Of a DNA stretch of 64,000 nucleotides, positions 1-64,000 are shown one piece after another. This DNA is from Lepidodermella squamata (Eukaryota; Animalia; Gastrotricha). Every line of letters begins with the position of its first letter. Position 1 is the stretch's first letter. The stretch is from NCBI GenBank assembly GCA_047495785.1, contig JBLDXI010000007.1, positions 1,054,001 through 1,118,000 on the forward strand, in the 5' to 3' direction. The position numbers and the translations under genes were made by a program. Under the pieces are notes generated by a model. The model saw only the letters and a program-made list of their open reading frames with translations. It had not been told where the DNA came from and ran no database searches.

Positions 1-22
1 CATAAGTAATGCAGTAGAGAAT

Positions 23-1603
23 TAGGGGTGAGCCGGAAATTCGGATAACCGAATTATTCGGTACCGAACCGAACCGAATTCGCGTATTCGGTTCGGTTCC
101 GGTTGGGTCTGAAATTCGGCGAATTCGGTTCGGTTGGGCAGAAAATGACCGAATTTCAACCGAATAATTATCCAAATTTAGATGTACCGTTCATTCTACA
201 GAACGCAGTATAACACCGCATTTAAGTAAGATTTTTTACCGATCGGTTATTGAAACCACCACTTACCGGTATGAACCGATGAAACGAGCTGGTTTTTTTA
301 TTTTAGTCAGAAGGCTAAACATGCATAGCAATAGCTTATCTGCGTTCCTATATCAATTAGATCTTCATTTATATTCTAATTGAAGCTCTAGGAAGTTTGA
401 AGTATTAATAATCAACTGTATCGTTCATCTAAAAGCTTAAATTAGCAATGTTAGTACCTAACTTACTTAGGTAAATGGTACCTAATTAAACTTGAAAATT
501 TTCGTAATTTCAAAATAACTATATGACAAGAATAATTTGCAAATGTTTTCTGAGAGCGATCCCCGTGAAAAGATCAACACCGTGATTTCTAAGCTTTACA
601 GAAACAAAGTTTTATTCATTTAAATTTTAAATTGTAAGTTGTTATTGCCCATTAGTATGGCGCGCGCGTGTGTAAATTTCAACTTTTTAGCGCCGGGGAG
701 TTTTGAAAAACAAATTAGATATTCTGAATCAGCGTCAAAAGTTAGGGCTATGCGCGCAATTATCTTTCAAAATGGAGAAGAAATAACGGATAGAAAATCG
801 CGACTTGAGTGTGAGTGAGAGCGCGCGCGCACAACAAAACTTTGCTTGCTCGCAGTTGCGGTGACCATCTTACTGCTTTTACCCGAGGGTGAGCGCTCAT
901 CTCAGGTACGCGCGCGCACACCGCAAACACAAACACACATAATCACGCGCTATCAAACTTTAGCTTCTTATTTCTTCTCCATTTTGAAAGATAATTATGC
1001 GCAAATTTGCACGTAGCCCTAACTTTTTACGCCGATTCAGGATATCTAATTTGTTTTTCAAAACTCCCCGGCGCTAAAAAGTTGAAATTTACACACGCGC
1101 GCCACTTTAAGACCTTTCAGTGCTTACACACACGCGTAGAAAAAAGAGAGAAGTGGTGTAATAAGGACCTACCTATATTATTCGGATTGTAAGGCGCGAT
1201 ATTAGGTTAAAAATAAAACATTTAAAAAATGGTAAAAAATTTGAAATAAAACATTAAATTTGAAAATGTATACGGAATAGTCTATATAATTCTGATTGTA
1301 ACCAACCAGCAGAGGTGATTTTGCTATCAACGCTATGATGAGCTTGTGTTACAAAAATATTCCAGTTATTTTCCGAAAAAATTGAATTTGCCGCTAGATA
1401 AGCTCGCGTTTTACTCAACAATCCGGTTCGTTTCGGCAGATTCGGCCACCGAATTTCAAACCGAATTATTCGGTTGATATCCGGTTCGGTTCGGTTTTTT
1501 TTGTCATTTCGGTTCGGTTTATTCGGAAACCGAATTTGCGATAACGAATTCGGTTCGGTTCGGTTCGGTTCGGTTTATTAAAATCAAATTCGGCTCATCC
1601 CTA
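23..1603. mobile_element. Non-autonomous hAT-like DNA transposon
   Basis: Termini TAGGGGTGAGCCG...CGGCTCATCCCTA. 8-bp target duplication TAGAGAAT (15-22) / AAGAGAAT (1604-1611), 7/8 match. Dense subterminal CCGAA/TTCGG repeats at both ends. No transposase ORF. Confidence 0.85.
658..1104. mobile_element. Foldback MITE nested in the hAT element
   Basis: About 130-bp inverted arms (TGGCGCGCGCGTGTGTAAATTTCAACTTTTTAGCGCCGGGGAG... and its reverse complement ending at 1104). Right end is followed by CTTTAA. Confidence 0.8.
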
Positions 1604-2215
1604 AAGAGAATATTCACAGAAAAGGGTTTAGAAATTCTAAAATGGGACACGGAGGCTAATTCATGGCCAGAAAAATCTTAGAAAATTTCAAAATGCCGCG
1701 AGAATGACAGGTAAGCCACTCACCAATAAGCTTAAAATAATCCGAAAAAATGTGGCTCAACCGAATAGAATACCGAAAATTACCAAACCAATTACCATCG
1801 ATGTCGCTGAGTTCAACGGACCAAATATTAGCGGACCAGTGTTTTGGATTAGGTTGGAGGTAGTTCCTATGATTAGTCGATTCCCCCTGGAAAGTGCCAT
1901 CCAATGACGAACTATGCACACCTGAGCTATTTAGCCTCACTCTGGCAGTCGCAAACATCCAATTACTACAACAACAACTTGATTTGGTTCGCCAAATTGG
2001 GTCCGCCGAGTTCAGCAAAGCCAGGGATTTTTGGAACTCAACGGACCCTGGTTTAGCGGACGCCGGTTTAATCGGTTTAAGTCGCAGATTAAGGATGTGA
2101 GATTCTCCCGGTATGTTTAATTTAAAAAATAATTAAATCTCTTGCAAAAAATTGTAAATTTAAAAATGAGTGCGCTTATGGGACACGCCTTATGTTTCAA
2201 AGCATTCAGCCTCAC

Positions 2216-2368
2216 CTGATATTCACGCAATCGAACGCAGCCGTTAGGCGATTCGCGGCAATTAATAAATGAGTCATCGAATTGCGAAAAGCAACGAGCC
2301 CATTGGCCGCATCGTACCATGTCGATGGTGGCGATCAACGCAACAGTCACCGTAACTAGCAACTTCAT
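2216..2368 (-). CDS. First exon of a putative small secreted Cys-containing protein; downstream exon uncertain (possibly the 1656-2110 frame)
   Basis: MKLLVTVTVALIATIDMVRC signal-like peptide, then GQWARCFSQFDDSFINCRESPNGCVRLREYQ, ending at a CAG|GTGAGG donor. Confidence 0.45.
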
Positions 2369-2803
2369 GATTATGCCAGATGAAAATAATAACGAATGAG
2401 GTTGTGTTAAAATTATAGGTACGATAAAAAAATGAATCGAAAGAAATTTCAAAACAATATGACGCTGGGGTCAAGTTTTTAAGTTTATGTTGCGTTGAAA
2501 AGGGCGCCTCTAAAAACAAATCGCGTGCGCCTTCATTCACAATAAATGTTGTTTTTCATTTACTTATTTCAAAACACCGACACTTCTTATTAAACTAATA
2601 ACAATTCGAACTGATTTCAAGGACTGATACACATTTTAGCAAATCCTATCAGTGTGAGACCAATGATGCTCCTATTTTATTTGCTTTCTTTTTCAGCTCC
2701 AAATAATTTCTGAAGCGGTATTTTCAGTTAAGGAAGCGTGAACAAATAGCACAGATATTATGAAATAACACTTGGGGACTACGTCAGCTCTAATGAATGT
2801 AAT

Positions 2804-2845
2804 GTATCGCCTGTCACGCGGGAGACCAGATTCCCTGCCAAGGAG
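2804..2845 (+). pseudogene. tRNA-Asp(GTC) fragment
   Basis: CGCCTGTCACGCGGGAGACC matches the eukaryotic tRNA-Asp anticodon arm. T-arm partly deleted (GATTCCC...GGAG remains). Confidence 0.8.
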
Positions 2846-2871
2846 AACACTTTGGCCGTTTGAAAATCGAA

Positions 2872-2935
2872 CCTATTTGGGGCTCGAACCCATGACCTTG
2901 AAATTAAGAGTCCCATGCTCTACTCCGACTTAGGC
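2872..2935 (-). pseudogene. tRNA-Lys(CTT) pseudogene
   Basis: Minus strand reads AGTCGGAGTAGAGCATGGGACTCTTAATTTCAAGGTCATGGGTTCGAGCCCCA. B-box intact, acceptor stem degraded. Confidence 0.8.
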
Positions 2936-3014
2936 AATTTTATTTATTCCGAAATGTTCAGAAGAGGAAAAAGCTGCTGTTGATAATTTAATGGTCATTT
3001 CATCTAAAAAAAAT

Positions 3015-3047
3015 CGAGGCTGCCAGGAGTTGAACCCGGAATCTTCT
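3015..3047 (-). pseudogene. 3' half of a tRNA-Arg-like gene with Pol III terminator
   Basis: Minus strand AGAAGATTCCGGGTTCAACTCCTGGCAGCCTCG followed by a T8 run. Anticodon arm absent. Confidence 0.65.
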
Positions 3048-3202
3048 CAACTGACCTATACTAGCCCATCAGGAGTGGATTTGTCTCTGCTATATTCCGC
3101 CGAGGAGTTGTCATCATGAGAGAAGTTATCATTTTCAAAAAGTCAGTGAGATGCCATTGAAGCTGAGATAGCATTGCGATGAAGCTATCACTAACTTGTC
3201 AC

Positions 3203-3259
3203 GGTTCTGTGGTGTGGTGGTTTAGCCTTTAGCATTCTCGACTTTGAATCCAGCGACCC
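3203..3259 (+). pseudogene. 5' two-thirds of tRNA-Gln(TTG)
   Basis: GGTTCTGTGGTGTGGTGGTTTAGC...GACTTTGAATCCAGCGACCC matches tRNA-Gln. T-arm missing. Confidence 0.75.
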
Positions 3260-3291
3260 TTTTGTTTCATGAATTCACCTTTTCATGATTT

Positions 3292-3347
3292 CTGTTCGGG
3301 ATTTGAACCCGAGACATCTCGCGCCTGAACTGTTGAGAGAATCATAC
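3292..3347 (-). pseudogene. tRNA-Pro-like pseudogene interrupted by a MITE
   Basis: Minus strand GTATGATTCTC...GCGAGATGTCTCGGGTTCAAATCCCG. Removing 3348-3937 restores GTGGTATGATTCTC. Confidence 0.7.
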
Positions 3348-3933
3348 TGTTGGGGACCGAGCCCGAATTCGGCCCGAACGCGTTCGGGTCAGCCCGTACG
3401 CGGTCGGGTAAGGGCACTTTGCCGCTCCGCGCTCGGGCCGGCTTAAAACATGCCCGTATGCCACGTTTACTGTAAATTTAATAAATTCGAGAGAATCACG
3501 CTTCACCGCACACGGGGCGGCCAAGGTGCCAGCCTGAGCACGGCGGAGAACAATGGGATCCAGTGCTATTGTTCAGCGCCGTACTCGGGCCGCCGGGCTC
3601 GTGCGTCTGGAATCGGGTCGTCGGGCTTGGGTCGCCGGGCTCGGGTCATCCTACAACCAACGCCCACCCCGACAATTTTACCAAGTCCCGGCCCGAGTAC
3701 GGCGCTGAACAATAGCACTGGATCCCATTGTTCTCCGCCGTGCTCGGGCTGGCACCTTGGCCGGCCCGTGTGCGGTGAAGCGTGATTCTCTCGAATTTAT
3801 TAAATTTACAGTAAACGTCGCATACGGGCATGTTTTAAACCGGCCCGAGCGCGGAGCGGCAAATCAATGCTACCCGTCTGCGTACGGGCCGGCCGGAGCG
3901 CGTTCGGGCCGAATTCGGGCTCGGGCCCCAACA
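3348..3933. mobile_element. GC-rich foldback MITE, Ginger-like termini
   Basis: TGTTGGGG...CCCCAACA termini, about 240-bp inverted arms, exact 4-bp target duplication ATAC (3344-3347 / 3934-3937). Confidence 0.85.
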
Positions 3934-4725
3934 ATACCACGGTCTACTGTTTATGTTCTCAACATTTTTATGACGCCTAATCACTTTTCCCCATTCCCCA
4001 TAATAGGTAATACTCTTCTAAAAACATCCTTTGCTACTTTTTTGCATGCAATTTATCTTTTTTGTAGTTATTTTTAGCTCACCCAGAGTAGTATTACGCG
4101 ATTATAAAGCGGTCAACATGCGAGCTGGAATCCAACATGTGAAGCCGAAACCGATGTCAGCTATCGATTTTACAAATCAATAACTTTTCCAATATCAGCA
4201 GTTTTTGAACTATGAAGCCAACATTTTCCTACGATTTTACTGGTAGCTCAAATAAAAAATTCTATAAGATCATAGGGTGCATAATAAAAAATTAGAAATA
4301 AATCGGATGAATTTAGCGATCGACCGCTTAAATTTATAGCTGGAAGCTGAATTTTTGGCGGTGCAAATATTATTTATTACAACCTAGCTAATCCACCTTT
4401 AATTTTTGAAATTCGATTTTTTTATTGCGTGTAAGAAATGTCTGTGAAATGCGCGAGATTGCTAAATAAGGCGGTCATTGTTTATCGGTCAGTCCAAGTC
4501 CCAGCGGCACCATCAATCTGCCTACTCGGTGGAAATTGCCATAACGTGACCATCTTTTTCACATCCTGCAATTTAATTGCAACACAATAGCCATCGACCT
4601 TAGCAACGCCGCTAGCTATAATTTCCCCACCAACGCGCACGCTTGAGATTCAGTTTTTTTCTTGAATAACAAAAAATGAAGCTGTACCTAGATCGCTATG
4701 TTATTGGTATTATGCGGTTGAGACT

Positions 4726-5504
4726 ATGATGGCGCCCAATCGCGCTGATTGGCTGTTCGCCGGTGATGAGACAGCTCCGTCATCACGCAAAAATCAAGCC
4801 AGATTACGCCTCAGGAATCGACTTGAGCCGGTAAGCCTAAGCCTTGCCACTTCACAAACCGCCTTAGAAGCAAACGGTACATCCTTACTCGCCGTATCTT
4901 ATGACGGAATGCACATTACCGAGTCCTTCCCAATGCCACAAAGGTCCGATGTTCCGTCATGCTCAAGGTGGAAGTACATGCCGCCCAGTGTAAGAATGCC
5001 GCGGGCTAGTAGGGTTCATTACGATGCTAATCGAGGCAATTTAATATCGTTCATGTCTTTCACCGGTGGTCACCCTGCTTATGGGCCGATACATCAAATC
5101 AACCAGCAGACTCGAGCCACAGTTAAGCGGCAGAATAATCTGTATCGGGAAAAGTCAACAGTAGGAGTTGTCGATTTTTCAAACACCCTGGATCGAGCGT
5201 TCACTTTCATAACCGCTCCAGTAGCTAATAAACCGTTGGTTTTATATTAATCTCAAGTTATTTCTGTCTAGCATTTGTTTGCAGTTCAGTTTCGCAACAT
5301 CCGCAATATATTCCGAAAAATAATGCAAACAAGCCGAAAAGCCCGTTGCCAAAACTGCGAAATGATATTCGCTTGCCGAGGCTGATTATTACAAGCGAGA
5401 GCCCGCCTGCGACTACACCATACTGGTGCTGGGAAGACCTGATGAGCCTGTACAAGGAAGATACAAGCTCAGGGCCGCCGAATACACCCACGCCCTTCTT
5501 TTGA
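4726..5504 (+). CDS. Hypothetical spliced protein convergent with LGIC-1
   Basis: 174-aa ORF plus a terminal exon after TTTGCAG reading SVSQHPQYIPK...PRLIITSESPPATTPYWCWEDLMSLY...PTPFF*. The same frame is kept in the duplicate at 8888-9100. No recognisable domain. Confidence 0.35.
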
Positions 5505-5711
5505 AGTGAAGAAAACGTTTAGAAACAACAATCAAAGCTTTATTTGTCACGTCAAAAAATTAATTTAAATGAATACGAATAAATACTGAGGATGTACAGG
5601 AGTGAAACTGATAGCAAAGATTTGTCAGAAAAACGAGACGACGTTCACAATATAGCCCTGCTCGTATTTTTCAAAAATGTCCGTCAAACCTCATTTCACA
5701 AGAGGATACGC

Positions 5712-8282
5712 TTAAATCTTGGAGATTGTCACATAGGCGCTTACATGAATGCCCACAAAGGCAACTATAGCTAGGAGGAAAGCGAAGATGTCGATGAGCC
5801 TGGCCAAGGTAATGCGTTTCCTCAGTATTCCACCGACCAATTCACTGCCTCTGTAGCAAGCTACCAGCCAAACGGTCGCCATTTGGTAAATCGTGATAGC
5901 TGCGGCGAAGAACACCAGTTGCATAATGTAGTCACCCAGTAGAGATCGATTTGCTGTCTGCGGTAGAACCCCCCTCACATCAGCCTGGGCAACGACCAGG
6001 GCTAGAAGGGACGTGATGGTGAAAGTAGGCCTTTCAGCAGTTTCAGGCAGCAATAAAAACGTCAGCAAGTTGATAGATGACAGGACAGCACTAGGCAGGG
6101 CCAAGTTAACGAGATAGTAGTCAGGAATACGTTTGATCGTGATTGAAAAATTAGCGGCATGAACGTATTCGCCCATGAATTTCCGAATCGACGTCTTTTG
6201 CCCCGCTGCTAGAACCCGCCACTCTTCAGTCTCATTGCCCTCTGCCCATTCAAAATAGATGGCTGAAAATTGGACTCGTTCAAAATTTCGAACCATTTGG
6301 AACGTAAAATCGCACTCCTGAGTGTCGAAAGGGAAATTGTCGAGATTCAGCTGGCAGTCCGACTCCAGCAGGCCTTCCCTAACCCAGTAGAAACTCAGCG
6401 TGATGTTGTCCCCTTTTTCAGGTACATCCATGTAAACAGTTAGATCTTGATCGTAACCATCAAGGTGGTAGTTAGATGTAGCGGTTGAAGTGAATCTAGC
6501 GGCAGGTAGCCAAGCTTCATCCGCAGATGTAACCTGCAGTTTCTGGCTGCTATTCCGTGACTGATAGATGTTAGTTGCCTTTTTCGAACAAGTTGTCACG
6601 TTCCATTTCGCGAACATGATGACGTCGATGTCGATCTTCTGCGCAACGTTGTCCACGCCTCCTAGCGAGTTGACAAGAAGCACGAAGGTGATAGGGTTCG
6701 GCTGGTTGTTGTTTGGTGGGAAAGCCCTCGAAGAAGCAAAATCGTCGCAATACGGCCTTATCTCGCTAAGCTTGGTTGGGTTTATGCCGAATCCAGGGAT
6801 TGTCGGAACGTATTTCTCTAACGGAGAACCATCGTAATCGGATATGTCAGCAATTGGCGATCCAGATTTGTTAGGCGGGAAAATCGCTGCTGCAGAGGAC
6901 ATTGATGCTGCTGACTCATTGCGTGAGGTTGACGTTGAAGTTTCAACTGACAAACTAACCTTGGGTGTATCAGAAGACGTATCAGAAACCGAAGGTATAG
7001 TAGTTGAATCAGAAGACGGCATTGTTGTTTGAGGAAATTGCCATGTCGTTGGCATAGGCGTTGATTCAGTCGAAGTCGAAGTTGTTGCAGCTGGCTTGTT
7101 TGTGGTCGGCGTGGTACTGGTTGACATCGGTGCAGTGGTTGATGTCGATGTCGAAGCAGGTTTCGATGTTGAAGTCGATGCAGTTGGTGATGTTGATGTT
7201 GATGTCGATGCCTTGGTCGTAGACTTGGTGCTGGTGGTCGCGGATGTTGTCGTCGTCGGAACGAACCCTCCGACAGCTGTCTTAATAGAAACGGGTGTCG
7301 CCTCAGTGTTAACAGTGACGAACGAATACAGCTTCGCCTCAACGTTCGGTGGGTCAATCTTTCCGCTGTTCTCGCCCGCGACCCCGATGACATACGGGCC
7401 ACTATTGGCGAACCCTCTTATCGGTGCCGATCTAGCCATATTAATTGAATTTCCGTTACTATTGCGCAGATCCACCTTTATTCACAAAAATGTTTAATAA
7501 TGATGTGGTGATAAGTATACTAGATACTTACTGTCAAACTGTCGTTGATTATCGTTATTGTGTATGTATGATCTCCGTATGGCAAGCTATGTAAAGGGAG
7601 AGCATTCACAGTCATCGGAAGACCGTCCCACCACACACTATCCGGGTTGACGGCAGCTGTACCGTCTCGAAAATAAACATAAGCCGTTCCATCTCTGTAA
7701 AAGCATTGAACTATCAAGCCTCTGCTAGGATGCTGCATGAACACAGCAGTTGCTTCGTCTGCATTAGGTTGAATAAATAAGTTGCATTTTCGATTCCAAG
7801 TCATATTTTACTTACAGTTTCCGAATGCTTGAAGAGATTCCGGTCGAAGAATGTAAATCAACATTCCGTCGGACTTGGAACCAACAGGGCTCGGGACGCC
7901 GAAATTAACAGTTAATTTCAAACCATTGACATTGCTAAGCATCTGTTACAAAACATAAATCCTTATCCGAGAAAGCTTTCGCTTAAATATAAGAATACTT
8001 GTTTAGAAATTAATGCATATGCAGCCGTTTCTAGTTTGTAGAAAGGAAACCCTGCGCTGCCAGCTGGAACGATTGGCAGCGTTTGGCTCACCGCAGTGTT
8101 CTTCACAAAATAATACCAATTATCGATATCTTAAAATAAATTATGCATATTTCGCTTTATTCTCAGTACGCATAAGGGTTACCTGTATTATTTCCAAAGA
8201 AACTGAACTCAGGCAAGACGACATCTGGTTTGCAACCGGGTAGAGCTAGCCAAACGATGGAGAAACTAGCGAACAGATGCAT
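5712..8282 (-). CDS. LGIC-1: Cys-loop ligand-gated ion channel with N-terminal L-type-lectin-like domain and mucin stalk (5 exons)
   Basis: Signal peptide MHLFASFSIVWLALPGC. Four in-phase GT-AG introns (e.g. 8130-8182). T/S/P stalk, Cys-loop CQLNLDNFPFDTQEC, pre-M1 IKRIPDYY, M2 ERPTFTITSLLAL, four TM helices. Confidence 0.9.
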
Positions 8283-8887
8283 ATTCAGCTTTTATTCCTT
8301 AGATAGTTGTTCGACGAGAGATGAGCTCGTCATAACAATCGTAGAGCAATGTTATTAATTTCAGCCTAAATTTAGAGTGAGATCGCGGTTTGTCGGGGGA
8401 TTTTGCATACCTGAGGCCGGATATTGCCACAATTTCACTCGCGTAGCGAATCCTGTCTTTTACGCCACATATTTTCCACTAATACCGCATAAAACCGAAA
8501 TCGCATCCTCAGAAGTTGAAGTCCTGCTTTCGCTGCTATGCATAATACATCGTAGAATCAACAACGCCTTTTCATTCGATAGGTAAATCAAGCGTCCCCG
8601 ATGTTTCCGCTCCTCCAAATTATATACACCAGCCACCTGCTCTGCTCCCTGAGTGCACCTGGGACCTCGCTGGAAGGGATTATCTGACCCTCCTGGGCAC
8701 AGGCGCTACATTCACAGAGGCTGAAGTGCGCGCACACTGGCAGAAGTCGACCGCGTTGCCGCTCGGACCTGCCTATTGCGCCAACAATTCAACGCCGCTA
8801 TTCACCTTGAGTCAAAAAGTGACTGAATAACATGATCCCCGCTTACATACTGCTGGGAAGACCTGATATGAGCCTGTTTCAAGTGAA

Positions 8888-9100
8888 GTTCAGTTTCGTA
8901 ACATCCGCAATATATTTTGAAAACGAATGCAATGCCGAGGCTGATTATAACAAGCGAGAGTCCGCCTGCGACTACAACATACTGGTGCTGGGAAGACTCG
9001 ATGAGTCTGTATAACGAGCCTACTCGCTCAGGACCGCCTGAAACGCCAAGAGGGTCATTAAAAACAACAATTGAAGGTTTATTTGTCACGTCAAACAAGT
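8888..9100 (+). repeat. Diverged duplicate of 5286-5560 (terminal exon of the hypothetical gene plus LGIC 3' flank)
   Basis: Shared blocks TGCCGAGGCTGATTAT.ACAAGCGAGAG.CCGCCTGCGACTAC and TTTATTTGTCACGTCAAA. Confidence 0.85.
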
Positions 9101-9444
9101 GTAATTAAATAGAGAGAAAACCTTTTATTGGTATACTGTGTTATATACAAACTATAACATTGCCTTTGAGACACAGGATTATAAATTATTAAGTTTATAA
9201 TTTGATGAGATTAATTGATGAATTAATTGCTTGATTGATTGATTAGTTAGCGTCTTTGAGTAGGTTGGCTATTTGAGTAAAAACTAAATTAAAAACTAAA
9301 AGGGAATGATTATATTCTTCAGGAGAGAACGAAATCAATTTCTCTCAGGAACTCAAGTTATGTTCATCTTAATATATGATTGAACACTGAACTCATATTG
9401 GACGCTTCTTGAAAAATGTCTTATAAGACTCCCGTTCTTCATAC

Positions 9445-12400
9445 TCATTTAAATAGTATGATAGGTGGAGTCGGCAAGTCAGCAGAGACGTCGTCAGTGA
9501 AAATAGAGACGCAAGAGACACCCATAGGGTAGGCCTTGAGGTTGTCAAGGTAGCGGTACCAGATGTTTAGATCTTCGATGTAGTACTGCCAAACACCGCT
9601 GTCGAGGGTAAAACCCACCGAGTAAGTTGCCGACCAGTCAGCTCCGGATCCATCCGTCTCCTGTGCATACGCCGGCGCGTATTGCCGATTTAGGGTGTAA
9701 ACGGTCAATTGGCGCGTGTCCCAAGCGGCGGTGAGTTGCAGCCACTTGTTGGCGTCCACATAATCCGCAACAGTCACCAGCCATCTGTGGGTCTCGTTGC
9801 GCACCTCAACTCGCAAGTTCTGATTGTCCAGGAAGATCTGAATGCCTTGCAAGGCCGAACTGCGCAGTGACAACAGCGATCGGCTGAATTGTTTTAAGGA
9901 AGGCAACATGAACCAGAAGGATACGGTGAATCCATTCGGGCATTTCGAAAGATCACCTGGGCATTGCTTGTCTGAATCCATGGCGTTGCCCGTTTTCCAG
10001 TCGGACGGGTAGGTGATTTCGAAAACGGGCGTTGCGAGGGATTTCTTAAGGTAGTTGAACGGTGTTATAGAGCTTGTTTGATCTAACATCTGAGGCTGAA
10101 ACACATTGCGATATTGAGCGATTGCCGGACAGTCGTCGGTGATGAATGGTGTGACGGAGTAGTCGGTGCGGAACCAAATATCGTCGACGTACAACGGCAC
10201 AACCTTGCTCATTTCGGAGTTCGAGCAGCCGACGGTAGCTTTGGTGAACAAATACATGAGTTGCGGTTTGTGAATTGGCCCAGCTAGGCCGATAGTGATG
10301 TCGTCGGTTTGCAGTCGTCCGTTGACGTAGACCTCAAGGCCACCGGTGACATTCCAGCGGAACATCAAGTTGAACCAGACATCACTTGCCACGATGTAGA
10401 TTCTCGATCGCGACCACAGGTACGTTCCGTTCGAGACGCCAACGCCCAAGATACCCTGGTTCAGTGAAATGTAGACACCAGGCTCGCCCGGTTCTTGGCC
10501 GCCACTCGAGAAAACGTATCCGTCTGCTGTCAAGTCAACCAATTTGATCCAAATGCTGAACACGAAGCCCGAGTTACCACAAAGCGTTACGTTGGTCAAG
10601 CAAGTTCCGGCGAAATTCCCGAGGCTGACACAAGATTCGCTTGAGGCAACTGTCTTGAGCGCTCTGCCCTGGTACCGTCGATCGACGCCAAAAGATGAAT
10701 CTTGAGGCATGTCAAGTGTTCCCGGTATTATGAAGAGATCATGAGCCGGTCCGCTGAACGACCAGTAGTAATATCCAGTGATTAAATACATTGCCTCTTG
10801 TTGTGGCATACCCATCATCAGGCCAAGTTGAGCGATATTGGACATCGCAGTTGGATAGATAGCCAGTTGGTGTATCTCGAAATCTTGGTTACCCGACCCA
10901 GTGACGGTCCTGTCAATGCCGCCTACTACGAACGTGGCGTTAGCCTCAGTGGTCCCGGTCAGATAAGGAGCCGGATCTGCAGCATTTTTCACGCGAGCTG
11001 CGTACGGAGTAGTCGTCGGGACACCGTTAATCCAGCAAGTCGCCACGCCGCCATAAAGGTTGTATGAGACAGCTACGTTTACTCAGTTGTTAAGAATCTG
11101 TTCCCAGGTTGCGACAACGCCGTTAGCATCGTTGAGCGGCGTCGAGCTGCAGCCGGGTATGTCAAGACCATTGGCAACCGTCCGAATCCTGATACCACCT
11201 TTGCCAACAAAGTACTTGTCGGTAGCGAAGATGACTTGGCCAGGCTGTTGAATATTGATCTTCACCCACATGGCAACGGTAAAGTTTTTTCGCCAGTCCG
11301 AGGCGTTCATCATCACTAGTGGCGCCATAGATTCAGGCAGGTTGAAACGGGCGCTTACCGGGGTGACAGTAATGCCGTACGAGTAGCCGTATTTAGGATC
11401 AACATATTTCTGAGCAATAGCTAACCGGATGCCATACAGTGAATTTTGCCAGTTCGAAATCAACCGATATCGGTCGAACCAAATGCTCGCATTTCCGTAC
11501 CATGGATTCACAATCAAACCGAACATCTTGGGAATATCTAGCGGATCGAAGTTCTTATGGTAGACTGCCAAGGTGTCATAGGCGAAGAAGCCAGTGTGAT
11601 TCATCACTCCGTCGTTGAAAGAATTGACACCCATTAAGGCGCGATTGTCATAGCGCCAGATTGGTTTTGCGTCGGTAATGCTGTCAACTCCAACGATGTT
11701 GGCGCGAGAAGCATACGCTTTGAGAACGCCGTTGATAAAGAAATACAGACCGGTGTCGAGTGACCATGTGATTGACATGTGATACCACGTGTCTCTCGTC
11801 ACGTCCATAGCAGGAACACTCGCGCGCCACACGGTGTAGTTGCCCGTTTTGCCGTTGTTCACGTTGAAGTCACTGTACCGCGAAACTTCAGCCCAGAGAG
11901 CGCGGTTTGGAACAGAAGATGTGTCTACTTCAAGCCAGAGCGAAACACCGATACAATGTTCGTCAACATTACCAGTCGTGAAGATGTAGTGGCGACCTGG
12001 GTGTGTGATCGATTCTGCAATGTAGAAGTAGCCTCCGTACGTCGCCCCGGATGAGTCACAGTTGGCAGGGTTTGCCAAGCAGCTTGTGCTCTGATTCAAG
12101 AATATCGAATTGGAGTATGGGTCCCTAAAGCCAAGGAAGCTGTTCGTCGTATTAGCGGTCATTACGGTGTGGCCTTTTACATCGGTGTCAGCAACGTTGA
12201 TCTTGACGTATCCGGTATCTGGATACAACCACATGCCACCAACCTTGCTCCAGTAGAGTGTGCGATCACGGATGACGAAATAGTCACTGGACCAGACGTT
12301 GGTTGCGTTCCACAGAACAACGGCTTCTTTTTCGGACAATCCCAAGAATTTGTAGGTCTCGAACGGGTAGATATACGTGCGCCAAACGACGAAGTCATTC

Positions 12401-14723
12401 ACCGCTGTACCAGCGAGAGTGGATGAGAGGAAGCCATCGCTACCTATGATAATCTGGTTTGTGACAAATTTGCTTCGAGCGTCGGCGATGTTGGCTGCCA
12501 CGGCCGGTGCGGCCATAACCGTTGGAATAATCAGTTGCGGGAATTCAGGAAAAAAAGGTGTAGGCAAACCATTGATGTAAGTTTGTATTCCTAGGTCTTT
12601 GCGGTAGCTGAAAGCTAGGTTAACCCAGCGTCCGAGGAGCGGTCCGCAATCGCCTGGGAACTGAGCCACAGTCGTTCCGATCCGGATGAAAACGTGGTTG
12701 TCCTCAGTGTACAGCTCCCAAGATTTCTCAGTGCGGACGCTAGCTATCGAGCCACTCGGGGCGTATATGTTCCTCGCAATGGTGTAATGATCGTTCATTA
12801 CTCGCAGGCTAGCGGTTAATGGCATCATGACCCAGATAGACAAGCTGAAGCCTCGTGTGCACGTGTCAAGCGAGTGCGGGCAATCATCGGTGACTGAGTT
12901 ATCGGTCTTGTTTCGAACATCGACGTAGAAGTAGGAGTTCGAATTCTGGAGTTGAGCCGCGTATGTTGTCTTCAACAAGTTCGGATCGATTCCAGCTGTC
13001 GATCCCTCTGACCGAGGGTAAGACCGACCAGGGAAATCGTTTATGATCATGCCTTTGTCCGCATAGCAAGGTCCAATCGATACATTTGCAATATATGAAG
13101 TGGGCATATACGTTGCATTGCCGCTGGGAATAAAATCGCCCGGGTGGAACTTGTAGTACATGTCAGCCATGGCGTAGTACGGATTGACCGCTGGGAAATG
13201 AAATTCTCAATTATTTAGTGGACATCGGTCAGCTCTGAAGGAAAATCACGTTCTGGATTTGGGTTGACGGATTTCGCGCGATCGGGGTTAATGTTTGTCT
13301 TGGGCATAGCTTTACCTCCCAACAAATATGTTACTTCTTCGTCGCAAATACGCCAAGCCCAGAAAGCTACGTCATCAATAATTGCCGAGGTGAACTGCAA
13401 ATATGAGCTATGCAATTCGTCTTACATGGTATTTGCTCGGTGTTGCACTATTGGAAAGTGAAGTTGTTCCCCAAGGATCACCCTGGCAACCGATGTAGAT
13501 GGCAGTGGCGTTTCGCGGATTCACCGGCGTAGCCAATTGGCTGAAGACCGGGTAGGAGCCAGTTGCGCTGGTCGCAGCCGAATTCTCGATGGGTGGGATT
13601 GCGATGCAGCCGAGATCTTCGTCGGCATTGCCAGTGCTGACCTCGCACTTGCGCCCGAAAATGAACACATCAATGTAGTAGTCCTTGCTTGTAGGCGGTT
13701 TGCTTGGCAAGGCACGCTGCCAGCGGAAGCCGATGTTGGTCCAGAATGTGTTGGCGCCATCGTCAGATGGCGGCCAGATAATGCCATTGCCGTCAGTGAT
13801 AGCTACGTCCTGAATGTACTGATAGTTTACATCTGTCACAACTACTCGAATGTAGTGTTGTTGTCCATCGGATGCCACAAGCTCCAACCAACGATTGGGT
13901 ATGCGCCCGGGTCCGAGTACATCAAAGAAGGATTTTCGCTGTCGCCGTAGTCGGTTCCGGCCAAGAAGCGCACCTTATCGGGTTCCATCAGCCATGTCGA
14001 GTTGTACTTGATCCACATGGAGACAGTGAAGCCGTTGCTCTCACATTTCGATGGATTGATCATACACTTCTCTTGCCTGAACTTCTCAGGATTAGTATCG
14101 AAGTTACCGATGTAAATGCAATCTTTCTGCGTCTCGTCCGTGATTGTTGGGTCGAGATTCAGCACCACACAGTCTTCAGTGTTGCTCAGGCGCTGGCATG
14201 GCACTTGATTGGCGCAGTTATCATCGAAAAGGCCGTTGTCGAAATCGTTCCAGTAGCCATCCATCTTGCTAGATGGTACGAATAAGATGTTGTTTTGGAC
14301 TCGCGAGCACAGCCGATTGTAAGCGTCAGGGTTATACAAATCGACAGACTGGCCTTTCGTGTTTGTGTAGCTCACGGGTCCGGGCTGCAGCAACAGGTCG
14401 AAGTAGCCATCAGCTACCAACGGCGGCCATTCCTCGCATCGATTGATCCTAATTTCACGGACACAGTGCCAATGTGCGTAATATATTATATTTCAAGCCT
14501 ACTTGGATGACCCTTGAATGCTTGTTGTGCCTGTATTTTTCACTTTCACAACCTGCTTCTTGTCCGTTCTTTTCATCATGTCGGTTTTGTTGCAAGCCCA
14601 CAAAGGCGAGTAGAAGTTTTCCCCTGTATCAGCTCGGAAGTTCGACTGAGCAATGCCATCGAATGACCAATAGAAATGGGCCGTATCCGAATACAACAAG
14701 CCTGTTACACCCCAAAAAGTCAA
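9445..14723 (-). pseudogene. Disrupted, apparently 5'-truncated gene for a six-repeat LamG/pentraxin-like protein
   Basis: Repeated C-x-x-[ND]-x-x-x-C-x(2-3)-G-F-[TS]-x-S-x-W, W-x-[NH]-x(3)-W, Y-[IV]-N-G and D-D-x-x-x-W motifs. Introns at about 14449-14503, 13395-13425 and 13193-13314. Frameshift near 13870 and in-frame TGA at 11083-11085. No signal peptide found. Confidence 0.75.
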
Positions 14724-15122
14724 GTCAAATCATAAATAACTGAAAGCATCGTAAGCTACTTGTAATGTTGACAGATAGACAGATAGATAGACCGAAATTC
14801 ACCTGCGCCATTTCGCGTCCACCGACAACAGTTCTTTCAAAAATGAAAATCAATGAATTGCGTGTTGCAAATGCGATTCTACAATGGTCAAGGAAGAAAT
14901 GGCTTTCAAAAAGCGATGTTTTTCGGCTGCCTTATGCCGAGGCAAATAAAATATATAAGTAGGTAAGGCCAGGCCCATTCGCACCATTTGCCTCATTAAC
15001 TATTAAGGCATCGCACCGGCTCGTACGCCGCTGGGGAGTAACCTTGGGACTAATGACAGTATGGACTTGAAACTGCCGGAAAATTCACCTGATCGAGCCA
15101 AAAATAATGGGTTTTTAGCGAT

Positions 15123-15338
15123 TATAACAAGGCCTTGCCTGCATTCTCCCATTACATTAATTTTTTAAGGTGAACCCGATATTTATCGACTCAACTGCTT
15201 CTTCGTGAGTTGAGGCATCTAACTGTCGAAGTCCCATAGTCAGAGCACTCACACCTGAGAAGCAATTGAGTCATTTAATATCGGGTTCACCTTAAAAAAT
15301 TAATGTAATGAGAGAATGCAGCCAAGGTCTTGTTATAT
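15123..15338. mobile_element. Palindromic MITE flanked by TA
   Basis: TATAACAAGGCCTTG...CAAGGTCTTGTTATA with about 90-bp inverted arms. Confidence 0.75.
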
Positions 15339-15779
15339 ATTGTTTTATTCTTACTTGGTTAGCTGATAAATTATCCGTTATTTACTCATAGAAGCCATTG
15401 AAAATACAATTCAATTATCAGCTACCGCGATCAGCTACTGGCGCGCAAATGTTCCATGACATTGTAACTGATTCCTGGGGTGAAAATGCACAAGAGAAGG
15501 CTTTGACGCCTGACTTCTTCTCTTGAAGTGAAGATAGTAACAAAGCTTAATAAAAACAACAATTAAAGTTTTATTTGTCACGTCAAATGCATATAATTGA
15601 TAAATACCTAATATTCAATGAATACGAATAAAAAACGGAGAATAAACAAAAGTGAACTCGAATATAGTTACGGCAGTTAAACAAGATACAACTTTCACCA
15701 TATAGCACTGCTGGTAACTTTTCGAAAATGTCCAAACCCCCTTTCTGAAGTGGTCGAAGTGACTCAGAAATGGTCGTGT

Positions 15780-18325
15780 TCAAATCTTGGAGATCGTCAT
15801 GTAGGCGCATACATGAATTCCCACAAAGCCAACTATAGCGAGGAGAAAAGCTAAGATGTCGATGAGCCTAGCCAGAGTTACGCGTTTCCTCAGAATTCCT
15901 CCTACCATCTCACTGCCTCTGTAGCACGCTACCAGCCAAACGGTCGCCATTTGGTAAATCGTGATAGCTGCGGCGAAGAACACCAGTTGCATGATGTAGT
16001 CACCCAGTAGAGATCGATTTGCTGTCTGCGGTAGAACCCCCCTCACATCAGCCTGGGCAACGACCAGGGCTAGAAGGGACGTGATGGTGAAAGTAGGCCT
16101 TTCAGCAGTTTCAGGCAGCAATAAAAAAGTCAGCAGGTTGATAGATGACAGGACAGCACTAGGCAGGGCCAAGTTAACGAGATAGTAATCAGGGATACGT
16201 TTGATCGTGATTGAAAAATTAGCGGCATGAACGTATTCGCCCATGAATTTCCGAATCGACGTCTTTTGCCCCGCTGCTAGAACCCGCCACTCTGCCGTCT
16301 CATTTTTCTCAGCCCATTCGAAATAAATGACAGAAAATTGGGCTCGTTCAAAATTTCGAACCATTTGAAACGTAAAGTGGCATTCCTGAGTGTCAAATGG
16401 GAAATTGTCGAGATTCAGCTGACAGTCCGACTCCAGAAGGCCTTCCCTGACCCAGTAGAAACTCAACGTGATGTTGTCCCCCTTTTCTGGCACATCCATG
16501 TAAACAGTTAGATCTTGATCGTAACCATCCAGGTGGTAGTTAGATGTTGCGGTTGATGTGAATCTCGCAGCAGGTAGCCAAGCTTCATCCGCAGATGTAA
16601 CCTGTAGTTTCTGGCTGCCATCCCGGGACACATAAATGTTAGTTGCATTTTTCGAGCAAGTTGTCACGTTCCATTTTGCGTACATGATGACGTCGGTGTC
16701 GATCTTCTGTGCTACGTTGTCGACATCTCGCAGCGAGTTGACAATCAACACGAAGGTGATAGGGTTCGGCTGGTTGTTGTTTGGTGGGAAAGCCCTCGAC
16801 GAAGCAAAATCGTCGCAATACGGTCTTATCTCGCTAAGCTTGGTTGGGTTTATGCCGAATCCAGGGATTGTCGGCACGTATTTCTCCAAGGGAGAACTAT
16901 CGGAACTCATTGTAGATAAGTCACTAATTAGCGTCCCAGATTTTTTAGGCGGGAAAGTCGCCGCTGCGGATGATATTGATGGTGACTCATTGCGTGTAGT
17001 AGACGTTGAAGTTCCACCTGACCAAACAACTGCAGGTGTATCCGTTGTCTTAGAGGACGAAATTGTTGATTCAGGGAATTGCCGTGTCGTAGGCATAGGC
17101 GTTGATTCACTCGGAGTGATTGTTGCAGCTGGCATGTTTGTGGTCGGCGTGGTACTGGTTGACATCGGTGCAGCGGTTGATGTCGATGTTGTAGCAGTTG
17201 TCGACGTTGATGTCGAAGTAGTTGTTGATGCTGATGCCGATGTTGTGGTCGTAGACGTGGTGCTGGTGGTCGTTGTTGATGTCGTCGGTGGGACGAACCC
17301 TCCTACAGCTGGTTCCACTGCAACGGTTGTCGCTGCGGTGTTAACAGTTTCGAATGTATACAACTTCCCTTGAACTCCCGGCGACGGAAAATATGCACTG
17401 TTCTCAGCAGCGACCCCGATGACATAGGGGCCGCCAATGGCGAACCCTCTTATCTGTTGCGATGATAGAATATTTTTGGAATTTCCGTTACTGTTTTGCA
17501 GATCCACCTACATTCAAAACATTGTATAATTACGATGGGGTGCATAATATCAGAGCCTCACTGTCAAAAGGTCGTTTATTATCGTTATTGTATACTTATG
17601 ATCTCCATATGGCAAGCTACCTAAAATGGGAGTGGTTTTAGAAAGCTCCGGAGCTTTCCACCATGCATCAGCCGGGTTCACGGCTACACTTGAATTTTGA
17701 AAGTAAACATAGGCCCGATTATCGTTGTAAAAGCATTCAACTACCAAGCCTCTGAGAGGTTTCTGCATGAAAATAGCAGTGTCTTCGACTGAAATATTTT
17801 AAAAAATAAGTTGCCATTCCAGTAAATTCCAAGTCATATTTTACTTACAGCTTCCGAATGATTGAAGAGAATTCGGTTGTAGAATGTAAATCAACAATCC
17901 GGCTGATTTTGTGTTGGCAGGGCTCGTGATGCCAAATGAAACAGTCAACGTCAAGCCAGTGGCATTATTTAGCATCTATTGAAAGCGTTGAATCTGTATC
18001 TAACGCGATACTTGAGCAAAACATCGAAACATACTTGCTTAGAAATCAATGCATATGCAGCCTTTTCTAGTTTGTAGAATGGAAACCCGGCGCTTCCAGC
18101 TGGAATGATTGGCAACGTCTGGCTGACCGTACTGTTCTTAACAAAGTAGTACCAGTTATCAATATCTGCGGAAAATATGGTTATACTACAACATTTGAAT
18201 CTCACGGCCGGGGCACAAGGCTTACCTGTACTATTTCCGAAGAAGCTGAATTCAGGCAGGATGACTCCTGGTTCACAACCGGGTAGAGCCAACCAAGCGA
18301 TGGTGAACGTAGTAAGAATATGCAT
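15780..18325 (-). CDS. LGIC-2: paralog of LGIC-1 with the same lectin-like, mucin and pLGIC architecture (5 exons)
   Basis: Signal peptide MHILTTFTIAWLALPGC, the same intron positions, identical Cys-loop, near-identical M1-M3. Confidence 0.9.
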
Positions 18326-19191
18326 ATCCAAATTGTATTCCTTTGATAATTCTTCGACAAGAAACAAGAGATGAGCTCGTCATGAAAACCCTCTAGGGAA
18401 AATATAATTATTTATTATTTTTTGGCCTAAATTTAGAATGAGATCGCGATTTGTCGGGGAGCATTGCACATCTAAGGCCGGATATTGCTGGTTCAAAATT
18501 CCAATTTTTTGAGAAGCCACAGCTATCCCTCTAACAACAGTTCTCCGGCTGCGCCTTTGTATGAGCAAATACAGCCAGCAAGACCGATGTTTGGATTAGA
18601 CAACCATGGTTCGATAATAAGAGAGTCATGCTCATGATCGCTTCTATACCAACCTGCAATAAGTTTGACAGCTCAGGTTTCACACACAGACATTGATTGT
18701 TCGCTTTTCTAACAGGATTGTCCAAGATAAACAGAAAACAATGTTCAGAGTATTCTGCGGGATAAGGATTGTAGATTCTCCGAGTTTTACTGGAATCGGG
18801 CTAGTGTCTCCGTGTATAATCCTGAAACGATTGTGACACTATGGGGGTTCTCGCCTTCTAAGGAGGATGATAATCCTTTAATAGGAATATCGGGGTTATT
18901 TTTGGATTTGCTTAGTTAGAAAAGTGAGAATTGAAAATTGAGATCTGATCGGGGAAACTAACGGAAAAACGTTGATTGCGTTGAAAATTGAATTGAAATT
19001 GAAAGAAGTGATATGCCCTTAACCTGAAGTCCTGAAGACTAAAATAGGGATTTTAAATTTTAAATGTTTAATATTCGCTCCACACTCTGATACGGATACT
19101 GCTCCAGACTGAGACCCAACTCCAGTGACACTCTATGAGCTTTTTGACAGGTTCCCTCGAATAACGCATGAAATAAAAAGCCATTAATGTT

Positions 19192-20589
19192 TTATTCGTT
19201 CGGTTGTTGTTCAAAACTTAACAAAAGCTGACTGATAGGAATCATCGGTAGAAATTCATCAAAATTCAAATAACTTGTAATCGAGTCAGGAAATCTCAGC
19301 GAAACTACAGCGTCAAATCTTGGCTTCAAGCCAACAGCTAAATGCCGCAATATGACCGTCCTGCAAATTGCTTGCAGCTTTCGCGGAAATTTCGACTTGA
19401 TAAAAATGATGAAACGTTCAACATTAGCTAAATCAGCTGCATCTTCGTTGTTCGCATTGAGTCGGCCGCCAAATAAAATTGCGTCCAGCGCTGCGATATC
19501 AAGCGAAGACCGGCCGCGTGATTCGATTAGAAAATCAGTGACAACCTCGGTCCGACCCCAAACTCGGATACTAAGGCGGTCGTTTCTTTCGTTTGACCTT
19601 AGGAATTTCGCAACGATTTTGAACTTCGGGAACCAGCCGACAGCAAACGGATCAGGGTACATCAAGGCGCCAGTCTTCAAAATTGGCAAGCAGCCATGGA
19701 AGAACATTTTCAGTGAGTCTAAAGCATTGCCTTCATCGACAGCATACGTATTAGCAGCTGTTTCGAAGGAGGCAAACATAGCTGAGATCAACCCGCCGGA
19801 CATTGCCTTAGACAGCACAAAATCAGGGGTTGATTCGATGATTTTCCCAGCGACTTCTTCGTCTAATTTCGATATGAAAGTCGCGCTAAAAACAGCAGAG
19901 CCATATGCGATTGGTCTAACAAGATCTGCTCCTTTTTCAATTAAAATTTTCGCAATTTTGCCATGCTTCAGCCTTTTTTCACGGTCAGTCCTTAGAGCAT
20001 TTTCATCCACGGCGTAACTTCGGATGACATTTGAGAAAACAATATCCAAATTCCTGATTCGGCCGAATTTGTTGAACAAAATCGGCAGAGCTTCGTCGAA
20101 ATGAATCGAAACCGCCAAATCGAGCAGCGATTGATGAATACATTTAGGAATTATGGCGAAATTATCCGAAATTTTGTTCAAGGCCGAATCGAGTACGGAA
20201 GATTTTAAAGAATTTGTAGCACACCAAAGTAAAATTTCGATGTTAGCCAGTTGATTACTGGCACCGATATCGACTAGCTCAGCGATGATTTCGAACATTT
20301 TGTTCAGGTCGTAGTCGACAATTTGCCACGGGAAGTTGTCGAACCAAACACCGTGGCCGAAATGAAGATCCGGATCTACCAGACTGCCTCTTTTGATGCA
20401 GGGTGTTAGCATTGTTTTGATGGGTTGTTGCTCGTCCGATGGTTCTTGCTGTAGCTCGTAGTTTTCAATGATTTTCGCTGCGATTTCATCAGCGGCCCTG
20501 ACGAGTAATTCGACATGGCCCTCGGTGTAAAATGGGCATAGAACGCAAGGATCGGCTTGGCAGTGGTAAGATGCATGAATGGAACTCAT
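19192..20589 (-). CDS. Intronless SOCS-box protein with degenerate ankyrin-like repeats (ASB-like)
   Basis: C-terminal PRKLQAICRTVILRHL...LRFPDSITSYLNF is a SOCS box. KIAKILIEKGADL is ankyrin-like. Confidence 0.75.
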   Translation of the reverse strand: MSSIHASYHCQADPCVLCPFYTEGHVELLVRAADEIAAKIIENYELQQEPSDEQQPIKTMLTPCIKRGSLVDPDLHFGHGVWFDNFPWQIVDYDLNKMFEIIAELVDIGASNQLANIEILLWCATNSLKSSVLDSALNKISDNFAIIPKCIHQSLLDLAVSIHFDEALPILFNKFGRIRNLDIVFSNVIRSYAVDENALRTDREKRLKHGKIAKILIEKGADLVRPIAYGSAVFSATFISKLDEEVAGKIIESTPDFVLSKAMSGGLISAMFASFETAANTYAVDEGNALDSLKMFFHGCLPILKTGALMYPDPFAVGWFPKFKIVAKFLRSNERNDRLSIRVWGRTEVVTDFLIESRGRSSLDIAALDAILFGGRLNANNEDAADLANVERFIIFIKSKFPRKLQAICRTVILRHLAVGLKPRFDAVVSLRFPDSITSYLNFDEFLPMIPISQLLLSFEQQPNE

Positions 20590-21798
20590 GCATGAAGCGG
20601 AAAATTAATTTTGAAAATTGTAGTAAGCCCAGCTTAAAATAGAAAGTTGCAAGTTACTTGAGCCGAGTTTCTCTTTCGAATTTCACAAGTTAAGCAAACA
20701 TCGGTGTATCATCTGGCTGTTACATGGAACACTCTCAGACTTCCTTACGAAACCAACAGTTCTTTTGTATTATTTTCTAAATTATCCATATGAGAAAATA
20801 CCTTGGAAACATTCTTTGAGGAATTTAATAAGGGTCCAAATATTCGCCAATAAAAATGAGGTTCGAGCACTAAATTTAAGCGTCATGGCACTACATTTTT
20901 CATATTCTTGGCAATTTCGGCGTGTTAGTTTTTTGATCGATGCTGATGCCCTCCCTGAACCTAGGATTCGTTATTTCAGCTACCTGTCGCCCTAACCTAC
21001 GCAGAAAATGTATGGATGTTGGGTTCCAAGACGGCTGATATCGGAAAAATCACTGATTTGTAAAATCGATACTTGGAATCGATATCGGCTCTGCAGGCTG
21101 AAGTATAACCCACAATCTGACCGCTCATAGCGCAAAATACGCGTAATATGAGGATCAGTTTAGTTAGTATTTTCCAACGCCGTACTATTTTACGTCACTC
21201 TTTCTTCTGGAAATTAGGCGATATAAAAGCGTATGATCTCCTTCCGGTGCGATTTAAGGCTGATGAAAAAAACAAGGTGAAGAAAATCAGAACTCTCATT
21301 TCTTGAGTTTGTGAATGAACATGAGGTAGCAGTTGCGAGCGCACGCAGAATTTCGGAATTTCGCTAGAATGTCAGATTATATGTGATTACGAAGTCACCC
21401 GGTTAGATAAAACAAGGGTTTCCGCTTACTTTTCCTAATATCTTTCCTAGCATTTTTTGCATTTCACAAAAAAGCAATTATCGGGATTAAACATCGGCGA
21501 GTCGAGTTATCATTAACTACAAGAATATAGCCGTTTTCTCGCTATTCAACCGTGACCGAACTATTAATCCTGCGCTTCTAATGAAAGTCGAGAAATTGTC
21601 TAAGGAAAGCCAAACCAATCAAAATAAAATGGATGCTGTGCCTATTTTAAACTCCATTGGGCCTATTTTCAGGTTAAAAGATCGGATTTATCCTAGTGTT
21701 AGGATCCTCTATTTTCAAACATCAGTCAAAATGTTCGAAATTCCCCTTCTAGGCTTTGAAAATTTTAAAATTAATGGGATGGCTGTCTTTAATTGAAG

Positions 21799-23103
21799 AT
21801 GAATGAATCAGTCGACCAGGATTATAATTGCTTCGCCGTTTACTCAAGCTCATCGGCTATAAATCAATCATGGATTTGCCCGAAAGAGTACGCCGGAACA
21901 ATCGACGAGTGCCTGTTCCTTTACCTACAACAATTCGGCCGCGTAGCAGGGCGATGCGACCTTTTCGAGGCTAGCCTTTCAATATTGTTCTGCATCCTCG
22001 TCTACCCATGCAATTTTATTGCACTTCGAAATTTTCGAGCGAAAAAAGTTCGGCCAGAATTTATGTTACTTTGCTCAGCCTTGGCTCTCAGCAATTGCCT
22101 CCACGCGACTGTTGCGATATTTGGATCTCTTCACAGGTATAATTCTCAAAAATTAGAGAAAAAATTGATTAAAATTTCAAAATTAGGTTTTCAAATTACG
22201 GTACGAAATACGCTTGTATTATGATAGTAATAATCGGGACATCAATCAAAAATTCATCCTTCTACATATTCGCGCTAAGAAGCATCGAGCGAAATTTGTG
22301 TTTAAAAAGTCTTCAATTCACGCCGAAATCTCGTCAAAATTCGTCGAATTCTCTCAGCGTCAATTCAAGGTCCAATCGATATCGTGGTCTAGTGATTTCT
22401 CTATGCCTAGTGTTTGCCATGTCGACTTCAGCAATATGCCTTCAAATGTTCAGTTACGGAGCTTTGAGGTCGATTTCAGTGGAACTACCTGGTTATGATC
22501 AACCGGTCGATGTTTGTGTTTCAATCACCTCGCTGCAATTTTTCAGCGGAACTGCGATGAGCATTGCTTATGGCAGTTTTACCCTAGGATTCCCGATTAT
22601 TCTCACAATTTTCAATTACTGGTGAGATTTAGGATAATTTAACAAAAAATTCGATAATTTTTCTGATTTTTCAAAGTTCCGTATGGGTTCAAGTTCGACA
22701 CTAGGATTCCCGATTATTCTCACAATTTTCAATTACTGGTGAGATTTAGGATAATTTAACAAAAAATTCGATAATTTTTCTGATTTTTCAAAGTTCCGTA
22801 TGGGTTCAAGTTCGACACTTGCATTCAATGATGGAAAGCGCCCCGAATTCTCCGATGGCTCTGAAAATAGAAAAACGCGAGACGAGATTGGCGACTTTGA
22901 TGACAATTTCTGTCGCTGAATTCATCATTTGCCTACTGCCGCTAATAGCATCAGTGGCGACAATCGAACGTGATGCAGAGACTAAGCAGTATCGAGCTCA
23001 GTCGAGCCTGATAGTCTACGCTTGTTTGATACAAACGATTGAATCTGCGTTGAACCCATTCTGGCCGAGTCTTGTCCTAGCTCGGCGGTCAAGGAGACCT
23101 TGA
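21799..23103 (+). CDS. Orphan class A-like GPCR G1 (3 exons, with an internal 117-bp duplication)
   Basis: Exons 21799-22136, 22187-22621, 22794-23103. TM3 ALRSIERN, TM7 ESALNPFW. Confidence 0.8.
22584..22817 (+). repeat. Perfect 2 x 117-bp tandem duplication spanning intron 2 of G1
   Basis: CTAGGATTCCC...GTTCGACA occurs at 22584-22700 and again at 22701-22817. Confidence 0.95.
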
Positions 23104-24539
23104 AAAGCAACTGTTATTTGGCAAATGAATTTAATCCATTCGGTCTATAAATATCAAAGTCCAGACTTTGCTAATCCATGCAGCTATCAGCGAGACTGAC
23201 CGTTGCTGCTAATACCGGGTATTAACTGCTTCAGACTTCGATGAAAACGAGAACTTTGGGTTTAACCTAATTCCTAATGTTATCGATTTTATCATATCAA
23301 TCTGAATTTATTTTGAGAATGCGCAAACAGTAAAATTGAATTTGGAAAAAAATCAGGTCTCAGAACTAAGGGATATTTCGTCGTATCCCACGATTGAAAA
23401 TTATTTCAGCTAGAAATATTGGATACGCGGCATCCAGGTGATTTCAGACCGAAAAATAGATAACCTAGCCAACTTCAGACTCAAGTGGCATGAATATGTG
23501 ATCTCAATTTCTCCAGTTTTTTGAGATTTTATCAACTAATTTCGTTGTTTTCAGCCACAAGTTGATTTATCGATTGGAAATTGACTGAGCAGCCTGTTTC
23601 AATATTATCGTAATAGCAATTGGCAATAGCAATGAGAATCCACTTTGCATTTTTCTTCCGCATCAAGTCACGGCAGGGTTCAAATTTTGTTATGTTATAT
23701 TTAAAGTTATCGGAATTTTAAACAGCGGAATGATCACAATGTGCTCTCTGTTGTTTAGTATTAAAATTAAAATTCACTACAGACATATTATTCCATTAGT
23801 GAGGAATTTTTTCGAATTTTACACATTATTTCCCATGCATTTATACGTTAAATTCCCAATTTTCCGAGCAAATTTTTAACGAATGAATGAAATATCGTTC
23901 TCTAAGATTTTACCTATGTTTTAATTTAATCGGACTGAATTTTCAAAATATCCCGCAAGTTCGAGCCTTGTATTAGCCTATCGTCGGAGGCCATTAAAAG
24001 TAGGTAGGTATGAGTTCGTGATAATGATGATGGGGATGACTTGATTAGCTTGAAGGTGTCTCTTATCGCAAACTGCATAGCAATATATTCTAAAGCTGAT
24101 TTTCACGCGCAAGTGATGATGGCGATGTAGGAGCGTCTTAGTCGAAGCCTGCTGATTTCCATAGACTCAGAAAATATAAAAATTGTCATCGTGCGGCTCT
24201 TATTACCCGCGAGTCTGAGTCAGAAAAAACAGCCGGAAAAGCGCGTAGTATAGGGTATTAGGCCACCGAAAACCGCGTAGATCACGACTTCCTAAACATA
24301 AAAAATTGATATGAGGCTCGGCGCTGTTCACGCATGAATGGAAAATAGCATTTTCAAGCCAAATCGCGCATTTAGAAACCTTTTAGAAACTAAGAATTCG
24401 CGGGCGCCGCAACATCAAAATTATTTATTAGATTGAAGCTTTTTTGCCAACAACAGAACTTTTTCAGTTTTTTAACTCTGAAAAATCAAGGGACTCTGTC
24501 CTGAATTAAGACCTTAGCAACTCGTCTATAGCTTTTTCA

Positions 24540-26622
24540 ATGGGCCACTGCTTCGAACTATCAGCCGAAGAGTCAGCAGTGAATAAATCTTGGATCTGCC
24601 CGCCTGAATTCGAGGATTCAGACCACCCATGCGTCTTCCTCTACCTCCATCAACTCAACCGGAGCAGCAACTATTGCGGATACATAGAAGCAGCTATGGT
24701 CATTTTTGTTTGCCTCCTGAATTATCCTTGCAATATACTGGCGCTGAGAAATTTCAGCCGGCGGAAAGTCAGTGAGGATTTCATGCTTCTGGCGAGATCT
24801 CTCGTGTGCTGCAATATGCTATACGGAACATTTGGAATCATTTGTGGCTTTCAAAGGTGAATAACTAAAAATATTGAAAAAAATCTGGAATTTTCTGAAA
24901 TATAGTAATGATAAATTGTGAGACATTTGCTTCCTCCCACCGATTTTACCTCCATTGAAAAGATTCTCAGAATTATTAAAATATTTTCAAAAATTTAAAT
25001 TTTGAAGGAAGTTTAAATATAAAGAAATTTTACTGATTTTAAATAATAACAAAAAAGTGAAATAAATTGCGAAAAGCTTTCGCCAAATGAAATGGAACTA
25101 TAGCCGATGAGCTCTTCAATTTAGAGACATTTTTTACCCCATATTTGAAAAATAATTAAAAAATGAAATTAATGCTAGAAAAGTTAGAGCTAATCAATTG
25201 TAATGAAGCCTTTTAATTTTATAATCTATATTTTTCAGAATCGAATGGCTGACCCACAGCAATTTTATTACATGCGAAGCGGCTATTGTTTTCGCAAGCT
25301 CAATAATGGCGACGTCGTTCTACGTATTCGCCTTCATCAGCATCCAGCGAAATTTAAGCGTCCGACTCGACAGCAAGTGCGAATCCAGACGATATTGGAC
25401 TTTCCTCATTGGCGTCTTCACGGCTTTCATAGTCATTACATCAGCATATTCCATTCAATTGCTAGGCTATGGAGCTGTTCAATCCTTTGAGGTGGACGTC
25501 AATCCAGCAATAGGTCCTGTCAGTGTTTGCGTATCTGTACCATCTCGGGAGGTTTTCAAAGGTCTAGCTTTCAGCACTGGTTTCGCTACGCTGACCCTGT
25601 TTCTTCCTCTAGGCATCACGGTTGCCAATTATATGTAAGTCTTTGATCATCATGATTACACTGGCGAAACCTGAATCTTTACAGATCTTTGTGGCGTTAT
25701 GTCAGACAAGTGACTAACGGCTTATTTTCGAAAGAAATGAAAGCTGAAGCCATTAGCAATCGAATCCGGAAGCGTGAAAAGTGGCTTGCCGCTCTAATGA
25801 CGATCTCGGTTGTCGAGTTTGTCCTAGCCTTATTGCCAATGATCGTGACTTTCTCCCTAGTGCTAAGGTGACCTCGCGGCCTGGCGATACTTTCTGGAAT
25901 TATCGCTCATAATGTTGAGTTTGAGGCGTAGGCATTGCTCAGGTAAATCCCACAAGGAACTTGGAAATGATCAAAGTATTAATTTTCAATGATAAGGAAA
26001 AAGGAATTGTTGAGCTCACAGGTAATTGAAGACGACTATCAGTAAGGGTAGAACTAAGAAAATCAATCCAAAAGTCGCGCCAAAGAGGAATCCATTGAAA
26101 TACTGCCGGCTTTGCAGGTTGACGCAAGCATAAATAGGACGTTCTCCGTCGCGGACTCCAGAAATGTGAACAGCCAGGGTCTGTGTTGATCCATTCAATG
26201 TCAGCTGGGAAATGTAGATTGCAGTAACCGAGCTAATAACGAAGGCTAGAGCTGCAACCACCACCCAGAATCTTTCCGAGTAGCCCATTAAAAAGCAAGT
26301 TTGTGGAGGTGATCGATATCGAACACTGATGTTGCGTTCGATGCTGATAAGCCCGAAAATGTAGAAAGAACAAGTGCAGAAGATTCCACTGGAAGGTAAA
26401 ACTATTTCAAAAAATCAGGAAATTATCATCCCAGTTCGAAAAAAATCGCTGCAGTGAATCACGAAGCTGCGACACGAGGATTCAGTCGAGTGTGATGGCT
26501 TACATCACATTATTTCTCACCCAGAAGTATAGATAAATCTAGATTCACTATGGTCAATTGTTCTCAAGGTATGGCATCCTCTTAAAAAGTGGATCAAGAG
26601 TTGCATCACTTCAAAATCATGA
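24540..26622 (+). pseudogene. GPCR G2, exon 3 interrupted by an inverted fragment of G4
   Basis: Exons 1-2 intact (AFISIQRN). Exon 3 breaks at about 25861 and resumes near 26447 (IAAVNHEAAT / RIQSSVMAYITLFLT / SLWSIVLK) with further lesions. Confidence 0.7.
25862..26408 (-). repeat. Inverted partial copy of GPCR G4 (29571-30106)
   Basis: The same 90-aa ORF (MGYSERFWVV...) appears at 26016-26288(-) and 29691-29963(+). G4 intron 2 is included. Confidence 0.95.
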
Positions 26623-27200
26623 TCAATTTCGTGGTGCCACCCATCCTATTAGTCTCGATTAGTTATTGTGACACGTGTTCCTTTGATAATTGGTAGTTGA
26701 TTAATTGGCTACTGAGAAAGTTGCAGGATGACTTAACGTCTAATAGGACATGTCTGAGCATGAAATACTCCTAACAAAGATTCCGTTTACACCTGGCAAG
26801 ATTAATGTAATATCCGGACGTGGTCCCAGTTAGGAATTTATCCATTCCCGCCTTTGCAAATGCAGTGACAATGTCAGTCCCGCGTCCACCTAGTGTGATC
26901 TGCCTACGGACTACTTGATGAGTAAACGCGTCTAGCAATCAGTCGTGCCAGGATGATTAGGGCTAACTAACGCTTGACTGATTTCGCATCACCTGGCATT
27001 AGCGGCGATTTCGGAGGATATGCGCATATCTCTAACCGGAACCGGAAATTGAACTGACCTAAATATCACAAATCCCAATCAATGACGGCAGACATCATCA
27101 TTATCGTAATTATCATATAAACACGGCACTGTATATATTGAGGACCATTTTGGCGATTGGTAATAATCCTAATCAACACATAAAAGCAAACGTTTAAGCT

Positions 27201-28487
27201 ATGGAATCCTGCATGAACTTCGAAGCTGATGAAACCGCTATCAATCAGTCGTGGGTCTGCCGTCGGAAATGAATGGGACATTCGATGAATGTGTCTTTCT
27301 TTACGAACAACAATTTAACCGACCTAACCCAAGCTGTGGATACATCGAAGCAGCAATAATCATTGTTATCAGTATTTGCGTGTTTCCCTGCAACGTCATA
27401 GCTGTTCGAAATTTCCAGAAAAGAAAGGTATCGCCCGAATTCATGCTTCTCATCACCGCGTTAGCTGGCAGTAATATGGGATATGCGATTATCGGCATTT
27501 TTCGAGGGATTTACAGGTAAGTCATTGCTAATTGATTCCACCACTCAAGTGCACGGAATATTTAATAGGGCAACTGATTGGTTGGATGCATTTGCTTGCG
27601 ACATTGTCATGCCACTTAGCGGAACTACCTGTACAATCTCCTTTTACATCTTCGCCCTAATCAGCATTGAGCGTAACTTGAGTGTTAGATCGGCGACAGC
27701 TTTCAAACCAGCTCAGTTGGTTATCAAACTCCAGTCCAACTTCCGACTTAGAGGCCAATCACCTCGTTACTGGTGGCTAGCCCGGGTCATTGGTCGTAAT
27801 CATCACCTTAGTAACGACCATCTACTTTACTCAAATGGTCACAAATGGATCAGTGCAAACAATGCCAGTTCTGATTTCGGGTGTTAAGGCTGGAACTGAG
27901 CCGATTAAAGTTTGCGTGGCCCTTCAAGCCCAACAGTACTTCACCGGGGCCGTTTCTGGAGTTGTTTTCAGCTTGTTTGTCCTGATAGTACCTCTAGTGG
28001 TAACAGTCACTAATTATTGGTAAATATCTGCCTAGAGGAATCCATTTTGATAACGTTCTTCTGTTACAGCAACTTATGGCTTTACGTGCGAAACATGCAT
28101 TCAAGTTCATCTTTGATTGCTGACTCTGGTTACACCTGTGAGAGCCATCTCAAGAAGCAGAGACAACGCGAGATGATCTTAGCTATCCTCATGATATGCT
28201 CCGTCGCTCAGTTTGTCGTCAGCATAACTCCGATGACAATAGCTGTTGGGCTGATTCACGAGGACGGCATTTCAGGACGGCGGCGCTATCAGTCCTCGCT
28301 CATGTTCTACGCGACGCTTTTTGAAAGCATCGATTCGGCGCTGAATCCGTTTTGGTCGAGCTTTGTGCGTCTGCGGCCGGCAAATAAGGACTTTTCTGTG
28401 AAATACGGCGGTACAAGTTCGGATTCTGGATCAAAAGCTAGAACTATAGGTGTGAATACGACGAAGGTTTCAGAGATTTCGCACTGA
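27201..28487 (+). pseudogene. GPCR G3 with two single-base frameshifts (pseudogene or consensus error)
   Basis: MESCMNFEADETAINQSWVC then one C missing near 27261; one extra C near 27782. Otherwise a full 3-exon structure with ALISIERN and DSALNPFW. Confidence 0.75.
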
Positions 28488-29142
28488 TTGAGCATGAAGT
28501 TGACAAATTGCCCTATTTTCCAATTTTGATGTTGATGGCTTCGAATAATAAGGATCGAAGATAATTACGGTGCAGATTTCATGTTTAGTGGCTGAAAACA
28601 CACCATTTATAGAAACGTTTACATGGTAACCTGGTCAAAGTAAATCAGGAGGCAGGGTTCGTTTGTATTCATCTAATCAAATCAAATCACCAGTCGACAT
28701 GTTTTTTTCAACTTGTCACATGCTATCGCGTGTTCGATAGAAGAAATCACTCTGACTAATATCTTGGCTAATGTGAGATGTCCTGTTTGTAATTGGGACA
28801 AACAGTTGTCGCCTAAATTGAATAAAAATCAGTTGTCGACCTCTTAAATGCAAAACGGAAGTGACTCGGGCACTGAAACTAGATGACCTTTATTTTCAGC
28901 AGTTGTAGCATTTTCTGCGAAAAATTAGTGGAGATTAGTCTTACTAAAGTTACTCCTTCCTCAAACCGCCTGTTAACAGAACTCAAGGTCCTCTAGTGGG
29001 AAATTCGAACAATGTTTTTGTCACAAAATGACAGCTTCCCATCACAAGAATGTGTCTAGACCCCGAGGAAAAGGTAATATGCCCATCAACATTATGTAAT
29101 TATTTGTAGACATTAGAATCAGAAACACTACTTTAACATCTT

Positions 29143-30428
29143 ATGGAATCTTGTTTCTCGTTTCGAGCTGAGGAAAGTGCTGTGAATGAGTCTTGGGTTT
29201 GCCCTCCAGAATTCGCTGGCACTATAGACGAGTGCTTATTCCTGTACGCTCAGCAGTTCAATCGAAAAACAGCCTCGTGCGGATATTTGGAAGCTGGCCT
29301 TCTCATCGCCATCAGCTTATGCATTTTCCCAGCTAATATCATAGCGATTAAAAATTTCAGTAAGCGAAAAGTCAGCCCGGAATTCATGCTTCTTATCACA
29401 GCCCTGGCAATAACCAACATGGGATATGGAGTCAACGGAATCTTCCGAGGGATATACAGGTATGGGTGAAACAATTTCAATAAAATAAAATTCGAATTTG
29501 GAATTGTGATAGTTTTATATGAACTCTTCATTATTTCAGGGCGACTGAATGGCTGGACGCTTTTGCTTGCGAAATAGTTTTACCTTCCAGTGGAATCTTC
29601 TGCACTTGTTCTTTCTACATTTTCGGGCTTATCAGCATCGAACGCAACATCAGTGTTCGATATCGATCACCTCCACAAACTTGCTTTTTAATGGGCTACT
29701 CGGAAAGATTCTGGGTGGTGGTTGCAGCTCTAGCCTTCGTTATTAGCTCGGTTACTGCAATCTACATTTCCCAGCTGACATTGAATGGATCAACACAGAC
29801 CCTGGCTGTTCACATTTCTGGAGTCCGCGACGGAGAACGTCCTATTTATGCTTGCGTCAACCTGCAAAGCCGGCAGTATTTCAATGGATTCCTCTTTGGC
29901 GCGACTTTTGGATTGATTTTCTTAGTTCTACCCTTACTGATAGTCGTCTTCAATTACCTGTGAGCTCAACATTACTTTTTTATAATTGAAAATTAATATT
30001 TGACATTTCCAAGTTCCTTGTGGATTTACCTGCGCAAGCTACGCTCAAACTCAACATTACTGAGCGATAATTCCAGAAAGTATCGCAGGCGCGAGGTCAC
30101 CTTAGCCACGCTTATGGCTATATCTGTTGCTCAATTCATCATCTGCATCACACCTGTCACACTTGCAGTGGGTGTAATCAACGGAGAAATCGAGTCTGGA
30201 ATACAACGCTATCACTCTTCATTGATAGCTTATACGGCTCTTTTCGCGAGCATTGACTCAGTGCTAAACCCATTCTGGTCGAGTTTCGTGAGACTCAAGG
30301 CTAACGCGAATATCCCGAGATCTGTTGAGCTCAGCAGCAAGAAAGCAGCTAGTGATTCATCACCTTTTCCGAAGTCACTCAGTCAGAGATTTTTAGATAA
30401 TGATTCGCAGAAATTTGGCGAACTTTAA
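29143..30428 (+). CDS. Orphan class A-like GPCR G4 (intact, 3 exons)
   Basis: In-phase splicing 29459/29540 and at about 29959/30014. GLISIERN, DSVLNPFW. Confidence 0.85.
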
Positions 30429-31023
30429 TGAGACAAGATCGATTATTGGGAAATAAACTCCTACGTGGCTGTCCGTGTGTCCGCTGTTTTGTTGAAAAGT
30501 TATTTTTACAACGCACGTGACCGCGTGGCCCATTCGATGACCTTCGATGTTTTAAATGAGGACCAACTTGTATAATGGATAAATAAGAAGAAATTCAAAT
30601 TACTGTTGTGAAGTCAGAGACCCTTCCAATTTAAATTTATTTTGCTTATTCGCCATGAATATCGTCATTTCAGAAGCAGCCATATGTTTTCTGGCATCAA
30701 CATTCTTTTCAACCTAGATTCGGGAACACGGGATCATCCCCGACAGTTCAATACGCAGTAACACATTAGTTGGTTCCGGTTAACAAGAGTCATATATTAT
30801 GTGCGGTCTTTGAACATACGTCTGATTTACTCCTAATGTATTGAGCATGAAGTGTTATTGACATCTGGATATTGCGCGGAAATTCTAAAGGTAGTATTGT
30901 GTTTCCAGAGCTTGCAGACGTCCACCACGGAAAGCGTCGACATCTCGTGAGCGTGATTGCGCAGAATTTTTAGCGGGCACGTGCATTTTTTCTTGGACAT
31001 TTCAGTCACTTTCAGTTGTTTTC

Positions 31024-33351
31024 ATGAACACATATTTTAAAATGATGTTTACGCTTATACTCTCGATTCTCCTGGTATCAGACCAGGCCGAAACAAGGAA
31101 GCCATACCGCTTGCGATCACTATACCACATCCAGTTGTCACTGAACACAGGTGATCTCAAGAACTGTCGATGGGCCTTCCAAACAGCTTACGACTTCGCG
31201 AATAACCGCTCGGATATTCTGCCCGATTACCACCTTGAATACGAGTATCGCGACGAAGGGCCTCAAAGCATGCTGGCTACGTCGGCAAGCATCAACTTCA
31301 TACGGTCCTTGTTGGACACGGCAGAGCCCGATCTATACCTAGCCCCAGTAACAAACGGTGTGACCCAAACCCCAGGCTGCAAGAGTTGGGGAAAGGTTGC
31401 TTCGCATATGAATATGGTAATGGTTACTTCGGCTTGCCTCTCGCCCAGTCAATCTAATCGACGAGACATATATCCAAACCTATGGCGCATCAGAGCTGCA
31501 TCTCAGCTAACTATAATGGCTCGGCTTAGCTTCATCAAACAATTCACCAACTGGAAGAAAACAGCTGTCGTGTTCCCGGTCACAGAGAGCTCGTTTGGAT
31601 TGGAGGCAGCTAGCTACACCCTAGCCATGAATACACAATTCGGCCTAGGGGTCCAGACGATAGAAGCGAGTTCAGACTTCAATGATGACTTGATGCAGTC
31701 GTTCATCAGAAAGGACATTCGAATCTTCTCATTTGAAAATATTGATCCATTCATTTCGATTGCTTTCCTCTGTCAGGCTTTCAAAAATGGGATAAAGGGG
31801 GATAGGTACCTGTTCCTAACATTCGTCAATGCTTACATAGATCCCAACGTTGTTCCGCCCCAACTGTACCCCAAGAACTGTAACCCTTCGATTTACAGGG
31901 AGCAGGCTGAGAGGGTGCTTTATTTTGGTGCTAATTCTCAAATTTCTGTATCTAATGACGGAATAAGCCAAGACTATTTAGGCAACACCATGTCTGAATT
32001 TGAAAAATATTTCAAATCAAATTTTCCAGTCAACATGAATATGTCCGACTATGCGCTGCGATTTTCTTGCTACGATTCCGCATTGCATTCTGTCGTCACG
32101 CTCGCGGAAGCAGAGAAGCTTTTAAACAGCCGGAACTCGACACTCAAGAACTTCAAGGATGATCCTCGAAATGTGATGCTCGCAGTTAATCAAAGTATCG
32201 GAAACCTTCGTTATAGGAATCAACAGCACGGCTTCTTCCGCTACTCTGCAAGAATGGAGATGGACTATGAAGCTCAGCTTGTCGCAACATTTTCGCCGCA
32301 GACCGGCCTTCGGGTTAGGTATGCCATATCTTTGGATAGCAATTCTTCAACGAGCAACGACACTTCGCTATTCAAAATACGGGTAATTGCGCCTTTCGCA
32401 TCAGGTTTTCTGCCTAAAGATTCTGCTTTTGAGGAATTAGTTGATGCCGGGATCCCTGTTTCAGTGTTTTGCTTCTTGGCAACAACAGCTAGTTTGTTGG
32501 TAGTTTGCCAAATCAGCGGCATTTCCTACATCCTTTCGCTCGATAAGATGAATCTCTGGAGAAATATTGATGACCTTCTCGTAACGCTGAGCTTTCTGCT
32601 CTTGGCAGGAGGTTCGATTCTTCTTGCAACTCCGACCAGAATGAGAAATAGCGCTGTTTGTGAGGCAAGTGTGTTGACCACAGCTTTGGGGCTATCCTTC
32701 CTGTACAGCTACTTGGCATTCCGTTTGAGGTTTTCTTCTAAAATCTTGCGGCAAAATCGGGCCCTAGACCGTACTGGGGAGGAAGTTTCATTCGCATCTA
32801 GAACTATTCTGTTTCTTCTTCTTAATATCGCCATAGTCGCCAGTTGGTTATTGTCCGATCCTTACCGGGCAGTGCTTGCGAAACCGGAAAATTCCAGGTC
32901 TTACATTGCCGAAACCGATACCTATGTTGAAATGTATTCCATCACCTGCTCGTCGAATCATTCCGGCAAATGGTCAGCAGTCCTTCTGGCTTTGAATCTC
33001 GCCGTACTTGGTTTAGGTGTGATCTATCTGGTGACAATTGCTGGGAATCGATACTTGCTGTATTTTCCGTTCGTGAAGCGATTAGCTGTGGCTATAGCCT
33101 TCTCTTCAACGTTATTCCTGGCCCTTGTTGCGGTAGTCTTCATGCTAGATTCGGCTAGTGGACAGAATATTGCAGTCGCTGTGGGACTGCAGATTCAATC
33201 CGGTCTAGTCGCTGCATTGCTGTACATCAAAGTTGGGATAGCAGCGGATGCAGCCGGTGAAGCCGTACCGAGACTACCGTCGACAACAACGATGAGTAGA
33301 TTTGACGCACTGAGTCAGAAGGACATCGTGAAGAGAATTTATGTTAGATAA
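31024..33351 (+). CDS. Intronless class C GPCR, GABA-B-receptor-like (Venus flytrap plus 7TM, no Cys-rich domain)
   Basis: Signal peptide, ILPDYHLEYEYRD, SPSQSNRRDIYPNLWR (cf. SPALSNR..FP.FFRT), WKK motif, seven hydrophobic helices from about aa 480 with TM3 and ECL2 cysteines. Confidence 0.85.
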   Translation: MNTYFKMMFTLILSILLVSDQAETRKPYRLRSLYHIQLSLNTGDLKNCRWAFQTAYDFANNRSDILPDYHLEYEYRDEGPQSMLATSASINFIRSLLDTAEPDLYLAPVTNGVTQTPGCKSWGKVASHMNMVMVTSACLSPSQSNRRDIYPNLWRIRAASQLTIMARLSFIKQFTNWKKTAVVFPVTESSFGLEAASYTLAMNTQFGLGVQTIEASSDFNDDLMQSFIRKDIRIFSFENIDPFISIAFLCQAFKNGIKGDRYLFLTFVNAYIDPNVVPPQLYPKNCNPSIYREQAERVLYFGANSQISVSNDGISQDYLGNTMSEFEKYFKSNFPVNMNMSDYALRFSCYDSALHSVVTLAEAEKLLNSRNSTLKNFKDDPRNVMLAVNQSIGNLRYRNQQHGFFRYSARMEMDYEAQLVATFSPQTGLRVRYAISLDSNSSTSNDTSLFKIRVIAPFASGFLPKDSAFEELVDAGIPVSVFCFLATTASLLVVCQISGISYILSLDKMNLWRNIDDLLVTLSFLLLAGGSILLATPTRMRNSAVCEASVLTTALGLSFLYSYLAFRLRFSSKILRQNRALDRTGEEVSFASRTILFLLLNIAIVASWLLSDPYRAVLAKPENSRSYIAETDTYVEMYSITCSSNHSGKWSAVLLALNLAVLGLGVIYLVTIAGNRYLLYFPFVKRLAVAIAFSSTLFLALVAVVFMLDSASGQNIAVAVGLQIQSGLVAALLYIKVGIAADAAGEAVPRLPSTTTMSRFDALSQKDIVKRIYVR

Positions 33352-34475
33352 AACTCAGGGAAAACAATCTCCAAAATGCAGAAAATTCTCTTGAATAAAA
33401 TGTATAAAAAAACGCGATATATTGAGTAGTGTAAACAAGGAGTTATCATTTTTTAACAATGGCAATATTTTCTCTTTTCTAACGAAACTCTAAACGAAAA
33501 CACTTTATAGTTGTTCGGATCTCTTCCCAGCGGCCAATGTTTCGAACATGTTTGGAGGCGTGCCATATGGCTGGTCGATTCCCCCTAAAAAGTGCTATTT
33601 GGTGAACTACTAAGCTTCCCCAAGTTCATCAATCTCTCTTTCGCACCACTTCGATATCCTCACCAGTTAAGGAATAAGGGATAATTAGTGTGCTCCGCCA
33701 AGAAATGGTCCGCTGAACTCAATGACGTGTTCCGGTCACGTGCCTGTGGAAAATGTAATCACTCACATGGGTGAACTGCGATGGCATAGAGAGTAGCCTT
33801 GACAACGGAGAATTGATCACGCGACTCGGAAGCTAACTACAAGAAAAAAAGGAATCGATGAGATTGCGATTTGCTCTGCGAATGCGAATGCGATTCGTTT
33901 CCCACGTGAGATACAAAAATAAACGAGTTTATGGGGAAAGTATAAATCATAAGGGAACCCTTGTCAATCAGGCCGTCATAATAAACAAAAATCATCGAAA
34001 AATACGCTATCGAAAATTGAATCAGTCCTAGTAAAATTGGCTTTTCTAGTACTGGATTTATATATTATCTCTACATCAGACATCATGAGGTTAGTGTTTA
34101 TCAAGGGAAAACATTTTGCGATCTCATTAAAAGGATCTCATCGATTAATCTACTACTTATAGTCTAGTCTTCCCGCAGTGAAAAACCAGACATGTACTTG
34201 ATTAATCAGAAACGGATATTAAGAAAGAGCGGTTTTGTGTCACCAACATAATCGCCGGTCACTTAATAGATTTTGTTCGAGATTTCAACCGACATTTTCA
34301 CGTAATTTAATGCGACATTTTCTCGCTAATTTCCCTCGCACTCAAGCCAACTAAAATACTCCTAATTGAGCCCAGTTTTTCGTGTAAAATTTCTTAATGT
34401 AACAAAATCGACTATTTAAAGATTATTTTATCTCATATTGCTTAAATGAACGTAATAATTTTGTAGGACTGACAA

Positions 34476-36356
34476 ATGCTAGACCAATGCTTTTCCTTCG
34501 TGGATGAAAATAGCGCTGTTAACCAATCATGGGTTTGCCCGCCTGAGTACAATGGTACCATCGACGAATGCTTCTTCCTTTACGGGCAGCAATTCAACCG
34601 ACCGAACGCGTTTTGCGGGTATTTCGAAGCTACGTTGATGGTCATGATCAATCTATGCGTATTTCCGTCAAATGCCGCCGCTGTTTTCAATTTCAAGCGA
34701 CGTGGAGTTAGCCCTGAATTCATGCTGTTAATCTCGGCGTTAGCTGCTAGCAATATGAGCTATGCTGTAGTCGGAATATTTCGCGGTATTTTCAGGTAAA
34801 AAATGCTAAAATTAAAAAAAAATCCACCTTAAGACGTTTTTTTTCTGAAGGATTGAAGGGGTAGATGCATTTGGCTGTGAAATGTTGATGCCGCTAAGTG
34901 GAATAACTTGTACGACATCATTTTACATATTCACCCTTATCAGCATCGAACGCAACTTGAGTGTTCGATCAGCTCTGCCTCTCAACAAGAAATCCAACAC
35001 GATTAGGTTACCTGGTAGCAGATTCAGTTGGCTAGTCGGGATTCTGGTGGTAATGACAAGCTTTGTGATCTGGCTTTACCTGACACACATGGTCAGTAAT
35101 GCATCGATTGAGACCTTGCCGGTGTTCATTTCTGGGGTCAGAAATGACACGGGACCTGTCAATGTTTGTGTGTCTTATCAAAGCAGGCAAATATTTAATG
35201 GAGCGGCGATTGGGGTTGTTTTTGGATTTGTGGTACTGCTTCTACCCCTGCTCATCACGGTCGTTAATTACAGGTAAGGGACGTCACACTAATTTCATGA
35301 TCTGTACAAATTTAGCGTGTCCCATTTTAGAATTTCTGAACCCTTTTCCGTGTGTTTTCTTTGCTTGCATTACTTATGGGCCACGCTGTAGTTCTTCAAG
35401 CATACGAGTTGAAGAATTTCCAGTGCAAAATTTAAAATAGGTGAAAAGGACATAGGACATAGGACATCTTCCGGCGCATATTTACAATTCTTAGCTGGCA
35501 CTCAAGTGAATATCCGTCGAAATATCATCCTCCACATCTTTTTCGGATATTGCAAACAACTTTCCCTAATTTTAGCTATTATTAAAAGTCCGTTTTCGGT
35601 TTTTTCAACAAATTGAAAAAATTAGATAAAAATAGGTTAAAATAAATTTAAATGCGTTTTCCAAGCTACAGCGTCAAATCAGGAACATCGCCTAAATCGA
35701 ACTTCAAAAATAAAAAATACGAAAAACGTTCACTTGGGAATCTCGATTTTTCTCACCCGTAGAAAAATATCGAAAGAAAATTCTACTAGGAAATTTCGAT
35801 TTTCCGATTGATCTTCTCTATCAATATTTAGATGGGCGTATTAAAAAATTAACAGCTAATTTCTCATCTTTTTTTGTTTACTTTCAGCTCTTTATGGATC
35901 TATTTGCGGAAATTTCATGCAAAATCCACGCTGACCTCTGATTTGATCGCCTCATCGAACAGCATGTCGAAGAAACACCGGCAACGAGAAGTCATTCTAG
36001 CCTCTGTTATGGTACTATCAGTCGCCCAGTTCGTTCTTTGTATTCTGCCAATGACAATTGCGGTAGGTGTCATCTATCACGAGGCTGAATTAGGACGAAG
36101 ACGCATCCAATCCTCGGTCATGTTCTACGCGACGCTGTGTGAAAGCATTGATTCAGCGCTAAATCCGCTATGGTCGAGTCTGGTAAAGCTTCGCCCGGCG
36201 AGAAGAATGTCAGCGACATTGTTATACAAGGATGATGAACGCCCTCACAGGTCCTTAACGAGATTCCCGAGCAATTCGTTGTACACTCTCAATCCCGATC
36301 AAACGTCCTGTTCCACAGCAAGCCCTTCTATGATTCAGATGTCATCGTCGAGGTGA
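34476..36356 (+). CDS. Orphan class A-like GPCR G5 (intact, 3 exons)
   Basis: Exons about 34476-34795, 34851-35273, 35889-36356. TLISIERN, DSALNPLW. Confidence 0.85.
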
Positions 36357-36710
36357 TAGATTTTACGCAGGAGTGAGGATATCTTTCTTAAAGCTTTCTC
36401 AAACCTACCTGATCACGGCGAATTAAATCCTATTTATTCGCCCAGTGTCAGATAACGACCGCAAAGGTTCTGCTATCAATGCTGGCATTTACATACCGAA
36501 GCCGAAGCAGTCAAGCCTTTACTGGAAGTGCGATAGAGTGAACTTCGTTTCCAACCTGTGAAGTTTATTTTCATTCGGAAATTTACGAAAATTTATGATG
36601 TTGGGTCTCACTTTTAGCGGAACCGAATTTTAGCCTGTTTTGGAGCCAAGCGAATGGAAGCAGAAAAATTCAAACAAATAATCCTGAAATTCTGCGTGAT
36701 TTTTAGTTCA

Positions 36711-36836
36711 AGGTCTTGCTCCACACGGGTTAATAAAAAAATTTTATTAATTTAAAATTTTTCAATTTTTCAACTAATTTTAATCAATTTTTTTAATTTT
36801 CAAATAATTATTTACTAGCCCGTGTGGCGCAAGGCC
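36711..36836. mobile_element. Short MITE, Kolobok-like ends
   Basis: AAGGTCTTGCTCCACACGGG...CCCGTGTGGCGCAAGGCCTTAA, with an AT-rich core. Confidence 0.5.
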
Positions 36837-36994
36837 TTAATTCAAATTTAATTTTATTTAAATTTTTGAAATTTTTCGCCCGGTGCAAAGTTCTGAAATT
36901 CGGTTCCCTAAAAAATTCAAGTTGAACGTTTTTTATATTATGATTATTGAAGTTAGTCGCAATAAAAATTCTCAATTTTCCTAGAAGTCAAAAA

Positions 36995-39628
36995 CTAATT
37001 GTTAATGGTGACGTAGGCTTGAACGTGAATGGCAATAAATGCCACCACGGAGCCAATCGAAGCGATTAAATCGATGAACCGTATCGCTCTCATTCGTAAT
37101 AAAGCTCGCCGAGCCGGAAATTTGAAGCCATTCGCCAACCAAACCGTGCCAAGTTGATAGACCGTAATCACAGCGGTTAGAATAATTAACGAATTCACGT
37201 AATCACTCAGTAATACATGATCCGATATTTTAGGCAGACCTTTCACCATATCGGATTGCGCAACAACTAGAGCTAGCAGTGATGTTATCGTAAAAGTAAC
37301 AGGTAGCAGTTTCAGGTAGCAAAAGGAACCCCAATAGATTCAGAAAGGTAAGAACGCAACAGGGTAGGGCGAGATTTATGACGTAGTAGTCCGAAATCCG
37401 CGACAATTTAACCGAAAAATCAACGGCATGAACCGGTCTTCCAACAAAACGTTTAACAGATTGAAGTTGTTTAATTTCAACCAGTTTCCACTCGGATGTT
37501 ACGATATCTTCATTCCATTCGAAAGCGATAGACTCATCGAATTGAACCCTGTCATATGACCGAAGTAAATGGAACGAAAAATTGCAGGTTTGAGTGTCGA
37601 ATGGGAAAAGCTCAAGGTTAAGCGGGCAAGCTGATGATAACGAAGCCTGTCTCAGCCAGTAAAAACTGAGGGTTAACTTCGGGTTGTCATCGGCAATCCC
37701 AAGAACTGCGGTCAAATCATCGGCTGAATTCCTAACCTCGAAATCTCCGTTTGAAGTTGAGGCGAATCTTAATTGAGGCAGCCAAGCGTCTTGTGATGTT
37801 GCGACGTACAAACTCTGGCGACCAGCTATTTTATTGAAAACAGTCTTTGAATTCTTCGAACATGTTGTAACGTTCCATTGAAATAACAAGACGGCATCGA
37901 TAGTTATAGACTCTTCGACATTATCGACTGATTTCAGCGCTGAGATGAAGAAACCTGTTGAGATTAACGTTGGTTCGTCATTGTTAGGCGGATAAGCTCG
38001 ACCGGCAGCGAAATCTGAGCATTCCTTAGCTAAATCACTCAATTTCATCGGATTTGCGACGCTGTAAGGCATGGCAGGGATCAACTTTTCAGCCGGATCA
38101 TCTGCCTCAGCTTTTAGGGTCGCGCTTGATATGCCAGTTGGCGGGAATTTTGTTGTAGTTATTACTTGGGTTGTTGTAGTCGAAGTAGTCGGCACTGGGC
38201 AGTTAGTTGGCGGTGAAAATTTGACATTGTTTTTGGCACCGATGTTGAATGTTTTCAGCGAGAGAAGGGTGCTATTTACGTAGTAGCTTACACTTTGCCC
38301 TCCGATGCCTAAAATCCACGGGCCGGTCGATTGAAATCAGGTATCGTTTGATTGGTAACTATTTCCTTCCATATTCTTTCCATCGGCTTCCTTACTGTCA
38401 CCTAGAAATAGGAAAATGTAATTGGTGCCTAAAAACGTTATCGGCAAATTTTGGCCATTTTACCCTAGTTTTTTAGGTAATTAAAGCATTTTTGAATAAA
38501 TTGGGAAAATTATCGAGTAAATTTGGATACTCATACGGAATAAAACAATTTAGAATTTTTATTTTCTATCGACCATTGGGTCTAATTTATTATTGGGTCC
38601 TAGAAATGGGAAATGTGGATTAATCCATGTTTTACGAGGGTTAAAAATCAGTCCTAATTCTGGAAATCTTCGTGAAATCGCTACAAAAAATAATCCGGAA
38701 ATATTTTAGTGAAATTTTAAGCTAGAACCTCAATTTCAGTATTGCAATCTTCAGGCTTTACGGCAGTTGTTGATAACTTGGGAACTTTACCGAAATCAAT
38801 TCGCCTTTTATTGTTATTTCGTAGCTGTTGTATCCAAATTCGTATGGTGCAATGGGAATTTTCGAGGCGACTTCAGTCGAATCTCGCCAGTCTTTAACCG
38901 GCGGGTCTGAGGGTGTTCTGTAGTTGATGTTAACATTACTTCCAGAACCCAAGTATACCAAGTTAACGGCCAGGCCAACAAAATTAGCTGTCATAAAATA
39001 ATTGGTCGATGAATCTACGCAACATGAAGATTTTTGAAACTCAAAAGCGGAAATGAGAGGTGAAGCTCACATGGGAAACATTCGTCGCAAATCGCCAGAG
39101 ATTCACATCTAGCTAGAAATAGAACAAGCCCAGGTGAGGTATAGCCCATGCCAGGAATCGCCTCGGCATGAATCGACATGTTGATGAACAAATCTGCTGG
39201 GCCATTCAATGCCTGTTCTAAAAGTTCATGATTCAATCACCCAATTACTATTATCTCACAATTTTCGAGTAAAAAATTGTTTGGATGAAAGAGTAAGGCT
39301 GCTGAAGCATAAATCCCTCCTTTGACTGGAGAACTGAGGCTTCGGGGACGGGGTACACATTTGGCGTTGCTGATCGAACGCTGAATTTCCAGTTTTCTAT
39401 GTATAGCGAATGCAGAAGATGACTGCTATTACTTGATGTAAATCTTCCTTACGGTAGTTTGATCCATCGAATGACAGCTGGTCTAGGAGGGAAAGCTGCT
39501 GTCCTAGTAATTCAATCTTTCAATATGATTTTCATTCAAATCACATTCTTATTATTACCTCCGGCCGAGCCAATCCAAAGTAGGAAAAATACTTCAAGAA
39601 TCTTCATGAAAATTGTCATCTCATGCAT
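36995..39628 (-). pseudogene. LGIC-3: diverged, disrupted paralog of the lectin-mucin-pLGIC genes
   Basis: Signal-like MKILEVFFLLWIGSAG. Lectin-like pieces IENWKF, SPGLVLFL, GLAVNLVY, GPWILGIGGQ. Short Thr stalk, Cys-loop CPLNLELFPFDTQTC. In-frame TGA at 38337-38339 and a frameshift near 37303. Confidence 0.8.
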
Positions 39629-39725
39629 TCTAAACCAAACTGTCTTATCGTCTGGTTCCATAGTGTTCATTTCAATGTTTACTTTTAATTACTTCAGCAC
39701 AAATCGCAAATCTTAACTCATAATA

Positions 39726-39939
39726 CAGGGTGGCCAAAAAATTCCGCAGAAGGCGAATTCCATAGACAAAACTCTATACGCGAATTCGATGCGCATCGAT
39801 TTAATGAGGAGTTTTGAGAATGCTTGAGAAGAGGAGTTTCAAGCATTCTTTTGCCAATGGAACTTCTCAATTTCTTGGAACTCCTCATTAAATCGATGCG
39901 CATCGAATTTGCCTTCTGCGGAATTTTTTGGCCACCCTG
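39726..39939. mobile_element. Tc1/mariner-type MITE
   Basis: TA|CAGGGTGGCCAAAAAATTCCGCAGAAGGC...GCCTTCTGCGGAATTTTTTGGCCACCCTG|TA. Confidence 0.85.
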
Positions 39940-40112
39940 TATTAGTATGGAAGTGATAATTGCGAGAGATTTTGTATTTGGAGACGAAAAGAAAACTCCC
40001 GTTAATGGTCTTCTTCTGGACAAAACCACGTTTCCGAGTTTAGAAAATCAGAAAAAATTACAAAAATGTGAAATTTTCAGGACATAAGGGGGTGCCGATT
40101 TCGAATGGCTGC

Positions 40113-40296
40113 GACAATTTTGGGAATGTTTATATTTGTATGGTATGACATGAGTAAAACGTTTATATCTGTACGGAGCCGCCCGAGATTTACGAGTCGT
40201 GACGAGCCGGAGGCGAGTTACGAAGAGTAAATCGAGTGCGGCGAGTTCAGATATGAACGATTTACGAATGTTATACCGTAAAATATCGAATTGTCA
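40113..40296. repeat. Imperfect palindrome, probable non-autonomous element
   Basis: Inverted arms (GACAATT...GTAAAACGTTTATATCTG / CAGATATGAACGATTTAC...AATTGTC) around a central GAGCCGGAGGCGAG. Confidence 0.5.
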
Positions 40297-40491
40297 TAGC
40301 GACTCGACCTATATTTTTGGCGACAATTCTATATTTTACTCGATTTTAATACATCATGTTTAATGGTAAGCCCGGGTAAATCCTTCTCAGAAAGGATTTA
40401 CGGGTTCGACTCCCGGGTACGACACTTTTCGAGCATTCGCGTCGCGCGTTACAGGTAGACTTATTGAAATCGGGGCCAGGTGATAGCAGAA

Positions 40492-41408
40492 TGACGGGGA
40501 ACTCCCCGTTGTCACGGGTCGCCTTCGTTCGTTCGTCGTTCGTCGTTCGTTCGTCGTTCGTCAAGGAGGATATGAGGAGGCAATACAAAATGGATTGCCT
40601 CCATCGCCTATGGCCTATGGCGAGGAGGATAGAGGTGTGTCTGTAAAAAACCACCCGTAAAACACTGGCAATCCCTTCGGGAAGGTACCATACCAGCGTG
40701 GGCGTGTGTTAGTGTTGTCAAAAAATGAGTCCTTGTTTCAGGAGGATGTGTTCGTAGCAGTAAAAAATGCGTTGTCGTGTGACGTCGGTCCGACGGCAAA
40801 AAAACAGTAGGGGGGGGGGGGGTAAAAAATGAATCCCATTCACAGGAGGATTAGGGCGTGCCAGTAAAAAATGTGCTGTCTGCCGGGATGCCAGTCAATG
40901 CCAAGTGCAGTTGTGCGCACGACATCGACGACAACATGGGCTGACATGCTGACTCGCGAGACCGTTTTCGCGACGTGATCTGCTCGCCTATTACATGGTG
41001 CATACACATTATTCATGCTGCGTGTTTCGCAAACTCAAGTTTACTCTGGGTCGGGCAAAATGAGTAGCGCAGACGGGAACCGCCCATACTATTTTTGCAT
41101 GTGCGACGTGGCAACGCTACATGATTATGCGCAAAGCTGGGCAGCAAGTCAAAGATGTGCACGAAAACGTTATACTTAGGTCTTAGGTTGTGCATGTTCA
41201 AGGTCATACGTGCCACGTGCTTGAAGAAGTGACGGAGTAATACAAAATGTCCGTGACTGAAAGGGCTGAAAGGGTACTGAAATTCGTACGGATGGTTTTC
41301 ATGATGAGATCGGCCGATAGACTACAATTGTGTATTATGAATAATTCAACATGTTAATGAGCTGGGAGTTCCCCGTCAACTGTCAAAGGCCGTCTGGCCG
41401 ACAGTGGT
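40492..41408. mobile_element. TIR insertion splitting a copy of the nuclear-receptor upstream region
   Basis: TGACGGGGAACTCCC...GGGAGTTCCCCGTCA (40492-41378). The flanks rejoin to GGTGATAGCAGAATACCAACTC, which is seen uninterrupted at 43048-43069. Confidence 0.75.
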
Positions 41409-42300
41409 AATACCAACTCATCGAGCGGTGATGCTAGTTCGACGGCAGCCTCGGCAGCGAGTGGATGACAGAAGTGGATCATCTTGTGTTGTCTCATTTT
41501 GTCGCCGCGAATCTTTGGGTCTTGCGTTGACAAGTGTAGGCTATACCAACTTCACCACATTACGCGGATGTTTTTTACTAACCCTAAATGTTTTCCTCAA
41601 CACGATGTAGCCATCCGGAATATTATTTTTTCTTATTTTTTATTGAATTCATCTCAGACAAATCGCTATTCACTGATGTATCGCAAGAAGTCATCAAGTA
41701 CGAGAAGTCGTTTCAGTTTCCAGGAAATCTGCCACGCTGTGATACTTATATTTCTACGTGTTCCTACTTATGTTTCCTTCCGAGGTAATCTTAGCCAAAT
41801 TTGAACCATATTTGAACACTATAAAGCTTAGCGTTGGTGCAAAGCGCTATATGGAGCACATGTTCAGACACGCCTAAAGTTTCCTCCAAGCACGCACTCT
41901 GTTCCGCCGCGTGCTTGATGAATGATGAAGGCAAACTTATTGCGGGCGGTTTTTATACCAAAATGAAGTTCATACAATTTAGAATCGATTGAATATGGGG
42001 TACTCGCTCGAAAATGTAATGTGAAACTGTTTTCACGCGCATTAAAAGCAGAGATGGAATTGGGTTGGGTGCGCATAGGTGCGCGCGCGAGGAGGAGGCG
42101 GGCCTGAAATCATGAATATATGGATCGATTAAGTGACATAGTTTTTAGTGTCGTCCGAGTTTTTAACTTACAGACATGTCACTGGGTGCGTCTGAAAAAT
42201 TGCATTGAATATAATTACAGTTTTGCAACGTTTCCCGCAACTTATCGTTCGGTTTTAGAAGCGTTATCATGCCACGCAAATAATTTTCTGTGGGGGAAGA
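41409..42300 (+). pseudogene. Relic fourth nuclear receptor copy (upstream region plus dead exon 1)
   Basis: Collinear similarity to 43060-43540. ATGCCACGCAAATAA at about 42269 is MPRK followed by a stop. Confidence 0.65.
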
Positions 42301-43510
42301 GTGGAGTTTCAGTGATAATTGACCCATTGGTAATATTCATCAGGTTCCCCTGACAGTCATCTTTGTCATAGATGTCGTTTTGGAAGTATGAAAGTCGCGA
42401 TATCGATACCCATATAAATCGAGGACCACCCGCAACGAGATATAATGGAGCCCCGCCGAAACGAAGCCCTCAATCCGCGATAAGGTACCAGCAATATACC
42501 CAGTGTAAAATGGAACGTGTATATTATAAGACAATTTAGCAACAACTGGTCCTCGATACATTTTTATTTGACCAAATACCGAACAATAAATAAACAGAAG
42601 TTGAAAGACGTTAAAGAATCATTACTGTCTTGATGCCATATGGATCAATTTTCCAGGTTAATTTTTTATCTTCAAAATATTGCCCATTTGAACGTCGGAA
42701 ATTAGAACGTGCGCTAATTTTGACGAATCAGGATGTTTAAAACGCCGTCGAAATTTTTGCGATACAGAACGCTCAACTTCAAGTTCTAGTTTAGCCTTAA
42801 GCCAGTTATTTCAGACACAAATTAGAGTTGAAAATTCAGACCATTAGTAACTAAGTAATTGCTAAGTACTTACTAACCGCAGACTTCCGAGGTGCATTTT
42901 CAAGCTGAAATCCGCGCCGCTCTTTGCCAAGCGTGTCAAACTCAAAATGCGTGTCCACTATCAGATCATATTAAGACGTTATCATTTTGTATGCCCCGAG
43001 CGTTCGCTAGAAACTGTCCCGGGGTAGGCTTACTGAAACCGGGGCCAGGTGATAGCAGAATACCAACTCGTTGAGCGGTACTACTACGACTTCGACGGCA
43101 GCCTCGGAAGCGAGTGGATGAAAGAAGTCGCTCATTTAGTTCTGTTATCGCCGAGAATCTTTGGGTCATGCGTAGACAAGTGTTATAGTAGGTCTAGTTT
43201 CAAGGAAATCTGCCAAGCCTTGCTACTAATAATATTCCCACGCTTTCTTATTCATGTTTCATTCCGAGGTATTCCCAGCCAAAGTCGTCTACGTGTATTT
43301 GATCATTAAAAAGCGTTTTGCGTTGGTGCAAAGCGCTATATGATCGAGCGACATTATTTTTAGTGCCGTCCTAGTTTCCAACTCGCAGACATGAGCGTGT
43401 CTAAAAAATTGCATTGAATATAACAACAATGTTGTAACGTTTCCCTTAACTTATCATTCTGCTTTAGAAGCAGTTAGTAGGTTAAGTTCTGTAATTTGTG
43501 AAGTTATATC

Positions 43511-44901
43511 ATGCCACGTAAATCATTTTCTGAGGAGGACAAACTGCGACGAGTCGAGTTTTGCCGCGTATGTTTTATTATTCGCCACCAAGGCGAATAT
43601 TCCAAATAAGAAAACTCCATTTTAACAGGTGTGTGGTGTCAAAGTGCCGCGGCGAAAGTTATTTCAGCCGAAAATATGTTTCGCTTGCCAGAAATATTAC
43701 AGCCGAAATGTGATATACCGCGACGAAATGAGGTGTAATAGTGGTACCAATAACTGCAATATTCAGCCGAAAATTCGCCGTCGTTGCCGCTTGGAGCGAT
43801 GCGTTGCAGCAGGGATGAAAGGTACGGCAGGTTAGTACATCATTAATGTAAATAAAAAATGTAAAATAATTGCATTATTAGGCAATGGCGCTTATGGGTT
43901 TAAGCGCAACTCGACAACAGAAAAGCAAATTGTGAAAATGGATTCTTCGGACGGCTGTTCGTCAACGTCCTCCTCTTTGCCTTTCGAGCCAGTAATCCAT
44001 GGAGCCACTGATGTCGAAAGGGCTCTGCTGACATCTACCCATGCGGTCACATATCTATTAGGGCTTGAATTTGTAAGATCATATCTTTTGCTTTGCATCA
44101 ATTCTAGTATTTTTGTATCAGCTCCCCATGAAAATGTACCATGGACCAATCGACGAAGGTCTTGTTCGGGAAATGAGTGTGCAGCAGATAGCTCAAATGA
44201 ACGAAACAGGAGATGAATTTGCAGGCTTTCTGCAAGGCAATGATTCACTGAACTCATAGGATTATTTTCAAAGATTGATTTTTTTCAGATGCTTATGGCT
44301 TTGGTGAAGTTGAGAAATCGACGCTGCTAGCTACGGGTCTTCTGCCCATCGTCATTGTATTCTGTGCCATGCCGTCGAATTCCGTCAGGCATACAGTTAA
44401 CCCGCAAACGCTGAAGCAAATAACGAAATTGTGCCCTGCCCTAGACGTAACGTTTTGTTAAATATTGAAGAATAATCGTAATACGTAGTATAAAGGAGGC
44501 AGAAGGTGACATAACAAGTCTTGGGAGGATCCTCGAAGAATGGAACCCGAATTTTCTCGAATCTGCGCTTCTTTTTATGCTCCTTGCTTTCAATCGTGAG
44601 CCTTAATGCTTTCTTCCAAAGTTTCTATTTTGTGCTGTTTTAAATAGCGACCGTAGCAGGTATCAGCCATCAAATGGCGAATATTCGCAAGCTTTTTCAA
44701 ATGGCATTCAACATGGTTGAATCGAAGCAGATGTGCTGTGGCGGGCGAAGTTCGGCTCCGTACCTTAGTCGAACAGTTCGCCTTCTCGACCGCATAAGTG
44801 CGATTGTAAAATCAGCGATTCAAGCTGCATGGGAGAGAATCAGGTACGAATTCAACGAACAGTCCGTAAAAACCGTTGACAAATTCCTCCGCGATAAATG
44901 A
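43511..44901 (+). pseudogene. Nuclear receptor NR-1, probably impaired
   Basis: MPRKSFSEEDKLRRVEFCR|VCG...CFACQKYY. A 9-nt deletion removes a Cys of zinc finger 2 (KIRRRCRLERC). Apparent 4-nt deletion near 44489 relative to the paralogs. Confidence 0.65.
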
Positions 44902-45059
44902 AGCGTTTTCTTAAAACATGGAAATTTGACTCATCCTAGTATCATTGGGTTGGAATCACCCATCATTGTTTAACGTTGCGCCATGAAAATATGAACTTGC
45001 ATGGCAGCATATCTTCAGTATCTACCGGTTCAGTTTGTAACTGCTAATTATAAATAGAG

Positions 45060-45676
45060 CAAGGGAAGGAAGTGAAACCCAATCAAAGAACAATGGTCGT
45101 TAATTACACTACTAGTTTCGGACATTTTTCAAAAACTGTGTTCCTTTTTTTTCGGAAAAAACCAAATTGAAAAACAGCCCCTGCATACTTACATGCAAAT
45201 TTTAATTTCAGGTAAACGTTGAAAATATCGATCGAATCGAATTTTGGAAAAAAGCATCTTACTCAGCTCGATGAGTAGACGACGTTAGGCTATTAAAATT
45301 TGAAAAAATAATGATTTTTCAATTTTTAGCGTGACTTTGAAAATTTGCTACATAAAACACTGTGTGACGTAATCGAGAACTCAGACAAACAATCGAGTCG
45401 CCAGTGTTTTTTTCTCATGGAAAAAACGCGATTTCGCGCGAAAATAATATGTGTCAAGGTCGAATTTTGAAAAATTAGCCTAACGTCATGATAATCACCT
45501 GTACAGGTGAACTGGAGTGTTTGAAGCCATGGATAATTAAGACGCATGAGATTACCCTAAAAAACCGACGGTAAAAATGGTAAAAATTTTCGGCACAAGA
45601 TTTTCGTGTTTTTTGCCTAAAAAGTGAACACAAACAGATGGCGCACACGAACAATGAGTTTCACTTCCTTCCCTTG
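45060..45676. mobile_element. P-element-like MITE
   Basis: CAAGGGAAGGAAGTGAAAC...GTTTCACTTCCTTCCCTTG with exact 8-bp target duplication AAATAGAG. Confidence 0.85.
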
Positions 45677-45832
45677 AAATAGAGCTGATTTACAGTGTTC
45701 ATACGCTTGGACAAAACTTTAATGCTCTGAAAAGGATTTTCAATAGTTTATTCACCAGTGCTACTGCTCGGTCGCAATATCAGATATCAGTAAACTTATT
45801 CTCAGATGTATTACGTCTAAGGTTATCACCTA

Positions 45833-45999
45833 CCGTACTGCCCGAAACTAATGTCAGCCTCTAATAAATGTCAGGGTAGGGGTATTTCAATTTTGGGACC
45901 CTCTTTTCTGAACGTTTCTCCGTGAGCCGGTAAGCTTTGGTCGCTGGGTGGAGCATTCGAAATTATTAAATGTCTTGGTTTTTAATTCGGGCAGTACGG
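45833..45999. mobile_element. Tc1/mariner (pogo-like) MITE
   Basis: TA|CCGTACTGCCCGAA...TTCGGGCAGTACGG|TA. Confidence 0.8.
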
Positions 46000-46064
46000 T
46001 AATCGCAGTCCGACCAAACTAGGCCAGAGCGGGCGAGTCCAAACTCTCAAATAAAGTCGTGTAG

Positions 46065-49000
46065 CCCGGACTCAAAAATTCATCGCTGTAAATCGCTGTA
46101 AATTGCTGTCAATGTATTCTGCTGTATTTCACTGGAAATCTTATGTTGGCTTACACCCGTTTACAAACGCAATTTTATTGGTAACTTCCACTCAATTACA
46201 CTGGGATTTAATCTCACCTTTACAATGATTTACAGACACTCGTCGAGGCGCTGTAAATTCCTGTAAAAGCCCAGGAAGTGAAAACTTCACAAGTTCTGCA
46301 TTTTTTGCCTTACAGCAGTTTACACAGCCTTTGAAATTCGAAAGCTTATTAAACTACTGCAGAGCAAAAAATGCCGAAAATGTGAAGTCTTCACTCTCAG
46401 GGCTAATACAGGAATTTACAGTGCCTCGACCAGCGTCTGTAAATCGCTGTAAGGTATAACAAATCACAAATTTTTTAAAAACAATGAAATATTACAAGCA
46501 AAATCGATTTTCAGAACAATTTTCGCGACAACAAGAATTCATTTTGAAAAGATCGGAGAATAGATCGTTGGCGATCGGCGATTTCGGCACATTTTCAGAC
46601 GAATATCAATATTTGATTATATCGGGTCATATTTCCAACGCTAAAAAAGCTCAGATCCGCAAGGTAACTCATGTCAAACCAATGCCGCCAAGTGATATTT
46701 TTCAAGAAAAAGCAGCCATATATTTCTCGCCGAACAAAAAATCACGTGCATCACAAATAAAGCCATATTATGCAAATAAATTTCCAAAATTTCTCAGCTC
46801 TCCGTGAAAATAAGCAAAATTATGAGGATCTCAACAGTATAAAAACCGTTTTTGAATGAAAAGTCAAGTCGCTGCGGAACGAACAGCAAACAGCAAAAAA
46901 AGGCCTCTCATTATCAAGAAGTTTGGCCAGGCGGCGATTTCCGACACGCATCGAGTCATCAAGCATTTAGTGCCCCGTTTATCCAGTCTAAAATAATCGG
47001 GGAAAAATAAGCAGAATCAAAATGAAATGTATTGCTATACCTTTCACAAAACACCAGCCTCAAGAAGATTGATGCGCTGTCGAACCCGAGAAGCAAACCA
47101 ACTCCTATAAGGAATGAATCCACAAATAGAATTTCAGAAATTTTTGAAAATTTATTTTATTGTGAAACTCCATTTTATTTGGCTTTTATTTGGCATTTGC
47201 TCCATTTTGTTTTTAAAATTGTCAATAAACTTTCAAAATTTCAAAATTTCAAAATTTTACTTTATTTATTAATTAAATAAATTCGGCGACCCAGCGAAAA
47301 TAAAAAATACCTTTCTCAAGAACAACGTGTACTTGTACATGTAGCACGAAATTGATACGGAACTTCGGCTTTAGTTAGCTCAACTTGGATCCTAGCTAGC
47401 CGCCGGAACCTAATGAAAAATCAAATTATTCGCAATAATGAATGAAATCGAGAAGTGTTCAAAATTGTTTAAAAATTCCAGTGAAAATCAAGCCAAATTA
47501 CAAAATCAAATTGAAGAATTCAAATAGAAGAATTCAAACGTATCTTGCGTTGTGGTATGTGAGAAAGACAACGCGTATCACCTTGACGTCGTTTTCATCG
47601 CTCGACATCGCCGTTTCCTATAAATTGCTTGTAAATGAAAGGTAATTTCAGCAAATTGTAAACTCACGCCAGGTATATAGAGTAACAGTTCATGTGGTCC
47701 AGAATTTCGCGTAAATAACTTGAATTTTTCGCTCTAGCCAAGAAATCTGCATGGGAAATTCAGTTGATAAACAAGTTTTATAGGTCAAAATACGCGTGGT
47801 AGCTTTTATGTGTTGTGCATAATTTTTCATATGTGTGTGCAAAAAGCGGCGTGCGAGCAGCTGTTGCGTAACTCCACGGCGTGGTGATTGAAAAAACACG
47901 AATCGCTACTATTTAACAGAGAAATTTCAACATCACTAATCGCGGCTAAAATTCTTGCCGCTGCCATGGGCATTTAGTATTTTAGTCACCGGTTCAAATT
48001 AAAAAATTAAATTCCTTTTCAATTAAACTGTTAATTCAATTCAAAAATTGAAAACCGGTAAATAATATCTGGAAACAGGTCAATCAAAAAATTCCAAAAT
48101 GCACCTGAAATTTCAGACTTCTCTGAAAAATTGAAGAATCAAAATTATTGCCAAGAATAGCCTCTGAAAATGTGTTTGTGTCTCTTATGTATTCCGATGA
48201 ACTTCTAATGAATTTGGTATCAATAAAACTTCTAAAATTTCGCCAAATTAAAATCGCGACAACTTGATTATTAAAAATTATACAAAATTCGAAATTCATT
48301 TTAAATACAATTGACCCCTGAATAAGACGGTATATTTCATAAAATTGTAATGGCAAGGTCATCCTGAATTGAGAATTGCAATCAGCCAAGATTTAAAACT
48401 TGTTTGCTTTCTTGAGGTGCCACTAATAGGTAGAATATAGGTGGGAAATCTGGTGGGAAATTCTAAAGAATTTTATACTTGATATTCAGATTGAAGAAAT
48501 TGGAGTGATTTTCCTCAAAATTGGACTTCACCAATGAATTTTTCTGAATTTCTAAACACCAAAAGTGGCCAGTAATCGCTAATCACAAATGTTTAACCAC
48601 CGAAATTAGCTTCGTAATCAGCTTGGATTGCCCTAGTTTTGGAAAAATTGACGTTTTTGAGGTCGTCGTAATTTCAAAGACAAAAATACTTGCCATAAGA
48701 GAAAGTATTACGCCACAGACGCTTCTTCGATTTTTGAAATTTTTGTGATTTTCTGTTTCACGACTTGCCTCACTATTATCGAAAATCGGTCACACGATTT
48801 TACAGGAAATAACACGAATTTATGGCTCCCTAAAAAACAACTAAATTACACCCAGGTTGCGTTGTTTACTTCGGCAAGCATTTTCAATGGCTTACATCGA
48901 AATATTGTGTGTTATTCGCGAATAATCTGATTTTTTGTTCAAATTTTTGTTTTAAAATAACCGATAAATTCAGTTCACAGCAGTTTACAGCAGTTTACAG

Positions 49001-49577
49001 CGTCTAATTTTAGGTCACCGAGGTTTACATAGCTAATTTTGAGGGTTTTCTCCACTATAGTTACACTAGTCAGGAAACTCAGCTTGCCAAGGTCTGTAGA
49101 GCCGTGTACCTTGCCCTATAGCATTTTACAGTCCGGAATCTTATCCTGCTGAGGTCTGTAAAGCCGGGCAACTTGGCTTATAGTGGATTACAGTCCGGGA
49201 TCTCAGATTGTCTAGGTCTGTAAAGCCCAGTAACGTACCTTGTAGCATTTTACTGTCCGGAAACTCAGCCAGCCGCGGTCTGTAAAACCGGATAACTTGC
49301 CTTATAGAAGTTTACAGACCCCGATTTCAGCTTTTGGCAGTCTGTAAAGCAGGATAACACGCCTTATTGCCAATTACATCAGCAAAAATCAGCATTTCCA
49401 CGGTTGTAAACCGCTGTATCCAGCGTTATTTCGAATTACAGAGGCGAAAAATCAGCTTACAGCCGGATCCTGAGCTGAAATAAATCGACATCACAGCAAT
49501 TTACAGCGAAAATCAGGCAAATACGCGATTTTATTCCGATTTACAGAACATGCCTGAGTAAAATTTTTGAGTCCGGG
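46065..49577. mobile_element. 3.5-kb non-autonomous CMC/EnSpm-like element
   Basis: TIR CCCGGACTCAAAAATT...AATTTTTGAGTCCGGG, 2-bp target duplication AG, many subterminal CTGTAAA/TTTACAG motifs at both ends, no long ORF. Confidence 0.8.
49060..49445. repeat. Six diverged 62-bp subterminal repeats
   Basis: GGTCTGTA-like motif at 49091, 49153, 49215, 49277, 49339 and about 49401. Confidence 0.85.
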
Positions 49578-49621
49578 AGAAAATTAAAGTTGACTGATAA
49601 TGCCTGCGTCGTGAATTTCTG

Positions 49622-50252
49622 TCCTCATTTATGAGACCAACAGCAATTGTCATTGGAATGATGCTGACAACAAACTGAGCAACTGAACAGATCATCAAAG
49701 TTGCGAGGAACGTCTCGCGTGATATATTCCGATAATCCAGATCACGATTATAATATCAATCGAGGTAGTATATTTTTTGCGGGGTCATTGTCACCGTTTT
49801 TTATTCGTCGCACTTAAACCCCGCCGTCAATAGTTATTAGACGAAAAAAGGATGAGCCAATAAAGCTTATTGCCCAATTCAACGGAGCGCGGAAACGGGA
49901 GTGGCCTCTACTGCACTATTACCTCTTACTAAAATTCTAGAAATCGATCGATGGATCAGAAGGCTATAAAAACTGTTAATTTCACTTTTTCTACTACCAT
50001 AACAAAAAGTGAATAAATATCAATATGGAGTCGCAATGCAAGGCCCACAGTTTGTCACTGGTTTGAGCACGGGTGTTTTGTTTGGAATTATCGCCTTAAT
50101 TGTGCCCTTAACGATAACAGTAATAAGTTACAGGTATGGACATATTTTTCAATCAAAAATTGTTGGGATAATTTTTGAAAGTTTTCCAAGCAATCTGTGG
50201 CTCTATGTAAGACATTTGCATATAATAAGCTCTTTTCTATCGACAAATCCTT
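49622..50252 (+). pseudogene. Rearranged GPCR relic G6
   Basis: Inverted exon-3 piece (49622-49720), then a copy of the G7 upstream region, then ATGGAGTC (50025) fused directly to late exon 2, ending early in exon 3. Confidence 0.85.
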
Positions 50253-50642
50253 TTTCAGAAAAATCGATAAGCCTTTTCGGCGACACTATGGGGTCTCGCG
50301 TCTTTTGAGGTGGATGGTGGGGTAGAGGTCTGAAAATTCAAAACTCTCGAGAAAACTAAGTAAGAAAATTCAGGATCCCAAGAATGGTCCATCTTCAAGT
50401 CAACACACGTTTTACCATTTGCCGGAAAATTCGGAAAATACGCCAAACCCCACAACCAAACTTTTAACCTTTCAACCATCAATCTAACTAATAAAGCACA
50501 ACCGTTCGAAAGATATCATGATTTTATTACAGCATATCAATCAACCATGTTCACTGCTTTTCTGAGATGCTCAAAGAATCATATGGGAATAAATTATCAT
50601 TGAAGTTATTAATAAGTTCTTTCAAACGAATCGATATAGGTT

Positions 50643-52522
50643 TTATTCGCGAACAGCGCCCTGGTTGCCGGGTTGCGGACGAGGTCCAGCTTGCGGGCGA
50701 CGGGTGGTTGGGCGAGGACGGGTCGGCTGAGCGATGGGACGGCGAGTAGTGCGGCCTCCCTGAACCGGGGCAGTGGTTGTCTCTTCAGCCGGAGCTTCGG
50801 TCGTAGTAGTGGGCTGAGGCGGCTGCTGACCACCCGGGATGAGACCGGCCGTCTGAAGAGCAGCCGTGTTGCCTTGAGCCAAGGCGGCGACTTCTTCGCT
50901 GGTCAGCACGGTGTTGCAGATGAGGACGTTGTCGATGTTGCCGGTGAAGGCGCCGAGGGCCTGGTCGTCGCCGACGACGTACGGGCAGTGGGCGAGGGCG
51001 AGCGGGCCGGCGGCGGGCGCGCTGCCGACAAGGGCGCCGTTGACGAAGAGCTCGGCGAGCTGCGCGGTCGCGTTGAACACGACGCAAACGGCCGTCCAGC
51101 CGCCGTTGGTCGACGGCGCCGGGGCGGTGAGGTTGGCGGAGGCGCCTGAGTCGGAGCGCAGGCTCGCGAACACGTTGTCGGTGGGCGTGACGCCGGCGAT
51201 GAGCGTGTACAGCGTCGCCGCGGCGTTGTTGTTGTTCGACAGCACGCCGGCCGACTGAGTGCACTGGAACGGGGCGGCGATGTTGCAACTTTGAAAAGTA
51301 AAAGGAGCCATGACCAGGACATTAGTTATAGGATCATGGATCATATTTAATAACCCGTCTGATCAGCCAAACGGCACCGTTCGGAAAACAGGTGGCCCAG
51401 GATCGGCATTTCCCTACCACCGGCACCAAATCGGACGGCCGAATCAGGCGGCATTATCCTTTTTCCGCGCCGTCTGATTCGGCCGCCTGTTTTCCAAACG
51501 GCGCCGTTAGGCTGATCAGACGGGTATTAAAGGCAATTCACTAAGCCTTACCGGTATTCGAAGCACCACGAAGCACCGTCACCTGTGCCGAGCTCGAACG
51601 TCTTAAGGCCGGGGACCTCGAGGCGGCCGGTGTTGACCTGCAGCGAGCCGCCAGTGGTGCCAGTGGCCGAGGCGGTCACGTCGAGCTGGGCGTTGCCGTA
51701 GGCGAAGGTCGGGAAGCGGTTGACGGACTGGTCCTCGAGGGAGGTGTCGAAAGGTAGCCAGAGGGCGCACTGGCGGGCGTTCGAGCCAGTAAGGGGCGGC
51801 TCGGGCGTCGTGAGCACGACGGAGCAGGCGCACTCGGCGAGGCTGAAGGCGGTGCCGGGCGCGCAGGGCAGCGTCGAGTCGCCGAGTTGGAACGCGTCTT
51901 CACGGTCGGGCAGCGCCACCAGGGTGTTGCCGAAGGCGTCTGAGCACGCGGTAGCGTTGAGACTCGCTGGGGCGGCCGTGGTCTGGGGCAGGGCGAGGCA
52001 GAAGCCGGTGCAGGTCTCGTCCGGCACGCACGTGCAAGTTGCGACGTCGATGCGCTCGCCAGACGGGCAGCAGTTGACGGTCTCCTGGCCGGTGGCGCCG
52101 CAGGTGAAGTACTGGCGGCAGCCTTGGCCGGGCAGTTGGTAGCAGCCGGCAGCGGCGATGGTCGGGTTCGAGCAGGGCGACGGCTGGCACGGCACTGGGC
52201 CCTCGGCGCGGCACGTCAGGCGAGCTTCGTCCCAGAAGGTGCCCGGCTGGCACACCTGGAAGATGGCCGTCGCCGTCGTCTCGTTGAGGTACAGGCACTG
52301 GAAGTACGAGTGGCAGTCGAGCGGGTTCGCGAAGAAGTCCTTCTGCGCGGTTCGCGACAGGCAGTCGAAGCAGTACGTGTTCGCGTCGAACCCAGGCGTA
52401 GGGTTCGGGTTGCTCGGAGCAGGCGGGCCGGCAACCGGGGCACGACGCGTTGTAGTGCGATCACGGGCAAACGTCGAACTGAGGCAGCTCGCAATTAGAA
52501 AAGCTACTAACACAGTTTTCAT
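50643..52522 (-). CDS. Secreted PIF-like protein: chitin-binding (CBM14/peritrophin-A-like) repeats plus LamG domain
   Basis: Signal peptide, DCHSYFQC...CQPGTFWD...C, CAPGTAFS...C, LamG motifs LWLPFD, WTAVCVVF, LFVNG, FTGNIDNV. Exons 51552-52522 and 50643-51288 join in phase. Confidence 0.85.
51350..51528. mobile_element. Palindromic MITE in the PIF-like intron
   Basis: ACCCGTCTGATCAGCCAAACGGCACCGTT...AACGGCGCCGTTAGGCTGATCAGACGGGT, with TA/TTAA-rich flanks. Confidence 0.8.
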
Positions 52523-53563
52523 GATGATATTCGCCGAAGCTTTTTAAGCAGCTAATTATTAGAGATTGATTATTGATTGGAGATGCTCTAAAACTGATTT
52601 TACGGCCTTTTTATTGGGGCCTCATTTGAGTTGAACTTTGTTATGCTTGTTAATTTGACCAACAGCTGCTTCGTCTGGTGCAAATTAGGCCAACTATCCA
52701 CAATCGCAATATATCGGAACCAATTACATTTTTTAGATAACTTAATTCATTATACAGCTTGTATTGGATTTTAGAACATGAGTAATCAGTTGCTGAATTT
52801 CAAATTCAAAGCAAAAGTAGTCAATCTTGACATCGAAATGATCTTTGAAGTTATTCTGGATATCGAAGGCGGGAGACTGAGGGCTGACGGCATTGTGGCT
52901 AACAGCAAAAATAGATTGGTTCAACAATGCATATTGCTTGAGTTGCGTGCAAAAAAAACTGCTGCGCAGTGTCCAAATTTCGGCCGGTGGCCGAAGCTGG
53001 GTCACAGCGGCCGAATTTAGGGATTTCTACTGCGAGGCAAAAAAAATACTGTCCGTATTTATTACGGTATCTGTGTTAGATGTTGGCTCGGTCATTCCTG
53101 ACGAGATACAATTGTAGACAATTTTGCTTTTTTTTTTAATTTTTTAGCGATTAATAAAATAAAATTTCTTGTTAAAATACAGCTGCACCTACAAGCTTTG
53201 AAGTTGCGTTCACGCGATCCTCTAATTTTAATATAAATCCATAGCGTCCCATAAGTTCCAGCTATCAACATAATTTTTCTAGGTCATCGGAAGCAAAGCC
53301 TGATTTTCATTTAATCTTGTGATATATTCCGATAATCCAGATCAGGATTATAATATAAATCGAGGTCGTGTATTTTTTGCGGGGTCATTGTCACCGTTTT
53401 ATTTTATTCGTGGCACACTTAAACCCCTCCGTCAATGCTTATTAGATGGAAAAAATGATGTGTCAGTTACGCTTATTGCCCAATTCAACGAAGCGTGAAA
53501 ACGGGAGTGGCCTCTACTGCCCTCTTACTAAAATTCTAGGAAGCGATCGATGGATCAGAAGGC

Positions 53564-53570
53564 TATAAAA
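53564..53570 (+). promoter_or_regulatory. TATA box upstream of G7
   Basis: GGCTATAAAA about 59 bp before the ATG, conserved in the duplicated promoter near 49965. Confidence 0.55.
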
Positions 53571-53622
53571 ACTGTTCATTTCACTTTTGCTACTACCATA
53601 ACACAAATAGAATCAATACTTC

Positions 53623-54848
53623 ATGGACTCTTGTTTCGATTTCGAATCTGATACCTCTGCGGTTAACCAATCTTGGATCTGCCCCCCGCATTTAGCCGGT
53701 AGTTTTGACGAATGTCTGTTCCTTTACGAGCATCAATTCAACCGGCCAAGTCCGTATTGCGGCCTCTTAGAAGCCGGTTTTTTAATTTCAATCAGTCTAT
53801 TCGCATTTCCAAGCAACATAATAGCCATTCGCAATTTTAAGCAACGAAATGTCAGTCCTGAATTCATGCTACTAATCACCATACTGGCGATGTGCAACAT
53901 AATTTATTCAATCTGCGGAGTTTTTCGAGGAATTTACAGGTACCTGATAGTCCTTTCGGCATCAATCGAAGTTTAATTAATTTAAAACTTTTAGGACAAG
54001 TGATTGGATCGACGCTTTCGCGTGCCGAATCATAGTTCCTACAACCGGCGCCAGCTGCACAATTTCCTTCTATGTTTTCGCTCTCATCAGCGTGGAGCGT
54101 AATATCAGCGTTCGATCCACGGCAGTCGAGTCAATAAATCCATGGTCATCGGCACACTGCCGGCCTAATTGCCAATCAAAGCGGTTCTGGTCCCTTGTCG
54201 CAGCGCTATTCGTCATTTCCAGCCTAGTAATTCTTCTTTACGTCAGCCAACTCGTATTGAATGGTTCAGTTCAGACGATGCCGGTTTTCATTCAGGGTGT
54301 TCGAGGCGGCGATCATCCCATTAGCGTTTGCGTCGCAATGCAAGGCCCACAGTTTGTCACTGGTTTGAGCACGGGTATTTTGTTCGGAATTATCGCCTTA
54401 ATTGTGCCTCTGACGATAACCGTCATAAGTTACAGGTAGGCTCACATTTTTCAATCAATAATTTTTTGATAATTGTTAACCATTTTGAAGTAATTTATGG
54501 CTCCATGTAAGAAATTTGCATAAAAGCTCTTTCCTATCGACAAATCCTTGCCACGTGAAACGGCAACGTCAACGCGAGACATTTCTCGCAACTTTGATGA
54601 TCTGTTCAGTTGCTCAGTTTGTTGTCAGCATAATTCCAATGACAATTGCTGTTGGTCTGATAAATGAGGATGGTACATCGGGACGCAGGCGATATCAGTC
54701 GAACTTACTTTTCTACGCGACGCTTTTCCAAAGTTTGGACTCTGCGCTCAACCCGTTCTGGCCGAGTTTTGTCAGACTGCGCTTTGACAACACCAGCTAT
54801 AAGCGCAAACCATCTGAGAATAATTCCACTGTTATTTCGACAAATTAA
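53623..54848 (+). CDS. Orphan class A-like GPCR G7 (intact, 3 exons)
   Basis: Exons about 53623-53939, 53995-54435, 54491-54848. ALISVERN, DSALNPFW. Confidence 0.85.
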
Positions 54849-56446
54849 TTATTGAAAAAATATAATTAGGTCTGATAATAAATTCTTGCTTTGTCTTAAA
54901 AAATAAAATAAAATATTATTTATAACATCAAAATCGAACAACGAAATCATGTCGAACATGATCACGTGCCAAATCATGCGTAATGCGAACCTTGCGTCAC
55001 CTTGCCTTGCACGGACCATCGTGCAGTTGCGCCATGGAGCACTCATGCATGACATGCGTGGCATGAATTGACACCGAAATTGGTATCGGACACCCTAAAT
55101 TCGAAATCGCATCATGGATCGGTATTTTATCCCGTCAAAAAGTCATGCATGGGTGCGCATGGTGCGTGACCGCAAGGTGAGATATCGCGATGCCGCGTGT
55201 CCATGGCATAATTGCATTTAAGCCGTGCCAACAATATGTCATGGTTAAATCGACTGCATCGGGCTTCGTCGACTATTCTTAATTATCATCAGCGCCACAA
55301 TGATTACAGCACTGCCCTGCTAAATAAAGTTCATATTGTGAACATCTTTCACAATTCCTCTCCGAAGGTAAAGAGCTCGCTTCAGTTCTCACGGAGATTA
55401 GCGAAGACTTGGCGCGCAGCCGGATTCATATTTGAATCGATTGCGTGAAAAAAATTAAGACGACAGTCTGAAGAATAAAAATTAGAACGCATTATTCATA
55501 AAATTGACCCCCATGACGTTGGCCAATTATTTCCACTTTAATATCGCTTAAGACCGACGCACGACTGCGGCGGCGTCACCAGCAAGGCCCCTATTTTCCG
55601 TCATACTTAGAAAGCATACTCATTCTCTTACTTACTCTCACACTCTTTAATTGGATAGAGTGCTAATAAGAATTCTAACCTGGAAAACTGGGGCAATAAG
55701 ATTCAGAGTAACTAGTCACGTTCGTTTCATCAACCTGGAAAGGTGCTAGAATCCCTGTTTAGTAGGTGCTCGGCTCAGAGCTCAGAGTCTCCTTGGTCCT
55801 TCAGCATCTCAGAGATCTTAATCTCTATGCTGTAACAGAGCATGACAAACCGAAAAAGCGAAGATCGAAGAGCGCCATCTTTGTCTCCCAACTCATAGGG
55901 CCTCAGAATATTGTTTTTTTTCAAGTTCCATAATCAAAGTTGAATTGGCCGAGGCGCTGGATTACGCGAGTATGGTCGATGAATTTCAGTTGGCAGATTC
56001 TAGATAAAAAATGCATAAATCAATATATCGCATTCCATCCTCAAATCTCGATTCAAACCTTAGGTATCAACTATTCTTTGCTTTTGTCGCTGGAAATAAG
56101 GCCCTTCCCTTTATCCTCTTTATCCCTCGATCGTACCCAGCTTGGCTGAGGTGTGATAACCTTGTGGAAACCGGTGCGAAGGCTTCCTAATAGTACCCGG
56201 AACAAGGCATTTTTCAGTCATTTTTCATTATGAGTCCGAAAACGCCCACCGGATATGCAATTAAAAAATCAAAGCTTACCCAATTTCGCCTAATCCGACG
56301 ATGCGCGTAAATAGGATACACATTGAAGGATTCTAGGAATATATCGATTACCCACTCGCCTATGAAACACGATATACTCGCCATTAGGTCAATTTCAGTC
56401 GTTTAAAATTATTCACGCACTGTGATATAGCTTGATTCAATAATTC

Positions 56447-58841
56447 ATGGAGTCTTGTTTCGATTTTCAAGCTGACATTACCGCTATTAATCAGTCATGG
56501 ATCTGCCCACCGCATCTGGCCGGTACCTTAGACGAATGCTTGTTTCTGTACGAGCATCAATTCAACAGACCAAGTCCATATTGTAGTCTCTTAGAAGCCT
56601 CCTTCATCATTTCAATCAGTCTATTCGCATTTCCGAGCAACATTATAGCGATTCGAAATTTCAAGCGACGAAAAGTCAGCCCTGAATTCATGCTGCTCAT
56701 TACCATATTGGCGATTTGTAACATGATTTATTCCTTGTGCGGTCTTTGCCGAGGAATTTACAGGTACAGTTCAAAGCCGTTTAACCCGTTTTAACCTACC
56801 GTCCTTTATTTGGGACGTACTTTTTTGAAGCCAGATATAACTATGTTAATCGCGAAATTAGCCTACCCCTGTGTGTTATAATCATTTTGAGCTATTACAA
56901 GTCTATTTTTACTAAATTTTTCGCCTGCAAAGCCGATTATCGATATAGGAAATCAGTGATATTTCCGATATCGATGGCCCTAGGAGGCGATATTGAGCAG
57001 ATTTTCCGCGCTAGTGGATTATAATATTACCAGGAAGTAAATGCTATGTTTTCCTATCATTGCACAAATACCCTACAGCAGTGGGACTCGTGAAAGCAGG
57101 TAAAAGGCCTAATTTTGCCAATTTGCCCATCATTTTTTATTGTTTTTCGCTATTTAAACTTAATTGTATTGCATGAAAAGTGCTGTATTCTAGCAATAAG
57201 AAGTTCACTCTTACTTGGGATCACTGAGGTACAATCGGAGGTGATTAAATCAGCAAATACATTATAAATTAAGGGTATTCCTGAATGTAAAATGATTAAA
57301 ATGCACTTTTTGACATAATTTGACACTTTTTTGGCCACTGAGGACGTTCTGGACTTGTCCGTTCACCCAAAATGGTGATAGAGATAGTTTGCCTCCTATT
57401 TCTCACTCTTTTATTGACGCCTAGAGTCTCTAGTATGACAAAATCTTGATTTATATGGTTATTTCTAAATTTGCCTAATTTGCCTAAAGAATGACCCAGC
57501 GTCCCATAATGGGACATTGCGTAACTCGGAGACGGTTAAGGGTGGGGTCACAAAAACACTTTCTTTTCATATTTATGATGCCAACATTAATTCCTGAAAA
57601 GATTATGACCGTAGCATCAAAATCCTAGATGCCGGTCTAAACGGGTTAAATGTTTTCCGATCAGTCCATTTGGGTTGATATTCTGAGCATAGGAAAAGCT
57701 CGCTAGATATTCAAAAATTTACGATTCAGCAAGAATCATGTCGTAGTGTCTATGCGCCAGCCTATTTAGCGAAACGCCTTGCTTTCCTTATTTTGAGTGG
57801 GATGTGGGATAAGTCGAGAGTATTATGACTCAGCGATAGTACCATGAAACATGACATGACCGATCCTTGTACCGATTCAACACGCTCCACTAGTGCGGAA
57901 ATATTCCTGTCGATTACGAAATTGTCCAACTTATTAAACACGCTGTAATAATCTGTATTTTTATTCCTAAACACCCAGAACAAACGAAATAATTGAGGCT
58001 TTCGCGTGCCGAATCATAGTCCCAGCCGGTGGGATAAGCTGCACAATTTCTTTCTACGTTTTCGCTCTCATCAGCGTTGAGCGGAACTTGAGTGTCCGAT
58101 CTACATCAATCGAGTCGATAAAGCCGTGGTCATCAGCACATTGCCGGCCAAATTGCAGGTCAAGACGGTTCTGGTGCCTTGTCGCAGCTTTATTCATCAT
58201 TTCCAGTCTAGTTTTGCTCCTGTATGTCAGCCAACTCGTACTGAATGGGTCCATTCAGACGATGCCAGTTTTCATTCATGGTGTTCGAGGCGGGGATCAT
58301 CCTGTCAACGTTTGTGTCGCTCTTGAAGCTCAACAAGTTTTCGCTGGCATAAACACGGGTATAGTGTTCGGGTTTATCGCCTTAATTGTGCCTTTGACGA
58401 TAACCGTGATAAGTTACAGGTAAGGACATATAAGTTGTATAACCAGTAATTTTTGGATAATTTGTTGGATCTTATTATAGCAATCTTTGGCTCTACGTGA
58501 GAACTTTGCACAAAAACTCCTTGCTTTCAACAAATCCTAGCCACATGAAACGACAACGGCAACGCGAGACGTTCCTCGCAACTTTGATGATCTGTTCAGT
58601 TGCTCAGTTTGTAGTCAGCATAATTCCAATGACAATCGCAGTTGGTCTGATCAATGAGGATAGGAATTCAGGACGCAGGCGTTATCAGTCCACGTTAATT
58701 TTCTACGCGACTTTATTTGAAAGTTTGGACTCAGCGCTCAACCCGTTATGGCCGAGTTTGGTCAGACTGCGATTAGGTGATAACCATAATAGACGTAATA
58801 CATCTGAGAATAAGTTTACTGATATTGTGACCAAGCAGTAG
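56447..58841 (+). CDS. Orphan class A-like GPCR G8 (intact; intron 1 enlarged by insertions)
   Basis: Exon 1 is 56447-56763. Exon 2 starts after CCCAG near 57979 (TNEIIEAFAC). ALISVERN, DSALNPLW. Confidence 0.85.
56785..57645. mobile_element. piggyBac-like TTAA-bounded non-autonomous insertion(s), possibly nested
   Basis: TTAA|CCCGTTT...AAACGGG|TTAA, with an inner TTAA|CC...GG|TTAA pair at 56791 and 57539. Confidence 0.55.
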
Positions 58842-59077
58842 CACGGGTGAATAAATTATTTAATATCCTTTTCAGTGCGGTATAATGGTTTTCCAAGAGT
58901 CTTAACACTATAAATTAGCACAATTAAAATTTAGCAGTTACAAACTGAACCGGTAGATAGTAGATACTCAAGATACGCCACAACATACCTTAATATTTTC
59001 ACGGTGAAACGTTTAACACTGGCAAATGACTATTATATCCCGATGGATACTAAGATGATACATTTCTTTTAAAAATT

Positions 59078-60474
59078 TCATTGGTCGCGCATGAATTTGT
59101 CGATGCTTGTGACTGACTGTTCGTTGAATTCGACCCTGGTTCTCTCCCATGCAGCTTGAATCGCCGATTTTACAATCGAACTAATGCGATCGAGCAGGCG
59201 AACTGTTCGAGATAAGTACGGAGCCGAACTTCGCCCGCCACAGCACATCTGTTTCGATTCTACCATGTTGAACGCCATTTGAAAAAGCTTGCGAATATTC
59301 GCCATTTGCTGGCTGATACCTGCAATGGTCGCTAAATAAAAAACAAAAGAAAATCGAAATTTTAGAAGAAAGTATAAATGCTCACGATTGAAAGCAAGGA
59401 GCAGAAAAAGAAGCGCAGATTCGAGAAAACTCGGTTTCCATTCTTCGAGGATACTCCCAAGACTTGCTATGTCGCTTTCCGCCTCCTTCATAAGAACTGC
59501 GCATTAGGATTAATCTTCAAAAATTAACAAATCGTTACGTCTAGGGCAGGGCACAATTTCGTTATTTGCTTCAGCGTTTGCGGGTTAACTGTATGCCTGA
59601 CGGAATTCGACGGCATGGCACAGAATACAATGACGATTGGCAGAAGACCCGTAGCTAGCAGCGTCGATTTCTCAACTTCACCAAAGCCATAAGCATCTGA
59701 AAAAAATCAAACTTTGATAATAATCCTAGGAGTTCAGTGAATCAATGCCTTGCAGAAAGCCTGCAAATTTATCCCCTGTATCGTTCATTTGAGCTATCTG
59801 CTTCACACTCAGTTCCCGAACAAGACCGTCGTCGATTGGTCCATGGTACATTTTCATTGGTAGCTAACACAAAGGACAAAGGTACTGGAGTTGATGCAAA
59901 TAAAAAAGATAAGACCTTACGAATTCAAGCCCTAATAGAAAAGTGATTGCATGAGTAGATGTAAGAAGAGCCCTTTCGACCTCAGAGGCTCTATGAATTA
60001 CTGGCTCGAAGGGCAAAGTGGAGGACGTTGACGAATAGCTGTCCGAAGAATCCATTTCCGCAAGCTGTGGTTCGGTTGTGGAGTTGCGCTTACACTCATA
60101 AGTGCCTGAAAATGTGCTCGATTTCGTATTTATTGTATAAAAAACTGCAATACTTTTCATTCCAACAGCAACGCATCGCTCCAAGCGGCATCGTCCGCAA
60201 AGACGGCGAATTTTCGGCTCGATTTTGCAGTTATTGGTACCACTAATACACCTCATTTCGTCGCGGTATATCACGTTTCGACTGAAATATTTCTGGCAAG
60301 CAAAACATATTTTCGGTTGAAACAACTTTCGCCGCGGCACTATGATGCCACACACCTGTTAGAATAGAATTTTCTTATTTTGAATATGTTGCCTTAATGG
60401 CAAAAAATAAAACATACGCGGCAATACTCGACTCGTCGCAGTTTTTCCTCCTCAGAAAATGATTTACGTGGCAT
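59078..60474 (-). CDS. Divergent nuclear hormone receptor NR-2
   Basis: C4 zinc fingers CRVC-x14-CFAC and CISGTNNC-x9-CGRCRLERC..GM. LBD-like motifs GFGEVEKSTLL and ESALLFLLLAFNP. Confidence 0.8.
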
Positions 60475-61159
60475 GATATATTTAGTGATTCTAAGGCAGA
60501 AGGATAAGTTATGGGAAACGTTGCAAACATTGAATTTATATTTAATACAATTTTCTAGACGCGCGCAGTGACACGTCTGTGAGTTAGAAACTAGAACGGA
60601 ACTAAGAACAATGTCACACTATCGATTGAATCATATAGCGCTTTGCACTAACGCTAAAAGCTTGATGATGCTCAAATATTTGACAAGTAGACGGCTTTGT
60701 CTGGGAATACCTCGGAATACAACATGAATGAGAACGCGTGGGAATATTATTAGTAGCACGGCGAGGCAGATTTCCTTTAAACTGAAGCTACCTAAGTCAC
60801 TTGATGACTTCATGCGATGCACCTGGAAATAGTGATTTAACGGGGGTGAATTCAATAAAGAAATACGAAATTTCTCTGATCGGGTATATTGTGCGGAAGA
60901 AAACTTGTAGGGTTAAGGGTTAGTAAAAAACGGCAAATTATGTAGTTGGTATAGCCTAATACACTTGCTCTTTACGCAAGACCGAAAGATTCCCGCGGCG
61001 ACAACATAACCAGACGAGCGACTTCTATCATCCACTCGCTTCCGAGGCTGCCGTCGACCTAGTACCACTCGACGAGTAGGTATTCTGCTACCCCCTGGCC
61101 CTGGTTTCAATAAGCCTTATCCCGGTACACGTACTCAGCCTCTTACCCGCCTTACCCGG

Positions 61160-61602
61160 TCTTACCCGGTACTACTCGACAATTGAAGGTGCATCATATG
61201 AAGAGAGACTTTGAAAATTAGGAATGTTATCCTTAGAGATGCGTCGTTTTCTGCACGATCTAGCTCTCTGCCATAAGCTTTATCGGAATATGGTGGACGA
61301 AAAATGTTATCATTTCTTCACTATATCGAAAAACGGTCACTTGCGAAATCATGCGTTAGTGATGGAAAAGTTCAGAAAAATGAACTATCAATACTCATTT
61401 GTGCAACGTGTGCGTGCGGCGTGGAATTCTATCCCATCTGAGGTCGTAAATAGCTCTCATTTTAATTTCGTTAAATATACTAGAAGCATTGCCTGTGAAC
61501 TAGAAAAATATACTATATAAGTTGTGAGGCGCCTCGACCCTTTTTAATTGCTAAACGTCGCGAAACAAATTGCAAAATAAATCAGTGTATCAGTGTATCA
61601 GT
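61160..61602 (+). mobile_element. 5'-truncated CR1/L2-clade LINE 3' end
   Basis: LSLEMRRFLHDL...RNH...FVQRVRAAWNSIPSEVV is the typical ORF2 C-terminus. AATAAA followed by a TCAGTGTA repeat tail. Confidence 0.85.
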
Positions 61603-62308
61603 CTACGTCCCAGCGAATGCTCAGGGCATAGAAAGGGATAGCGCCTCATTATGATCTGAGAGGGGCGCGCATTTTGAGTTGAAATCGCAGGCGGTCAAAA
61701 AGCGGCGCGGAAAGATCGCATTTCAGCTTGATAATGCGTTATATGCAATCGAAGCGGTAGTACTACTACTTTGTCTATACAGCATTCTCAAAAGCGAGTG
61801 GATGAAGTCGCTCGTCCAGCTAGTTATGTTGTCACCGGGAATCTTTGGGAGTAGGCTAATAGAGACAATAAAAACTAGAACATTCGCGGTCATGTGCTAT
61901 GGTTTTATTAACCCTACATGTCCACAACCAGAACCATCAGACAAATTTCGTATTTTTTTATCGTATTTATCGCTATTCACTGGTGTATTGCATAAATAGT
62001 GATTAAGCTTTACGAAACGTGGCACGCCGTTCTACTTATATTCCTACGCGTTCTCATTTATGTTTCATTCGTAGCCTAAGCCGTCCACGTGTCGAATATT
62101 CGAACACTACAACGCGTTGGTTCAAAGCGCTAAATAAATCGATCGGTCGATTGACACTATTTTAAGTGCAGTCTGAATTTTTAACTCGCAGACCGCAGAC
62201 ATGTCACTGTGCTCGTCTGGGGAAGTGCATTGAATACATATTATAATTGAATGATTACATTTTAGTAACGTTACACTCAGCGTATCGTTTCATCTTAGAA
62301 GCGTTATC

Positions 62309-63713
62309 ATGCCACGTAAATCATGTACGAAGGAGGACAAAGAGCGACGAGTCGAGTTTTGCCGCGTATGTGGTATTTTTTAATATTATTAAGGCGGAAT
62401 TTTTAAAATAAGACAACTCTATCCTAACAGGTGTGTGGCATCGAAGTGCCGCGGCGAAAGTTGTTTCAACCGAAAATATGTTTTGCTTGCCAGAAGTACT
62501 TCAGTCGAAAGGTGTTATACCGCGACGAAATAAAGTGCATCCGTGGTACCAATAACTGCGATATTGAGCCAAAAACTCGCCGTTTTTGCGGACGATGCCG
62601 CTTGGAGCGATGCATTGCAGCTGGAATGAAAAGTATTGCAGTTTAATATTGGGGCAAACAACGAAATTTAGTAAATTTTTAGGAAAAGAGGCTTATGATA
62701 AGCGTAACTCTACAACTGAACTTCATCTTTTGGTATTGGATTCTTGTGACAGCTGTTCGTCAACGTCCTCCTCTTTGCCTTTCGAGCCAGTAATTCATAG
62801 AGCCTCTGAGGTCGAAAGGGCTCTTCTTACATCTACTCATGCAATCACTTTTCTATTAGGGCTTGAATTCGTAAGGTCTTATCTTTTTTATTTGCATCAA
62901 CTCCAGTACCTTTGTCCTTTGTGTTAGCTACCAATGAAAATGTACCATGGACCAATCGACGACGGTCTTGTTCGGGAACTGAGTGTGAAGCAGATAGCTC
63001 AAATGAACGATACAGGGGATAAATTTGCAGGCTTTCTGCAAGGCATTGATTCACTGAACTCCTAGGATTATTATCAAAGTTTGATTTTTTTCAGATGCTT
63101 ATGGCTTTGGTGAAGTTGAGAAATCGACGCTGCTAGCTACGGGTCTTCTGCCAATCGTCATTGTATTCTGTGCCATGCCGTCGAATTCCGTCAGGCATAC
63201 AGTTAACCCGCAAACGCTGAAGCAAATAACGAAATTGTGCCCTGCCCTAGACGTAACGATTTGTTAATTTTTGAAGATTAATCCTAATGCGCAGTTCTTA
63301 TGAAGGAGGCGGAAAGCGACATAGCAAGTCTTGGGAGTATCCTCGAAGAATGGAAACCGAGTTTTCTCGAATCTGCGCTTCTTTTTCTGCTCCTTGCTTT
63401 CAATCGTGAGCATTTATACTTTCTTCTAAAATTTCGATTTTCTTTTGTTTTTTATTTAGCGACCATTGCAAGTATCAGCCAGCAAATGGCGAATATTCGC
63501 AAGCTTTTTCAAATGGCGTTCAACATGGTAGAATCGAAACAGATGTGCTGTGGCGGGCGAAGTTCGGCTCCGTACTTATCTCGAACAGTTCGCCTGCTCG
63601 ATCGCATTAGTTCGATTGTAAAATCGGCGATTCAAGCTGCATGGGAGAGAACCAGGGTCGAATTCAACGAACAGTCAGTCACAAGCATTGACAAATTCAT
63701 GTGCGATCAGTGA
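62309..63713 (+). CDS. Divergent nuclear hormone receptor NR-3
   Basis: MPRKSCTKEDKERRVEFCR|VCG...CFACQKYFSR...CGRCRLERCIAAGMK. LBD exons nearly identical to NR-2. Confidence 0.8.
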
Positions 63714-64000
63714 AGCGATTTGTTAAATCTTGAAAATTTGACTCATCCTGGTATCATCGGGAATGAATCATTTGTCTCATAGTTGACCGTTTTGTCATGA
63801 ACGCATGAAAGCATCAACTTCGATTGTATCTACCAGTTCAGTTTATAGAACGACACGTGGCGACTGCAGTTATGAATGAAACATTAATAAGAATGCTTTT
63901 GATTATAAAAGTAGAACGGCGTGCCAGATTTCCTGAAGCTGACTTAATGCAATACACCAGTGAATAGCGCTTATTGATTCAATAAATAATACGAAATTCG

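Follow-up and report, generated by a model that had tools for sequence, protein, structure and literature searches.

In textbooks, animal Cys-loop receptors consist of two domains. To our knowledge, discussion of extra N-terminal domains has until now concerned bacterial pentameric channels such as DeCLIC, a channel without a Cys-loop. The L-type lectins serve as cargo receptors or as seed proteins and are not attached to channels. DeCLIC is described as a bacterial, periplasmic protein with a Ca2+-binding N-terminal domain (PMC12664993; 10.1101/2025.02.24.640012). Here we describe a locus of the gastrotrich Lepidodermella squamata, located in a window of 64,000 nt (contig JBLDXI010000007.1, positions 1,054,001 to 1,118,000), in which a gene that we call copy 1 encodes a signal peptide, a head of ~250 aa, a 143-aa stalk and a complete Cys-loop channel, in this order. 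The best overall explanation, which we regard as probable from sequence and structure prediction, is that copy 1 makes one protein in which a lectin-like head, a stalk and a divergent channel are joined, and that the head would serve in anchoring or capture.

The copy 1 coding sequence (2349 nt, 782 aa) runs through five exons on the minus strand, from 8282 to 5712, and its introns are all GT..AG and 53-57 nt long. A preliminary description, drawn from the sequence alone, had proposed that four small 5′ exons splice onto the channel exon; the intron borders, the open 782-aa frame and the E4/E5 joint seen in a contig of the X1 run bear this out. X1 is a probable RNA run (the label is a guess) that provides this single junction at low depth. 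Its contig starts at 5585 and joins 7475 to 7532 on the minus strand, skipping 56 nt bounded by GT..AG, and X1 depth is zero outside ~5585-8288. The sequence HTYTITIINDSLT|VDL straddles the junction, and within E5, the exon downstream of it, a single ORF runs from the last part of the head through stalk and channel. Copy 1 is a real, intact gene and is probably transcribed. The predicted protein agrees with the proposed order of a signal peptide, a domain of ~240 aa and a stalk of ~150 aa, with the signal at residues 1-17, a head of ~250 aa and a stalk of 143 aa.

Coordinates of the features of the three gene copies in the window
Feature	Position	Strand	Content
Copy 1 E1	8183..8282	-	ATG, signal peptide (residues 1-17), head start; ends in phase 1
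Copy 1 E2	7999..8129	-	first head strands (NWYYFVKN...ALISKQ); followed by a phase-0 intron
Copy 1 E3	7816..7942	-	SDGMLIYIL motif; best-matching stretch against the P0159 head
Copy 1 E4	7532..7758	-	RGLIVQCFY and HTYTITIINDSLT motifs
Copy 1 E5, whole	7475-5712	-	last head strands, stalk, channel, stop
E5, first part	7257..7475	-	last head strands: VDL..., PYVIGVAGEN, KLYSFVTVN
Mucin-like stalk	6828..7256	-	residues 269-411, 143 aa
Linker and channel extracellular domain	6123..6827	-	Cys-loop at 6312-6356
Transmembrane domain M1-M4 and stop codon	5712..6122	-	M2 at ~5967-6035
AATAAA	5539..5544	-	~170 nt past the copy 1 stop; within a motif common to copy 2
Copy 2	15780..18325	-	intact 770-aa paralogue
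Copy 2 exons	18325-18226, 18165-18035, 17975-17849, 17788-17562, 17507-15780	-	
Copy 3	36995..39628	-	divergent; same exon phases and domain order; short stalk

The C-terminal part of copy 1 had been described as a complete pentameric ligand-gated ion channel, in agreement with a Pfam Neur_chan_LBD match (46.7 bits, cutoff 26, E 3.3e-12) and with an AF2 model of a beta-sandwich plus four helices (pLDDT 90.5, pTM 0.83; helices at model residues 228-250, 257-279, 288-318 and 326-362). The Neur_chan_memb match is shortened because the M3-M4 loop is very short (~7 residues), and it remains below the cutoff (21.6 versus 28.1 bits). Foldseek aligns the channel model with the alpha-7 nAChR and GlyR in the PDB at TM 0.7-0.8, while the best solved sequence match is nAChR alpha-6 (1.8e-16), to whose G-E-K the A-E-R of copy 1 is aligned. 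The Cys-loop, C569-QLNLDNFPFDTQE-C583 (C-x13-C, enclosing FPFD), is invariant in a 50-sequence alignment (A2), and an extra cysteine pair, C438/C491, is conserved across the clade of the channel. Copy 1 is thus a predicted pentameric ligand-gated ion channel subunit of the Cys-loop receptor superfamily. The alpha-6 alignment places Glu at -1′, Arg at 0′, Leu at 9′ and Asp at 17′ of M2, and from the -1′ Glu and 9′ Leu the channel looks cation-selective. The same alignment puts Thr, Val, Lys, Met-Gly and His at the positions of the nicotinic aromatic box (Tyr in loop A, Trp in loop B, Tyr-Cys-Cys-Tyr in loop C), which is absent. Because this orthosteric box is missing, a classical transmitter is unlikely to be the ligand.

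The stalk of copy 1 consists to 64% of Ser, Thr and Pro (T 28%, S 26%, P 10%), and that of copy 2 is similar in composition (131 aa, 67% S+T+P). Such a mucin-like segment is presumably O-glycosylated. Allosteric coupling between head and pore is unlikely, because the flexible stalk is ~140 residues long.

Four lectin-like motifs, quoted in the preliminary description as following the order seen in L-type lectins, are indeed present along the copy 1 head in that order. Pfam lectin models gave no match at E up to 10 for the exon pieces E2-E5, nor any match for the heads of four relatives from metagenome assemblies (P0011, P0016, P0003 and P0009). An atlas search with exon 4 alone returned nothing relevant, with low recognition, and the P0011 head as a query returned nothing in a PDB sequence search and only P0011 itself in a word-index protein search. 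The word-index search was likewise empty for the whole exon-5 protein, probably because the words came from the low-complexity stalk, and gave one weak match for the channel alone.

Profile comparison places the nearest relative of the head, at a weak level, in the P0011/P0159 family. With hmmsearch, the head shows a weak, collinear similarity to the P0011/P0159 head (5/2000 shuffles), and hhalign in local mode aligns the window's head with the P0159 head collinearly over 202 columns (P=0.003). The profile link to P0011 is marginal (P about 0.002-0.003); there is none from the window's head to P0003, P0009 or P0161, copies 2 and 3 taken alone show no significant similarity to the P0011 head, hhalign in global mode on thin profiles gave no signal for the window's head, and a MAFFT alignment of the head exon fragments to P0011 was poor. 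Copy 1 and the P0011/P0159 genes also have intron positions and phases in common; the phase-0 intron after E2 sits at the position it has in P0159, 26 residues upstream of the Gly of S-D-G.

The P0011 head then serves as a proxy for fold comparison. By language-model features, the only clusters to which the heads of P0011 and P0003 match are those of L-type lectins (scores 0.92-0.93). A low-confidence model of the P0011 head (pLDDT 46.6) matches ERGIC-53 and VIP36 in Foldseek (E 6e-5 and up), with legume lectins also among its fold matches, and VIA-align superposes it on L-type lectins over 159-170 residues (Z 10.6-11.7, 10-17% identity). Galectins score comparably (Z 11.3) over shorter alignments. 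By way of this indirect link through P0011, the likeliest fold of the head is a ConA-like beta-sandwich as in L-type lectins, but very divergent. Compared by eye, the xDG sugar-binding motif of copies 1, 2 and 3 reads S-D-G, S-A-G and S-P-G, respectively, and an FDxxxN-type loop is not recognisable. The proposal of an L-type-lectin head therefore has indirect support: the P0011 link, the shared introns and the P0011 fold matches favour it, and the missing Pfam match and an Asp kept in copy 1 only count against it. The window also holds Laminin_G_3 domains of its own, and we considered the head as a copy of these neighbouring LamG genes; the domains show no similarity to it, and we rejected this origin. 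Rfam gave no hit in the window.

The layout had been reported to recur at two further loci of the window. Copy 2 confirms this as an intact gene, with exon lengths (100/131/127/227 nt for E1-E4) and phases identical to those of copy 1 and with different intron lengths. The heads of copies 1 and 2 align over 245 codons without an indel (dS 0.56, omega 0.40), and omega of the channel is 0.12, so that it is ~3.5x higher in the head than in the channel. Copy 3 retains the domain order and phases and departs from the layout in its short stalk, in an in-frame TGA within the head and in a frame-breaking loss just upstream of M2; its channel identity is only 44-48%. With an in-frame stop and a frameshift, copy 3 is probably a pseudogene.

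A channel search of 1.84 billion representatives returned heads of ~230-560 residues before the channel in 7 of the 10 best matches, several of them with Thr/Ser-rich linkers. The metagenome relatives P0003-P0005, P0008-P0011, P0015, P0016 and P0026 share 28-34% identity in the channel, and their heads are either ConA-like or of unknown type. Laminin_G_3 matches P0026 (6e-16) and, weakly, P0004 and P0005; in P0011 a single uninterrupted ORF covers the stalk, the channel and the greater part of the head. The closest channel relatives bear L-lectin-like or LamG heads, usually on Thr/Ser-rich stalks; the contigs of P0002, the closest of all in the channel, have no recognisable head upstream. Head families differ among the relatives and can barely be aligned with each other. 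JGI metagenome scans yielded distant channels only, at <=32% identity over full-length-type matches, and did not close the gap. The AlphaFold DB contributes N-terminally extended proteins with the channel fold at 15-19% identity, among them A0A8B6FA76 (annotated as ‘WSC domain-containing protein (Fragment)’) and K1RK09.

The layout is therefore not unique to the Lepidodermella squamata genome. Unannotated relatives are present in metagenome assemblies and the AlphaFold DB, and our literature search found no paper on a head, stalk and Cys-loop channel arrangement. Among these known relatives, none is named or studied. The best explanation of the sequence comparisons is an invertebrate channel clade, undescribed in searchable papers, whose heads would be interchangeable and ConA-like, either L-lectin-like or Laminin_G_3, sometimes with EGF.

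How such a protein might work can be outlined from its domains. In a pentamer, five heads would stand tens of nanometres over the channel. As a binding module that evolves fast, the head would anchor or cluster the channel on some partner outside the cell, or would capture such a partner, whether a glycan or something else. Opening of the pore would remain the task of a ligand acting at the extracellular domain. Anchoring or ligand capture appears likelier than glycan gating, and direct gating of the pore by the head through a flexible stalk less likely. Heads that are true lectins and gate the channel, so that external glycans, a biofilm or a surface open the pore chemically or by a pull on the stalk, make a distinctly unlikely alternative. 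The resemblance of the head to L-type lectins through P0011, the lost aromatic box, the swapping of heads among relatives and the faster evolution of the head, as a specificity module might show, would all suit it; a disordered stalk of 130-145 residues is, however, a poor carrier of an allosteric signal, lectin HMMs find no match, and the key Asp is lost in the otherwise intact copy 2. We give slightly less credence still to its broadest form, in which a whole family of animal Cys-loop channels would be opened, or mechanically pulled open, when lectin-like heads bind outside glycans or surfaces, making it a contact chemo-mechanoreceptor on a neurotransmitter-receptor scaffold, with specificity set by swappable ConA-like heads.

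The identity of the head itself leaves more room for doubt. That this beta-rich domain has a different or novel fold (another ConA-like class, such as galectin-like or LamG/pentraxin-like, or an unrelated one), with the four motifs arising by chance, is unlikely but deserves serious weight, given that no exon piece is matched by Pfam, that exon 4 found nothing relevant in the atlas, that the profile link reaches P0011 at marginal P values and none of P0003, P0009 and P0161, and that galectins match the proxy model. The collinear alignment to the P0159 head and the intron positions and phases shared with the P0159 family argue for the lectin-like head instead. So do two further results: the proxy model aligns structurally over the greatest length with L-type lectins, and the window's own Laminin_G_3 domains are dissimilar to the head. 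A decaying family, with no function left in copies 1 and 2, is very unlikely: the stop and frameshift of copy 3 would suit it, but the frames of copies 1 and 2 are intact, omega is low in the channel (and 0.40 in the head), and copy 1 has transcript-like coverage. It is scarcely credible that exons 1-4 form a separate small secreted-protein gene and that the channel gene starts within exon 5. Reads document one splice junction only, which leaves some space for such a split, but that junction is the E4/E5 joint; exon 5 lacks its own signal peptide and starts mid-domain before continuing into stalk and channel in one ORF, the layout is kept in copies 2 and 3, and P0011 is mostly a single ORF. 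The 5′ exons thus very probably belong with the channel, as the preliminary description had assumed, and a single protein with a lectin-like head for anchoring or capture remains our preferred reading.

The finding points to an animal clade of channels in which mucin-like stalks bear ConA-like heads as modules. If true, it would offer a natural system for how an external binding module couples to, or positions, a pentameric channel, and part of the large invertebrate orphan receptor expansions could be explained. Because the genes are compact, copies 1 and 2 are directly clonable and testable.

Among described channels, copy 1 resembles the lophotrochozoan orphan Alpo4, an nAChR-like Cys-loop receptor. 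Each is a divergent channel of the cationic nAChR/5-HT3 type that belongs to a gene expansion in invertebrates; both are without a known ligand and without vicinal cysteines in loop C (PMC10338036). Alpo4 keeps the aromatic cage and a 100-residue intracellular domain, whereas copy 1 has lost the cage and has an M3-M4 loop of ~7 residues; a head and stalk precede the channel in copy 1, and the portion of the Alpo4 report available describes no extra head (PMC10338036). Alpo4 is absent among the best 60 PDB sequence matches of the copy 1 channel. With the L-type lectins ERGIC-53/LMAN1, VIP36/LMAN2, Emp46/47 and the legume lectins, the copy 1 head shares the order of its motifs; unlike them, it has no HMM match and does not clearly retain the residues that bind sugar and Ca2+. 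As in DeCLIC and other prokaryotic pentameric channels, an accessory extracellular domain lies ahead of the ligand-binding domain (PMC12664993; 10.1101/2025.02.24.640012). Unlike DeCLIC, copy 1 is predicted to be a eukaryotic Cys-loop receptor, with its head carried on a mucin-like stalk that is long and probably flexible.

Copies 1 and 2 are intact genes that encode, in this order, a signal peptide, a head, a Ser/Thr/Pro-rich mucin-like stalk and a Cys-loop channel, the layout claimed in the preliminary description. The ORF list shows copy 1 as one 587-codon open frame with small ORFs upstream. When its five exons are joined by script, introns of 53, 56, 57 and 56 nt, all GT..AG, are removed, leaving an open frame of 2349 nt (782 codons and the stop). 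The protein opens with a hydrophobic signal sequence (residues 1-17) and continues into the head of ~250 residues; Thr makes up 28%, Ser 26% and Pro 10% of residues 269-411, and the sequence beyond residue 411 is the channel subunit. The four motifs quoted for the head (SDGMLIYIL, RGLIVQCFY, the HTYTITIINDSLT motif and PYVIGVAGEN) are all present in the order claimed, with the exon 4/5 junction falling inside the third, between HTYTITIINDSLT and VDL. Because a single exon holds the last ~70 head residues, the stalk and the entire channel, their fusion is free of splicing inference. Contigs of one public run, whose RNA label is a guess, span ~5585-8288, with none outside that range, and one of them omits exactly 7476-7531, an interval bounded by GT..AG when read on the minus strand; another public run, DNA-like in behaviour, reads continuously through it. 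Exon joining is thereby seen in reads at the exon 4/5 joint, whereas the other three of the four junctions are without reads. An AATAAA lies ~170 nt past the stop codon, within a motif common to copies 1 and 2.

Copy 2 matches copy 1 in exon lengths (100, 131, 127 and 227 nt) and phases, with introns of 60, 59, 60 and 54 nt. The two heads align with no indel over 245 codons (dS 0.56, dN/dS 0.40) and the channels have a dN/dS of 0.12; both parts are therefore coding and under purifying selection. The head has about double the synonymous divergence of the channel (dS 0.25), possibly because the 3' half underwent gene conversion or because the halves have differing histories. The layout had been said to recur twice, and copy 3 does keep the intron phases and domain order of copy 1, but its head enters exon 5 in a frame that runs into a stop, a TGA interrupts the frame encoding the conserved GPWILGIGG strand, sequence loss just ahead of M2 causes a second frame shift, and the stalk is only ~20 residues. 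Copy 3 reads as a pseudogene, barring assembly error at the stop and frameshift sites.

Coordinates of copy 1 exons, paralogues and neighbouring features
Feature	Position	Strand	Description
Copy 1 exon 1	8282-8183	-	
Copy 1 exon 2	8129-7999	-	
Copy 1 exon 3	7942-7816	-	
Copy 1 exon 4	7758-7532	-	
Copy 1 exon 5	7475-5712	-	587-codon open frame
Copy 2	18325-15780	-	
Copy 3	39628-36995	-	
Short hydrophobic-segment ORF (…SSQHQY.VVAGGLSLVIISLG…)	5258-5491	-	downstream of copy 1
Same, second occurrence	8802-9098	-	downstream of LamG ORFs
Four long ORFs (533, 695, 159, 192 aa)	9445-14420	-	between copies 1 and 2; repeated Laminin_G_3 (ConA-like) domains in two (E 1e-15, 1e-12)
Intronless 465-aa ORF	19192-20589	-	C-terminal SOCS box (3.6e-5)
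Row of ORFs	21793-36356	+	resemble pieces of several rhodopsin-type receptors; one weak 7tm_1 (3.8e-4)
Intronless 775-aa ORF	31024-33351	+	ANF_receptor domain, then long hydrophobic tail
GC-rich island (56% vs ~42% elsewhere)	50001-52600	-	Laminin_G_3 protein (3e-15) with Pro/Thr-rich tail; Cys-rich protein with chitin-binding CBM_14 (2e-5)
137-aa ORF	59078-59491	-	
137-aa ORF	63300-63713	+	nearly identical to the preceding, two differences
Nuclear-receptor zinc-finger ORF	59864-60355		zf-C4 (5.8e-8), between the 137-aa ORFs

Around these genes, the LamG-bearing ORFs may be a single large LamG-repeat protein gene, and the short hydrophobic ORFs may represent a transmembrane-anchor exon or part of the duplicated unit. 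The paired 137-aa ORFs on opposite strands indicate an inverted duplication.

The channel belongs to the Cys-loop superfamily. Neur_chan_LBD (Pfam) clears its cutoff of 26 bits with 46.7, Neur_chan_memb falls short of its own (21.6 vs 28.1 bits), and among solved structures nAChR alpha-6 is the closest in sequence (1.8e-16), ahead of other nicotinic and 5-HT3 subunits. The AlphaFold2 model, built from an alignment of 50 relatives (pLDDT 90.5, pTM 0.83), is a beta-sandwich with four helices and only ~seven residues between M3 and M4, equally close to alpha-7 nAChR and glycine receptors (Foldseek; TM 0.7-0.8, 14-18% identity). A canonical Cys-loop (C-x13-C around FPFD) and a 9' Leu are present, and the pre-M2 A-E-R, aligned with G-E-K of alpha-6, supplies a -1' Glu, as is classical for cation-selective members. 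Aromatic-box positions in the alpha-6 alignment read Thr, Val, Lys, Met-Gly and His, which makes a classical amine ligand unlikely; by this binding-site test the channel falls outside the nicotinic subfamily. A second Cys pair outside the Cys-loop, C438 and C491 (~6749 and ~6590), is nearly invariant in the 50-sequence clade alignment and may form an extra disulfide of the extracellular domain.

A complete HMMER search of 1.84 billion representatives matched 3244 channels, the best only 39% identical; relatives that were looked up all came from ENA metagenome assemblies. In seven of the ten best, 230-560 residues precede the channel, and a head followed by a Thr/Ser-rich linker is found in the relatives P0004, P0005, P0006, P0008, P0010, P0011, P0015 and P0016. 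Pfam assigns Laminin_G_3 to P0026 (6e-16) and weakly to P0004 and P0005, and an EGF domain to P0003. One unbroken ORF in P0011 holds most of the head, the stalk and the channel, independent evidence that head-channel fusions exist in this clade. AlphaFold DB cluster representatives matching the channel model likewise include long N-terminal extensions, one named 'WSC domain-containing protein (Fragment)'; long lower-ranked matches are mostly channel domains in tandem. Relatives may also lie in tandem arrays: on the metagenome contigs carrying P0161, a second Neur_chan_LBD gene (L005 11237-11761; L006 11112-11761) sits ~4.5 kb downstream, and ahead of it lie two long ORFs with no annotation.

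On the tests applied, the head at best resembles a lectin in its fold and lies outside the Pfam L-type lectin families. Exon pieces of the copy 1 head gave no Pfam match, and exon 4 alone no informative match in the atlas search. By language-model features, the nearest neighbours of the P0011 head and the complete P0003 head are L-type-lectin clusters only (scores 0.92 and 0.93, the latter with 171-173 shared features). Foldseek with a low-confidence, single-sequence AlphaFold2 model of the P0011 head (pLDDT 46.6, pTM 0.49) placed ERGIC-53, VIP36, LMAN1 and legume lectins on top among PDB and Swiss-Prot models (E 6e-5 to 3e-3, TM up to 0.58). VIA-align matched L-type lectin domains to 159-170 of its 195 residues (Z 10.6-11.7), whereas galectins scored similarly over ~130 residues; this comparison makes a ConA-like sandwich likely for the modelled head, most of which is spanned by the L-type class. 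The exon upstream of P0159, of the same head family, encodes a W-x-x-x-G-x-A ... I-L-T ... G-A-L-W type stretch, which we take to resemble the N-terminal strands of L-type lectins.

The P0159 head scored 9.5 bits against a profile built from all three window copies (reached by 5 of 2000 shuffles; 2 of 2000 in the reverse test), and the copy 1 head 8.6 bits against a profile of four relatives' heads (0 of 2000), a profile to which the heads of copies 2 and 3 had no significant match. Local hhalign placed the window heads collinear with a relative's head over 202 columns (P=0.003). Copies 1 and 2 have a phase-0 intron 26 residues ahead of the S-D-G Gly, as does P0159 if one of its two possible splice readings is taken; for copy 3 and P0161 the distance to the motif Gly is 28-29 residues. 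Both the copy 1 gene and P0159 have their first intron in phase 1, three to four residues ahead of the Trp. Together, profiles, hhalign and shared gene structure indicate that the window head and the P0011/P0159-type heads are probably homologous, and tilt the balance towards an L-type-lectin-like fold for the copy 1 head. In place of the S-D-G Asp, copy 2, otherwise intact, has Ala and copy 3 has Pro, and a metal-binding and sugar-binding loop was not recognised in the head, features that speak against a working lectin. The L-type-lectin likeness originally proposed for the head is supported indirectly, through the relative P0011.

Subunits would assemble as pentamers, with stalks O-glycosylated and extended and each head binding some extracellular partner. 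The higher omega of the head than of the channel (0.40 vs 0.12) and the varied head types among relatives fit a specificity module. Pull-type gating through the stalk is possible but unsupported; because ~140 flexible residues are a poor route for allostery, we favour a head that would serve anchoring, clustering or ligand capture over one that gates directly.

We regard the architecture as solid and the lectin assignment as moderate. No account of a eukaryotic Cys-loop receptor bearing a lectin-like or LamG head on a mucin-like stalk turned up in a full-text literature search, and Jaiteh et al. 2016 makes no mention of one. DeCLIC is among the known bacterial channels with an N-terminal domain, and large orphan receptor expansions are known in lophotrochozoans (PMC10338036).
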